Origin: Deltaproteobacteria bacterium | GTDB lineage: Bacteria > Myxococcota_A > Polyangia > Haliangiales > Haliangiaceae | Reading direction: 5' to 3' | Length of the DNA: 36,496 bases | Assembly: GCA_013813945.1 (NCBI GenBank) | Contig: JACCQV010000586.1 | Span: forward strand, 1 to 36,496 | In this document: positions 1 to 36,496 of the stretch, piece by piece | How the letters are laid out: each line of letters opens with the position of its first letter | Position numbering within the stretch: the stretch's first letter is position 1 | Translations under genes and position numbers: made by a program | Notes under the pieces: generated by a model | Database searches by the model: none | The model's input: only the letters and a program-made list of their open reading frames with translations | What the model was told of the DNA's origin: nothing

Positions 1-1
1 C

Positions 2-97
2 GTCAACGCGATCGAGCCCGATAACCGTAGCGGCTACTACTACTCGTATTACGGCTACACGGAGAAGAATCCCGAACCGTCGCAATCCGAGGCGTGA
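2..97 (+). CDS. 3' end of a Wzc-like tyrosine autokinase (BY-kinase / polysaccharide co-polymerase) gene; 5'-partial at the window edge
   Basis: Frame 2 reads from the window edge as VNAIEPDNRSGYYYSYYGYTEKNPEPSQSEA-stop (TGA 95-97). Six Tyr in nine residues near the C-terminus is the Y-cluster typical of bacterial tyrosine autokinases. The polysaccharide-export context agrees. Only 31 codons are visible. Confidence 0.5.
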   Translation, partial: VNAIEPDNRSGYYYSYYGYTEKNPEPSQSEA

Positions 98-1074
98 GAT
101 CGATGACGCCGTTGCACGTCGTCGTCACAGGAGCCGCCGGGTTCATCGGCTCGCACACGTGCGAGCGGCTGGTCAAACAGGGGCACCGCGTCACCGGCAT
201 TGACTCGTTCGACGATTATCTCTACCCGGCCGACATCAAACGAGCCAATGCCGCGGAGCTGGCGAAGCTCCCGGCTGCGCAGTTCGAGCTGATCACCGCG
301 AACATCTGCGATGCCACAGCGATGGCATCGGCGTTGAGCTCCGACGTCGACGTGGTCTGCCATCTTGCCGCCCTCGCGGGCGTCCGGCCATCTCTCGCCG
401 AACCACTACGCTATCTGCGGACCAATATCGAAGGCACGGGCGTGATCATCGAGCGGATGCGTGCGATCGGCCTGCGTCGCCTGGTGTTCGCGTCTTCGAG
501 CTCGGTATACGGCGCCAAGTCTGGAACGCAGATCGCAGCGTTCACCGAGAATGATCCATGCCTTACGCCGGCGTCGCCCTATGCGGCGACCAAGCGCATG
601 AACGAGCTGCAGCTGTCGGCGTACCGTGACCTCTTCGGGCTCGGCGTGTTCGCGCTGCGCTTCTTCACGGTGTATGGACCGCGGCAACGCCCCGACATGG
701 CGATTCACAAGTTCGTCCGCGCGATCTCGACCGGTGCTCCGATCACCGTGTTCGGTGACGGCACCTCGCGACGCGACTACACGTTCATTGACGACATCGT
801 CACCGGCGTCGTCGCAGCCATCGAGCGTGTCGAGGCGGGACGCTACGAGGTGATCAATCTCGGTGGAACCTCCACCATCTCGCTGGCCGAGCTGATCGAG
901 GTGATCGAACGTGTCGTCGGCAAGCGCGCCGTGATCGATCGTCAGGCTGACCAGCCAGGCGACGTGCCGATCACCTACGCCAATATCGACCGCGCCCGCT
1001 CGTTCCTCGCATACAGCCCGACGACGCGCGTCGAAGAGGGCGTCGCCAAGTTCTGGGACTGGTTCCGACGTTAG
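94..1074 (+). CDS. NAD-dependent epimerase/dehydratase (extended SDR), UDP-glucuronate 4-epimerase-like
   Basis: 326-aa ORF. Motifs: Rossmann VTGAAGFIGSH, SSSSVYG, catalytic YAATK, and the RFFTVYGPRQRPDMA block typical of uronate 4-epimerase-type SDRs. GTG 94 overlaps the upstream stop (GTGA). ATG 103 (MTPLHVVVTG) is an alternative start. Confidence 0.8.
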   Translation: MRSMTPLHVVVTGAAGFIGSHTCERLVKQGHRVTGIDSFDDYLYPADIKRANAAELAKLPAAQFELITANICDATAMASALSSDVDVVCHLAALAGVRPSLAEPLRYLRTNIEGTGVIIERMRAIGLRRLVFASSSSVYGAKSGTQIAAFTENDPCLTPASPYAATKRMNELQLSAYRDLFGLGVFALRFFTVYGPRQRPDMAIHKFVRAISTGAPITVFGDGTSRRDYTFIDDIVTGVVAAIERVEAGRYEVINLGGTSTISLAELIEVIERVVGKRAVIDRQADQPGDVPITYANIDRARSFLAYSPTTRVEEGVAKFWDWFRR

Positions 1075-1085
1075 AACACTCATCA

Positions 1086-2165
1086 ATGGAGCTGACGGTG
1101 AATACGAATGCAGCGACTTCATCGTGGAGCGGACCGCTCGCGACGGCAGCGGGGTCCGTCGCAAGTGCGGCAGAGGACCTGGGCACCTCGCAGTGGGCTT
1201 CGGTCATTCGGGCCTGGACTGTGCCGTTCCTGTTTCATGGCATGGAGGAGGTGTTCAATAGCGGCGAGGACCCAACGACCGGGTTGCAGCGCGTCCTGGA
1301 TCGTCTCTGCGACACGTTGAAGACGTCAGCAGCCTCGGGATTCGGTGCTCTCAGCGCACCTGCCGCGGCACGCGAGCAGAGTGTGGCGGTCGAGAAAATG
1401 ACCGGGGAGCACTACGGTCGCCTGTTCCGCGAGTTCAGCAAGGAATCCTTCGCATCGGAACCCGCGCGGCTACTGAACGACCGCCTCACCCGGAACAACG
1501 TCACGCTGCCTGACTTGAAGACAGCTCGCGTCCTCGATGCGGGGTGCGGCGGTGGGCGCTACTCCGTTGCATGGCACCTGCTCGGTGCACATGACGTCCT
1601 TGGTGTTGACCTGTCCGAGCCTGGCATCGCAGATGCCCGCGCGCGTGCGGAGGCGATGAAGCTGCAAGGTGTCAGGTTCGAGCATGCCGATGTCGTCGAG
1701 CTTCCGCTCGAGCGCGACAGCTTCGACCTCGTGTTCTCCAACGGAGTCTTGCATCACACGCGGGACTGGGCGCGTGGCATCGAGCGGTTGGTGTCGGTGC
1801 TCAAGCCGGGCGGCCTCGGCTGGCTCTACTTGATCGAAAACCCAGGTGGCTATTTTTGGGATGTGATCGAGCTCGCCCGCAAGATCATGCGCACCGAAGT
1901 CCACGAGCAAGCGCGCGTAGCAGTCGCGATGCTCGGGATTCCTGCGAATCGCATCTTCTACATGCTCGATCACGTGATGGTGCCGATCAATCTGCGGCTC
2001 ACGACGGAAGAGATCACGGCAGAGCTCAAGAAGGGCGGCGCCCGCGACATCCGCCGGCTGACACGCGGCACCGACTTCGATCGGGTCGAGCGCATCTACC
2101 AGAAAGACTCCTACGCGGTCGAAAAGTACGGTGCCGGCGAGCATCGATTCGTTTTCACCAAATAG
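1086..2165 (+). CDS. Class I SAM-dependent methyltransferase with an N-terminal extension of about 100 aa
   Basis: SAM motif I VLDAGCGGGRYS, followed by GVDLS, FDLVFSNGVLHH and LKPGGLGWLY. The start is uncertain: ATG 1086 lies 11 nt after the upstream stop, and internal ATG 1398 (MTGEHYGRLF) would give a canonical-size enzyme. Confidence 0.75.
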   Translation: MELTVNTNAATSSWSGPLATAAGSVASAAEDLGTSQWASVIRAWTVPFLFHGMEEVFNSGEDPTTGLQRVLDRLCDTLKTSAASGFGALSAPAAAREQSVAVEKMTGEHYGRLFREFSKESFASEPARLLNDRLTRNNVTLPDLKTARVLDAGCGGGRYSVAWHLLGAHDVLGVDLSEPGIADARARAEAMKLQGVRFEHADVVELPLERDSFDLVFSNGVLHHTRDWARGIERLVSVLKPGGLGWLYLIENPGGYFWDVIELARKIMRTEVHEQARVAVAMLGIPANRIFYMLDHVMVPINLRLTTEEITAELKKGGARDIRRLTRGTDFDRVERIYQKDSYAVEKYGAGEHRFVFTK

Positions 2166-2170
2166 CGTGG

Positions 2171-3106
2171 ATGAAGGCACTTCCCCGCGTGACGCCGCTG
2201 GTCTCGATCATGCTGCCCTGCTTCAACTCGCAGGACACGCTGCCGCTCGCTCTCGCGTCGTGCATCGGGCAGTCCATCGATGACTGGGAGTGCGTGTGCC
2301 TCGACGATGGCTCCACGGATCGAACCTCGGAGATCCTCGAGTATGCGGCCGCGCGTGATTCCCGGTTCCGGATCGACCGGTTCACGGTCAATCAGGGGCG
2401 CGGCGCTGGACGGCAGCGCATCCTGGAGCTCGTGCGCGGTGAATACCTCGCGTTCCTGGACTCCGACGACTGGATGTACCCGGAGCGCCTCGCACGTGAG
2501 GTCCGGTGGCTGGAAGCCGACTCCAAGATCGCTGCCGTAAGTGCCTGCGCTGCAGTAACAGATGGACCAGATGTTCTTGTCGGTGTGCAACGCCCGCGTG
2601 CTCCACACGCGCTGCCGACCGTCGCGATGTTCGATCGCCCCGTGCCTCCACCGCTCGTGTTCCCCACGTCCATGATCCGGACGGACCTCGCGAAGGCCAC
2701 AGGCTTTGATCCAGCCTTTCGCCGCTCGCAGGACTCCGACTTTCTGATCAGGGCGCTGCTCGGCAAGCACTACGCCCTCGGATCCGAAATCTTGTACGCC
2801 TACTCGCAGGCCAGCGCAGCGAACCTCGAACGAACTCTCGAGGGCTATCACTACCGCATGCGATCTCATCTCCGGCACTGGCAAGCCCATCCGGTGCGGG
2901 TCATGCGCACTCTCTCGGAGACGGGCGCGAAGATCCTCGCGTATCGAGCCGCCGGACTGCTGGGCATGGAGAGCTCCTTGATTCATCGCCGATGGGATGC
3001 CTTCGACGAAGGTCACCGGCACGAGTTCGCCGCTGCTCTCGCGCAAGTTCGCGTGGCCGAATCGGCGCTGTTCGAATCGGCTCAGCCCGCGACTGGTAGC
3101 CCGTAA
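2171..3106 (+). CDS. Glycosyltransferase family 2
   Basis: N-terminus VSIMLPCFNSQDTLPLALASCIGQSIDDWECVCLDDGSTDRT and DXD motif FLDSDDWMYP. ATG 2171 lies 5 nt after the methyltransferase stop. The track ORF from 1856 is an out-of-frame overlap artefact. Confidence 0.85.
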   Translation: MKALPRVTPLVSIMLPCFNSQDTLPLALASCIGQSIDDWECVCLDDGSTDRTSEILEYAAARDSRFRIDRFTVNQGRGAGRQRILELVRGEYLAFLDSDDWMYPERLAREVRWLEADSKIAAVSACAAVTDGPDVLVGVQRPRAPHALPTVAMFDRPVPPPLVFPTSMIRTDLAKATGFDPAFRRSQDSDFLIRALLGKHYALGSEILYAYSQASAANLERTLEGYHYRMRSHLRHWQAHPVRVMRTLSETGAKILAYRAAGLLGMESSLIHRRWDAFDEGHRHEFAAALAQVRVAESALFESAQPATGSP

Positions 3107-3107
3107 C

Positions 3108-5018
3108 ATGTGCGGCATCGTCGGCGCGCTCCGTCTCGATAGCACCCACGTCAATGGGGAGTGGCTCCGTGTCGCTCGTGACTGTCTGACCCATCGGGGC
3201 CCCGACGACGCCGGGATGCACCTCGAGGGAGGCTTGGGTCTCGCTCACCGTCGACTGTCGATCATCGATTTGTCCGAAGCCGGCCGGATGCCGATGACGA
3301 ATGAGACCGGCGACGTGTGGGCCGTCTTCAATGGCGAGATCTACAACTTCCCCGCGCTTCGAACCGAGCTCGAGGGGCATGGTCACGTCTTCCGCAGTCA
3401 CACCGACAGCGAAGTCGTCGTGCATGCGTACGAGCAGTGGGGCACGGACAGCTTCGCTCGTTACGACGGAATGTTTGCTGTCGCGATCTGGGATCGGAAG
3501 CGCCGTCGTCTCGTGCTCGCGCGTGACATCGCCGGCGAGAAGCCGCTGTACTACTTCCACAAGGCCAACAAGGTCGTGTTGTTCGCGTCGACGATCAGTC
3601 CGCTCCTGACGTCACCCGAGGTCCCCCGTGTGGTCGACCCAGAGGCGTTGCGCTTGTACGCCGAGTTTGGCTTCGTGCCCGAAACTCGTTCGATCATCGA
3701 GGGCGTCCAGAAGGTCGCGCCTGGAACCTTCGTCGTGTTCGAGGACAACCAGGCGCCCGTTCGTCACACGTACTGGAGCTTCAAGGACTCCGTCCTGCCC
3801 AACCGGCCAGAGCGCGAGGTAACGCTCGATCAAGCCACCGATCATCTTCACGAGTTGCTGCGTTCATCCGTGCGCGCGAGGCTCGTCGCCGATGTGCCAC
3901 TCGGCGCGTTCCTGTCCGGTGGCATCGATTCGAGCCTGGTCGTCGCGCTCATGGCGGAGACGAGTGCACGCACGGTGCGAACGTTCACGATCGGCTTTCG
4001 CGAAGCCGCGTTCGATGAGAGCGAGTATGCACATCGCGTGGCCAAGCATCTCGGCGTGGAGAACACGACGATGGTGGTGTCCGCTGCCGATGTCCTACGC
4101 GAGCTCGATTCGATCACCCATGCCTTCGACGAGCCGATGGCGGACTACTCCGCACTCCCAAGTCTCGCCGTTGCCCGCCTTGCCCGCCGACACGTCACCG
4201 TTGCGCTCACCGGCGACGGAGCCGACGAGGCGTTCGGTGGATACCGATACTATGGGGCCACTCGCCTGTTCGAGAAGGTCTCGTCAATCGTGCCGCGAGT
4301 CGTTCGCCGACAAATCGCTCGAGCTGCTGCGCTGGTACCCGATCCGCGTGTTCGACGAGCACTTGCCCGTTCTTCTTCGATCGACGCGGCTGCGTACTTC
4401 GGTCGCAGTGGGTTCTATCGGGGCGCGACCGCGAGCTCCGGCCTGCTTCACATTTTTCCGCCTGACTCTCCCCGCCACTCTCCGGCGGACACTGTCGCGA
4501 GCTACGTCCGATCGTTCCCCCATTTGCGGGCGACGGAAGCCGGCATGTTGTGGGACGCCACTCACACCCTTCCCGGCGCCTGGTTGGCCAAGGTCGATCG
4601 GACAACGATGGCCGTGGGTCTCGAAGCTCGGGCGCCGTTTCTCGATCGTCGGGTGCTCGAGTACGCATTCCAACTACCGCTGGACCATCGCGTCCGCGGT
4701 CAGCAGAAGAAGATCGTCTTGAAGCGAGTACTTGCCCGATATCTCCCGACGGAGCTGATCGAGCGTCCCAAGCAAGGGTTCACCGCCCCCATGCGGACAT
4801 GGTTCGCGAATGAGCTTCGCGCCGAGCTCTACGATCGGTTGTCCCCGGCGCGCGTTGCGCGATTCGGTGTGTTCGATCCGGCTGGCGTTCAGAAACTTCT
4901 CCGAGATCAGACGAGCGGTGCCGCAGATCACACCCAGCTCCTGTGGGCCCTGTTTCATCTCGATCGTTGGTATGACGCGTACATCGAGAGCCCGAAGGGC
5001 ATCAGCTCGGCGGCGTGA
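3108..5018 (+). CDS. Asparagine synthase-family glutamine amidotransferase (AsnB-like), copy 1
   Basis: Starts MCGIVGAL (Cys2 Ntn nucleophile). Carries the PP-loop FLSGGIDSS. 636 aa. ATG 3108 lies 1 nt after the GT2 stop. Confidence 0.9.
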   Translation: MCGIVGALRLDSTHVNGEWLRVARDCLTHRGPDDAGMHLEGGLGLAHRRLSIIDLSEAGRMPMTNETGDVWAVFNGEIYNFPALRTELEGHGHVFRSHTDSEVVVHAYEQWGTDSFARYDGMFAVAIWDRKRRRLVLARDIAGEKPLYYFHKANKVVLFASTISPLLTSPEVPRVVDPEALRLYAEFGFVPETRSIIEGVQKVAPGTFVVFEDNQAPVRHTYWSFKDSVLPNRPEREVTLDQATDHLHELLRSSVRARLVADVPLGAFLSGGIDSSLVVALMAETSARTVRTFTIGFREAAFDESEYAHRVAKHLGVENTTMVVSAADVLRELDSITHAFDEPMADYSALPSLAVARLARRHVTVALTGDGADEAFGGYRYYGATRLFEKVSSIVPRVVRRQIARAAALVPDPRVRRALARSSSIDAAAYFGRSGFYRGATASSGLLHIFPPDSPRHSPADTVASYVRSFPHLRATEAGMLWDATHTLPGAWLAKVDRTTMAVGLEARAPFLDRRVLEYAFQLPLDHRVRGQQKKIVLKRVLARYLPTELIERPKQGFTAPMRTWFANELRAELYDRLSPARVARFGVFDPAGVQKLLRDQTSGAADHTQLLWALFHLDRWYDAYIESPKGISSAA

Positions 5019-5098
5019 CAGCGTCGATCTCAGCTCGCACGTAACGCGAGCATTGGGATCCTCGGCTATGCTCCGACACCGCATTTGGCACGCCATCG

Positions 5099-6160
5099 AT
5101 GAGCGCCTCACTTCGCAACATGATCCGGTTTCCGGCCGCCGCCCGCGGCACGGGCTGCGTGATCGTTGGTGAAGTCGCGCAGTCTCACGATGGGAGCCTC
5201 GGACTCGCCCATTCGTTCATCGATGCGATCGCGGACGCCGGCGCCGATGCGGTCAAGTTCCAGACGCACATCGCTGCCGCCGAGAGTACGCCGGGCGAAC
5301 CGTGGCGCGTGAAGTTCAGCAAGCAGGACGCTTCTCGCTACGACTACTGGAAGCGGATGGAGTTCACAGAGACACAATGGACTGGCCTCAGGCAACACGC
5401 CGACGAGAGGGGGCTGCTGTTCCTCAGCTCGCCGTTCTCTTTGGAAGCTGTCGAGTTGTTGAGGCGCCTCGACATGGCTGTCTGGAAGATCGCATCAGGT
5501 GAGGTGAGCAATCTGATGCTTCTTGAGGCCATCGCAAAGACCAAGCGTCCCATGGTGCTGTCGTCGGGTATGAGCAACCTACAGGAGCTCGATGCCGCCG
5601 TGGCACTCGTGCGTGGTGCCGAAGTCCCGTTCGGCGTCATGCAGTGCACGTCCATGTACCCATGTCCTCCCGACAAGGTCGGGCTCGGGCTCCTCGAGAC
5701 CTATCGTGCACGCTACGGCTGCCCGGTTGGTCTCTCCGATCATTCTGGAACCATCTATCCCGGACTCGCAGCAGCCACCCTCGGCTGCGACATCCTGGAA
5801 ATCCACGTCGCGCTTTCTCGCGAGATGTTCGGGCCAGACGTTCCATCATCCGTCACCACGAGCGAGCTGCGCCAGCTGGTCGAAGGCATCCGGTTCATAG
5901 AGGCCATGCGTGGCGGCGACGTGGACAAGGACGCCATGGCCGAGGAGCTCTCGACGGTTCGCGCACTCTTCACGAAGAGTGTTGTGGTCCGACGAGCCCT
6001 GCCTGCCGGAACCGTCCTTCGGCTCGATCACCTCACTGTCAAAAAACCAGGCACCGGCATTCCGGCTGCCAATCTTGCCGACCTCGTCGGCCGCACTCTG
6101 CGGCGCGAGGTCGCGGCGGACACCCTGCTCAGCGTGAGCGATCTGGAGGACGCGAAGTGA
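5099..6160 (+). CDS. neuB: Nonulosonic acid synthase (NeuB/LegI/PseI family; N-acetylneuraminate synthase-like)
   Basis: VIVGEVAQSHDGSLGLAHSFIDAIADAGADAVKFQTH matches the NeuB TIM-barrel N-terminus. The C-terminal region (VVVRRALPAGTVLRLDHLTVKKPGTGIP) looks like a SAF/antifreeze-like domain. Sugar specificity (Neu vs Leg) is not resolvable by eye. Confidence 0.88.
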   Translation: MSASLRNMIRFPAAARGTGCVIVGEVAQSHDGSLGLAHSFIDAIADAGADAVKFQTHIAAAESTPGEPWRVKFSKQDASRYDYWKRMEFTETQWTGLRQHADERGLLFLSSPFSLEAVELLRRLDMAVWKIASGEVSNLMLLEAIAKTKRPMVLSSGMSNLQELDAAVALVRGAEVPFGVMQCTSMYPCPPDKVGLGLLETYRARYGCPVGLSDHSGTIYPGLAAATLGCDILEIHVALSREMFGPDVPSSVTTSELRQLVEGIRFIEAMRGGDVDKDAMAEELSTVRALFTKSVVVRRALPAGTVLRLDHLTVKKPGTGIPAANLADLVGRTLRREVAADTLLSVSDLEDAK

Positions 6161-7314
6161 AGAAGCGCAGCGTCTGCGTCGTGATTACTGCCCGCCCGAG
6201 CTACAGCCGCATCAAGACGGCGCTCACAGCGATCAACAAGCACCCTGCGCTCGAGCTCAAGCTCGTCGTGGCAGCATCCGCACTGCTCGACCGGTACGGA
6301 AACGCCGTCAACGTCATCGAGAAGGACGGATTCAAGATCAACGAACGCGTGTTCATGGTGCTCGAGGGCGAGAGCCCGACATCGATGGCCAAGACCACGG
6401 GCCTTGGAATGATCGAGCTCGCGACGGTGTTCGATAATCTCAAGCCTGACGTCGTCGTGACCGTCGCTGATCGGTACGAGACCCTCGCGACTGCAGTAGC
6501 AGCGTCCTACATGAACTTGCCGCTCGCACACGTGCAGGGCGGCGAGGTCTCGGGCTCGATCGACGAGAAGGTACGCCACGCAGTGACCAAGCTCGCCGAC
6601 CTCCACTTCGTCTCGACGAAGCTGGCCGGAGAGAGAGTCACGAAGATGGGAGAGGATCCTGCGACGGTGTACTGCACGGGGTGCCCATCCATCGATCTCG
6701 CTGCCGAGATTCTCTCGGGTCCTGAGCTAGACTTCGATCCCACCAAGAAGTACGGCGGCGTTGGTCCCGAGCTGGACCTGTCCAAGGGCTATGCCGTCGT
6801 CATGCAGCACCCAGTGACAACCGAGTACCAGCTTGCTCGCCAGCACGTCACCGAGACTCTTCGCGCCTCGCGAGAGGTCGGCATTCCGACATTGTGGTTC
6901 TGGCCAAATGTCGACGCCGGATCCGACGGCACTTCTACAGGCGTGCGCACGTTCCGCGAGAACGAGAAGCCGACAAACATTCGGTTCTTCAAGAACATGG
7001 AACCGACCGACTTTCTGCGGCTGATCTACAACGCACGTTGTCTGATCGGGAACTCCAGTGTCGGTATCCGCGAAGCTTCGTTCCTGGGAGTCCCCGTCGT
7101 CAACGCCGGTTCCCGCCAAGGCGGTCGCGAGCGAGGCGCGAACGTCATCGATGTTGGATATCATCAGAGCGAGATCGCGGGCGCGATGCGTCGACAGCTG
7201 GACCACGGCCGCTACGCGAGCGACCGCACCTATGGGGTAGGCGACGCAGGCACGCGCATTGCCGATCTCCTTGCCGAGGTTCCGCTCAAGGTCGAGAAGC
7301 GGTTGGCCTACTGA
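6157..7314 (+). CDS. neuC: UDP-N-acetylglucosamine 2-epimerase, hydrolysing type (NeuC/LegG-like)
   Basis: VKKRSVCVVITARPSYSRIKTAL..., ADRYETLATAVAASYMNLPLAHVQGGEVSGSIDEKVRHAVTKLADLHF. GTG 6157 overlaps the neuB stop (GTGA). The track ORF start at 5644 is an overlap artefact. Confidence 0.85.
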   Translation: MKKRSVCVVITARPSYSRIKTALTAINKHPALELKLVVAASALLDRYGNAVNVIEKDGFKINERVFMVLEGESPTSMAKTTGLGMIELATVFDNLKPDVVVTVADRYETLATAVAASYMNLPLAHVQGGEVSGSIDEKVRHAVTKLADLHFVSTKLAGERVTKMGEDPATVYCTGCPSIDLAAEILSGPELDFDPTKKYGGVGPELDLSKGYAVVMQHPVTTEYQLARQHVTETLRASREVGIPTLWFWPNVDAGSDGTSTGVRTFRENEKPTNIRFFKNMEPTDFLRLIYNARCLIGNSSVGIREASFLGVPVVNAGSRQGGRERGANVIDVGYHQSEIAGAMRRQLDHGRYASDRTYGVGDAGTRIADLLAEVPLKVEKRLAY

Positions 7315-8009
7315 TGGATGTGCTCGGAGTCGTCACTGCACGCGGCGGCTCGAAGGGCGTACCGCGCAAGAATATCCGGCTCCTTGGCGGCAAGCCGTTG
7401 CTTGCCTGGACCGCCGAGGCCGCGCTGTCTGCGCGAAGCCTGACGAAGGTGATCCTCTCCACCGATGACGAAGAGATCGCAGCGATAGGAAGAGCCGCAC
7501 ACCTCGAGGTCCCGTTCATGCGTCCTCCCGAGCTAGCGCAGGATCGCACGCCGACGTTGGCTGTTCTGCAGCACGCGGTTGGCTGGGTCGAAGCGCAGGG
7601 CGAACGGTATGACGCGGTTTGTCTGCTGCAGCCGACCAGCCCGCTGCGAACGGCAGCGACGATCGATGGTTGCATCGCAAAGCTCGTCGAGACGGGCGCC
7701 GATGCGGTGGTCACCGTGCTCCGTGTCCCCGCCGAGCACAATCCGCACTGGGTGTACTTCGCGTCTGTCGATGGAGACCTGCACCTTGCGACTGGCGAGA
7801 CCGAGCCGATTTCTCGCCGCCAGGATCTCCCTCCCGCCTACCATCGGGAAGGCTCGGTCTACGTCACGCAGAGAGACGTCCTGATCGAGCAGAGCAGCTT
7901 GTACGGTGCGCGCGTGATCGGATACGAGGTCGACGCGTCGACGAGTGTCAACATCGACTCGCTCGAGGACTGGGCCCGTGCCGAGTCCCTCGTGCGGCCT
8001 GGAGCGTGA
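7314..8009 (+). CDS. neuA: Acylneuraminate cytidylyltransferase (CMP-nonulosonate synthetase), single-domain form
   Basis: MDVLGVVTARGGSKGVPRKNIRLLGGKPLLAWT and LLQPTSPLR motifs. 231 aa, so there is no C-terminal esterase domain. The ATG shares 1 nt with the neuC stop (TGATG). Confidence 0.85.
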   Translation: MDVLGVVTARGGSKGVPRKNIRLLGGKPLLAWTAEAALSARSLTKVILSTDDEEIAAIGRAAHLEVPFMRPPELAQDRTPTLAVLQHAVGWVEAQGERYDAVCLLQPTSPLRTAATIDGCIAKLVETGADAVVTVLRVPAEHNPHWVYFASVDGDLHLATGETEPISRRQDLPPAYHREGSVYVTQRDVLIEQSSLYGARVIGYEVDASTSVNIDSLEDWARAESLVRPGA

Positions 8010-8013
8010 CCCG

Positions 8014-9753
8014 ATGTGTGGGATCGCAGCCATCGCAGGTTCGAAGGATGCCGAGCGCAGAGTTGGCAGAATGATCAACCGTCTCCGTCATCGTGGTCCC
8101 GATGGTGAAGGGATCTGGACGGATAACGCAGGCGGAGTGTCGCTCGGTCAGCGCCGGCTGAGCATCCTCGATCTTTCTGTTCAGGGTCGCCAGCCCATGA
8201 CGAGCGCCAATGGCCGCTTCGTACTGACCTACAATGGCGAGGTCTACAACTATCGAGAGCTGCGCTCCGAGCTTGCCGACTATCCGTTTCACTCGCAGAC
8301 CGACACCGAAGTCGTGCTCGCCGCGTGGGTCCGGTGGGGCGAGGCATGCCTGGACCGGCTGATCGGAATGTTCGCCTTCGTGGTCTGGGATACGCACGCG
8401 CGCACGCTGATCGCCGTCCGCGATCGCTTCGGCGTCAAGCCGCTGTATGTCGCCTCGCTCGAAGAGGGTGGGATCGCACTGGCGAGCGAGATCAAGGCGC
8501 TGCACACCGCCGGTGTGCCGGCGACGGCGGATCCCGTCACGTGGTCGACCTATCTCGCAACGGGCCTCCACGAACACTCGACTCGTACGTTCTGGAGCGG
8601 AGTGTCAGCGGTTCCAGCCGGCACGATCTTGCACTGGGAAGCCGGCAAGCCCGCGACGCTGCGCCGGTGGTACGACCTCGCCGCGCGAGTCGGCCAGGAC
8701 GTGGATCCGCGGAGCGAAGCAACGGTTCGCGAGGAATACCTCGGACTCCTCGAGGACAGCGTTCGCCTGAGGTTCCGCTCGGATGTCCCCGTCGGGATCA
8801 ACCTGTCCGGTGGTCTCGACTCGTCGACCCTCCTCGGGGTCGTGCGCGCAGTGCAGGGAGCGGACAGCGATGTGAAAGCATTCACATTCGTCTGTGACGA
8901 CGAGCGATACGATGAGCTGCCCTGGGTGCAAGGCATGCTCGAGCAGACGAAGCACTCCCTCATCACGTGCACTCTGAGGCCTGACGAGGTTCCTGCCCTG
9001 GCAGCGCGCATGATGGTTGCGCAAGAGGAGCCGTTCGGCGGCCTTCCGACGCTCGCATACGGAAAGATCTTCGAGGCTGCGCGTGCCGCCGGAGTGATCG
9101 TGCTCCTCGACGGACAGGGCATGGATGAGCAGTGGGCCGGGTACGATTACTACCGCTCGGTCACAGATGATAAGAAACCCGCGCCGATCGTGCAGGGCGC
9201 GAAAGATCCGGCGGTTCGTCCAGAATGTCTCACCCCTGATCTCAGACGGCTCGTCGAGCCCTTCACTCCTCCGTCTCCGTTTCCTGATCGGCTCCGCAAT
9301 CTCCAGCTACGGGACGCACTACATACCAAGATCCCGCGTGCCCTCCGATTCAACGATCGTGTATCGATGGCTGCATCGACCGAGCTCCGCGAACCCTTCC
9401 TGGACCACCGTCTGTTCGAGCTTGCGATGAAACAGCCCGCCGATCGCAAGATCCGCGGCGACGTTGGCAAGCACCTCCTTCGAGAGATCACGACGAGCCT
9501 GGTTCCCGCGGGACTACGACTCGCGCCCAAGCGGGCATTGCAGACCCCGCAGCGCGAGTGGCTGCGGGGGCCTCTGCGCTCGTGGGCGGGCGAACAGATC
9601 GAGGCAGGTCTGGCGGCTCACTCCGACTGGTTTGACATTCCCGCGGCTCACCACGCGTGGAACAGCTACGTCGCAGGCGAAGGTGACAACAGTTTTTGGG
9701 TCTGGCAGTGGCTCTCTGTGGGTCTCGCCGCGCAACGAGGAGAATTGTCGTGA
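8014..9753 (+). CDS. Asparagine synthase-family glutamine amidotransferase (AsnB-like), copy 2
   Basis: Starts MCGIAAIAG (Cys2 nucleophile). Carries the PP-loop NLSGGLDSS. 579 aa. ATG 8014 lies 4 nt after the neuA stop. Confidence 0.9.
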   Translation: MCGIAAIAGSKDAERRVGRMINRLRHRGPDGEGIWTDNAGGVSLGQRRLSILDLSVQGRQPMTSANGRFVLTYNGEVYNYRELRSELADYPFHSQTDTEVVLAAWVRWGEACLDRLIGMFAFVVWDTHARTLIAVRDRFGVKPLYVASLEEGGIALASEIKALHTAGVPATADPVTWSTYLATGLHEHSTRTFWSGVSAVPAGTILHWEAGKPATLRRWYDLAARVGQDVDPRSEATVREEYLGLLEDSVRLRFRSDVPVGINLSGGLDSSTLLGVVRAVQGADSDVKAFTFVCDDERYDELPWVQGMLEQTKHSLITCTLRPDEVPALAARMMVAQEEPFGGLPTLAYGKIFEAARAAGVIVLLDGQGMDEQWAGYDYYRSVTDDKKPAPIVQGAKDPAVRPECLTPDLRRLVEPFTPPSPFPDRLRNLQLRDALHTKIPRALRFNDRVSMAASTELREPFLDHRLFELAMKQPADRKIRGDVGKHLLREITTSLVPAGLRLAPKRALQTPQREWLRGPLRSWAGEQIEAGLAAHSDWFDIPAAHHAWNSYVAGEGDNSFWVWQWLSVGLAAQRGELS

Positions 9754-10514
9754 AGGTCGTCATTCTTGCCGGCGGACTAGGAACACGAATCAGCGAGGAA
9801 ACCCAGGTCAGGCCGAAGCCCATGGTGGAGCTCGGCGGCAAACCGATCCTTTGGCACATCATGAAGACCTACTCGCACTGGGGCTTCAACGACTTCGTCG
9901 TGTGCCTCGGCTATCGCGGGTACATGATCAAGGAGTACTTCGCGAACTACTTCGTCCACACCTCCGACATGACGTTCCATCTCGCGGAGAACCGCGTGGA
10001 GGTTCACGCGCAACACTCGGAACCATGGCGAGTGACGCTCGTCGACACCGGGGATCAGACTCAGACCGGCGGTCGACTGAAGCGGGTGCAGAAGTATCTG
10101 GGCGACGAGGATTTCTGTTTCACCTACGGCGACGGGTTGAGCAATGTGAATGTGCGTGAGCTGGTCGACTTCCATCGCGCGCAAAACTGCATCGCGACGA
10201 TCACCACGGTTCAACCTCCGGGTCGGTTCGGAATGTTGACGATGGAGGACCGAAAGATCACTGGGTTCCAGGAGAAGCCGCAGGGCGATGGCTCCTGGAT
10301 CAATGGCGGCTTCTTCGTGCTGCGTCCCCAGGCGATCGATTACATCGAGAACGACTCGACGATCTGGGAGCGCCGTCCCCTCGAGAAGCTGGCCGCCGAG
10401 GGCCAGCTGTCAGCGTTCGTCCACAAGGGCTTCTGGCATCCGATGGACCACCTGCGCGACAAGGTCCTCCTCGAGGAGCTATGGGCGTCCGGCAAGGCAC
10501 CATGGAAAGTCTGA
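9750..10514 (+). CDS. rfbF: Glucose-1-phosphate cytidylyltransferase
   Basis: VKVVILAGGLGTRISEETQVRPKPMVELGGKPILWHIMKTYSHWGFNDFVVCLGYRGYMIKEYFANYF is near-diagnostic for RfbF/DdhA. GTG 9750 overlaps the upstream stop (GTGA). Confidence 0.93.
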   Translation: MKVVILAGGLGTRISEETQVRPKPMVELGGKPILWHIMKTYSHWGFNDFVVCLGYRGYMIKEYFANYFVHTSDMTFHLAENRVEVHAQHSEPWRVTLVDTGDQTQTGGRLKRVQKYLGDEDFCFTYGDGLSNVNVRELVDFHRAQNCIATITTVQPPGRFGMLTMEDRKITGFQEKPQGDGSWINGGFFVLRPQAIDYIENDSTIWERRPLEKLAAEGQLSAFVHKGFWHPMDHLRDKVLLEELWASGKAPWKV

Positions 10515-10519
10515 GAGTG

Positions 10520-11575
10520 ATGACCGGCTTCTGGCGGGACAAACGGGTTCTTCTCACGGGGCACACGGGGTTCAAGGGCTCATGGCTCTCGCTGTGGCTC
10601 GCGGAGCTTGGCGCGAAGGTCGTTGGTTTCGCACTCGCGCCCTCGGGTACGCCCAACCTGTTCGATCAGGCGCGCGTCGGCGAACGTGTTCAGTCGATCA
10701 TCGGCGACATCCGCGACCCGGATCACGTGGCGCAGGTGATGCGCGACGCCCAGCCCGAGATCGTGTTGCACCTCGCAGCGCAGTCGCTGGTCCGCACATC
10801 CTACGAAGCTCCGGTCGAGACGTTCGCCGTCAACGTCATGGGCACGACGCATGTTCTCGAAGCGGCGCGGCACGTCGGCTCGGTCCGCTCCGTGGTCGTC
10901 GTCACCACCGACAAGTGTTACGAGAACCGCGAGTGGCTGTGGGGATATCGCGAGGGAGACGCCCTGGGTGGTCACGACCCCTACTCGACGAGCAAGGCAT
11001 GCGTGGAGCTCGTTACCTCGGCGTACCGCCGGTCCTTCTTCACGAAGGGCGATATCGGCGTCGCGTCTGCGCGCGCCGGTAATGTCATCGGCGGCGGCGA
11101 TTGGGCGAAGGACCGGATCGTTCCCGACATGGCGCGTGCCGCGCTTGCTGGCGAATCCGTGCTCGTGCGCAACCCGCGAAGCACACGACCCTGGCAGCAC
11201 GTCCTCGACGTCTTGCACGGATATCTCCTGCTCGCCGAGCGGCTCCACGGCGATCCAGCCCGTCACGCCGATGCGTGGAACTTCGGCCCCGCCGCGGAGG
11301 ACGTTCGCGCTGTCGGCGATCTCGCGGATGCCGTGTGCTCGCGGTGGGGAGGCGGGACGAGATGGCACCATGAAGCCGTCATCCAGCCCCACGAAGCAGG
11401 CGCGCTGACCCTCGACGCGACGAAGGCGAGGACGTTGCTCGGCTGGAGGCCCACGCTCCGGTTCGAACAAGCCGTTCAATGGAGTATCGACTGGTACAAG
11501 GCACATGGCGATCGTTCGGACCTGGCCGCCACGACGCTCGGCCAGATCCAGCGATTTCAGGAGCTCGCGTCGTGA
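10520..11575 (+). CDS. rfbG: CDP-glucose 4,6-dehydratase
   Basis: MTGFWRDKRVLLTGHTGFKGSWLSLWLAELGAKV, TTDKCYEN and YSTSKACVE (YxxxK). I prefer ATG 10520, 5 nt after the rfbF stop. ATG 10481 or 10502 are possible overlapping starts. Confidence 0.9.
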   Translation: MTGFWRDKRVLLTGHTGFKGSWLSLWLAELGAKVVGFALAPSGTPNLFDQARVGERVQSIIGDIRDPDHVAQVMRDAQPEIVLHLAAQSLVRTSYEAPVETFAVNVMGTTHVLEAARHVGSVRSVVVVTTDKCYENREWLWGYREGDALGGHDPYSTSKACVELVTSAYRRSFFTKGDIGVASARAGNVIGGGDWAKDRIVPDMARAALAGESVLVRNPRSTRPWQHVLDVLHGYLLLAERLHGDPARHADAWNFGPAAEDVRAVGDLADAVCSRWGGGTRWHHEAVIQPHEAGALTLDATKARTLLGWRPTLRFEQAVQWSIDWYKAHGDRSDLAATTLGQIQRFQELAS

Positions 11576-12795
11576 ACTGTCGTTTTTGTGAACGTCCTCT
11601 CCGCCACTCCCTGGTCGATCTCGGTATGCAGCCGCTATCGAATTCGTATGTCGACGCGACACGCGCCGAGGCGATGGAGCCCTTCTATCCTCTGCATGCG
11701 CGGGTGTGCGAGGACTGCTTGCTGGTGCAGCTACCGGTGTTCGAAGCCCCGGAGCAGATCTTCACCGACTACGCCTATCTCTCGTCGGTATCGAAGAGCT
11801 GGCTCGAGCACTGCGATCGATTCGCGCAGACGATGCACGACATGCTTCGTCTGGGCAGCAACGACCTGGTGGTCGAGGTGGCGAGCAACGACGGCGGTCT
11901 GCTTCAGTGCTTCCGGACCCGCGATATCCGCGTGCTCGGCATCGAGCCCGCCGCGAACGTAGCCGACATCGCGCGTGCTGCTGGCGTGGACACCGTCGCT
12001 CGGTTCTTTGGTTCCGCGCTTGCGACCGAGCTCAAGTCGAAGGGCACGTCGCCGCGGCTCCTCGTTGGCAATAACGTGCTCGCCCACGTACCAGATCTGA
12101 ACGACTTCGTGCGCGGCCTACAGACCTTGCTCGCGCCGGATGGCGTCTTGTCGATGGAGTTTCCGCACCTGTTGCAGCTGATGCAGGGCAACCAGTTCGA
12201 CACAATCTATCACGAGCACTTTTCGTACCTGTCGCTACTCACGGTCAGTCGCGTGTTCGCACACCACGGGCTCCGCGTGTTCGACGTGGTGACACTGCCG
12301 ACCCATGGTGGATCGATCCGCGTCCTCGCCTGTCAAAGTGGCTTCACCGGGCTGGCCACGACGGAACGGGTTAACAACGTGCTCGAGGTCGAGCGGGCTG
12401 CTGGGCTCACCAGCATGGCGACCTACGAGGCGTTCTCGAAGCAGGTCCATGAGACCAAGCGCAAGTTGCTCGAGTTCCTGATTGCGCAGAGGCGTGCAGG
12501 AAAGCGCATCGTGGGCTACGGCGCGCCCGCGAAGGGAAACACGCTCCTCAACTACTGCGGCATCCGCGAAGACTTCCTCGAGTTCACCGTCGACCGCAGC
12601 CCGCTGAAGCAGGGCAAGTTGCTTCCAGGAACACGCATCCCGGTGCGTGCGCCCGAAGCGTTGACGGACGCGCGACCAGACCTTGTACTCATCTTGCCGT
12701 GGAACATCGAGCGAGAAATCGTCGAACAGCTCGCGTTCATTCGGGAGTGGGGCGGCAAGTTCATCGTGCCTATTCCCGAAGTCCGCGTCGTCTAG
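11572..12795 (+). CDS. NDP-hexose C-methyltransferase-like protein: zinc-ribbon N-domain, SAM methyltransferase core and C-methyltransferase C-terminal domain
   Basis: CRFCE...CEDC Cys pairs at the N-terminus, SAM-binding VVEVASNDGGLL, and C-terminal GYGAPAKGNTLLNYCG. This architecture resembles TylC3/EvaC/NovU-type enzymes. GTG 11572 overlaps the rfbG stop (GTGA). Confidence 0.7.
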   Translation: MNCRFCERPLRHSLVDLGMQPLSNSYVDATRAEAMEPFYPLHARVCEDCLLVQLPVFEAPEQIFTDYAYLSSVSKSWLEHCDRFAQTMHDMLRLGSNDLVVEVASNDGGLLQCFRTRDIRVLGIEPAANVADIARAAGVDTVARFFGSALATELKSKGTSPRLLVGNNVLAHVPDLNDFVRGLQTLLAPDGVLSMEFPHLLQLMQGNQFDTIYHEHFSYLSLLTVSRVFAHHGLRVFDVVTLPTHGGSIRVLACQSGFTGLATTERVNNVLEVERAAGLTSMATYEAFSKQVHETKRKLLEFLIAQRRAGKRIVGYGAPAKGNTLLNYCGIREDFLEFTVDRSPLKQGKLLPGTRIPVRAPEALTDARPDLVLILPWNIEREIVEQLAFIREWGGKFIVPIPEVRVV

Positions 12796-13325
12796 TGAAG
12801 TTCATCCCGGTACCGCTTGCGGGCGCATTCGTGCTCGAGGTCGAGCGTCACGATGACGAGCGCGGCGGGTTTGGCCGTACGTACTGCGCGCGTGAGCTTG
12901 CAGCGCAGGGTCTCGACCCGAGGATCGCGCAGTGCAGCATGTCGTGGAACACGTCGCGCGGCACGCTGCGCGGCATGCACTACCAGGCCAGCCCACACGA
13001 GGAGGCGAAGACCGTGCGAGTCGTGGCCGGTGCGATCTTCGACGTGATGGTCGATCTGCGGCCCGGATCGCCAACCCGCGGCCAGTGGTTCGGGGCCGAG
13101 CTGTCTGCGAGCAACCACCGTGCGCTCTACATTCCAGCAGGCTTCGCGCACGGGTTCCTCACCATGAGTGACCAGAGCGTCGTCCATTACCAGATCAGCG
13201 ACTTCTATGTCCCGGAAGCCAGCCGTGGGTTCCGCTGGGACGATCCCAGCGTCGCAATCGCGTGGCCGTTCCCGCCAACCTGCATCAGCGATCGGGACCG
13301 CGCGCTTCCCGGGCTGGATGTATGA
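12795..13325 (+). CDS. dTDP-4-dehydrorhamnose 3,5-epimerase-family (RmlC-like cupin) NDP-sugar epimerase
   Basis: VKFIPVPLAGAFVLEVERHDDERGGF, RGMHYQ, VMVDLRPGSPTRGQW and IPAGFAHGF. The GTG shares 1 nt with the upstream TAG stop. Confidence 0.85.
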   Translation: MKFIPVPLAGAFVLEVERHDDERGGFGRTYCARELAAQGLDPRIAQCSMSWNTSRGTLRGMHYQASPHEEAKTVRVVAGAIFDVMVDLRPGSPTRGQWFGAELSASNHRALYIPAGFAHGFLTMSDQSVVHYQISDFYVPEASRGFRWDDPSVAIAWPFPPTCISDRDRALPGLDV

Positions 13326-13990
13326 CCATGGTCCCGTCGGAGCTCGCGGGCTGGATCATCTGGGGCGCCGCCGGCCACGCTCGGGTGATCCGCGAGGCCC
13401 TCGGGGACCGGGCACCTGCGCTGCTTGCCACGTTCGATAACGCCGAGGGTGTGCCTGCGCCGTTTGCCGACGTTCCGCTTCATCACGGAACCCCCGGCTT
13501 CGCCGCCTGGCGACGCACGGCGAGCGGACCGATCGGGTTCGTCGTCGCGATCGGTGGTGCACACGGTTTGACCCGGTGCAGGCTCCACGACTGGCTCGTG
13601 ACCGAGGGACTGACTCCGGTCACCGTGATTCATCGCACCGCCTTCGTAGCGGCGACCGCGAAGGTCGGTGCCGGGAGCCATGTCCTGGCGCAAGCAGCGG
13701 TCTGTGTGGATGTCGAGCTCGGGCCGCAGTGCATCATCAACACAGGTGCGAGCGTCGATCACGAATGTCGCCTCGGTGCCGGCGTTCATGTCGCGCCCGG
13801 CGCCCATCTCGCAGGACTCGTCGACGTCGGCGACCATGTGTTCATCGGTCTCGGCGCGAACATCCTCCCCCGGATCCGGATCGGCGCAGGTGCAATCATC
13901 GGTGCCGGAGCAGTAGTCACGCACGACGTTTCCGCCGGCGCCACGATGGTGGGTATCCCAGCTCGCCCGATCGAAAAACCTAGCTCATGA
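13322..13990 (+). CDS. NeuD/PglD/VioB-family sugar acetyltransferase (left-handed beta-helix)
   Basis: N-terminal IIWGAAGHARVIREAL Rossmann-like subdomain, followed by hexapeptide repeats (GASVDHECRLGAGVHVAPGAHLAGLVDVGDHVFIGLGANILPRIRIGAGAIIGAGAVV). ATGA overlap with the epimerase stop. Confidence 0.8.
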   Translation: MTMVPSELAGWIIWGAAGHARVIREALGDRAPALLATFDNAEGVPAPFADVPLHHGTPGFAAWRRTASGPIGFVVAIGGAHGLTRCRLHDWLVTEGLTPVTVIHRTAFVAATAKVGAGSHVLAQAAVCVDVELGPQCIINTGASVDHECRLGAGVHVAPGAHLAGLVDVGDHVFIGLGANILPRIRIGAGAIIGAGAVVTHDVSAGATMVGIPARPIEKPSS

Positions 13991-15117
13991 CAACACCCCG
14001 CATCCCGATCGCAGGCCCCTGGATCACCCAGCGAGAAATCGATTACGTGGCGGATGCGACCGCCAACGCTTGGTACGGATCCGCGAACCTCTATCACGAC
14101 AAGTTCGAACGGGCGTTTGCAGGACACCTCGGCGTTCGGCACGCGATGGCATTGCCATCGTGTACGTCCGGATTGCACCTCGCGCTTGCCGCTCGCGGCA
14201 TTGGCCCAGGAGATGAGGTGATCGTCCCGGACATCACCTGGATCGCGAGCTGCGCGCCGATCACGTACGTGGGTGCGACGCCAGTGTTCGCGGATGTCGA
14301 CCCCGATACCTGGTGCATCTCTGCGAGCTCGATCGAGAAGTGTCTGACGCCAAGGACGCGAGCACTGATCCCCGTCGACCTCTACGGTCATCCCGCCGAC
14401 TACGACAGCATCAACGAGCTTGCGCGTGCGCATGATCTGTTCGTGATCGAGGACGCGGCCGAAGCCGTCGGTGCCACGTACCGCGGCCGACCCGCGGGCA
14501 GTCTCGCCCACGTCGGCGTGTTCAGCTTCCACGGTTCCAAGACGTTGACGACCGGCGAAGGCGGACTGCTCGCGACCGACGACTCAGCGTTGTACGAACG
14601 CGCCGCCTTCCTCCGTGATCACGGGCGCAAACCCGGAGATGTGTTCTTCTTCAATCACGAGGTCGCGTTCAAGTACAAGATGAGCAGTATGCAGGCCGCG
14701 CTCGGCCTCGCGCAGCTCGAGCGCCTGGACGAGCTGATGACGCGCAAGCGTCAGATCTTCGCGTGGTATCGCGAGCGCCTGTCAGGCATCTCCGGTCTCT
14801 CGCTGAATTACCAGGCACCCGGCACCACGAACGCCTACTGGATGATCACAGTGCTCTGGGAGCCGGGGCTGCTTCCGGACAAACGAAAGACCATGGAGCT
14901 GCTGGCCGAGCGCGGAATTGATACCCGGCCCTTCTTCCATCCGTTGAGTGCAATTCCGGCCTACGCAGGTTCGGTCGAGGCTCAGCGCGCAGTTCGCGAG
15001 AACACCGTTGCGCACTCGCTGACAAACCGGGCCTTGAACTTACCTTCAGCGCTCACCCTCGAGGAGGCGCACGTCGATCGAGTATGTGACGCGCTGCTCG
15101 CAGTTCTCCGCAGCTAG
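13987..15117 (+). CDS. DegT/DnrJ/EryC1/StrS-family PLP-dependent NDP-sugar aminotransferase
   Basis: 376 aa. The active-site block VFSFHGSKTLTTGEGG retains the Schiff-base Lys, so this is an aminotransferase rather than an E1-type 3-dehydrase. ATGA overlap with the upstream gene. Confidence 0.9.
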   Translation: MTTPRIPIAGPWITQREIDYVADATANAWYGSANLYHDKFERAFAGHLGVRHAMALPSCTSGLHLALAARGIGPGDEVIVPDITWIASCAPITYVGATPVFADVDPDTWCISASSIEKCLTPRTRALIPVDLYGHPADYDSINELARAHDLFVIEDAAEAVGATYRGRPAGSLAHVGVFSFHGSKTLTTGEGGLLATDDSALYERAAFLRDHGRKPGDVFFFNHEVAFKYKMSSMQAALGLAQLERLDELMTRKRQIFAWYRERLSGISGLSLNYQAPGTTNAYWMITVLWEPGLLPDKRKTMELLAERGIDTRPFFHPLSAIPAYAGSVEAQRAVRENTVAHSLTNRALNLPSALTLEEAHVDRVCDALLAVLRS

Positions 15118-16343
15118 CGCTGGGTGAGGCGCGCTACTCGGCGCCTGAGCGCGCCAAGCGCTCGCTGGGCGATGCCGCGGGGCGAGAGATAGCCACCTTC
15201 GAACAGCCGCACGATGGTGTACGCCAGCGTCGCCGCACCATGAACATCGCTGACCGCGAAGTCATCGCCGTCGAGCTTCATGGTCATGTGCCCCAAGCTG
15301 AGGCCGAGATCCGAGTCGGTGGATTTGACGTTCAGAAACGGGTGTGCGGCGATGACCGCATCTGCCGCCTGGCCGCCCCGTCGCATCATCTCTCGCACGC
15401 CTTCGACAACCTGCCCGTACACGACCTCCGAGCTCACGGCGGCGTCTCTCATCATGTGCTCGGTCAACAGCTCCAGAGGGATCTCCGGGTTCCTCATTCC
15501 GCCTGGCACGTGCTCGCGCGCTTGCTGGTACGCCTCTGCGACGTACACGGGAGAGGATGGGACGAGCACATAGTCCGGATGAAATGGATGATTCCCTTCG
15601 TTCAGGAACTGCTCGCGCGGCGAGTGCTTGTTCGTCTCGACAGCGCCGAAGCTGACCCCCGTGCTGTGCTTGGAGAGGCCGTTGAGCCGGTAGGGGCGCT
15701 CGCTCCAGACGAACCGGTCGATCGCCATCGTGACCGAGAGCGCGGAATACAGATCTGGATTCAGACTGTGGAAGAACTGCAAAGAGCCACCGGTCGCTCG
15801 CCGGATTGCATCGCGACTGAGCACGCCCCAGTAGAGAGACGGCAGACGGGTGTACGGCTCCTGGAAGCCGACGACCTTGGTCAGCCACTCCGTCGCGGAT
15901 TCGACGCGCCACCCGGAGCGAAGCGGAAGCCGTAGAGTATTCGGACGTAACCCGCCGACGGACCCGGGCCAGTAGTACTTGGCCTCGCGCCAGGCAATCG
16001 CTTCGCAGTCCGTCTCCTCGAGGATCCTGACGATGTCGCGGATGGCGTTTGGCAACAACGCATCGTCGTCGCCGAGCGTGAGCACGTAGCCATCGTCGAC
16101 GTGGCTCAGCGCGAACTCCCAGTTCTGGGACATCCCAAGTCGACGTTCTGTCTTCACGCGGCGAATACGAGGATCTGCGGCCGCTGCAACGACCTCCGCC
16201 GTACGGTCTTCGCTGTGGTTGTCACTGACCAGGATATCGAGCTGGTCATAATTTTGCGACACGCAGCTCTTCAGCGTGCAGTGCAGGGTGTCTGCACGGT
16301 TCCTGGTGGGAATCAGGATCGTTACGCGACGGCTCTTCATCAT
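15114..16343 (-). CDS. Glycosyltransferase family 2 (409 aa, with a long C-terminal extension)
   Basis: VTILIPTRNRADTLHCTLKSCVSQNYDQLDILVSDNHSEDRT and the DXD-like LTLGDDDALLP. The ATG overlaps the wzx stop (ATGA). Confidence 0.85.
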   Translation of the reverse strand: MMKSRRVTILIPTRNRADTLHCTLKSCVSQNYDQLDILVSDNHSEDRTAEVVAAAADPRIRRVKTERRLGMSQNWEFALSHVDDGYVLTLGDDDALLPNAIRDIVRILEETDCEAIAWREAKYYWPGSVGGLRPNTLRLPLRSGWRVESATEWLTKVVGFQEPYTRLPSLYWGVLSRDAIRRATGGSLQFFHSLNPDLYSALSVTMAIDRFVWSERPYRLNGLSKHSTGVSFGAVETNKHSPREQFLNEGNHPFHPDYVLVPSSPVYVAEAYQQAREHVPGGMRNPEIPLELLTEHMMRDAAVSSEVVYGQVVEGVREMMRRGGQAADAVIAAHPFLNVKSTDSDLGLSLGHMTMKLDGDDFAVSDVHGAATLAYTIVRLFEGGYLSPRGIAQRALGALRRRVARLTQR

Positions 16344-17818
16344 GTGACTCCGGTCGACTCAGGCGCTCTGGTTCCCCGTCGCACGACGGAGCGCACCAGA
16401 TCGAGACAACGGCGAAAGGTTGCCGCGGCTACAACTCTCAATGCAATCACGTACACCACGAGTCCAATGATGCTCTCGAGCACGAGCAGCGCCAGCGGAT
16501 ACAAGGGAGGGAGCGCGCGCTCCAACGCCAGGATCGCGATGGCCATCACGGACGCCGCCACGAGAGCTGGCAAGAATGCGCGCACGTAGTCCCGCAACTG
16601 GATGCCGAGCGACGCGCGAACCATCCCGATCTCGACAGGCACGATCACGCAGCAGGCGAGCAAGTAGGCCAGCGCTGCAGACTGTGCTCCTCCTCGGACC
16701 AGGACCAGCAGCAGCGGCACGTACACGCAGACCAGGATGATGTGCAACATCAGGTACGCACGGGTCTTGCCCACAGCCTTGAGCGCCGCGACATTCAGAT
16801 ACGAGAGCGAGATCGGGATACCGGAGATCGCGAAGACTGCCAGGACCGGGGCGCTATCACTCCAGTCCTCGCCAAACACGACCGTCATGACCGGCTCGGC
16901 CGCCACGGTCACACCCGCGTAGATGGGAAAACACAACGCGGCGGTGACCTCGACCATCTTGTACAACGCCTGACGACGGCGCTCTGGATCGGACAGCTTC
17001 GCGAGCGCACTGAATGCCACGGCGTCGCCCGACTTGTTGAGCACCTGGTTCAAGATCTGGAACACTCGCTGTGCGAGCGAGTACATACCGAGGCTCGCGA
17101 TACCCAACCAGCGCGCGATGATCACGGTGTCGAGACGTCGACTGACGAAGTTCAGAAGCGCGCCTCCGAAGATCGGGGATCCAAAGGCGCTCAGCTCCTT
17201 GAGATCAGACACCGAGAATCGCCAGTGCGGTCGCCAGCGCGCCGCTCGCCACAGCGCCAGCGTTCCTACCAGCTCGCCAACCAGGGCCTGGACAATCAGG
17301 CTGTAGAGACCGAGGCCGGAGATCGCACTGACGACACCGGCCGCTCCTCCGATGGCCGCCGCCATGATGGTGCGCAGGGAGAGCGCGCGAAAGTCCATCT
17401 GGCGAATGAGCAACGCGCCGGGGACGATCGTCAGCGATCGAAGGATGAGCGAGATCGAGAGCCACCGGACGACCGGTGCAACAGAAGCCTCGGCGACAAG
17501 CGACGCGATGGGGCCAGCCAGCAGCGCGATGACCAGCGCAATGAGCGCACCGAGTACGGCGTTGAACCAGAATGCAGTGTCCTTGTGGGACTCCGTGAGA
17601 TCTTGCCGCTGTGAGATGAACTCGCCATACCCTTGGCCAATCAGCAGCTCTCCAAGAGCCGTGACGGTGAGTGCGAGGGCAATCGCGCCAAACGCCGACC
17701 GATCCAGGTACCGGGCAAGGACTGCGACGACAACGAGGCTCAGGAGCTTCGCTGCAAGATTCTGGATCAGGTTCCAAGCGACGCCGTGAGCGGACGCGCG
17801 TTTCAGGTCCTGGATCAT
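16340..17818 (-). CDS. wzx: Wzx-type oligosaccharide flippase (polysaccharide biosynthesis protein, MOP superfamily)
   Basis: 492 aa and strongly hydrophobic with many predicted TM segments. The N-terminus MIQDLKRASAHGVAWNLIQNLAAKLLSLVVVAVLARYLDRSAFG is typical of Wzx/RfbX-type flippases. Confidence 0.8.
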   Translation of the reverse strand: MIQDLKRASAHGVAWNLIQNLAAKLLSLVVVAVLARYLDRSAFGAIALALTVTALGELLIGQGYGEFISQRQDLTESHKDTAFWFNAVLGALIALVIALLAGPIASLVAEASVAPVVRWLSISLILRSLTIVPGALLIRQMDFRALSLRTIMAAAIGGAAGVVSAISGLGLYSLIVQALVGELVGTLALWRAARWRPHWRFSVSDLKELSAFGSPIFGGALLNFVSRRLDTVIIARWLGIASLGMYSLAQRVFQILNQVLNKSGDAVAFSALAKLSDPERRRQALYKMVEVTAALCFPIYAGVTVAAEPVMTVVFGEDWSDSAPVLAVFAISGIPISLSYLNVAALKAVGKTRAYLMLHIILVCVYVPLLLVLVRGGAQSAALAYLLACCVIVPVEIGMVRASLGIQLRDYVRAFLPALVAASVMAIAILALERALPPLYPLALLVLESIIGLVVYVIALRVVAAATFRRCLDLVRSVVRRGTRAPESTGVT

Positions 17819-17865
17819 GTGCGCACGGGCGACTCGAAGAACCGCCGACTAGTCTCGCGAGGAGA

Positions 17866-18714
17866 CTACCACCCCAATGCCGAGAGCATCGCGCGGAGGT
17901 CTGCGTCGCTGATCTCGGCAGACGTGCCGTACCAGGCGGCCATATAGAGACAACGTAGATCCGGCGAGGGATTGTTGGCGCCGCCCAGGACCAAACCTCG
18001 ACTTCCTTGCAGAGGAACGTATGGCAACTGAACCAGCTCCTGAGACGTGAGGATCTTCTGCTGCATGTTCGTCACGTCGAGTTTGAGCAACATCGGTATC
18101 ACCGCAGAACCATAGTTCACGGTGCCACTCGCATAGGTACCGTTGATGCCAATGCGCAGACGGAGATTTCCATCGAGCTCGACGTCTGCTCGACGCCCCT
18201 GGATCCCCGAACCGCCGAACAGAATGGAGCGGATACCAGGCGGATTTGGGATGTCCAGGATCTGAAAGACCAGCAGGACCGTCATCGAGGTCGTCGCCAC
18301 GTCGGGAAGCGATGCATCGGTGTTGTTGTAGAACTCGCGGTTGCTGAAGTCGGGCATTCCCACGGCCAAGCGGGTCCAACCGAGCACGGGCTGCCGGAAC
18401 AGCGGGCTGTTCCGTACTCCCAGATCGACGTTCCCGGTGACATCGATCAACCCTGTGCCCGACGCGAGATCCTGCATGGGCCAGAGCCCTTGTGGCGGAT
18501 CCACGTTCAGGTTGCGCACGGCGATCAAGGACGTCCATTCCGCGGCCGTCGCGGGGGCGCCCTTTCCACTGCTCGGGTCGATGGTCCAGGTCGCGGCAAT
18601 GTCGGGCGGAACGTCGGGGGGCGGCGCGTCCACCATCTCAGCCGGCGGCTCGAGGGAGAACCCACAGCCGGCGACGAGGAGGAGCATGGCCGAGCAACGC
18701 ACGGCGCGAAGCAT
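17866..18714 (-). CDS. Putative lipoprotein with a LamG/concanavalin-A-like jelly-roll domain (function unknown)
   Basis: I prefer the internal ATG 18714, which gives MLRAVRCSAMLLLVAGCGF (signal peptide plus lipobox VAGC). It is followed by a Pro-rich linker and a beta-rich region (SMTVLLVFQILD..., LRLRIGINGTYASG..., RCLYMAAWYG) resembling LamG-type domains. Fold assignment is by eye only. Confidence 0.5.
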   Translation of the reverse strand: MLRAVRCSAMLLLVAGCGFSLEPPAEMVDAPPPDVPPDIAATWTIDPSSGKGAPATAAEWTSLIAVRNLNVDPPQGLWPMQDLASGTGLIDVTGNVDLGVRNSPLFRQPVLGWTRLAVGMPDFSNREFYNNTDASLPDVATTSMTVLLVFQILDIPNPPGIRSILFGGSGIQGRRADVELDGNLRLRIGINGTYASGTVNYGSAVIPMLLKLDVTNMQQKILTSQELVQLPYVPLQGSRGLVLGGANNPSPDLRCLYMAAWYGTSAEISDADLRAMLSALGW

Positions 18715-18823
18715 ATCCCAAGAGTGCCCCCGATCCGAGGAACCCGGATGTGACGGCCGCCGGGCGGAAGGGATTGGAGACCTTGTCGTCGGAGAGCTGA
18801 AGGCATACGATTCGCGACCGCAA
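18715..18823. promoter_or_regulatory. Divergent intergenic region between block B and block C; presumed bidirectional promoter region
   Basis: This 109-bp non-coding gap lies between two divergently oriented starts, if GTG 18824 is the right-hand start. I recognised no consensus promoter elements. Confidence 0.25.
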
Positions 18824-19549
18824 GTGAGCCATCTGTACGAAGTCACCTCGTTCCAAGAGGTCTACGACCGCATCGACAGCATTCGCGACACTGTCGACAC
18901 CATCGGCTTCGCGATCATCCGCGGTTCCGTTTCAGGCGGCGACATCGAACGCTACAAGGGGCGGGTCAGACACCTCTACTCCCCGGTGAGTGACGTCCGG
19001 ATCTCCGGACACTATCAACGCGGCAGCAAGGACTTTCAGCGTCTCGATCTGGGCGAATACCCCTCGTCGTCGCGGTTTGCTCGCTACTTCTTCTTCTTCT
19101 CGTGGAACGAAAACGATCAGCATTTTCTCGACATCAATCGCGCTCAGATGCGCATCTTCAATCTGCTCGCGCGCCAGCCTTCGAGCTTCGGGCTCGAAGG
19201 CGACGACGACGATAATCGATTTCGCGTGAGCTTCGTCATCCAGTATCCGCTCGGTGGCGGCTTCATGTCGAAGCATCGGGAACACTCGAAGGTGAAGGAT
19301 GACAAGGCGTACGTCGTCTACCTTGCGCTGACCACGCGAGGGATCGACTACGACAAGGGTGGCGGCTATGTCGTCATCAACGACACGATGACCGACATCG
19401 AAGAACATGTCCTCGCATCAGACCTGGTTGTCTATCGAGGCGACATGTTCCACGGCGTGAATGGAATCGATCGCGACAAGCCGGTCGTGCTGAACGAAGT
19501 GTGCGGACGGATGATCTTGACCACGCAGGTCAACTACTTCACCCCCTGA
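18824..19549 (+). CDS. Hypothetical protein, 2OG-Fe(II) oxygenase (double-stranded beta-helix)-like
   Basis: YPLGGGFMSKHREH (HxE), YLALT, KGGGYVVIND, DLVVYRGDMFHGV (distal His) and GRMILT (Arg) follow the order of prolyl-hydroxylase-type 2OG oxygenase motifs. The start is uncertain: GTG 18824 is preferred, while ATG 18686 would overlap the divergent lipoprotein start. Confidence 0.45.
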   Translation: MSHLYEVTSFQEVYDRIDSIRDTVDTIGFAIIRGSVSGGDIERYKGRVRHLYSPVSDVRISGHYQRGSKDFQRLDLGEYPSSSRFARYFFFFSWNENDQHFLDINRAQMRIFNLLARQPSSFGLEGDDDDNRFRVSFVIQYPLGGGFMSKHREHSKVKDDKAYVVYLALTTRGIDYDKGGGYVVINDTMTDIEEHVLASDLVVYRGDMFHGVNGIDRDKPVVLNEVCGRMILTTQVNYFTP

Positions 19550-19556
19550 GCCACGA

Positions 19557-20555
19557 ATGTCTGCCCGCTCGATCACGATGGTCACGTATCACTACGTACG
19601 CGACCTCCCCCGCACGCAGTACCCTCGAATCAAGGCGCTGCTCACATCCGACTTCGAGCAGCAGCTCGCGTATCTGACTCGCTTTTACCGGTTCGTGACG
19701 GTTCAGGACTGCCTCGGCGCGATCTACGGCGGAGCGGAGCTGCCCGCCAACAGCGCCCTGCTGACCTTCGACGACGGGTACATGGATCACTATCAGACGG
19801 TGTTGCCGATGCTCGTCGAGCGAGGAATTCAGGGCGCATTCTTTCCGCCGGCGGAAGCGGTGATGACCGAGAAGGTCCTGAGCGTCAACAAGATCCACCT
19901 GATCCTGGCTGCGACGCTCGATCATGATGCCTTGCTCGAGGAGCTCCTCCCGCTTCTCGATGCGCTGCGACCCGAGTTCGGCTACGAGGACAATGAAGCC
20001 CTGTTTCAGCGACTCGCAATCGCGGACCGCTTCGACACCGCGAAGATCGTGTTCATCAAGCGAGTCCTCCAGAAGGGGCTGCCGACGGTCGCCAGGGATC
20101 GGATCGTCGACATCCTGTTCGCCAGACATGTATCGACGGATGAAGCAGCCGTGTCTCGCGAGCTGTACGTCAGCCGCGACCAGCTCCGCACCATGGCGCA
20201 GCAAGGCATGTACATCGGCAACCATGGCTTTAACCATGTGTGGCTTGGCGAGATGCCCCGGGCGGCGCAGGTCGAGGAGATCGACAGATCTCTCGAGTTC
20301 CACGCGGAGCTGGGGCTGGGAGGTACGAAGGACTGGGTCATGTGTTACCCGTACGGCTCGTACGACGACTCGTTGCTCTCGGTGATCCGCGAACGCGGCT
20401 GCAAGCTCGGGCTCAGCTCGCGCATGGGAGTCGCGCGTCTCGACCGCGAGAATGCTTTCACCCTCGAGCGCCTCGATACGAACGATCTTCCGAAGGCGGC
20501 CACGGCGGCGCCATCCAGGTGGACGGAACAGGTGGTTGGCAGCGAGCACGGATGA
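19557..20555 (+). CDS. Polysaccharide deacetylase (NodB homology / CE4 family)
   Basis: LLTFDDGYMDHYQTVLPMLVERGIQGAFFP (Asp-Asp motif) and IGNHGFNHVW (HxxxH metal ligands). 332 aa. Confidence 0.85.
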   Translation: MSARSITMVTYHYVRDLPRTQYPRIKALLTSDFEQQLAYLTRFYRFVTVQDCLGAIYGGAELPANSALLTFDDGYMDHYQTVLPMLVERGIQGAFFPPAEAVMTEKVLSVNKIHLILAATLDHDALLEELLPLLDALRPEFGYEDNEALFQRLAIADRFDTAKIVFIKRVLQKGLPTVARDRIVDILFARHVSTDEAAVSRELYVSRDQLRTMAQQGMYIGNHGFNHVWLGEMPRAAQVEEIDRSLEFHAELGLGGTKDWVMCYPYGSYDDSLLSVIRERGCKLGLSSRMGVARLDRENAFTLERLDTNDLPKAATAAPSRWTEQVVGSEHG

Positions 20556-21667
20556 CCACTTCGCGCGATATCCGACGGGCGCGCATGGACGATGTTCCTG
20601 CCCTGCAGCAGTTCTTCCAGCAATCCTATGGGCCCGACACCGTGTTCAAGAGTGCTGACTTCTTGCAATGGTTCCTCGGCGGAGTCTCGAGCGTAGACAC
20701 ATCATCACCCGAGTTATTGAACGCCTATGTCGCGCTCGATGGCGCTCGCGTGGTGGCCCACTATGGCTACATCCCGACGCGGTTGCGAGTTGGCGGCTCC
20801 GAGGTTCCCCACGTCTGGGGCGTCAATGCGTACACGCTTCCAGAGGTCCGCGGTGAAGGGCTCGGGCGCAAGCTCGTCGACGTGGTGCGTGCGCAGTTCG
20901 AGAGCTTCGGGGTGATCGGGTTCAGCTCCAGCACCGCCGACTTCTACGCATCGCTGGGCTTCAATGTGTTCGAGAAGCGGAGGTTCCGCCGGCATGTTCT
21001 GGTCCTCCAGCCGGAGATCGCGGACATCGTCGCGCTCATTGGCACAACCGAGCATCCCGGCGCCGAGAAGCTCACGAGGATGGCCTCGCTTCCCCACACG
21101 ACTGCCGCGGCGTCGACCGCAGACCCTGATTCCTGGATCGATGCGGTGCCGTCCGCGCTGGAGGCGATCTGCTCGCCCGTCCGCGATCGGGCCTGGCTCC
21201 GGTGGCGGTTCTCTCCGAGATCGCTGCTCGACTATCAGACCCGCTATCTGGTCAGCAGTCTCGTCGATCGCGCGATGATCGCGTTCCGAACCGTCGCGCT
21301 GCCGCCCACGCGTCACGTCATGACGCGCGTGGTGGATCTGTTCGGAGACCTCGCGTCCTCCCGTGCGCTGTTGCTCGAGACCTGCCTCCGGGCCCGGGAT
21401 GCTGGCCACATCTACGTCGAGCTCTCCAGCATGGGGAGCCTCTATGACGAGCTTCTCCAGGAGCTGGGGTTCGTGCTCCTCGAAGACGACGAGCAGAGCT
21501 GTTTGCCGTTGCTCACCAGCCCCGTTGCGTTCAAATCCAACACCGAATACGTCGGATTATCGTCCCGGGGAGACGACCCGTTGACGCGGTCGCTGCGCTC
21601 AGAATCGGTCTACTTCACATCTGCGGACTCAGATCGCGATCGCAGAGGCCGCCTGGCCGCTGGTTGA
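20552..21667 (+). CDS. GNAT-family acyltransferase with an additional C-terminal domain of about 220 aa
   Basis: IRRARMDDVPALQQFF..., acyl-CoA-binding-type loop LPEVRGEGLGRKLVDVV. 371 aa. ATGA overlap with the deacetylase stop. The track ORF start at 20240 is an artefact. Confidence 0.7.
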   Translation: MTTSRDIRRARMDDVPALQQFFQQSYGPDTVFKSADFLQWFLGGVSSVDTSSPELLNAYVALDGARVVAHYGYIPTRLRVGGSEVPHVWGVNAYTLPEVRGEGLGRKLVDVVRAQFESFGVIGFSSSTADFYASLGFNVFEKRRFRRHVLVLQPEIADIVALIGTTEHPGAEKLTRMASLPHTTAAASTADPDSWIDAVPSALEAICSPVRDRAWLRWRFSPRSLLDYQTRYLVSSLVDRAMIAFRTVALPPTRHVMTRVVDLFGDLASSRALLLETCLRARDAGHIYVELSSMGSLYDELLQELGFVLLEDDEQSCLPLLTSPVAFKSNTEYVGLSSRGDDPLTRSLRSESVYFTSADSDRDRRGRLAAG

Positions 21668-21689
21668 CCCCGCTTCGACGACGACCGGG

Positions 21690-21723
21690 TTGCTTCGAGG
21701 GGGCATCTCGGTAGAATGCCCCC
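21690..21723 (+). promoter_or_regulatory. Sigma-70-like promoter candidate overlapped by a perfect 8-bp inverted repeat
   Basis: TTGCTT (21690-21695), a 16-nt spacer, then TAGAAT (21712-21717). Inverted repeat GGGGGCAT (21699-21706) / ATGCCCCC (21716-21723) with a 9-nt spacer. It lies in the 91-bp gap upstream of the dehydrogenase gene. Confidence 0.3.
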
Positions 21724-21758
21724 GCGCTTCAGAGCGCCTCACCCAGAGGCAGATCACC

Positions 21759-23021
21759 ATGTTTGAGTACGACGTCTGCATCGTGGGCACTGGCCGAGTC
21801 GGCCTTCCACTTGGTCTCTCTTTGATGGAGACAGGAGCACTGGTCACCGGCGTTGATCGCGACGCCGCGCTACGAGACCAGGTCAACAGCGGCAAGATGC
21901 CGTTCCAGGAGCCCGGGTACACGGAGCTCGTAGGGACCCGCCGGTTTCAGATTCACGATTCGCCCTCGGTCATCGCGAATGCTCGAGCACTCGTGATCAC
22001 CGTCGGCACACCGCTGCACAATCACATCGAGACCGACCTTGGTCAGGTGCGTTCGGTGCTCGAGTCCATCGCACCACATCTTCGTCCAGGTCAGCTGCTG
22101 TGCTTGCGCAGCACCGTCGCGCCCGGAACGACGACGTACGTTGCACGTTGGCTCGAACGGCACACCAAGCTCGTCCTCGGACGTGACCTCGGCCTCGCCT
22201 TCTGTCCCGAGCGGATCGTCGAGGGAAAAGCGTACGAGGAGCTCCGCACGCTACCGCAGATCATTGGCACCCAGGATGCGGCGAGCGCAGAGGCAGCGGC
22301 CGCCCTCTTCGGCCGCCTCACCAATGACTTGCTGCACTCTGATTTTGTGACCGCAGAGCTCGTCAAGCTGTTCAACAACATCACGCGGTACGTTCACTTC
22401 GCGCTCGCGAACCACCTCGCGTTGGTCTCTGACACGCTCGGTGCGAACATCTTCGAGATTCAGCGGCTGACGAACTACAAGTATCCGCGGCACGGAGTCG
22501 CGAGTCCGGGGTTCACGGCGGGAACATGCCTGCGCAAGGACTTCGGCATGATCAACGAGTGGACGCCCTACCCCGACCTGCTGCTGTCGGCGTGGAAGAT
22601 GAACGAGTACATGCCGATGTTCATCGTTCAGCACCTCAAGCAGCGCACGCAGATTTTTGAACGCCGTATCGTCGTTCTCGGCTACACGTTCAAGGCCGAC
22701 TCCGACGACACGCGAGACAGCTTGGTCCCCAAGCTCCTGCGCTATGTCGAGCGCGAGCTGCCGACCGAGCTTCGAGTTTCGGATCACCACCTTCCAGATC
22801 CGATCGTGGACCCGTCCTACGGGACCGCTCGGAACTGGAACGCCAAGGCAGCGATCGAGGACGCCGACAGCGTGATCATCGCGACCAATCACACAGGATA
22901 CGGCAACGTGCTCCGTGAGCTGTGCGTGCGGCGCCCCGATGCCTGGGTCGCCGATCTGTGGAACGTCGGAAAAATTGGCAAAGTGTTCTATCAGGCCCGC
23001 GAACTGGCAGGTCTCGAGTGA
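21759..23021 (+). CDS. Nucleotide-sugar dehydrogenase (UDP-glucose/GDP-mannose dehydrogenase family)
   Basis: MFEYDVCIVGTGRVGLPLGLSL (GxGxxG) and candidate catalytic Cys in GFTAGTCLRKDF. 420 aa. GAGG lies 10 nt upstream of ATG 21759. Confidence 0.85.
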   Translation: MFEYDVCIVGTGRVGLPLGLSLMETGALVTGVDRDAALRDQVNSGKMPFQEPGYTELVGTRRFQIHDSPSVIANARALVITVGTPLHNHIETDLGQVRSVLESIAPHLRPGQLLCLRSTVAPGTTTYVARWLERHTKLVLGRDLGLAFCPERIVEGKAYEELRTLPQIIGTQDAASAEAAAALFGRLTNDLLHSDFVTAELVKLFNNITRYVHFALANHLALVSDTLGANIFEIQRLTNYKYPRHGVASPGFTAGTCLRKDFGMINEWTPYPDLLLSAWKMNEYMPMFIVQHLKQRTQIFERRIVVLGYTFKADSDDTRDSLVPKLLRYVERELPTELRVSDHHLPDPIVDPSYGTARNWNAKAAIEDADSVIIATNHTGYGNVLRELCVRRPDAWVADLWNVGKIGKVFYQARELAGLE

Positions 23022-23995
23022 GCACGTCGATCATCACCGGCGCAGCAGGTTTCATCGGGTACGCGCTCGCCCACCGACTGGCGCAGGATCCCGAACACCA
23101 GCTGATCCTGATCGATAACTTCCTGCGAGGGGAAGACGACAAGGCATACGCGGCCCTTGGCGAGCGATCGAACGTCACGCTGTTGAAGATCGACCTCAGC
23201 GCCCCCGATGCCATCGAGCGTCTGCCCGACGTCGCTGTCGACTTCGTCTTTCATCTTGCTGCGCTCAATGGGACGCAGAACTTCTACGAACGTCCTTACG
23301 AGGTGCTCAAGCACAGCACCGTACCGACGTTTTCACTCGTCGAGAAATACGTCACCTCGAACAAGGTTCGAAGTCGCTTCCTGTATGCGGGGAGCTCCGA
23401 GGCGTACGCCAGCACGGTCACCCGTTTCAACTGGCCCGTACCGACCGCCGAAGATGTACCGCTCAGTATCGAAGATCCGACGAACGCACGCTGGTCGTAC
23501 GGAGTCTCCAAGCTGCACGGTGAGGTCCTGACGTGCGTCGCCTGCAAGCAGTTCGGCGTGCCGTTCACCGCGATTCGCTACCACAACGTTTATGGCCCAA
23601 GGATGGGCGACAAGCACGTGATCCCGGACTTCGTTCATCGGATGAACGATCAGGTCTATTCGCTGTACGGCCACGAGGACACGCGCTCGTTCCTCTACAT
23701 CGAGGATGCTGTGGCAGCGACGATCCAGCTCGCGAAGGCTCCAGCGGCCGCGGACCAGATCGTCAACGTGGGCAGCACCGAGGAAGTCACGATCGCGAAG
23801 CTGGGCGAGATGATGATGCGTGTGGCCGGGATCCGTGCGCCGATCGAGCTGTTCCCGTCACCTCAGGGCAGCGTCAAGCGGCGGGCCCCCGACGTTGCCA
23901 AGCTCCGCTCGATCACGGGCTTCGAGCCCGCGTGGACTCTGGAGCGTGGGTTGGCTGAAACGGTAGCCTGGTATCGCTCTCACCCGAAGACGTGA
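23018..23995 (+). CDS. NAD-dependent epimerase/dehydratase (extended SDR)
   Basis: IITGAAGFIGYALAHRL, GSSEAYA and YGVSKLHGE (YxxxK). GTG 23018 overlaps the dehydrogenase stop (GTGA). Confidence 0.85.
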   Translation: MSTSIITGAAGFIGYALAHRLAQDPEHQLILIDNFLRGEDDKAYAALGERSNVTLLKIDLSAPDAIERLPDVAVDFVFHLAALNGTQNFYERPYEVLKHSTVPTFSLVEKYVTSNKVRSRFLYAGSSEAYASTVTRFNWPVPTAEDVPLSIEDPTNARWSYGVSKLHGEVLTCVACKQFGVPFTAIRYHNVYGPRMGDKHVIPDFVHRMNDQVYSLYGHEDTRSFLYIEDAVAATIQLAKAPAAADQIVNVGSTEEVTIAKLGEMMMRVAGIRAPIELFPSPQGSVKRRAPDVAKLRSITGFEPAWTLERGLAETVAWYRSHPKT

Positions 23996-23999
23996 GGGC

Positions 24000-25229
24000 A
24001 TGCGGATCTTACAGATCTCATATGGCGTCGCGCCGAAGCGACTCGCGCCGGGCGGCGGAGAGCTCGGGATGTTTCAGAACCTCTGCGCGCTGCGCGCCCT
24101 CGGTCACGAAGTGCACCTCGCGGTACTCGGTTCGAACGACCCGATCACGGACGATGTCCGCGAGCGCACCGCGACGACCCACCAGATCTCGGCGACGCGC
24201 ACCCCACTCGCACTGCGACCTCTTGCACGAGTGCTCAATCCCGAAACGTTTCCACTGCGGTTTCCGTCTTCGACCGGCTTCGCCGACGCGGTTGATGATC
24301 TCGCTCGCAGCCTGAAACCCGCGCTCATCTGGGCAGATAGCGTGTGGGCGCTTGCCGCGGCTCCGCGTGATCGGTACCCGGTGGTGTTCGGCAACTACGA
24401 TTTCCTGTTCAAGCTGAAGACGGTCCGGAAGTCGACGGCGCGACGGCTCGAGCCTCGTGACCTTCTCGATGTGAAGGCGCTTCGCGCCAGAATCCATCGC
24501 CCGGACGCGATGACGTTGAGCACGCTCAAGTCGTTGGAGTTGCGGCTGGCGGGCGAAGCCGCGCACGTGATGTGCGTGTCGGCGTCGGAGTCAGAGTTTC
24601 TCCAGACGCGGGGTATCCAGAGCACGACCATCCCGATCGTGGGTCCAACGATTCCGAAGCCCACGGTCGTTCGCGATGCGAAGCCCCGCTTCTTCTTGTT
24701 TGGAAACCACAACACGGCGCATGCATCGGCGCTCGCAGAGATCCGTCATCGCCTGTGGCCGGCGCTGGAGAAAGTGGGGGGCCCCGGGGAGTGGCACCAG
24801 CTCGGCAAGCCACCCAAGCGCCCCGACCAGGACTGGCAGTGGATGGAACGCTCGTTTCAGCACATTCATGGCTTCGTCGACGATCTCGCAACCGTGTTTC
24901 GGCCGGGCGATATCTCCGTTGTGCCCTACCGACATGACACCGGTTTTCGCACCAAGTTCACGGTAGCCGCTGGGTACGGAGTCGTGAGCGCTGGGTATCA
25001 GGAGAGCTTCCTGTGCGCGCCCGAGTTCACGCCTTCCGTGAACTGCATCGCGGCGACGACTGCCGAGGATCTCGCGGCGACCTTGCGCCGCGTCGTGGAC
25101 GATCACGCCTGGAGCTCGTCGCTTGGTGAAGGAGCTCGTGAGCTCTACGAGAAGACCTACACGTTCGAAGCACAGCTTCCCCGCTACGCGCAGGTGCTCG
25201 ATTCGGCTCTGGCGTCGCGTCGGACCTGA
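24000..25229 (+). CDS. Putative GT-B fold glycosyltransferase (GT4-like)
   Basis: The N-terminus MRILQISYGVAPKRLAPGGGELGMFQNLCALRALGHEVHL is typical of GT4 N-domains. The C-terminal half is divergent, with no clean EX7E motif seen. Confidence 0.55.
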   Translation: MRILQISYGVAPKRLAPGGGELGMFQNLCALRALGHEVHLAVLGSNDPITDDVRERTATTHQISATRTPLALRPLARVLNPETFPLRFPSSTGFADAVDDLARSLKPALIWADSVWALAAAPRDRYPVVFGNYDFLFKLKTVRKSTARRLEPRDLLDVKALRARIHRPDAMTLSTLKSLELRLAGEAAHVMCVSASESEFLQTRGIQSTTIPIVGPTIPKPTVVRDAKPRFFLFGNHNTAHASALAEIRHRLWPALEKVGGPGEWHQLGKPPKRPDQDWQWMERSFQHIHGFVDDLATVFRPGDISVVPYRHDTGFRTKFTVAAGYGVVSAGYQESFLCAPEFTPSVNCIAATTAEDLAATLRRVVDDHAWSSSLGEGARELYEKTYTFEAQLPRYAQVLDSALASRRT

Positions 25230-26657
25230 TCAGCCGTGCGCGGGCCCGACGGCACTCGCGGCCAGGGCCCGAGTGATGTCCGCGATGTTGCTCGGTTCCA
25301 TTGCCTCGGGATGGCTGCGCGGGTTGTGCATGCGACCGGGATAGGACGTCTGGAACATGGCAGAGACCAGCGCCAGCACGGCCTCGGAGTCAGGCTTGTG
25401 CGCGGTCAGTGCCTTGCTGAACATTCCGTACCAGCCGTCCTTGGGTACGTCATTCGCCCGATACACGTGCGGCAGGATGTCGAACCAGACCGCACCGAAG
25501 ATCACGACAGGCTTGTCGAACAGCATCCCTTCCCAGCCCATCGTGCCGGTGATCACCGTGATCAGTCGCGCGTCACGAATCAGTGACCAGGTGTCCTCGT
25601 CCGGGCCCAGCAAGCGTACGGACGGGATTGCCTTGATCGCTTCATAGAACGACAGAGGGAGCCGACCGCGATTCGTCTTGTGTTCCTTGACGTACAGCCG
25701 GTATCCGACGGGAAGCGACTGCGCGATCTCCCGTAGCAACGAGATCTGATCGAGATACATCGGCGCCTGAACCAGAGTCGATGCCTCGGGTTGGAAGTGG
25801 ATTGGATAGAGGACGTACTTCTCGCCGGCGACCGGTCGTTCAAACAGCTTGGTGATCTCCGCGATCTGGATGCGAGCGATCCGGCGGACGCGCTGACGGA
25901 TCACCTGGAGCGGTGCAGTGCTCGTCGGGTCATCACGATCGCCGAGGTATCGAGAGACCGCCTGCGTGAGATATCGGAGGTCTTCGAGGCCCATGCCCGG
26001 ACGCACGGCTCGGACATTCATGCCAGGTGGTGGCGCTGGGTGGTTGCGAAACTCGTCGACGTACTTCGTAGCCTCGACCCGCTCGTCGTTCGTGAGCCCG
26101 CGGGCGCGGATCTCGTTGTAGAGGGACTCGACGCGCTCGGACCGCTGAAAGCCGGCCGAGTAGATGCTCAGGCGCTTGGGGAGTCTGGCTGTCCCGATAC
26201 ACCAAAAGGGAATCTTGCGTTCGCGCGCCAAGATGAAGTGGGCGTAGCTCGTGAAACAGGAGATGTCCTCGGAGAATACGAAGTCCGGCTTGATCCGATC
26301 ATAGGCGGCAGCCACCTCGCGAAGGATGACCTCGGCGAGCCGCAGGATCTGCTCGTAGGTCCGTCCCTTGAGCAAGTGCCGCTCGGCAGCCAGCATTCGC
26401 TGGATCGACACGCCGAGCTCCCGCTCGCGGCGCTCGAGCCATTCCACGTCGGGTTGCTGACCATCGTCGCAGAGTGGAAGCAGGTCGCGGGTAAACACGA
26501 TCAGTGGCTCGTAGGTGACCCCTCGATCGAGAATCGTACGCGCCTGCTGTTCGCCCCAGACGAAACCGCTGTGCGTGTCGACGCCACTGGCTCGGAGTCC
26601 AGCGGCGACCTCGTGGAAGAGTTTTTCGTGAACCGAAAAGAAGATGTACGACTTCAT
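25230..26657 (-). CDS. Capsule polysaccharide biosynthesis protein, KpsS/KpsC-like (Capsule_synth-type)
   Basis: YVLYPIHFQPEASTLVQAPMYLDQISLLREIAQSLPVGYRLYVKEHK...VITGTMGWEGMLFDKPVVIFG resembles the Capsule_synth signature. ATG 26657 is preceded by GGAG at about -10. The track start at 26744 would overlap the upstream gene. Confidence 0.5.
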   Translation of the reverse strand: MKSYIFFSVHEKLFHEVAAGLRASGVDTHSGFVWGEQQARTILDRGVTYEPLIVFTRDLLPLCDDGQQPDVEWLERRERELGVSIQRMLAAERHLLKGRTYEQILRLAEVILREVAAAYDRIKPDFVFSEDISCFTSYAHFILARERKIPFWCIGTARLPKRLSIYSAGFQRSERVESLYNEIRARGLTNDERVEATKYVDEFRNHPAPPPGMNVRAVRPGMGLEDLRYLTQAVSRYLGDRDDPTSTAPLQVIRQRVRRIARIQIAEITKLFERPVAGEKYVLYPIHFQPEASTLVQAPMYLDQISLLREIAQSLPVGYRLYVKEHKTNRGRLPLSFYEAIKAIPSVRLLGPDEDTWSLIRDARLITVITGTMGWEGMLFDKPVVIFGAVWFDILPHVYRANDVPKDGWYGMFSKALTAHKPDSEAVLALVSAMFQTSYPGRMHNPRSHPEAMEPSNIADITRALAASAVGPAHG

Positions 26658-26682
26658 ATTAAGAGCTCCGTCACCAGCTCGA

Positions 26683-27651
26683 CTACGTCTGCGCGCGCGT
26701 TCGATACCATGAGACCGTGTCTCGAAATGCCTGATCGCGCTCAACGGGCGCGCGCCACCCGAGACGCTCGCGTGCCTTGTTTGCGTTCACGGTCAGCGAA
26801 CCAAAGATCTGATGAACGACCTTCTCCCGACGAAGGACGCGAGATGCGAGGCGAACTAGCCGTCGAGGTACCGGGAACAAGCGCGCACGACGGTCCATGG
26901 CACGTGCGAGAGTCTCGATCAGCTCGGTCGTTGAGACCGGCTCATCATCGCTGATCAAGAAGGTCTCACCGGCAGCAGCAGGATGCGCGACGCACAACGC
27001 GATGAACGCCGCGAGGTTGCCAACGTAGATCATGCTGCGCTGATTGCCAGTGTTTCCTAGTGGGAGCGGCACACCGCGCTCCGCCCATTTCAGCAGCGAG
27101 AGGAAATTTCCTGGCACGCCCGGTCCGTAGACGAGCGGTGGACGAACGATCACGATCTCGAGCGCGGTCCGGGCACTGACCTCGGCCAGCCCACGTTCCG
27201 CGGCCCACTTGGACTCACTGTACGGGCTGTGCGGCCGCGGGGCATCCGACTCGAGGTAGGGGCGTCCGTCCGATCGCTCGGCGCCGTCGCCGTTCACGCC
27301 GATGGTACTGATGAACACGAAGCGCCGAACGCCGGCGGCGACCGCGGCGGCTGCCAGCTGCAGCGTGCCGTCGCGATTGACTCGCAGGAACTCCGCCAGG
27401 GGATCCTGCGAGGTCTCTCGCATCACATGGACGCGCGCCGCAAGGTGGACGACAACGTCGATCCCTGACACCGCGCAGGCGAGGTCGGCACCAGGACCGA
27501 GATCACGGATGAAGATCTCTTCATCCGTGCTTACGGGCTCGCCTGTGCCCGGGCGCCGGAGGGCTGCACGCACGAAGTGTCCATTCGCTCGCAGCGTGGA
27601 GCAGACGGCACGTCCCACAAAACCACTCGCGCCGGTGACGAGGACTCTCAC
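26683..27651 (-). CDS. NAD-dependent epimerase/reductase (extended SDR), WbpV/WbpK-like
   Basis: VRVLVTGASGFVGRAV, STIGVNG and YSESKWAAE (YxxxK). It is co-oriented with the WbpM/WbpL-like genes. I prefer GTG 27651; GTG 27678 is an alternative. Confidence 0.8.
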   Translation of the reverse strand: MRVLVTGASGFVGRAVCSTLRANGHFVRAALRRPGTGEPVSTDEEIFIRDLGPGADLACAVSGIDVVVHLAARVHVMRETSQDPLAEFLRVNRDGTLQLAAAAVAAGVRRFVFISTIGVNGDGAERSDGRPYLESDAPRPHSPYSESKWAAERGLAEVSARTALEIVIVRPPLVYGPGVPGNFLSLLKWAERGVPLPLGNTGNQRSMIYVGNLAAFIALCVAHPAAAGETFLISDDEPVSTTELIETLARAMDRRARLFPVPRRLVRLASRVLRREKVVHQIFGSLTVNANKARERLGWRAPVERDQAFRDTVSWYRTRAQT

Positions 27652-27661
27652 GCGAGATCCG

Positions 27662-28774
27662 TCATGCCGCGCGAACACCGAGGACGTCGCGATAGACAGC
27701 CTGGGTGTTCGCAAGCAGGCGCTCGAACGTGAACTCCGCTTCGTAGCGCGCGCGTCCATTAGCTCCGAGCTCAGCGCGGAGGTCAGGCCGATCCATCACA
27801 CGCGCCAGGCGATCGGTGAGTGCGGGCTGATCGCCGCGAGGAACCAGGTATCCCGTGACCCCCTCCTTCACCGACTCTGCCACTCCACCGACACTGGAGG
27901 AGATCACCGGGAGACCGGCACGCATGGCCTCGAGGATACTGCGTGGAAACCCCTCCCAGTTCGTGACGAGGACGAAGGCATCAGATGCAGCGAGTAGCTC
28001 GCCGACATTCTTGCGCAGCCCGAGGAAGTGGATCCGATCGAGGACACCGAGCTCTGCAGCGAGTGCCTTGGACGCCGCCATCAAAGGACCATCGCCGACG
28101 ATGGTGAGCTCCCATGCTCTCGCGCGGAGCGACGCAAGCGAACGGATGAGCAGCAGATGATCTTTTTGCGCCTCGAAGCGCGCCACGGTGATGAGGCGGA
28201 CAGGAGCGCCCATTGCCCCGTGCGTCGCACGATGAGCGGGGTCGACGTCGTGCACTCCGTTGTGCACCGTGACGATCTTGTCGGCTGGTGCGATCCGGTG
28301 TTCCAGGGCGAGGTTGCGATCGTAGTCGGAGACGGTGATGACGCGCGTCGCGAGTGTGGCGGTCAGGCGCTCGACCCCGATGTAGACACGGCGCTGCATC
28401 GCGGGCACACCCTCGGTGAACGACCAACCATGCGCGGTGAACAGCGTCGGGATCCGCAGCGCTCGGCCGACCGTACGTCCGAGCCATCCCGCCTTGGCAG
28501 AGTGCGTGGAGATGAGATCGGGTCGAAGCTCGCGCATTCGACGTCCCAGCTCGAACACCGCCTTCGCGTCTTTCACCGGATGAATCGCGCGGACGAGATT
28601 CTTCAGCGAGACGTAGGGGACGCTACGCTCACGGAGCTGTTCCGTGAATGGACCCTCGCCGCCGACCATCACGGTGACGTCGTGTTCTCCCATCATCTTC
28701 TGCGATAGGTCACGAACGTGGATATGAGCGCCTCCAATGGCGTCCGAGCGAGTGATCAGATAGACGATTCTCAA
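27662..28774 (-). CDS. Glycosyltransferase family 4
   Basis: RIVYLITRSDAIGGAHIHVRDL N-domain and WEGFPRSILEAMRAGLPVISSSVGGVAESV (EX7E-type). The inferred TTG start overlaps the wzy-like stop (TTGA) with GGAGA upstream. The upstream 296 codons of the track ORF lie inside the neighbouring gene. Confidence 0.85.
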   Translation of the reverse strand: MRIVYLITRSDAIGGAHIHVRDLSQKMMGEHDVTVMVGGEGPFTEQLRERSVPYVSLKNLVRAIHPVKDAKAVFELGRRMRELRPDLISTHSAKAGWLGRTVGRALRIPTLFTAHGWSFTEGVPAMQRRVYIGVERLTATLATRVITVSDYDRNLALEHRIAPADKIVTVHNGVHDVDPAHRATHGAMGAPVRLITVARFEAQKDHLLLIRSLASLRARAWELTIVGDGPLMAASKALAAELGVLDRIHFLGLRKNVGELLAASDAFVLVTNWEGFPRSILEAMRAGLPVISSSVGGVAESVKEGVTGYLVPRGDQPALTDRLARVMDRPDLRAELGANGRARYEAEFTFERLLANTQAVYRDVLGVRAA

Positions 28775-29937
28775 GTGGGTCTCCGGCTCGAACCGGCGTG
28801 GAGCTTGCACGCGACAAATAGGGCCAGCAACACCCAGAGCATCGTGAATCGAAGCCCCTGATGAGCGATCGTGTACGCGAAGGTCGGCACCAGCATCACC
28901 GTGACTCGTAAATGCGCGCGCTTCACGACGCGCAGCGCAAACATAAGAAACAGAACTGTGCCCACGATTCCATAGCTGAACACCACGGTCGCCGCGGAGG
29001 AATGAATTTCGAGCGCCTCTTTGTCCGTCTCGGTGAATCGCTGGAAGTCGCCCTCGCCCGCGCCAACTAGCAAGTGCTCCTTGTACTCCCAGAGTCGGTT
29101 GTAATTCCGCTCCTCGATGAAGCTGGTTTCTTTGTCTCGGTCGATGAGGATGCGCCGCTGCTCCGTGTAGCTCATCGAGTCTGCGATCGGACCACCCAGC
29201 GCGAGCAGAGCCACCGCCGCGATCACGCCAAGCGCGATCAGCCGTGGATTCGAGAACACCAACAGAACGAACAGAATGCCGATACCCGCCGTTGCGGCGC
29301 GTGATGCCGAGAGGATCGAGAGATACGTACAGCCCGTCAGTGCAATACTTGCGGTGAGGAGACTGATCCGCGCCGGACGCTGCACCAACGACACCAGGCA
29401 GGCGGCGAGCAGCGCGTAGTAACCGAGCTGGTTCGGGTTGTTGAACCACAAGGTTCCTCGCAAATCGCCGCGGCGGAAGAGCGACGCCACCACGAGGAAT
29501 CCCACCATGGCAGTGATCACGAGCCCCGTGATCCGGATGAAGACTTGCCCGTGTCGCTGATACAGCACCTGGGCGGTGAAGAACATCACCGCGTTGAACG
29601 CGTAATAGAACGGGTGCAGCACGTAATCGCGCAGCCCCCACTTCCACTGGATCAACGCCCACGTGAAGTTCACGAGGAAGACCCAGAGCGTGAACAACGC
29701 CAGCGGTCGGAGAATCTGGAGAACGGCAGCCTGGAGCCTGCCATTCCAGCCCCGCAACGCGAGGGGGATCAACAAGATGAGCAACGCATTTCCCGGCTGA
29801 GGCAGCCCGCTGTCTCCCACGTAGAACGGAATCGACATCAGGTAGAGCGCCCAGACGATCAGTACGGGATCCCTGACCAGGATCCGGATCAGATCCTTCC
29901 CGTCTTGGCCCTTCGGCGCTGCTGCAGCGAGCTTCAT
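28771..29937 (-). CDS. Wzy_C / O-antigen-ligase-family integral membrane protein (probable repeat-unit polymerase)
   Basis: 388 aa with many hydrophobic segments. ILSASRAATAGIGILFVLL and LLVGAGEGDFQRF...EIHSSAATVVFSYGIVG resemble the Wzy_C loop/His region. The ATG overlaps the upstream stop (ATGA). Confidence 0.65.
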   Translation of the reverse strand: MKLAAAAPKGQDGKDLIRILVRDPVLIVWALYLMSIPFYVGDSGLPQPGNALLILLIPLALRGWNGRLQAAVLQILRPLALFTLWVFLVNFTWALIQWKWGLRDYVLHPFYYAFNAVMFFTAQVLYQRHGQVFIRITGLVITAMVGFLVVASLFRRGDLRGTLWFNNPNQLGYYALLAACLVSLVQRPARISLLTASIALTGCTYLSILSASRAATAGIGILFVLLVFSNPRLIALGVIAAVALLALGGPIADSMSYTEQRRILIDRDKETSFIEERNYNRLWEYKEHLLVGAGEGDFQRFTETDKEALEIHSSAATVVFSYGIVGTVLFLMFALRVVKRAHLRVTVMLVPTFAYTIAHQGLRFTMLWVLLALFVACKLHAGSSRRPT

Positions 29938-30965
29938 CGCGGCCCTCTCGAGAGCACGCGCAGCAATCCGAGCACGACGAGCACTCCGCAGCAGAGCGCG
30001 GTGATCGACATGGTTCTGGACGGCACGACTACAGTCAGCAGAGCGAACCCGAGCAGGATGAGGTTCACGACGAAGACCCGAGTGACGATCTCGATGACCG
30101 TGAATCCTCGGTCGGTGGCGCGCTGATAGAAGTGCGTCCGATGCGCTTCCCAGATGCGCTCATGACGTGCGGCGCGGCGAGCCAACGTGATGGTTGCGTC
30201 GGCGACATGGTAGAGCGGCAGCAGGATCGCGGCGGCGAGATGGCCGGAGCCGGCGACGAGGACTAGCAGCCAGCCAAGGAGCAGGCCAATCGGAAGGCTG
30301 CCGACATCGCCCAGAAACAACTTCGCAACAGGTCGATTGAACGGCGCGAAACCGACTGTCGAGCCACCGATGGCGAGCGCTATCACTGCCGCGATCGCCG
30401 GTGCCTCTCCCATCACTCCGAGCGTGCAGATGCCCGCGCAGACAGGTAGGACGCCGGCGACCGTGATCCAGTCGATTCCATCCATGAAGTTGACGAGGTT
30501 GATGAACCACGTGATCGCAACGACGACGAGCACGCGCTCGATCAGGAACGGTAGCCACGCCACGACGCGCAGCTCTGCCGGGATGGTCCAGATCACAGCA
30601 GCTGCGACGATGAGCTGACACGCGAGGCGCGGCATAGCACGCAGGGTCACGATGTCGTCGGCAGCACCGACGATAGCGAGCACCGCGGTCGAGCTGAGCA
30701 GGACCGCGAGCGATGGCGCGTGAGCGAGCGTCGGAACCAGGATCGACACGAGAATCGTCGCACCCAACGAGGTGGCGACAATCGCTATTCCACCACCCTG
30801 GGGGGTCGGGATGCGATGCGACGAGCGGACGTTGGGCCGAGCGAGCGCGTAACGGGCGAGCGTCGGGCGCAAGAGATGGATCAGAGCTGCCGTCGTGAGT
30901 GCAGAGCCGAGCGCAATCGCAGGTACAGCCAACGCCCAGAACGCCACAGGAGAATCAGGCAGCAC
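29934..30965 (-). CDS. Polyprenyl-phosphate HexNAc-1-phosphate transferase (MraY/WecA/WbpL family), initiating enzyme
   Basis: IPTPQGGGIAIV, NLVNFMDGIDWI and FNRPVAKLFLGDVGSLPIG motifs, with multiple TM segments. I prefer GTG 30965, 22 nt after the upstream stop. The track start at 31079 overlaps the upstream gene. Confidence 0.85.
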   Translation of the reverse strand: MLPDSPVAFWALAVPAIALGSALTTAALIHLLRPTLARYALARPNVRSSHRIPTPQGGGIAIVATSLGATILVSILVPTLAHAPSLAVLLSSTAVLAIVGAADDIVTLRAMPRLACQLIVAAAVIWTIPAELRVVAWLPFLIERVLVVVAITWFINLVNFMDGIDWITVAGVLPVCAGICTLGVMGEAPAIAAVIALAIGGSTVGFAPFNRPVAKLFLGDVGSLPIGLLLGWLLVLVAGSGHLAAAILLPLYHVADATITLARRAARHERIWEAHRTHFYQRATDRGFTVIEIVTRVFVVNLILLGFALLTVVVPSRTMSITALCCGVLVVLGLLRVLSRGPR

Positions 30966-30987
30966 GTCGCGTTCTGCCTCGTCGCAC

Positions 30988-32901
30988 TCAGTTCGGCCGC
31001 GCGAACATGAGGTCCGCCTCGAAGCGCGCCGTTGCACGCGCGGGTCGCGCAACCTTGTACTCGGGCACGAGATCGCCAAGCGCGCCGCGGACCAGGTCGG
31101 AATCCGTGCCGCCTGCGAGCTCCAGTAGCATCGTCACTGCGGACGCGACAGCGTCGAGCTCCTGACGCATGACGCGGCCGATGAAGACCTTGGGGTGCTT
31201 CGTCTTGTCGGCCTGCTCTGCGTCAGTGGACAGCTCTTCCATGAGCTTCTCGCCGGGGCGAACGCCACAGAACTCGATCTTGATATCCTCGTCGGGGCGG
31301 AGGCCCGACAGGATGATCAGGTCTCGCGCGAGATCCACGATGCGAACTGGATCTCCCATATCGAGGATGAAAATCTCGCCGCCGTGTCCCATCGCTCCTG
31401 CTTGCAGCACGAGCTGACTCGCTTCGGGTATCGTCATGAAGTACCGCTTCATGTCGGGATGAGTGACCGTGACAGGGCCGCCCTTTGCGATCTGCTCGCG
31501 AAAGATCGGAATCACGCTGCCTGCGGAGTCGAGAACGTTACCGAATCGCACCGTCACGAATCGCGTGCTGGATCGCTCGGATAGCGCCTGCAAGTAGATC
31601 TCGGCGACGCGCTTCGTCGCTCCCATGACGGAGCTAGGATTGACGGCCTTGTCGGTCGAGATGAGCACGAACCGTTGGACGCCAAAGCGATGCGCCAGAT
31701 CGGCCACGATCCGGGTCCCGCCGACGTTGTTCTTGACGGCCTCGCCCGGGTTCCACTCCATCATCGGCACGTGCTTGTGTGCGGCCGCATGAAACAGGAG
31801 CTCTGGCTTGGACGCGGCCATGACCTGTTCCATCCGAGCGGCGTCACATACGTCGGCCACACGGGGATCGATGGGCACGTGAGGGAACGCGGCTGCGAGC
31901 TCGCGATGAATCTCGAACAATGCGTTCTCGTACCGCTCGACGAGGACCAGCCGCTCGGGTCCGAACCGACAGACCTGCCTACACAGCTCCGAGCCAATGC
32001 TGCCGCCGGCCCCTGTGACCAGCACGACGCGGCTGCGGATCGCAGCACCGACGATGTCTTCATCGAGCTGGACGGGTTCGCGACCGAGGAGATCCTCGAT
32101 CGCTACCTCGCGAATGCGCGACAGGTTCACCTTGTCGCCGACGATCTCGTACATGCCGGGGATGATCTTTGTCTCGAGCTCCGCATCCCGACACAGCTCG
32201 GAGATCGCGCGGACCTGCTGGCCCGACGCATTCGCGATCGTGATCAACGCTCGGCTGACGCGCTTGCGTTCGGCGATTGCGCCGACATCCTTGATCGAGC
32301 CGAGCACCGAGAGCCCACCGATGCTGGTGCCGATCTTCGTCGGATCGTCGTCGAGGAATCCGACGGGATGGAGATTGAGGTCAGGTCGATTCGCGATCTC
32401 GCGCGCGACCATCACGCCGGCCTGTCCCGCTCCGATCAACAGGACGCGGCGGCGCTCCGGCCCGACGGTCTGCTGATGCCGCTCGATCGATTCACCATGG
32501 AGCCGGCGGAGCGCACGCGCGCCCGACAGGCCTACAAACGCCATGACAAAGGTCATCGCGAGGACGCCGAGCGGAATTAGCACCGCTTCCATGTGGATCG
32601 AGACGCGATGTCCGAGCAGACGGACGACGACGAGCAGTGCAGTGGAAGCAGACGCAGCCAGCAGCAGCCGGGACGCGTCGCCCATGTTGAAGTAGCGCCA
32701 CGACATCCGGGGCACCCCGAACGCGGCGAGGCCGGCGTAGTGCAGCAGCACCACGTACGGCCAGGTGATCAGCAGCGTCTTCAAGAACGACGCCGGAATC
32801 GCGAACTCGAAGCGGAACAAGAACGCGAACCAGTACGCGATCGACAGGATCGCGACATCGAGCGCGACCTGCACCGTTCTGTTCAGGAACCGTCGGGACA
32901 T
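30988..32901 (-). CDS. Membrane-anchored UDP-HexNAc 4,6-dehydratase (CapD/WbpM/PglF family)
   Basis: N-terminal TM segments, then VLLIGAGQAGVMVAREI, VLVTGAGGSIGSELCRQV, HAAAHKHVPMME and STDKAVNPSSVMGATKRVAE. 637 aa. Confidence 0.9.
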   Translation of the reverse strand: MSRRFLNRTVQVALDVAILSIAYWFAFLFRFEFAIPASFLKTLLITWPYVVLLHYAGLAAFGVPRMSWRYFNMGDASRLLLAASASTALLVVVRLLGHRVSIHMEAVLIPLGVLAMTFVMAFVGLSGARALRRLHGESIERHQQTVGPERRRVLLIGAGQAGVMVAREIANRPDLNLHPVGFLDDDPTKIGTSIGGLSVLGSIKDVGAIAERKRVSRALITIANASGQQVRAISELCRDAELETKIIPGMYEIVGDKVNLSRIREVAIEDLLGREPVQLDEDIVGAAIRSRVVLVTGAGGSIGSELCRQVCRFGPERLVLVERYENALFEIHRELAAAFPHVPIDPRVADVCDAARMEQVMAASKPELLFHAAAHKHVPMMEWNPGEAVKNNVGGTRIVADLAHRFGVQRFVLISTDKAVNPSSVMGATKRVAEIYLQALSERSSTRFVTVRFGNVLDSAGSVIPIFREQIAKGGPVTVTHPDMKRYFMTIPEASQLVLQAGAMGHGGEIFILDMGDPVRIVDLARDLIILSGLRPDEDIKIEFCGVRPGEKLMEELSTDAEQADKTKHPKVFIGRVMRQELDAVASAVTMLLELAGGTDSDLVRGALGDLVPEYKVARPARATARFEADLMFARPN

Positions 32902-33040
32902 CGGAGGTTAGTGGTGGTGAACCACATAGTGTTCATCGACCAATTCGGGAGTCGCCACCAGCACAAACGGACGTCCTCACCGATAGACGCCCTCACGGAG
33001 CGCCTGTCGACTACCGAATGAGCCTCAGCTTTGGAGCGGC

Positions 33041-33616
33041 TCAGGCGAACGGAGACGCGTAGCCAGGCGGTTCCACATCCTCGAACGTCGGCTCGAAGGG
33101 GTCGGTCGTCGTGGGGTCGTCCGGGAAGTCGGGATGGGAGACGTCGACGTCGGACTCCTGCTTGTACAGCTCTGGGACGCCGATGCAGGCCTCGGTGGCG
33201 CCGCGCAGCTTCTTGATCTCTTCCGCCGTCGAGCGAAGCACCCCATACGAGGGGGCCGCCCCTGCAGTGTTGCTGGCGCTGGTAGAAGCGGAAAATTGCT
33301 GCTTCTCCTGGTCGTAGATGTTTTGCTGCGCCTTCAGCTCGACCAGCCGGTCGTTCACGCAGGTCAACTTGACGACGTCCTTGTCCTTACGGGCCACGTC
33401 GCGGAGCTGGAACATCTTGCGCGCGTCGTCGGCGATCTGGATCTCGAGCGTGGCCACTCCCTCGACCATCTGCGGGATCGAGAGGTTCACCGACGCACCC
33501 ACCGCCGCTGCGGGCGGATCGCTCGGCGGCGGAGCCGGCGGGGTCTGCGCGTGGACTGTCACAGCCGCGAACATCGCGAGTGCGCCTACGTACTTCGTGA
33601 GGGATATCCAACGCAT
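33041..33616 (-). CDS. Hypothetical secreted protein
   Basis: ATG 33616 gives MRWISLTKYVGALAMFAAVTVHA/QTPP (signal-peptide-like). It continues with a Pro-rich stretch, a helix-prone core containing two Cys, and an acidic Pro-rich tail. I recognised no family. Confidence 0.5.
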   Translation of the reverse strand: MRWISLTKYVGALAMFAAVTVHAQTPPAPPPSDPPAAAVGASVNLSIPQMVEGVATLEIQIADDARKMFQLRDVARKDKDVVKLTCVNDRLVELKAQQNIYDQEKQQFSASTSASNTAGAAPSYGVLRSTAEEIKKLRGATEACIGVPELYKQESDVDVSHPDFPDDPTTTDPFEPTFEDVEPPGYASPFA

Positions 33617-33758
33617 GACCAAACGCCTTGCTGAAAACTACGTCAATCCTTCGGCTGAGTCAATCGAAGGGACGTGAGTAGGATGCCACGGTGCCTGGTG
33701 ACGTTCACGTGGATCTGGCATGAACTCCCTGGTGGCTCACTGCATCTCACTCTGGTCC
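33617..33758. promoter_or_regulatory. Divergent intergenic region between the secreted-protein gene and the wza block; presumed promoter region
   Basis: A 142-bp gap separates divergent starts, if the wza start is ATG 33759. I identified no consensus elements. Confidence 0.25.
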
Positions 33759-34358
33759 ATGAGAGCCATCATGCTCGCCCTGACCGTGGTGCTCGCCGTG
33801 GGCGTCGCCGCGTGTGGCGACAACCCTCCTGTGGTCTATCCCACGGTCGCGCCGTTTGATGACAGCAAGCTCGCGCTCGGACCTGGAGACAAGATCGAGC
33901 TGACGATTTTCTACGGCTCCGAGGAGAGCAAGGCGACGTACACGCTCGATGGCTCCGGCCAGCTCGAGGTCCGGTTCATCGGGAGTGTCGAGGCAAAGGG
34001 CAAGACCGCGCGCGAGACGCAGGAGATGATCCGGTCGCGGCTCGCAGATGGGTACCTCAAGGATCCTGTGGTTTCCCTGACCGTCGTCGAGATCAACTCG
34101 CTCAAGTGTTCCGTGTTCGGTCAGGTCGGCTCGAGCGGATCGGTGAAGTTCACGCCCGGGATGACCATCACGGAAGCGATTGCCAAGAGCGGCGGCTTCA
34201 CGCCACTGGCGCGCAAGAACATGGTGAAGGTCACGCGGCTCGTCAGCGACAAGAAGGAGACTTACAAGATCCCCGTCGAGATGATCGCGGCCGGTGAGCG
34301 ACCCAATTTCCCGATGATGCCGGGCGATGAGGTCTTCGTTCCCGAGCGTCCCTGGTAG
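33759..34358 (+). CDS. wza: Short outer-membrane polysaccharide export (OPX/Wza-like) lipoprotein: one Poly_export and one SLBB domain only
   Basis: MRAIMLALTVVLAVGVAACG (lipobox), LALGPGDKIELTIF (PES-type motif), VFGQVGSSGSVKFTPGMTITEAIAKSGGFTPLA (SLBB), ending PGDEVFVPERPW. ATG 33720 is an alternative start. Confidence 0.8.
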   Translation: MRAIMLALTVVLAVGVAACGDNPPVVYPTVAPFDDSKLALGPGDKIELTIFYGSEESKATYTLDGSGQLEVRFIGSVEAKGKTARETQEMIRSRLADGYLKDPVVSLTVVEINSLKCSVFGQVGSSGSVKFTPGMTITEAIAKSGGFTPLARKNMVKVTRLVSDKKETYKIPVEMIAAGERPNFPMMPGDEVFVPERPW

Positions 34359-34362
34359 CAGC

Positions 34363-36496
34363 ATGCGTCTGCGTGGCCGCGATGCGGTGTCGGCGGGTCT
34401 TGGATTGCTCGCCATCGCGGTGGCGATCTTTGCGGTAGGCGGCGCCTTGCGCTGGGCACAGGCGGTCGTCGCCATGCTCGTGGCACTCGGCTTGTGCCCA
34501 CTGGTGCTCTCACGACGCGTGTTCGACCGACCGTCTCCGCTCCTCGCATTGATTGCGATCGGCGGCGGTCTCACGGCGCTCTCGCTCATACCATTGCCGG
34601 GCGGGCTCGTCGCCGCGCTCAACCCGACCGGAGCGATGTTGCGCGAGGACGGGACGACGTTGATCGGGGTCACAGCGTGGCCAGGCTTGACGCTGGATGC
34701 GCCGGGTTCTTTGCGGGCGCTGACGTACTTCGCAGTCCTGCTCGGGATCGCGGCGATTGCACAGCGAATCGCCGTGTCCGAGCGAGGTCGCTACTGGCTT
34801 GTCGCGTCGGTGGGCGCGCTCTGCGGCGCGGCTGCGGTGACGGTCTGGCTCCACCGCGCGACGGAAGCCACCGCGCTGTACGGCATGTACGAGCTCGTGC
34901 ACGTGGGGCCTCACCTTCTCGGGCCTCTGCTCAACTTGAATCACCTCGCGTGTCTGATGGCTGTTGGGACCGTGATCGCGATTGGACTCTCCGCCTATGC
35001 GCGGCAACCCGCATGGGCGCGTGTTGTGTGGCTTGCGGTCGCCTGCACCTGCGGTAGCGTGACGGTCGCGAGTGTCTCGCGCGGCGGCACGCTCGCGCTC
35101 TGCGGAGGAGCGTTCGTCACGCTGGCCACGCTGATCGCGCAACGTCTGACGGCGTCCGCATCGACGCCCGGCACTCGTCGGCGGGGAAGCTTCCTCACGA
35201 GCTCCCTTCCCCTCGCGGTGGTCGGCGTGTGTGCCGTGATCCTCGTCATCTATTCGAGTGCCGGCGATGTTGGTCGGAAGTTCGCGGCCACCTCGTTCGA
35301 CGAGGTCCGCCACTCCAAGAGCAAGTACGCCGCATGGAAGTCGGCGGCGGTGCTCGTCGAGGAGTCTCCGTGGGTCGGGATCGGACGAGGTTCGTTCGAG
35401 ACCAGCTTCACCCGAGTGCATCCAGCGAGCGGCTCGGTCACATTCTCGCACGTCGAGAACGAGTACCTGCAGGCGGTGATCGACTGGGGTATTCCCGGTG
35501 CACTTGCGCTCGGGTTGCTCGGGCTCTGGCTCGCCGTGGTCGCGATCCGGCGCTGGCGCGACGGACCGCTAGCAGCGGCGGCAATCGGCGCGCTGGTGGT
35601 CGTAGCAGTGCAGAGCAACGTCGACTTCGGCGTCGAAATGCTCGGGATCGCCGCGCCGCTCACCGTGCTCGCGGCGACTCTCACGTACGTTCCATTGCGC
35701 GAGGGCCAGCCACGGACGGTGGCCGTCGCGCGTGCATTGCGGATCGGTCTCGTCGTGGTCCTGGCAGGAGGAGCGGCCCTCTTGCTGTCCAGCGCGACGA
35801 TCGCGGTCGACGAAGATCACGCGCGGATCTCGGAGCGCGGTGTGACGTTTGACGAGGTTCGGGCAGCGATTGAACGTCATCCTCTCGACTATTATGGGTA
35901 CGCACGCGCCGCCGACATGTTGACGCGGCGAGGAGATCGGCGCGCAGTCTCAGTGCTCAACCATGCGATGCGATTGCATCCCACGCATCCGGGACTGCAC
36001 CGGATCGCAGCGCTCATGCTTCATCGTGAGGGTCATATCGATCAGTCCACGCTCGAGTACGCCGCTGCACTTCGTTCGAGCGCGCGACCCGACAAGATGA
36101 TCGGTGAGATCGTTGCACTCTTTCCGGTTGCTCTGGCCGCGCGCGCGATTCCCACGGATCTACCCGAGCTGGAGATCGTGATCCGTAGGCTCGACGAGCT
36201 GTCGCGGCCGGACATCGCGGTGGCGTGGCTGTCCCGGGTCATCGACCTGAAGCCCAACCACATCCGCGCCTGCGAGCTCTTGTACGAACGAGTCTTGCGA
36301 TCTCGCGATCTGCTCGCCGCCGACGCCGCCGCGCGCAAGTGCAAGGACGCCGCGCCGGATGCTCAGACGCGGCTGGAGCTGGCGCGCTTGCTGATGCTGG
36401 ACAAGCGGCACGACGACGCGATCACGCTCCTGGGCGACGTCGATCGGTGGACCGGGCGCGTCGATGACAAGATGACGGCGTGGCTCACACTATGCG
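34363..36496 (+). CDS. O-antigen-ligase/Wzy_C-family membrane protein fused to C-terminal TPR-like repeats; 3'-partial (runs off the window)
   Basis: This ORF is not in the supplied track. Hand translation from ATG 34363 (5 nt after the wza stop) shows 711 codons with no in-frame stop up to 36496. The N-terminal ~470 aa are hydrophobic, with SRGGTLALCGGAFV and GIGRGSFETSF...SHVENEYLQAVIDWGIPG. The C-terminus has helical repeats (YYGYARAADMLTRRGDRRAVSVLNHAMRLHPTHP...). Confidence 0.75.
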   Translation, partial: MRLRGRDAVSAGLGLLAIAVAIFAVGGALRWAQAVVAMLVALGLCPLVLSRRVFDRPSPLLALIAIGGGLTALSLIPLPGGLVAALNPTGAMLREDGTTLIGVTAWPGLTLDAPGSLRALTYFAVLLGIAAIAQRIAVSERGRYWLVASVGALCGAAAVTVWLHRATEATALYGMYELVHVGPHLLGPLLNLNHLACLMAVGTVIAIGLSAYARQPAWARVVWLAVACTCGSVTVASVSRGGTLALCGGAFVTLATLIAQRLTASASTPGTRRRGSFLTSSLPLAVVGVCAVILVIYSSAGDVGRKFAATSFDEVRHSKSKYAAWKSAAVLVEESPWVGIGRGSFETSFTRVHPASGSVTFSHVENEYLQAVIDWGIPGALALGLLGLWLAVVAIRRWRDGPLAAAAIGALVVVAVQSNVDFGVEMLGIAAPLTVLAATLTYVPLREGQPRTVAVARALRIGLVVVLAGGAALLLSSATIAVDEDHARISERGVTFDEVRAAIERHPLDYYGYARAADMLTRRGDRRAVSVLNHAMRLHPTHPGLHRIAALMLHREGHIDQSTLEYAAALRSSARPDKMIGEIVALFPVALAARAIPTDLPELEIVIRRLDELSRPDIAVAWLSRVIDLKPNHIRACELLYERVLRSRDLLAADAAARKCKDAAPDAQTRLELARLLMLDKRHDDAITLLGDVDRWTGRVDDKMTAWLTLC

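Follow-up and report, generated by a model that had tools for sequence, protein, structure and literature searches.

A nonulosonate gene cassette with two predicted glycan amidotransferases of the AsnB type

Genetic evidence indicates that AsnB-type WbpS enzymes turn the carboxylate of a sugar into a primary amide (PMC7468200, PMC6025236). WbpS of P. aeruginosa O6, WbqG of E. coli O121, PGN_1234 of P. gingivalis and WbpS of H. pullorum join an Ntn glutaminase to a PP-loop synthetase, lie in glycan loci and are tied to UDP-HexNAc dehydrogenases (WbpO) or the Wbp pathway, with hexuronates as substrates. The known route to acetamidino nonulosonates and uronates, found in the same kinds of loci, is the PseA/WbpG/LfnA-type NASAT (TIGR03573), an unrelated PP-loop subfamily whose members carry no fused Ntn glutaminase domain. 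An AsnB homologue, Tanf_01265, is encoded in a T. forsythia O-glycosylation cluster with pse/leg genes, and its authors suggest a role in Pse5Am formation (PMC6120980). This assignment is a proposal; the T. forsythia glycan also has a ManNAcA amide, and Tanf_01265 may be of the WbpS type. Carboxylates other than that of aspartate are also amidated by a further AsnB paralogue, the AsnO-type N-acetylglutaminylglutamine amidotransferase (TIGR03104), which acts on an osmolyte dipeptide.

Here we analyzed a 36,496-nt stretch of DNA (the window; contig JACCQV010000586.1, Haliangiaceae) in which two full-length AsnB-type genes flank neuB-neuC-neuA within a tightly packed, co-directional block (Table 1). 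The first-pass annotation had called both flanking genes full-length AsnB-like proteins, each with a Cys2 start and a PP-loop, and all of these features were located: AsnB-1 begins with MCGIVGAL and has SGGIDSS at residues 270-276 (3915-3935), and AsnB-2 begins with MCGIAAIAG and has SGGLDSS at residues 265-271 (8806-8826). It had also placed the start of AsnB-2 4 nt past the neuA stop, and the junction indeed reads TGA-CCCG-ATG, exactly 4 nt. The GT2 stop lies 1 nt before the AsnB-1 start (TAA-C-ATG), neuB and neuC overlap by GTGA, neuC and neuA by TGATG, and AsnB-2 and the next gene by GTGA. The AsnB-1 stop and the neuB start are separated by 80 nt, a gap in which no terminator-like site above chance was found. 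NeuB scored 300 bits against TIGR03569, under the cut-off of 400, and its closest solved structure is N. meningitidis NeuB/SiaC, with PseI ranking behind; the closest solved structures to NeuA are the CMP-Neu5Ac synthetases 6IFD and 1EYR. With moderate confidence, we read the block as a predicted CMP-nonulosonate pathway (NeuC, NeuB and NeuA; Neu/Leg-type) plus two dedicated glycan amidotransferases, of which AsnB-2 would amidate the nonulosonate, neither being an asparagine synthetase.

Table 1. Features of the window
Feature	Position	Strand	Remarks
SAM-dependent methyltransferase (g02)	1086-2165	+	Pfam Methyltransf_11/25/31
GT2-family glycosyltransferase (g03), conserved upstream partner of AsnB-1	2171-3106	+	Pfam Glycos_transf_2
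AsnB-1, glutamine-dependent PP-loop amidotransferase	3108-5018	+	636 aa; eps_aminotran_1/WbpS-like radiation
NeuB-type nonulosonate synthase	5099-6160	+	PF03102 + SAF
NeuC-type hydrolysing UDP-HexNAc 2-epimerase	6157-7314	+	TIGR03568, 371 bits (cut-off 236)
NeuA-type CMP-nonulosonate synthetase	7314-8009	+	PF02348
AsnB-2, predicted nonulosonate amidotransferase	8014-9753	+	579 aa; own AsnB clade, fourth cassette gene
CE4 polysaccharide deacetylase	19557-20555	+	Pfam Polysacc_deac_1
GNAT-like acyltransferase	20552-21667	+	Pfam Acetyltransf_9/7
Nucleotide-sugar 6-dehydrogenase + SDR	21690-23995	+	dehydrogenase 21690-23021, likely start ~21759
Capsule_synth (KpsS/KpsC-like) protein	25230-26744	-	PF05159; likely start near 26657

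The two proteins share 31% identity, indicating old paralogues rather than a recent duplication. Both have Pfam GATase_7/GATase_6 and Asn_synthase domains and pass the broad 'asparagine synthase' cut-off of TIGR01536 (267; AsnB-1 454.6 bits, AsnB-2 366.6 bits), and they are the sole AsnB genes at that level in a genome that is 87% complete and in which no AsnA was found. These observations would suit a housekeeping asparagine synthetase that merely happens to be located in a glycan locus, a reading for either copy to which we assign very little probability. No AsnB was found in two near-complete genomes of the same genus (G014, 97% complete; G015, 90% complete), and no AsnA was found in the genus, yet GatB and AsnRS are present, through which asparagine can be formed on tRNA. 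The window genes are accessory within the genus, unlike the E. coli AsnB/human ASNS type; other genomes have up to about ten AsnB copies.

The residues point the same way. E. coli AsnB (1CT9) and human ASNS (6GQ3) belong to the same fold family as the window proteins and share with them the glutaminase residues, PP-loop, K449, D351, E352 and Y357; the invariant set (E. coli numbering) comprises C1, R49, N74, G75, E76, D98, the PP-loop, D351, E352, Y357, K429 and K449. However, identity to these enzymes is only about 29%, and the aspartate pocket is altered: E348 is Q in AsnB-2 and D in AsnB-1, D384 is R and A, respectively, and K376 is D in both, with R387 also replaced by A in AsnB-1, whose glutaminase residues and PP-loop are intact. 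In human ASNS, E364, D367 and D400 together form the site that binds the amino group of aspartate, and the E364Q and E364A variants, at the position equivalent to E348, are inactive (PMC6748925). In the tree, E. coli AsnB sits on a long outgroup branch and both copies fall inside glycan-locus clades. WbpS itself is absent from the tree, and was compared through its HMM family. The closest solved structure by sequence to both proteins is PDB 7YLZ, a 'hydroxyamidotransferase' (E 1.9e-43 and 3.5e-66) and not an asparagine synthetase. We take 7YLZ to be TsnB9 of the trichostatin pathway, an AsnB-type enzyme acting on a non-aspartate carboxylate. Unlike the window proteins, it still has Glu where E. 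coli AsnB has E348, and it belongs to a secondary-metabolite pathway with no sugar context. Both proteins also gave strong partial matches to TIGR03104 (426 bits for AsnB-1, 287 bits for AsnB-2; cut-off 570), whose gene context is unlike that of the window. Phyletic pattern, pocket residues and tree placement together back the earlier opinion that free asparagine is an unlikely product, and we consider it very unlikely that AsnB-1 and AsnB-2 make it.

The bracketing of the neu genes by two AsnBs, which the first-pass annotation had emphasized, is not the conserved arrangement: only the downstream copy holds its position, as neuB-neuC-neuA-asnB, in many phyla. AsnB-2 belongs to a monophyletic clade of 70 sequences (support 100). 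Among 61 related loci having at least 4 kb of upstream DNA, 60 contain neu genes (all three in 49, two in 9, one in 2, none in 1), usually with neuA directly upstream, and the nearest neu gene is no more than 300 nt away in 34 loci and no more than 1.5 kb away in 53. The loci are spread over Bacteroidota (34, Flavobacteriaceae included), Acidobacteriota (18), Gemmatimonadota, Actinomycetota, Chloroflexota, Armatimonadota and the lineage of the window itself; cultured carriers of an asnB2 orthologue include Flavobacterium resistens DSM 19382 and Dokdonia pacifica DSM 25597. The window NeuC is 62-78% identical to the NeuC of most of these cassettes. AsnB-2 is the regular fourth gene of neuB-neuC-neuA-asnB in at least seven phyla. 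By comparison, among 80 generic AsnB loci of glycan clusters only 1 has a neu gene (Fisher p about 1e-37, without correction for the relatedness of the loci; synteny counts are not phylogenetically independent). Of 69 AsnB-2 loci, 5 have a sugar (uronate) dehydrogenase nearby and 4 a DegT aminotransferase; export type and glycosyltransferases vary from one locus to another, leaving the nonulosonate pathway as the only constant partner. Exceptions are one locus without a neu gene (L099) and two genomes (G026 and G029) with a 56% AsnB-2 orthologue, in which any neuA is far away. In a 401-genome sample of the phylum, both AsnB clades are missing from ten genomes that have NeuC, indicating that the modification is optional. 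The literature searched yielded no earlier account of this cassette; Tanf_01265, unlike AsnB-2, is not in a fixed cassette beside CMP-sugar genes. A regular fourth pathway gene of this kind suggests that sialic-acid-like sugars receive a nitrogen-bearing modification that has yet to be described.

We propose that the Cys2 glutaminase domain of AsnB-2 would free ammonia from glutamine, that the PP-loop domain would use ATP to adenylate a group on the nonulosonate or its CMP-activated form, and that ammonia would then displace AMP. Gene content, intact catalytic residues, clades, synteny and phyletic pattern are observed; which substrate is used, where it is modified and at what stage are predictions. 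The product would most likely be a C1 carboxamide, giving a neutral sialic-acid-like sugar, because carboxylates are what all known AsnB-family enzymes activate, and the conserved four-gene cassette makes just one, C1 of the nonulosonate. The clade signature DGQGMDEQW (9109-9135) contains Q368 at the E348 position, which is Gln in 63 of 68 clade sequences. Further signature residues are K439, R442 (the D384 position, Arg across the clade), R445 (R387), R507, which adjoins the catalytic K506 (equivalent of K449), and R514. Of these, K439, R442, R507 and R514 are basic residues specific to the clade that occupy or adjoin active-site positions, which fits an anionic substrate without an ammonium group. 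Gln at the E348 position is also found in 9 of 16 'other' sequences, from sister AsnB lineages without neu genes; it marks non-asparagine paralogues generally and not nonulosonate specificity.

The C1 amide has points against it: no C1 amide of a natural nonulosonate is known to us, a search of the literature found none, and an amide installed at C1 ahead of CMP activation or of transfer might hinder the synthetase and the transferase. The main rival is that AsnB-2, as a functional analogue of PseA/WbpG-type enzymes, adenylates the N5 acetamido carbonyl so that ammonia yields an amidine, giving an acetamidino (N-acetimidoyl) nonulosonate such as Neu5Am or Leg5Am. Acetamidino groups are the only nitrogen-adding nonulosonate modification documented so far (Pse5Am, Leg5Am), PP-loop chemistry on amide or ureido carbonyls is known in related superfamily members, and the conserved R442 and R445 might serve to bind a C1 carboxylate left free; the T. 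forsythia proposal described above also favors it, subject to the uronamide in that same glycan. However, to our knowledge every characterized AsnB-family enzyme acts on carboxylates and none forms an amidine, and neither window protein matched the NASAT family in the NCBIfam search. In addition, some AsnB-2 cassettes have a deacetylase plus a formyltransferase or GNAT; these enzymes would exchange the N-acetyl group for another, and AsnB-2 is nonetheless retained there. We regard an amidine product as unlikely. Much less probable is action on another small carboxylate later joined to the nonulosonate, for instance a hydroxy acid serving as N-acyl precursor. A D-2-hydroxyacid dehydrogenase gene does lie between neuA and asnB2 in 11-12 cassettes and FkbH/ACP-type acyl-supply genes occur in some loci, but the former amounts to only about one sixth of cassettes, and NeuB, NeuC and NeuA are the only universal partners of AsnB-2.

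AsnB-1 falls in an independent clade of 14 sequences (support 100) inside the WbpS/eps_aminotran-like radiation. Its best NCBIfam match is TIGR03108 (565.6 bits), a family said to include WbpS and WbqG; AsnB-2, in its separate clade, scored 353 bits. This match, together with the 6-dehydrogenase encoded in the window 16.7 kb from AsnB-1, raises the possibility that one or both proteins are ordinary WbpS-type uronamide synthases acting on the hexuronate from this dehydrogenase, with the neu genes adjacent by chance; wbpS deletion abolishes the uronamide in P. gingivalis and leaves HexNAcA instead of HexNAcAN in H. pullorum. Neither protein reaches the TIGR03108 cut-off of 816.9, however, and the two window clades track nonulosonate genes, unlike the WbpS group. 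For AsnB-2 the synteny counts given above speak against a hexuronate. For AsnB-1, neu genes are found in 11 of 13 related loci; ten loci of the same class (L212-L221) have no dehydrogenase within about 9 kb, whereas nine of the ten have neu genes. Moreover, in the 401-genome phylum sample NeuC is present in 8 of 11 AsnB-1-positive genomes versus 10 of 390 others. The AsnB-1 clade tracks nonulosonate genes rather than a uronate dehydrogenase despite its WbpS-like best match, and we consider the uronamide explanation improbable, somewhat more so than the amidine. The first-pass annotation had left the amidated carboxylate on either a nonulosonic or a hexuronic acid; for AsnB-2 the evidence favors the first of these over the second.

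A GT2 gene adjoins AsnB-1 or lies one gene away in 12 of 13 related loci (homologues 43-79% identical), and a KpsS-like gene is present in 10 of 13. AsnB-1, coupled to GT2, would probably act on the repeat unit once it is assembled, amidating a carboxylate either of the nonulosonate or of the hexuronate from the locus dehydrogenase. That the two copies carry out different amidations, as had been supposed, is plausible given their separate clades and low mutual identity.

Several other genes of the window bear on the glycan. The 6-dehydrogenase scored 263 bits against TIGR03026, over the cut-off, with UDP-ManNAc dehydrogenase as closest equivalog (below cut-off); nothing else in the window would make a hexuronate, and it is the alternative source of a carboxylate substrate. 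The deacetylase and GNAT-like acyltransferase may form an N-acyl editing pair for the nonulosonate. A homologous pair lies directly upstream of neuC in two AsnB-2 cassettes (L054 and L058), and for the deacetylase alone the count is 8 of 69 cassettes. The g02 methyltransferase recurs with neu/AsnB modules, with homologues in L119 (69%), L214 (52%), L033 (40%) and L053 (39%), the last encoded between neuA and asnB2. Finally, homologues of the KpsS-like protein (43-64% identity) were found in 11 related loci, with neu genes present every time, making it a putative nonulosonate transferase.

The window has a G+C content of 63% and carries a surface-polysaccharide locus of the Wzx/Wzy type, in which the nonulosonate genes neuB, neuC and neuA lie between two amidotransferase genes, AsnB-1 upstream and AsnB-2 downstream. 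The first-pass annotation had described both products as full-length AsnB-like proteins with a Cys2 nucleophile and a PP-loop, and had placed the start of AsnB-2 4 nt after the neuA stop. The quoted motifs were found in the window, Pfam searches revealed the complete two-domain architecture in both proteins, and a check of the junctions agreed with the 4-nt spacer and with the other junctions as described. A scan of the locus for promoters and terminators returned nothing exceeding chance. The neu genes represent a CMP-nonulosonate pathway in one operon: a hydrolysing 2-epimerase (NeuC, with a TIGR03568 score exceeding the cut-off), a PEP-condensing synthase with SAF (NeuB, matching PF03102 and SAF and scoring 300 bits with TIGR03569, under the cut-off of 400) and a CTP_transf_3 cytidylyltransferase (NeuA, matching PF02348, with CMP-Neu5Ac synthetases as its closest solved structures). 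The putative sugar is Neu5Ac or a Leg-type nonulosonate; NeuB of the window is closer to N. meningitidis NeuB than to PseI, which lends no support to a Leg/Pse-type context. A PglF-like dehydratase and a LegC-like aminotransferase are also encoded in the window and probably serve other pathways.

Features of the polysaccharide locus, with positions in the window
Feature	Position	Strand
SDR epimerase	94-1074	+
SAM methyltransferase	1086-2165	+
GT2 glycosyltransferase	2171-3106	+
AsnB-1	3108-5018	+
NeuB	5099-6160	+
NeuC	6157-7314	+
NeuA	7314-8009	+
AsnB-2	8014-9753	+
CDP-hexose cassette	9750-15117	+
Long ORF, no Pfam match	17866-18846	-
Long ORF, no Pfam match	18341-19549	+
CE4 deacetylase and GNAT-like pair	19557-21667	
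Dehydrogenase (uronate source)	21690-23021	
Capsule_synth (KpsS/KpsC-like) protein	25230-26744	-

The glutaminase and adenylation machinery is intact in both AsnB proteins. The Cys nucleophile right after the initiator Met, together with R49, N74, G75, E76 and D98, is conserved in AsnB-1, AsnB-2 and 68/68 sequences of the AsnB-2 clade described below, the PP-loops read SGGIDSS and SGGLDSS in the two proteins, and K429 and K449 are invariant in an alignment of both with E. coli AsnB, whose numbering is used here. Pfam Asn_synthase is matched with E-values of 4e-101 (AsnB-1) and 2e-58 (AsnB-2). The nearest solved structure to either protein is 7YLZ, deposited as a hydroxyamidotransferase, which we take to be TsnB9, an enzyme acting on a non-aspartate carboxylate. 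In the same alignment E348 is replaced by Gln in AsnB-2 (and in 63/68 clade members) and by Asp in AsnB-1, D384 by Arg in AsnB-2 and Ala in AsnB-1, and K376 by Asp in both, so that neither window protein has the E348, D384 and K376 of an asparagine synthetase. For E. coli positions 384-387 the HMMER and first MAFFT alignments were concordant and were used; a second MAFFT run was off by one column. In human ASNS, the pocket that receives the substrate amino group is built from E364, D367 and D400, and the E364Q and E364A variants (equivalent to the E348 position) are inactive (PMC6748925).

The distribution of these genes also bears on whether they make asparagine. Apart from these two, no gene in the window's assembly, which is 87% complete, reaches the TIGR01536 cut-off. 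AsnB-type gene counts per genome in 40 relatives range from zero to more than 10, and two genomes of the same genus, G014 (97% complete) and G015 (90% complete), have none. Across the genus (genomes G000, G014, G015, G006 and G009) GatB and AsnRS are present, AsnA is absent and some members are without AsnB. A tRNA-dependent asparagine route is therefore available, and the AsnB-type genes behave as accessory genes, with a distribution that is not that of a housekeeping asparagine synthetase. Gene content suggests that asparagine in this genus is probably made on tRNA, the mode of asparagine formation seen in Thermus and Deinococcus. Taken together, the phyletic pattern, the changed residues of the aspartate pocket and the tree placement make a housekeeping asparagine synthetase very unlikely, bearing out the earlier view that free asparagine was an unlikely product. 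The genes are uniformly named 'asparagine synthase (glutamine-hydrolysing)' in the database, and as a functional name 'asparagine synthase' is very probably wrong. Recent tandem duplication of AsnB-1 and AsnB-2 was rejected; their identity is 31% and the tree puts them in different clades.

A protein search with AsnB-2 identified a tight family (59-80% identity) annotated only as 'asparagine synthase'. Three contexts were looked up: two unrelated metagenome contigs had the order NeuB-NeuC-NeuA-AsnB, one with export genes of the ABC-transporter type and the other of the Wzz/Wzx type, and on the third AsnB-2 adjoins an AsnB-1 orthologue with NeuA and NeuB close by. Scanning one genome per species yielded 80 loci, and orthologues with at least 43% identity formed one clade of 70 sequences with support of 100 in both FastTree and IQ-TREE (LG+C20). 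This proposed nonulosonate-cassette AsnB clade (AsnB-2 type) is monophyletic, and its gene usually sits directly downstream of neuA. Of the clade loci, 61 have 4 kb or more of upstream DNA; in these, whose counts are not phylogenetically independent, all three neu genes were found in 49, two in 9, one in 2 and none in 1; the nearest neu gene lay within 300 nt of AsnB-2 in 34/61 and within 1.5 kb in 53/61. The sister AsnB lineages (at most 37% identity) had no neu genes at their loci. Scanning metagenomes with AsnB-1 gave no member of its own clade, only generic relatives (34-42% identity), and those loci served as a background control; a neu gene was present at 1/80 of these generic glycan-locus AsnB genes.

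By name, the AsnB-2 carriers are Bacteroidota (34, mostly cultured Flavobacteriaceae) and Acidobacteriota (18), joined by Gemmatimonadota, Actinomycetota, Chloroflexota, Armatimonadota and the window's own lineage. Export type and glycosyltransferases vary among the loci, and a sugar 6-dehydrogenase was found in 5/69 and a DegT aminotransferase in 4/69, the latter count giving no support to a conserved context of the legionaminic or pseudaminic acid type. Since the three-step NeuBCA pathway is the only constant partner, the substrate of AsnB-2 is most simply a nonulosonate or its CMP form. A few clade members are without neu neighbours. Two 56% orthologues from another family of the same order (L031 and L032, at G026:C280 and G029:C17) are without the neuB-neuC cassette and have neighbours matching AMP-binding, PP-binding, thioesterase and MaoC families; here the orthologue was possibly recruited to another substrate. 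Three cassettes (L041, L057 and L092) from MAGs labelled Heliomicrobium (Bacillota) cluster with Blastocatellia (Acidobacteriota), and the taxonomy assigned to these bins may not be reliable. Six Acidobacteriota loci (L051, L053, L058, L071, L096 and L097) carry a third AsnB type 6-8 kb downstream of AsnB-2; it is ~630 aa long, forms its own clade and has 33% identity to AsnB-1.

Sugar-locus paralogues of AsnB are known from genetics, such as WbpS in P. gingivalis and H. pullorum (PMC7468200, PMC6025236), and an AsnB homologue of T. forsythia was only suggested to make Pse5Am (PMC6120980). Searches of the literature brought up no relevant account of a neuBCA-asnB cassette or of a nonulosonate amide. 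TIGR03108 (eps_aminotran_1), which is said to hold WbpS and WbqG, is the best match of AsnB-1 at 565.6 bits over the full length and gives 352.9 bits for AsnB-2, both under the cut-off of 816.9, a comparison by profile in that the trees took in no WbpS, WbqG or PGN_1234. Neither protein matched NASAT (PseA/WbpG, TIGR03573) in NCBIfam; NASAT lacks a fused Ntn domain, whereas both window proteins have one. What is new here is the dedicated clade, the predicted substrate class and the conserved cassette; the enzyme family and the reaction type are known.

Mechanistically, glutamine-derived ammonia would attack an adenylated group on the sugar. Products of the AsnB family include asparagine, uronamides, the NAGGN dipeptide amide, hydroxamates, lactams and lasso peptides, and to our knowledge the precedent in this family is exclusively carboxylate activation. 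In or next to the active site the AsnB-2 clade has, in addition, acquired basic residues, namely K439, R442 (the D384 position), R507 (adjoining the catalytic Lys) and R514, and all of these are present in AsnB-2 of the window together with the signature motif DGQGMDEQW. As read from the alignment, these residues fit an anionic substrate without an ammonium group, for example CMP-Neu5Ac. On the strength of the carboxylate-only precedent and the basic residues we infer a C1 carboxamide as the first-ranked product of AsnB-2 and place an N-acetimidoyl product second; both shift the mass by -0.984 Da.

The accessory genes of the cassettes bear on the same choice. Inserts that separate asnB2 from neuA or lie within the neu genes encode a D-2-hydroxyacid dehydrogenase (11-12 loci), a SAM methyltransferase (~8), GT2 (7), a CE4 deacetylase (4) or a formyltransferase (2). 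Several such enzymes would replace or modify the N-acyl group while AsnB-2 is retained, a pattern slightly in favour of the invariant C1 carboxylate as the target of AsnB-2. The D-isomer-specific 2-hydroxyacid dehydrogenase gene between neuA and asnB2 (L055:8933-9883, L063:9042-9995, L058:8998-9996 and 8-9 more loci) occurs in both Acidobacteriota and Flavobacteriaceae cassettes. The CE4 deacetylase and GNAT-like pair of the window has homologous pairs directly upstream of neuC in two Acidobacteriota cassettes (L054 3881-6017 and L058 3911-6029), and two others (L067 and L080) have a deacetylase and a formyltransferase; such pairs look like N-acyl editing of the nonulosonate.

AsnB-1 has a different setting. 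Most of its close relatives (50-87% identity) belong to Myxococcota/Polyangiales and Pirellulales MAGs, and its clade of 14 sequences (support 100) lies inside the generic eps-type radiation in FastTree and IQ-TREE. Among 13 related loci, neu genes were found in 11, a GT2 gene adjacent or one gene away in 12 and a KpsS/KpsC-like protein in 10; in a phylum sample of 401 genomes the NeuC type was present in 8/11 AsnB-1-positive genomes versus 10/390 others. By its co-occurrence with neu, GT2 and NeuC, AsnB-1 is also a nonulosonate-locus enzyme, tied to assembly rather than to the CMP-sugar genes, with a neu linkage looser than the tight one of AsnB-2. No sugar dehydrogenase was found within ~9 kb at ten same-class AsnB-1 loci, and the window's own dehydrogenase is 16.7 kb from AsnB-1; the putative substrate is a nonulosonate or a hexuronate. 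Bracketing of the neu genes is not a conserved architecture, as both clades occur in only three other loci (L036, L119 and L214) and the copies flank the neu genes in none.

Overall, we tentatively propose a joint reading that we consider possible. AsnB-2-type enzymes would turn Neu5Ac-type nonulosonates, probably as the CMP-sugar, into C1 carboxamides, a neutral and widespread 'sialamide' unreported in natural glycans, and AsnB-1-type enzymes would form a second amidotransferase of nonulosonate loci, recruited independently and working at the repeat-unit stage. The C1 carboxylate and N-acyl groups underlie much of the biology of sialic-acid-like sugars, including charge, phage and lectin recognition and immune mimicry. 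A dedicated, widely spread amidotransferase as the fourth gene would imply a common nonulosonate modification in environmental bacteria that is missing from structural catalogues. If the reading holds, sialamide would occur widely, in soil Acidobacteriota, marine and freshwater Flavobacteriaceae, Gemmatimonadota and Myxococcota-like bacteria, and standard nonulosonate assays may under-detect it because they depend on a free alpha-keto acid. An AsnB that carries the DGQGMDEQW motif and immediately follows neuA offers a genomic marker, and recognition of the clade would improve the annotation of 'asparagine synthase' genes. Cultured carriers, including Flavobacterium resistens DSM 19382, Dokdonia pacifica DSM 25597, Gillisia mitskevichiae DSM 19839 and Salegentibacter holothuriorum DSM 23405, make nonulosonate amidation directly testable.

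Several other genes of the window can be placed. The translationally coupled CDP-hexose cassette encodes a cytidylyltransferase, a 4,6-dehydratase, a three-domain sugar C-methyltransferase, a 3,5-epimerase, a NeuD/PglB/VioB-type acetyltransferase and a DegT aminotransferase, and is predicted to make a C-methyl-branched N-acetylamino-6-deoxyhexose. Homologues of the KpsS/KpsC-like protein (43-64% identity) accompany neu genes in 11 related Myxococcota-type loci and are missing from the cassettes of Acidobacteriota and Flavobacteriaceae; the protein is a good candidate CMP-nonulosonate transferase for this lineage. The two long ORFs overlap by ~500 nt. Homologues of the minus-strand ORF adjoin AsnB-1 in L030 (34%) and directly follow AsnB-2 in L119 (40%), and for this reason it is probably real; the plus-strand ORF probably starts downstream of the listed position.

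What the first reader, a model, noticed from the sequence alone, without database searches (positions are those of the whole stretch)
9750..15117. CDP-hexose cassette without 3-deoxygenation genes: predicted C-methyl-branched, aminated, N-acetylated 6-deoxyhexose
Seen:
- Six genes are chained by GTGA, TAGTG and ATGA overlaps.
- They are RfbF, RfbG, a three-module C-methyltransferase (CRFCE...CEDC zinc ribbon, SAM core, GYGAPAKGNTLLNYCG module), an RmlC-like cupin (RGMHYQ), a NeuD/PglD-type acetyltransferase and a DegT aminotransferase.
- The aminotransferase keeps the Schiff-base Lys (FSFHGSKTLTTGEGG).

Established:
- RfbF and RfbG make CDP-4-keto-6-deoxy-D-glucose.
- The characterised fates of that intermediate that I know of are mainly 3,6-dideoxyhexoses.
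- Those routes use E1 (a DegT homologue with His in place of the Lys) and the E3 reductase.
- TylC3/EvaC/NovU-type enzymes C-methylate NDP-4-ketohexoses.

Inference:
- Neither E1 nor E3 is present here.
- The cassette would therefore give a CDP-activated, C3- or C5-methyl-branched 4-acetamido-4,6-dideoxyhexose.
- That chemistry is usually seen on dTDP-sugars in antibiotic pathways, not on CDP-sugars in cell-surface polymers.
Basis: partly seen in the sequence, partly recalled or inferred. Interest (0 to 1): 0.7.

Follow-up and report, generated by a model that had tools for sequence, protein, structure and literature searches.

The report
CDP-linked branched acetamido-sugar gene cassette
Six tightly packed genes in a bacterial surface-polysaccharide locus most likely build a CDP-activated, C-methyl-branched, N-acetylated amino-deoxysugar; the route recurs in many bacterial phyla, but I found no paper that describes it.

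Summary
Six co-directional genes lie at 9750-15117:
- RfbF and RfbG, both above NCBIfam equivalog cut-offs
- a TylC3/MtmC-family sugar C-methyltransferase with its catalytic residues
- an RmlC-family epimerase
- a NeuD/PglD/PerB-type N-acetyltransferase
- a DegT aminotransferase that keeps the Schiff-base lysine

Four of the five internal junctions overlap. RfbF/RfbG is a 2-5 nt gap.

The window has one DegT gene. It has no E1, no E3 and no Gmd.

- The closest solved relatives of the aminotransferase and acetyltransferase are GDP-perosamine synthase Per and PerB. These act on 2-hydroxy 4-keto-6-deoxyhexoses. PglE/PglD and PseC score lower.
- Of 11 sampled contexts of close aminotransferase relatives (59-75% identity), 10 lie inside CDP-glucose/C-methyltransferase cassettes. 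Several have no nonulosonic-acid genes nearby.
- More distant versions of the module (aminotransferase 44-45%) occur in cultured Peteryoungia desertarenae and on the Brachyspira hyodysenteriae plasmid.

The four-gene core (RfbF-RfbG-C-MT-RmlC) is common and is often followed by a reductase instead.

The likely product is CDP-4-acetamido-4,6-dideoxy-3-C-methyl-L-hexose, which resembles N-acyl-kansosamine. The methylated carbon and the stereochemistry are inferred.

This is a new variant of a known kind, of moderate interest.

The parts
9750..10514 (+). rfbF/ddhA: glucose-1-phosphate cytidylyltransferase, which makes CDP-D-glucose
   Evidence: TIGR02623 equivalog at 453.7 bits (cut-off 300.25) and PF00483. 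The GTG start overlaps the upstream asnB stop as GTGA.
10520..11575 (+). [quoted passage not shown] The start is ATG 10520 or GTG 10517.
   Evidence: TIGR02622 equivalog at 488.4 bits (cut-off 278.45). The N-terminus matches homologues such as L046. A GGAAAG sequence lies 11-16 nt upstream of ATG 10520.
11572..12795 (+). SAM-dependent NDP-hexose C-methyltransferase of the TylC3/MtmC/TcaB9 family, with a Zn ribbon, a SAM core and a C-terminal domain
   Evidence: PF08421 7.8e-23, PF13489 and PF08484 5.1e-64. PDB: MtmC 4rv9 303 bits, KijD1 260, TcaB9 225. The TcaB9 active-site motif Y-x-E-H (window Y213/E215/H216), the upstream His and the Tyr are conserved.
12795..13325 (+). RmlC-family 4-keto-6-deoxyhexose epimerase, predicted to act as a 5-epimerase or 3,5-epimerase on the CDP-4-ketosugar
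   Evidence: TIGR01221 at 170.1 bits (cut-off 155.75) and PF00908 1.3e-61. Nearest solved relatives are dTDP RmlC enzymes at 145 bits, with NovW at 107 and EvaD at 79. His62 (RGMHYQ), Lys72, Tyr132 and Asp168 are present in the sequence. I read these by eye against the RmlC active site as I remember it.
13322..13990 (+). Left-handed beta-helix N-acetyltransferase of the NeuD/PglD/VioB/PerB family, predicted to N-acetylate the 4-amino group
   Evidence: TIGR03570 at 175.6 bits (cut-off 160.8). The nearest solved relative is perosamine N-acetyltransferase PerB 4ea7 at 99 bits, ahead of PglB(Ng) 82, VioB 73 and PglD 68. A His aligns with the His of PerB's 'vdHD' stretch, which I take to be its catalytic His; the adjacent Asp is Glu here.
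13987..15117 (+). PLP-dependent DegT-family sugar 4-aminotransferase (Per-like) that keeps the Schiff-base lysine
   Evidence: PF01041 5.4e-111. It is below the LegC (296 vs 420) and PseC (262 vs 423) cut-offs. Per 3bn1 scores 318 bits, is alignable end to end, and the Lys in FSFHGSK aligns with the Lys in Per's FSFFGNK. E1 scores 123 and ColD 105. Close relatives are embedded in CDP/C-MT cassettes.
15114..16343 (-). GT2 glycosyltransferase convergent on the cassette; candidate transferase for the branched sugar (inferred)
   Evidence: PF00535. A GT2 gene follows the aminotransferase directly in L046, L082/L083, L086, L087, L088 and the P0112 contig. In L081 it lies one gene further on. Detectable similarity to the window GT2: 57% in L081, 28-29% in L046 and L088; the GT2 of L082 and L086 was not detected.

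Best explanation
The six genes form one nucleotide-sugar pathway inside a Wzx/Wzy-type surface-polysaccharide locus. The organism is probably a myxobacterium.

Proposed steps:
1. RfbF activates glucose-1-phosphate as CDP-D-glucose.
2. RfbG converts it to CDP-4-keto-6-deoxy-D-glucose.
3. While the 4-keto group is still present, the TylC3-type methyltransferase adds a methyl group from SAM to a carbon next to the ketone, most likely C3.
4. The RmlC-type enzyme epimerises the remaining acidic position, C5, giving an L-series sugar.
5. The Per-like PLP aminotransferase replaces the 4-keto group with an amino group. This is why the cassette needs no 4-ketoreductase.
6. The PerB-like acetyltransferase N-acetylates that amine.

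Predicted product: CDP-4-acetamido-4,6-dideoxy-3-C-methyl-L-hexose. If the C-methylation inverts C3 as TylC3 does, this would be L-manno or L-talo. It would then be the N-acetyl, 2-O-demethyl analogue of N-acyl-kansosamine.

The adjacent GT2 probably transfers it into the repeat unit.

What is shown: gene identities, catalytic residues, absence of E1/E3/Gmd, and conserved synteny. What is inferred: substrate nucleotide for steps 3-6, reaction order, methylated carbon, stereochemistry and acyl donor.
For: Equivalog-level RfbF and RfbG.

The C-methyltransferase has three domains, conserved catalytic residues, and solved relatives above 30 bits that are exclusively 3-C-methyltransferases.

The RmlC family cut-off is passed.

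The aminotransferase keeps the lysine and is closest to the 4-aminotransferase Per. The acetyltransferase is closest to PerB.

The window holds one DegT gene and no E1, E3 or Gmd.

Four of five junctions overlap, which suggests co-translation.

Synteny:
- L081 has the identical ten-gene order, with the aminotransferase at 72-73% identity.
- L082/L083, L084 and L086 carry RfbF, a dehydratase, C-MT, RmlC, a hexapeptide acyltransferase and the aminotransferase, with no NeuB/C/A within the flank. In L084 the acyltransferase is a different hexapeptide protein.
- L085 and L046 carry the cassette with methyltransferases in place of the acetyltransferase.
- L088 and the P0112 contig carry it next to an ABC transporter.
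- Cultured Peteryoungia desertarenae carries RfbF-RfbG-RmlC-C-MT-AT-AcT.
- The Brachyspira hyodysenteriae plasmid carries RfbF, RmlC, C-MT, AT, AcT and an SDR.

A Ralstonia flagellar island has RfbF-RfbG-RmlC-AT, so the pairing of Per-like aminotransferases with CDP-glucose genes is general.

In related myxobacterial loci (L008, L038) the same four-gene core is followed by an SDR reductase instead. This fits aminotransferase plus acetyltransferase as an alternative way to consume the 4-keto group.

The neighbouring NeuC-like protein is closer to the GNE-type UDP-GlcNAc 2-epimerase (241 bits) than to LegG (175 bits). The nonulosonic-acid module therefore needs no aminotransferase.
Against: - No biochemistry exists for any member, and nucleotide specificity of steps 3-6 is inferred from gene neighbourhood only.
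- The aminotransferase is alignable end to end with a GDP-sugar enzyme (about half of aligned positions identical, by eye). Its best NCBIfam hit is the LegC family, although below the cut-off.
- A PglF/WbpM-like UDP-GlcNAc 4,6-dehydratase (30988-32901) and NeuB/C/A genes are in the same window, so a second substrate cannot be excluded.
- One of the 11 aminotransferase-clade contexts (L087) has no C-methyltransferase within 8 kb upstream.
- C5-methyltransferases such as NovU have no solved structure, so C3 versus C5 was not resolved.
- The acetyltransferase was absent from all 80 GTDB loci chosen by C-methyltransferase similarity.
Confidence: 0.72

Rival explanations
1. The aminotransferase and acetyltransferase belong to a legionaminic-acid or bacillosamine route. 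In this reading the PglF-like dehydratase (30988-32901) makes UDP-4-keto-6-deoxy-GlcNAc. The aminotransferase and acetyltransferase convert it to UDP-diNAcBac, and the upstream NeuC/NeuB/NeuA homologues turn that into a CMP-nonulosonate. The CDP cassette would then be only four genes and would need a reductase encoded elsewhere.
For: All the required gene types are in the window. The best NCBIfam hit of the aminotransferase is the LegC family at 296 bits. NeuB scores below the Neu5Ac-synthase cut-off, 300 against 400. NeuB-NeuC-NeuA-AsnB sits directly upstream in the same operon-like array, and also in L081.
Against: - The aminotransferase is below the LegC and PseC cut-offs.
- Per (318 bits) and PerB (99 bits) outscore PglE (154), PseC (127) and PglD (68).
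- Aminotransferase and acetyltransferase homologues stay inside CDP/C-MT cassettes where no NeuB/C/A lies nearby: L082/83, L086 and L090.
- In L088 the nonulosonic-acid module has its own PglD-like acetyltransferase.
- The NeuC-like protein is closer to the GNE-type UDP-GlcNAc 2-epimerase than to LegG. The trio can therefore make a Neu5Ac-type acid without any aminotransferase.
Confidence: 0.06
2. The aminotransferase and acetyltransferase are an ordinary Per/PerB pair. They would make GDP-N-acetylperosamine from GDP-4-keto-6-deoxymannose supplied by a Gmd elsewhere in the genome, and their place next to the CDP cassette would be coincidental.
For: Their closest solved structures are Caulobacter Per and PerB. 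JGI names many homologues 'perosamine synthetase'.
Against: - There are no Gmd or ManB/ManC genes in the 36.5-kb window.
- The aminotransferase is translationally coupled to the cassette.
- Relatives at 59-75% identity lie within CDP-glucose/C-MT cassettes in 10 of 11 contexts. These span Acidobacteriota, Verrucomicrobiota and Burkholderiales by record name, plus probable Myxococcota. More distant relatives (44-45%) lie in cassettes in Rhizobiaceae and Spirochaetota.
- Without them the cassette has no enzyme to resolve the 4-keto group.
Confidence: 0.07
3. The pathway is the same, but the methyltransferase acts at C5 as NovU does, and the RmlC-like enzyme acts as a 3-epimerase as NovW does. 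The product would be a 5-C-methyl (gem-dimethyl, noviose-like) 4-acetamido sugar.
For: The pairing of an RmlC-family enzyme with a C-methyltransferase is also the noviose logic (established knowledge, from memory). NovW is a detectable relative of the cupin at 107 bits. No test here separates C3 from C5.
Against: - All solved relatives above 30 bits are C3-methyltransferases, and the C3-proton-abstracting His/Glu/Tyr set of TcaB9 is conserved.
- Known CDP-linked or CDP-gene-associated branched surface sugars are 3-C-methyl L-sugars. Examples are vinelose (from memory) and kansosamine, whose M. kansasii LOS locus lists a G1P cytidylyltransferase, an SDR, a rhamnose epimerase and a methyltransferase (PMC4403928).
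- Actinobacterial variants lack RmlC altogether (L039).
Confidence: 0.12

Closest known systems
CDP-3,6-dideoxyhexose pathways of Salmonella and Yersinia (RfbF/DdhA, RfbG/DdhB, E1/DdhC, E3/DdhD; paratose, abequose, tyvelose, ascarylose)
   Same: The first two enzymes and the intermediate CDP-4-keto-6-deoxy-D-glucose are the same. Both enzymes pass the NCBIfam equivalog cut-offs.
   Different: There is no E1 (its solved structure 3bb8 scores only 123 bits against the window aminotransferase) and no E3. The ketosugar is C-methylated, epimerised, aminated and acetylated instead of 3-deoxygenated.
dTDP branched-sugar pathways of antibiotic producers (TylC3/EryBIII/MtmC for mycarose; EvaC/EvaD for epivancosamine; TcaB9/KijD1; NovU/NovW for noviose)
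   Same: The three-domain C-methyltransferase family is the same, with conserved catalytic residues. It is likewise paired with an RmlC-family epimerase.
   Different: The nucleotide is CDP rather than dTDP. There are no 2-deoxygenation genes. The context is a cell-surface polysaccharide locus, not a secondary-metabolite cluster. Identity to MtmC is modest (303 bits).
GDP-perosamine / GDP-N-acetylperosamine pathway (Per and PerB of Caulobacter crescentus; also E. coli O157 and Vibrio cholerae O1)
   Same: These are the closest solved homologues of the aminotransferase (318 bits) and the acetyltransferase (99 bits). The chemistry matches: C4 transamination of a 2-hydroxy-4-keto-6-deoxyhexose followed by N-acetylation.
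   Different: There is no Gmd or other GDP-mannose gene. The aminotransferase clade is embedded in CDP-glucose/C-methyltransferase cassettes. The substrate is predicted to be branched and CDP-linked.
N-acyl-kansosamine (4-acylamino-4,6-dideoxy-2-O-methyl-3-C-methyl-L-mannose) of Mycobacterium kansasii lipooligosaccharides
   Same: The predicted sugar skeleton is the same. The M. kansasii LOS locus lists a glucose-1-phosphate cytidylyltransferase, an epimerase/dehydratase, a rhamnose epimerase and a methyltransferase (PMC4403928). Many related cassettes add a CmcI-type methyltransferase that could supply an O-methyl group.
   Different: The kansosamine structure is from memory, not from the paper. 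Its acyl group is 2-methoxypropionyl, not acetyl. The window cassette has no CmcI-type methyltransferase. The paper found assigns no genes or enzymes to kansosamine.
CDP-vinelose (CDP-6-deoxy-3-C-methyl-2-O-methyl-L-talose) of Azotobacter vinelandii, and the uncharacterised ddhA-ddhB-'NDP-hexose 3-C-methyltransferase' core on Sinorhizobium meliloti pSymB
   Same: Both involve a CDP-linked 3-C-methyl 6-deoxy-L-hexose. The RfbF-RfbG-C-MT-RmlC core is found in 31 of 80 top GTDB loci and on pSymB together with a CmcI-like methyltransferase, an SDR and an acyltransferase.
   Different: Those loci resolve the 4-keto group with a reductase. Here an aminotransferase plus acetyltransferase does so. Vinelose is recalled from memory, and no paper was retrievable.
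Virenose (6-deoxy-3-C-methylgulose) of Coxiella burnetii LPS, with the TylCIII-like CBU_0691
   Same: It is a precedent for a TylC3-family C-methyltransferase serving an LPS sugar (PMC3539893).
   Different: Only TDP or GDP routes have been proposed, in silico. There is no amination.

Membership tests
Glucose-1-phosphate cytidylyltransferase (RfbF/DdhA) | Scores above the TIGR02623 equivalog cut-off over the full length | tested here: met
   453.7 bits against a cut-off of 300.25, residues 1-254 of 254
CDP-glucose 4,6-dehydratase (RfbG/DdhB) | Scores above the TIGR02622 equivalog cut-off over the full length | tested here: met
   488.4 bits against a cut-off of 278.45. The dTDP-glucose dehydratase model scores only 111 bits.
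CDP-3,6-dideoxyhexose pathway | Presence of E1 (a DegT homologue with His replacing the PLP lysine) and the E3 reductase | tested here: not met
   The window has a single DegT gene, and it keeps the Lys. No Fer2 or FNR-type protein appears among the ORFs scanned.
NDP-hexose C-methyltransferase (TylC3/MtmC/TcaB9/KijD1) | N-terminal Zn-ribbon domain (PF08421), SAM core and C-terminal domain (PF08484) | tested here: met
   PF08421 7.8e-23, PF13489 1.1e-11 and PF08484 5.1e-64
NDP-hexose C-methyltransferase (TylC3/MtmC/TcaB9/KijD1) | Conserved catalytic residues (TcaB9 Tyr76, His181, Tyr222, Glu224, His225; numbering from memory) | tested here: met
   The alignment to 3ndi shows window YaY, nvlaH and YhEH at the corresponding positions.
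NDP-hexose C-methyltransferase (TylC3/MtmC/TcaB9/KijD1) | Regiochemistry (C3 versus C5) and nucleotide specificity | not testable with these tools
   No C5-methyltransferase reference (NovU, CloU, CouU) was available. This needs enzymology and NMR.
RmlC-family 3,5-epimerase | Above the TIGR01221 cut-off, with the His/Lys/Tyr/Asp catalytic set | tested here: met
   170.1 bits against a cut-off of 155.75. His62, Lys72, Tyr132 and Asp168 were read directly from the translation against RmlC residues recalled from memory.
LegC / PseC aminotransferases (nonulosonic-acid pathways) | Score above the TIGR04181 or TIGR03588 cut-off | tested here: not met
   LegC 295.7 against a cut-off of 420. PseC 262.4 against a cut-off of 423.5.
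DegT/DnrJ/EryC1 sugar aminotransferases (true transaminases) | PF01041 fold with the Schiff-base lysine | tested here: met
   PF01041 5.4e-111. The Lys in FSFHGSK aligns with the Lys in Per's FSFFGNK.
GDP-perosamine synthase (Per) | Genomic association with GDP-mannose 4,6-dehydratase, and use of a GDP-sugar | tested here: not met
   No Gmd is in the window. Clade members sit next to RfbF/RfbG-type genes in 10 of 11 contexts. The substrate itself was not tested.
NeuD/PglD/VioB/PerB N-acetyltransferases | Above the TIGR03570 cut-off, with a conserved catalytic His | tested here: met
   175.6 bits against a cut-off of 160.8. A His aligns with the His of PerB's 'vdHD' stretch, and the adjacent Asp is Glu here.
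Kansosamine-type sugar (3-C-methyl-4-acylamino-4,6-dideoxy-L-hexose) | Chemical structure of the product | not testable with these tools
   This is an inference from enzyme families only. It needs LC-MS and NMR of the reconstituted product or the native polymer.

The most novel reading that the evidence does not exclude
The cassette is repeatedly linked with nonulosonic-acid genes: in the window, in L081, on a P0006 contig and in L088. This linkage could be functional rather than incidental. In the most novel reading, the CDP-branched amino sugar would be released and condensed with PEP by the adjacent NeuB homologue. The result would be a C-methyl-branched 9-deoxy-nonulosonic acid, activated by the adjacent CMP-transferase. 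The conserved AsnB-like amidotransferase between the two modules would then act on that product.
Probability: 0.03. Interest if true: 0.85.

Novelty: new variant of a known kind. Interest (0 to 1): 0.45.

Why it matters
Every enzyme family here is well known, but the combination is not. In the paper library I could search, I found no description of a CDP-linked 4-amino sugar, nor of a CDP-dependent C-methyl-branching route.

The module is nevertheless widespread. Of 11 close aminotransferase relatives sampled, 10 sit in such cassettes. These span Acidobacteriota, Verrucomicrobiota and Burkholderiales by record name, plus probable Myxococcota. More distant versions occur in Rhizobiaceae and on the Brachyspira hyodysenteriae plasmid.

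Confirmation would have four consequences:
- It would give a genetic and enzymatic basis for kansosamine-like surface sugars.
- It would correct the widespread 'perosamine synthetase' annotation of this aminotransferase clade.
- It would add CDP-specific C-methyltransferase, aminotransferase and acetyltransferase activities to the glycoengineering toolbox.
- It would show that the 4-keto intermediate of one conserved four-gene core is resolved either by a reductase (vinelose-like) or by an aminotransferase plus acetyltransferase.

Tried and rejected
**Legionaminic-acid sharing.** I considered that the aminotransferase and acetyltransferase serve a legionaminic route and rejected it as the main reading. 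The reasons are the family cut-offs, the ranking of solved relatives, synteny without nonulosonic-acid genes, and the GNE-like NeuC.

**Ordinary GDP-perosamine pair.** Rejected as the main reading. There is no Gmd, and the aminotransferase is consistently embedded in CDP cassettes.

**Acetyltransferase in the GTDB loci.** I searched for it in the 80 GTDB loci retrieved with the methyltransferase and found none. It was found only when contexts were retrieved through the aminotransferase. The window's methyltransferase is of the subtype usually paired with a reductase (55-65% identity). Methyltransferases in most aminotransferase-bearing cassettes are only 41-46% identical, so the window cassette looks mosaic.

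**Literature searches.**
- 'vinelose', CDP-4-amino, CDP-4-acetamido and CDP-3-C-methyl terms returned nothing.
- The three-term search 'CDP-glucose / C-methyltransferase / aminotransferase' returned only an irrelevant paper.
- A Clostridium flagellar-glycan paper mentioning CDP-4-keto-6-deoxyglucose concerns paratose.

**C3 versus C5 methylation.** This could not be decided because no C5-methyltransferase reference sequence was available.

**Phylogeny.** A formal tree of the aminotransferase against E1, ColD, PglE and LegC was not built, because reference sequences were not retrievable as files. The ranking of bit scores against solved structures was used instead.

**Not used.** Structure prediction, RNA tools and viral collections were judged uninformative for this question.

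Full report
**Observation**

The window is about 63% G+C. It is almost entirely a surface-polysaccharide locus. Between 9750 and 15117 lie six co-directional genes.

RfbF starts at GTG 9750 and overlaps the stop of an upstream AsnB-like gene as GTGA. The junctions rfbG/methyltransferase (GTGA), methyltransferase/cupin (TAGTG), cupin/acetyltransferase (ATGA) and acetyltransferase/aminotransferase (ATGA) all overlap. RfbF/RfbG is a 2-5 nt gap when RfbG starts at GTG 10517 or ATG 10520, which is where its homologues start. The 'chain of overlaps' is therefore true for four of the five internal junctions.

Profile searches confirm every gene call:

| Gene | Model | Score | Cut-off |
|---|---|---|---|
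| RfbF | TIGR02623 | 453.7 bits | 300 |
| RfbG | TIGR02622 | 488.4 bits | 278 |
| Methyltransferase | PF08421 + class I core + PF08484 | 7.8e-23 / 1.1e-11 / 5.1e-64 | - |
| Cupin | TIGR01221 RmlC | 170 bits | 156 |
| Acetyltransferase | TIGR03570 | 175.6 bits | 161 |
| Aminotransferase | PF01041 | 5.4e-111 | - |

**Active sites**

- Aligned to TcaB9, the methyltransferase keeps the Y-x-E-H motif, the upstream His and the Tyr that form the C3-deprotonating site of the solved 3-C-methyltransferases. All of its solved relatives above 30 bits are 3-C-methyltransferases: MtmC 303 bits, KijD1 260, TcaB9 225.
- The aminotransferase aligns end to end with Caulobacter perosamine synthase, about half of aligned positions identical by eye. 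Its Lys in FSFHGSK lies opposite the Lys in Per's FSFFGNK.
- The acetyltransferase aligns with PerB. A His lies opposite the His of PerB's 'vdHD' stretch, and the adjacent Asp is Glu here.
- The cupin carries His62, Lys72, Tyr132 and Asp168. This matches the RmlC catalytic set as I remember it (sequence).

**What is absent**

tblastn with the aminotransferase finds only itself in the window. Pfam and NCBIfam scans of the other ORFs I picked out (mostly those of 200 aa or more) show no E1, no ferredoxin-reductase-type E3, no Gmd and no second DegT.

The rest of the window encodes:
- a GalE-like SDR, a class I methyltransferase and a GT2
- two AsnB-like amidotransferases
- NeuB/NeuC/NeuA homologues
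- a GT2 and Wzx convergent on the cassette
- a polysaccharide deacetylase and a GNAT
- a UDP-sugar dehydrogenase and two further SDRs
- GT4s and a KpsS/KpsC-like protein
- an unannotated membrane protein that I read as Wzy-like
- a WbpL-like initiating transferase and a PglF/WbpM-like UDP-GlcNAc 4,6-dehydratase
- a Wza-like exporter and an O-antigen-ligase-domain protein

**The key rival**

NeuC, NeuB and NeuA lie immediately upstream, and a PglF-like dehydratase lies downstream. The aminotransferase and acetyltransferase could therefore belong to a legionaminic-acid route rather than the CDP route. Four lines of evidence argue against it.

1. The aminotransferase falls below the LegC (296 vs 420) and PseC (262 vs 423) cut-offs.
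2. Among solved structures, the aminotransferase ranks Per 318 bits far above PglE 154, WbpE 148, PseC 127, E1 123 and ColD 105. The acetyltransferase ranks PerB 99 above PglB(Ng) 82, VioB 73 and PglD 68. Both therefore resemble enzymes that act on 2-hydroxy 4-keto-6-deoxyhexoses.
3. The NeuC homologue is closer to the GNE-type UDP-GlcNAc 2-epimerase (241 bits) than to LegG (175 bits). NeuB is closest to meningococcal NeuB. The trio looks like a self-sufficient Neu5Ac-type module.
4. Synteny, described next.

**Comparative genomics**

*Loci retrieved through the methyltransferase.* A scan of GTDB species representatives with the methyltransferase gave at least 590 relatives. The best were Polyangiaceae and Kofleriaceae MAGs at 62-65% identity, so the window is probably myxobacterial.

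Among the 80 best loci:
- 50 have an RfbF of at least 45% identity
- 31 have RfbF, RfbG, methyltransferase and RmlC together, 27 of them colinear within 5 kb
- 6 have an aminotransferase of at least 40% identity
- none has the acetyltransferase
- none has NeuB, NeuC or NeuA

In 10 loci the gene after RmlC is a roughly 300-aa SDR. These include the myxobacterial L008 and L038. S. meliloti pSymB carries rfbG, the methyltransferase, a CmcI-like methyltransferase, an SDR, an acyltransferase and rfbC. The four-gene core is thus common and usually ends with a reductase. I read that as a vinelose-like 6-deoxy-3-C-methylhexose route.

*Loci retrieved through the aminotransferase.* More than 120 clusters have at least 62% identity, and JGI names many of them 'perosamine synthetase'. 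Contexts sampled:

| Locus | Aminotransferase identity | Arrangement |
|---|---|---|
| L081 | 72-73% | Repeats the window's order NeuB-NeuC-NeuA-AsnB-RfbF-RfbG-MT-RmlC-AcT-AT, with GT2 and Wzx convergent |
| P0006 contigs | 75% | MT-RmlC-AcT-AT-RfbG kept as one block and RfbF-AsnB-NeuA as another |
| L082/L083 | 65-66% | RfbF, dehydratase, MT, RmlC, hexapeptide acyltransferase, CmcI-type MT, AT, GT2; no nonulosonic-acid genes in the flanks |
| L086 (Pedosphaera) | 64-65% | Same as L082/L083 |
| L084 (Terriglobales) | 65-66% | RfbF, SDR, MT, RmlC, a different hexapeptide acyltransferase, WbqC, AT; no nonulosonic-acid genes in the flanks |
| L085 | 63-65% | Methyltransferases replace the acetyltransferase |
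| L046 (Burkholderiales) | 59% | Methyltransferases replace the acetyltransferase |
| L088 | 63-64% | Cassette next to an ABC transporter, followed by a legionaminic-type module with its own PglD-like acetyltransferase |
| P0112 contig | 63% | Cassette next to an ABC transporter, with WbqC |
| L087 | 64% | No methyltransferase within 8 kb upstream (the one exception) |

*Annotated plasmid records add cultured examples.*
- Peteryoungia desertarenae carries RfbF-RfbG-RmlC-MT-AT-AcT followed by a CmcI-like methyltransferase.
- The Brachyspira hyodysenteriae plasmid carries RfbF, a radical SAM protein, RmlC, the methyltransferase (spanning the record origin), AT, AcT and an SDR.
- A Ralstonia flagellar island carries RfbF-RfbG-RmlC-AT with a GNAT and WbqC.

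The Per-like aminotransferase clade is therefore a regular partner of CDP-glucose genes. The six-function module is separable from nonulosonic-acid genes.

**Mechanism**

C-methylation and RmlC-type epimerisation both need the 4-keto group to acidify the neighbouring C-H. They must therefore precede transamination (inference from the established mechanisms of TylC3/TcaB9 and RmlC). Transamination consumes the ketone, which explains why the cassette has no reductase. N-acetylation follows.

TylC3 is reported to invert C3 (noted in PMC3539893). If this methyltransferase does the same and the epimerase inverts C5, the intermediate has the L-lyxo 4-ulose configuration. That configuration underlies both L-talo vinelose and L-manno kansosamine.

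The product would then be CDP-4-acetamido-4,6-dideoxy-3-C-methyl-L-hexose. This step is inference. A C5-methyl (noviose-like) outcome is not excluded.

A GT2 gene directly follows the aminotransferase in six related loci and lies one gene further on in L081. The convergent window GT2 is the candidate transferase.

**Comparison with known systems**

The cassette shares its first two steps with the 3,6-dideoxyhexose pathways but fails their defining feature, E1/E3. It shares the C-methyltransferase and epimerase logic with dTDP antibiotic-sugar pathways, but uses CDP and sits in a surface-polysaccharide locus. It shares the aminotransferase/acetyltransferase pair with GDP-N-acetylperosamine synthesis, but lacks Gmd.

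The closest natural product is N-acyl-kansosamine of M. kansasii LOS. That LOS locus lists a glucose-1-phosphate cytidylyltransferase, an SDR, a rhamnose epimerase and a methyltransferase (PMC4403928), but no enzyme assignment exists.

I found no paper describing a CDP-4-amino or CDP-C-methyl sugar pathway.

**Verdict**

The aminated, acetylated branch does, however, appear uncharacterised and widespread. This is a new variant of a known kind, with interest about 0.45.

Noticed in passing
window 5099-8009 (+): NeuB-, NeuC- and NeuA-like genes sit directly upstream in the same array. NeuC is closer to the human GNE epimerase domain (241 bits) than to LegG (175 bits). NeuB (300 bits) and NeuA are below their NCBIfam equivalog cut-offs, so the nonulosonic acid made is uncertain. 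The branched-sugar cassette is linked with nonulosonic-acid modules in the window, L081, a P0006 contig and L088.
   Followed up: partly
window 3108-5018 and 8014-9753 (+): There are two AsnB-type glutamine amidotransferases. The second is wedged between NeuA and RfbF with a GTGA overlap. The NeuA-AsnB-RfbF adjacency is kept in L081 and on a rearranged P0006 contig, and AsnB homologues also lie near cassettes in L046, L012, L022, L026 and L069. The substrate is unknown. It may be amidation of a uronic or nonulosonic acid carboxylate.
   Followed up: no
window 26683-32901 (-): This stretch holds a PglF/WbpM-like UDP-GlcNAc 4,6-dehydratase, a WbpL/WecA-like initiating transferase, an unannotated membrane protein that I read as Wzy-like, a GT4 and an SDR. 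It looks like a QuiNAc/FucNAc-type or bacillosamine-type initiating-sugar module of a Wzx/Wzy pathway.
   Followed up: partly
window 25233-26657 (-): This protein has a weak Capsule_synth (KpsS/KpsC-like) domain. It is a possible Kdo or nonulosonic-acid transferase in a locus that otherwise looks Wzx/Wzy-dependent.
   Followed up: no
window 17866-18846 (-) and 18779-19546 (+): Two sizeable ORFs between Wzx and the polysaccharide deacetylase have no Pfam match. The minus-strand one has a lipoprotein-like N-terminus.
   Followed up: no
window 1086-2165 (+): A 359-aa class I SAM methyltransferase with a long N-terminal extension lies at the start of the locus. It could be an O-methyltransferase for the polymer. 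Related cassettes instead carry a CmcI-type methyltransferase between the acetyltransferase and the aminotransferase.
   Followed up: no
L014 3895-5310 and 11 other GTDB loci (e.g. L021, L027, L031, L045, L047): In 12 of 44 loci the gene right after RmlC encodes a roughly 450-aa DUF4910/DUF2172/M28-like protein with a C-terminal winged helix. It is a conserved partner of the CDP/C-methyltransferase core, and its function is unknown.
   Followed up: partly
L039 7017-11224, L058, L077: Actinobacterial variant in Mycobacterium sp., Rhodococcus marinonascens and an Actinomycetota MAG: SDR, aminotransferase (49-53% identity), RfbF and C-methyltransferase, with no RmlC and no recognisable RfbG. L039 also has a possible dioxygenase-like ORF (not profile-checked). 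This suggests a D-series branched amino sugar.
   Followed up: partly
L092 (B. hyodysenteriae plasmid pBhyoB78), around the record origin: The C-methyltransferase homologue appears to span the start of the circular record (tblastn hit at 31817-32581, 63% coverage). It is missing from the PLSDB gene table. Two radical SAM genes and several ATP-grasp ligases accompany the module on this plasmid, which I recall has been linked to virulence.
   Followed up: partly
L091 (Ralstonia wenshanensis p56D2) 4427-13647: A CDP-glucose/RmlC/Per-like aminotransferase set with a phytanoyl-CoA dioxygenase, a methyltransferase, a GNAT, WbqC and two GTs is inserted between flagellar genes (fliE...fliS). It is probably a flagellin glycosylation island that uses a CDP-amino sugar.
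   Followed up: no
L090 (Peteryoungia desertarenae plasmid) 2353-11744: Two divergent copies of the CDP/C-methyltransferase core sit back to back. One ends with a GT2 and has neither reductase nor aminotransferase. The other ends with the aminotransferase, an unannotated acetyltransferase ORF (11133-11744) and a CmcI-like methyltransferase.
   Followed up: partly
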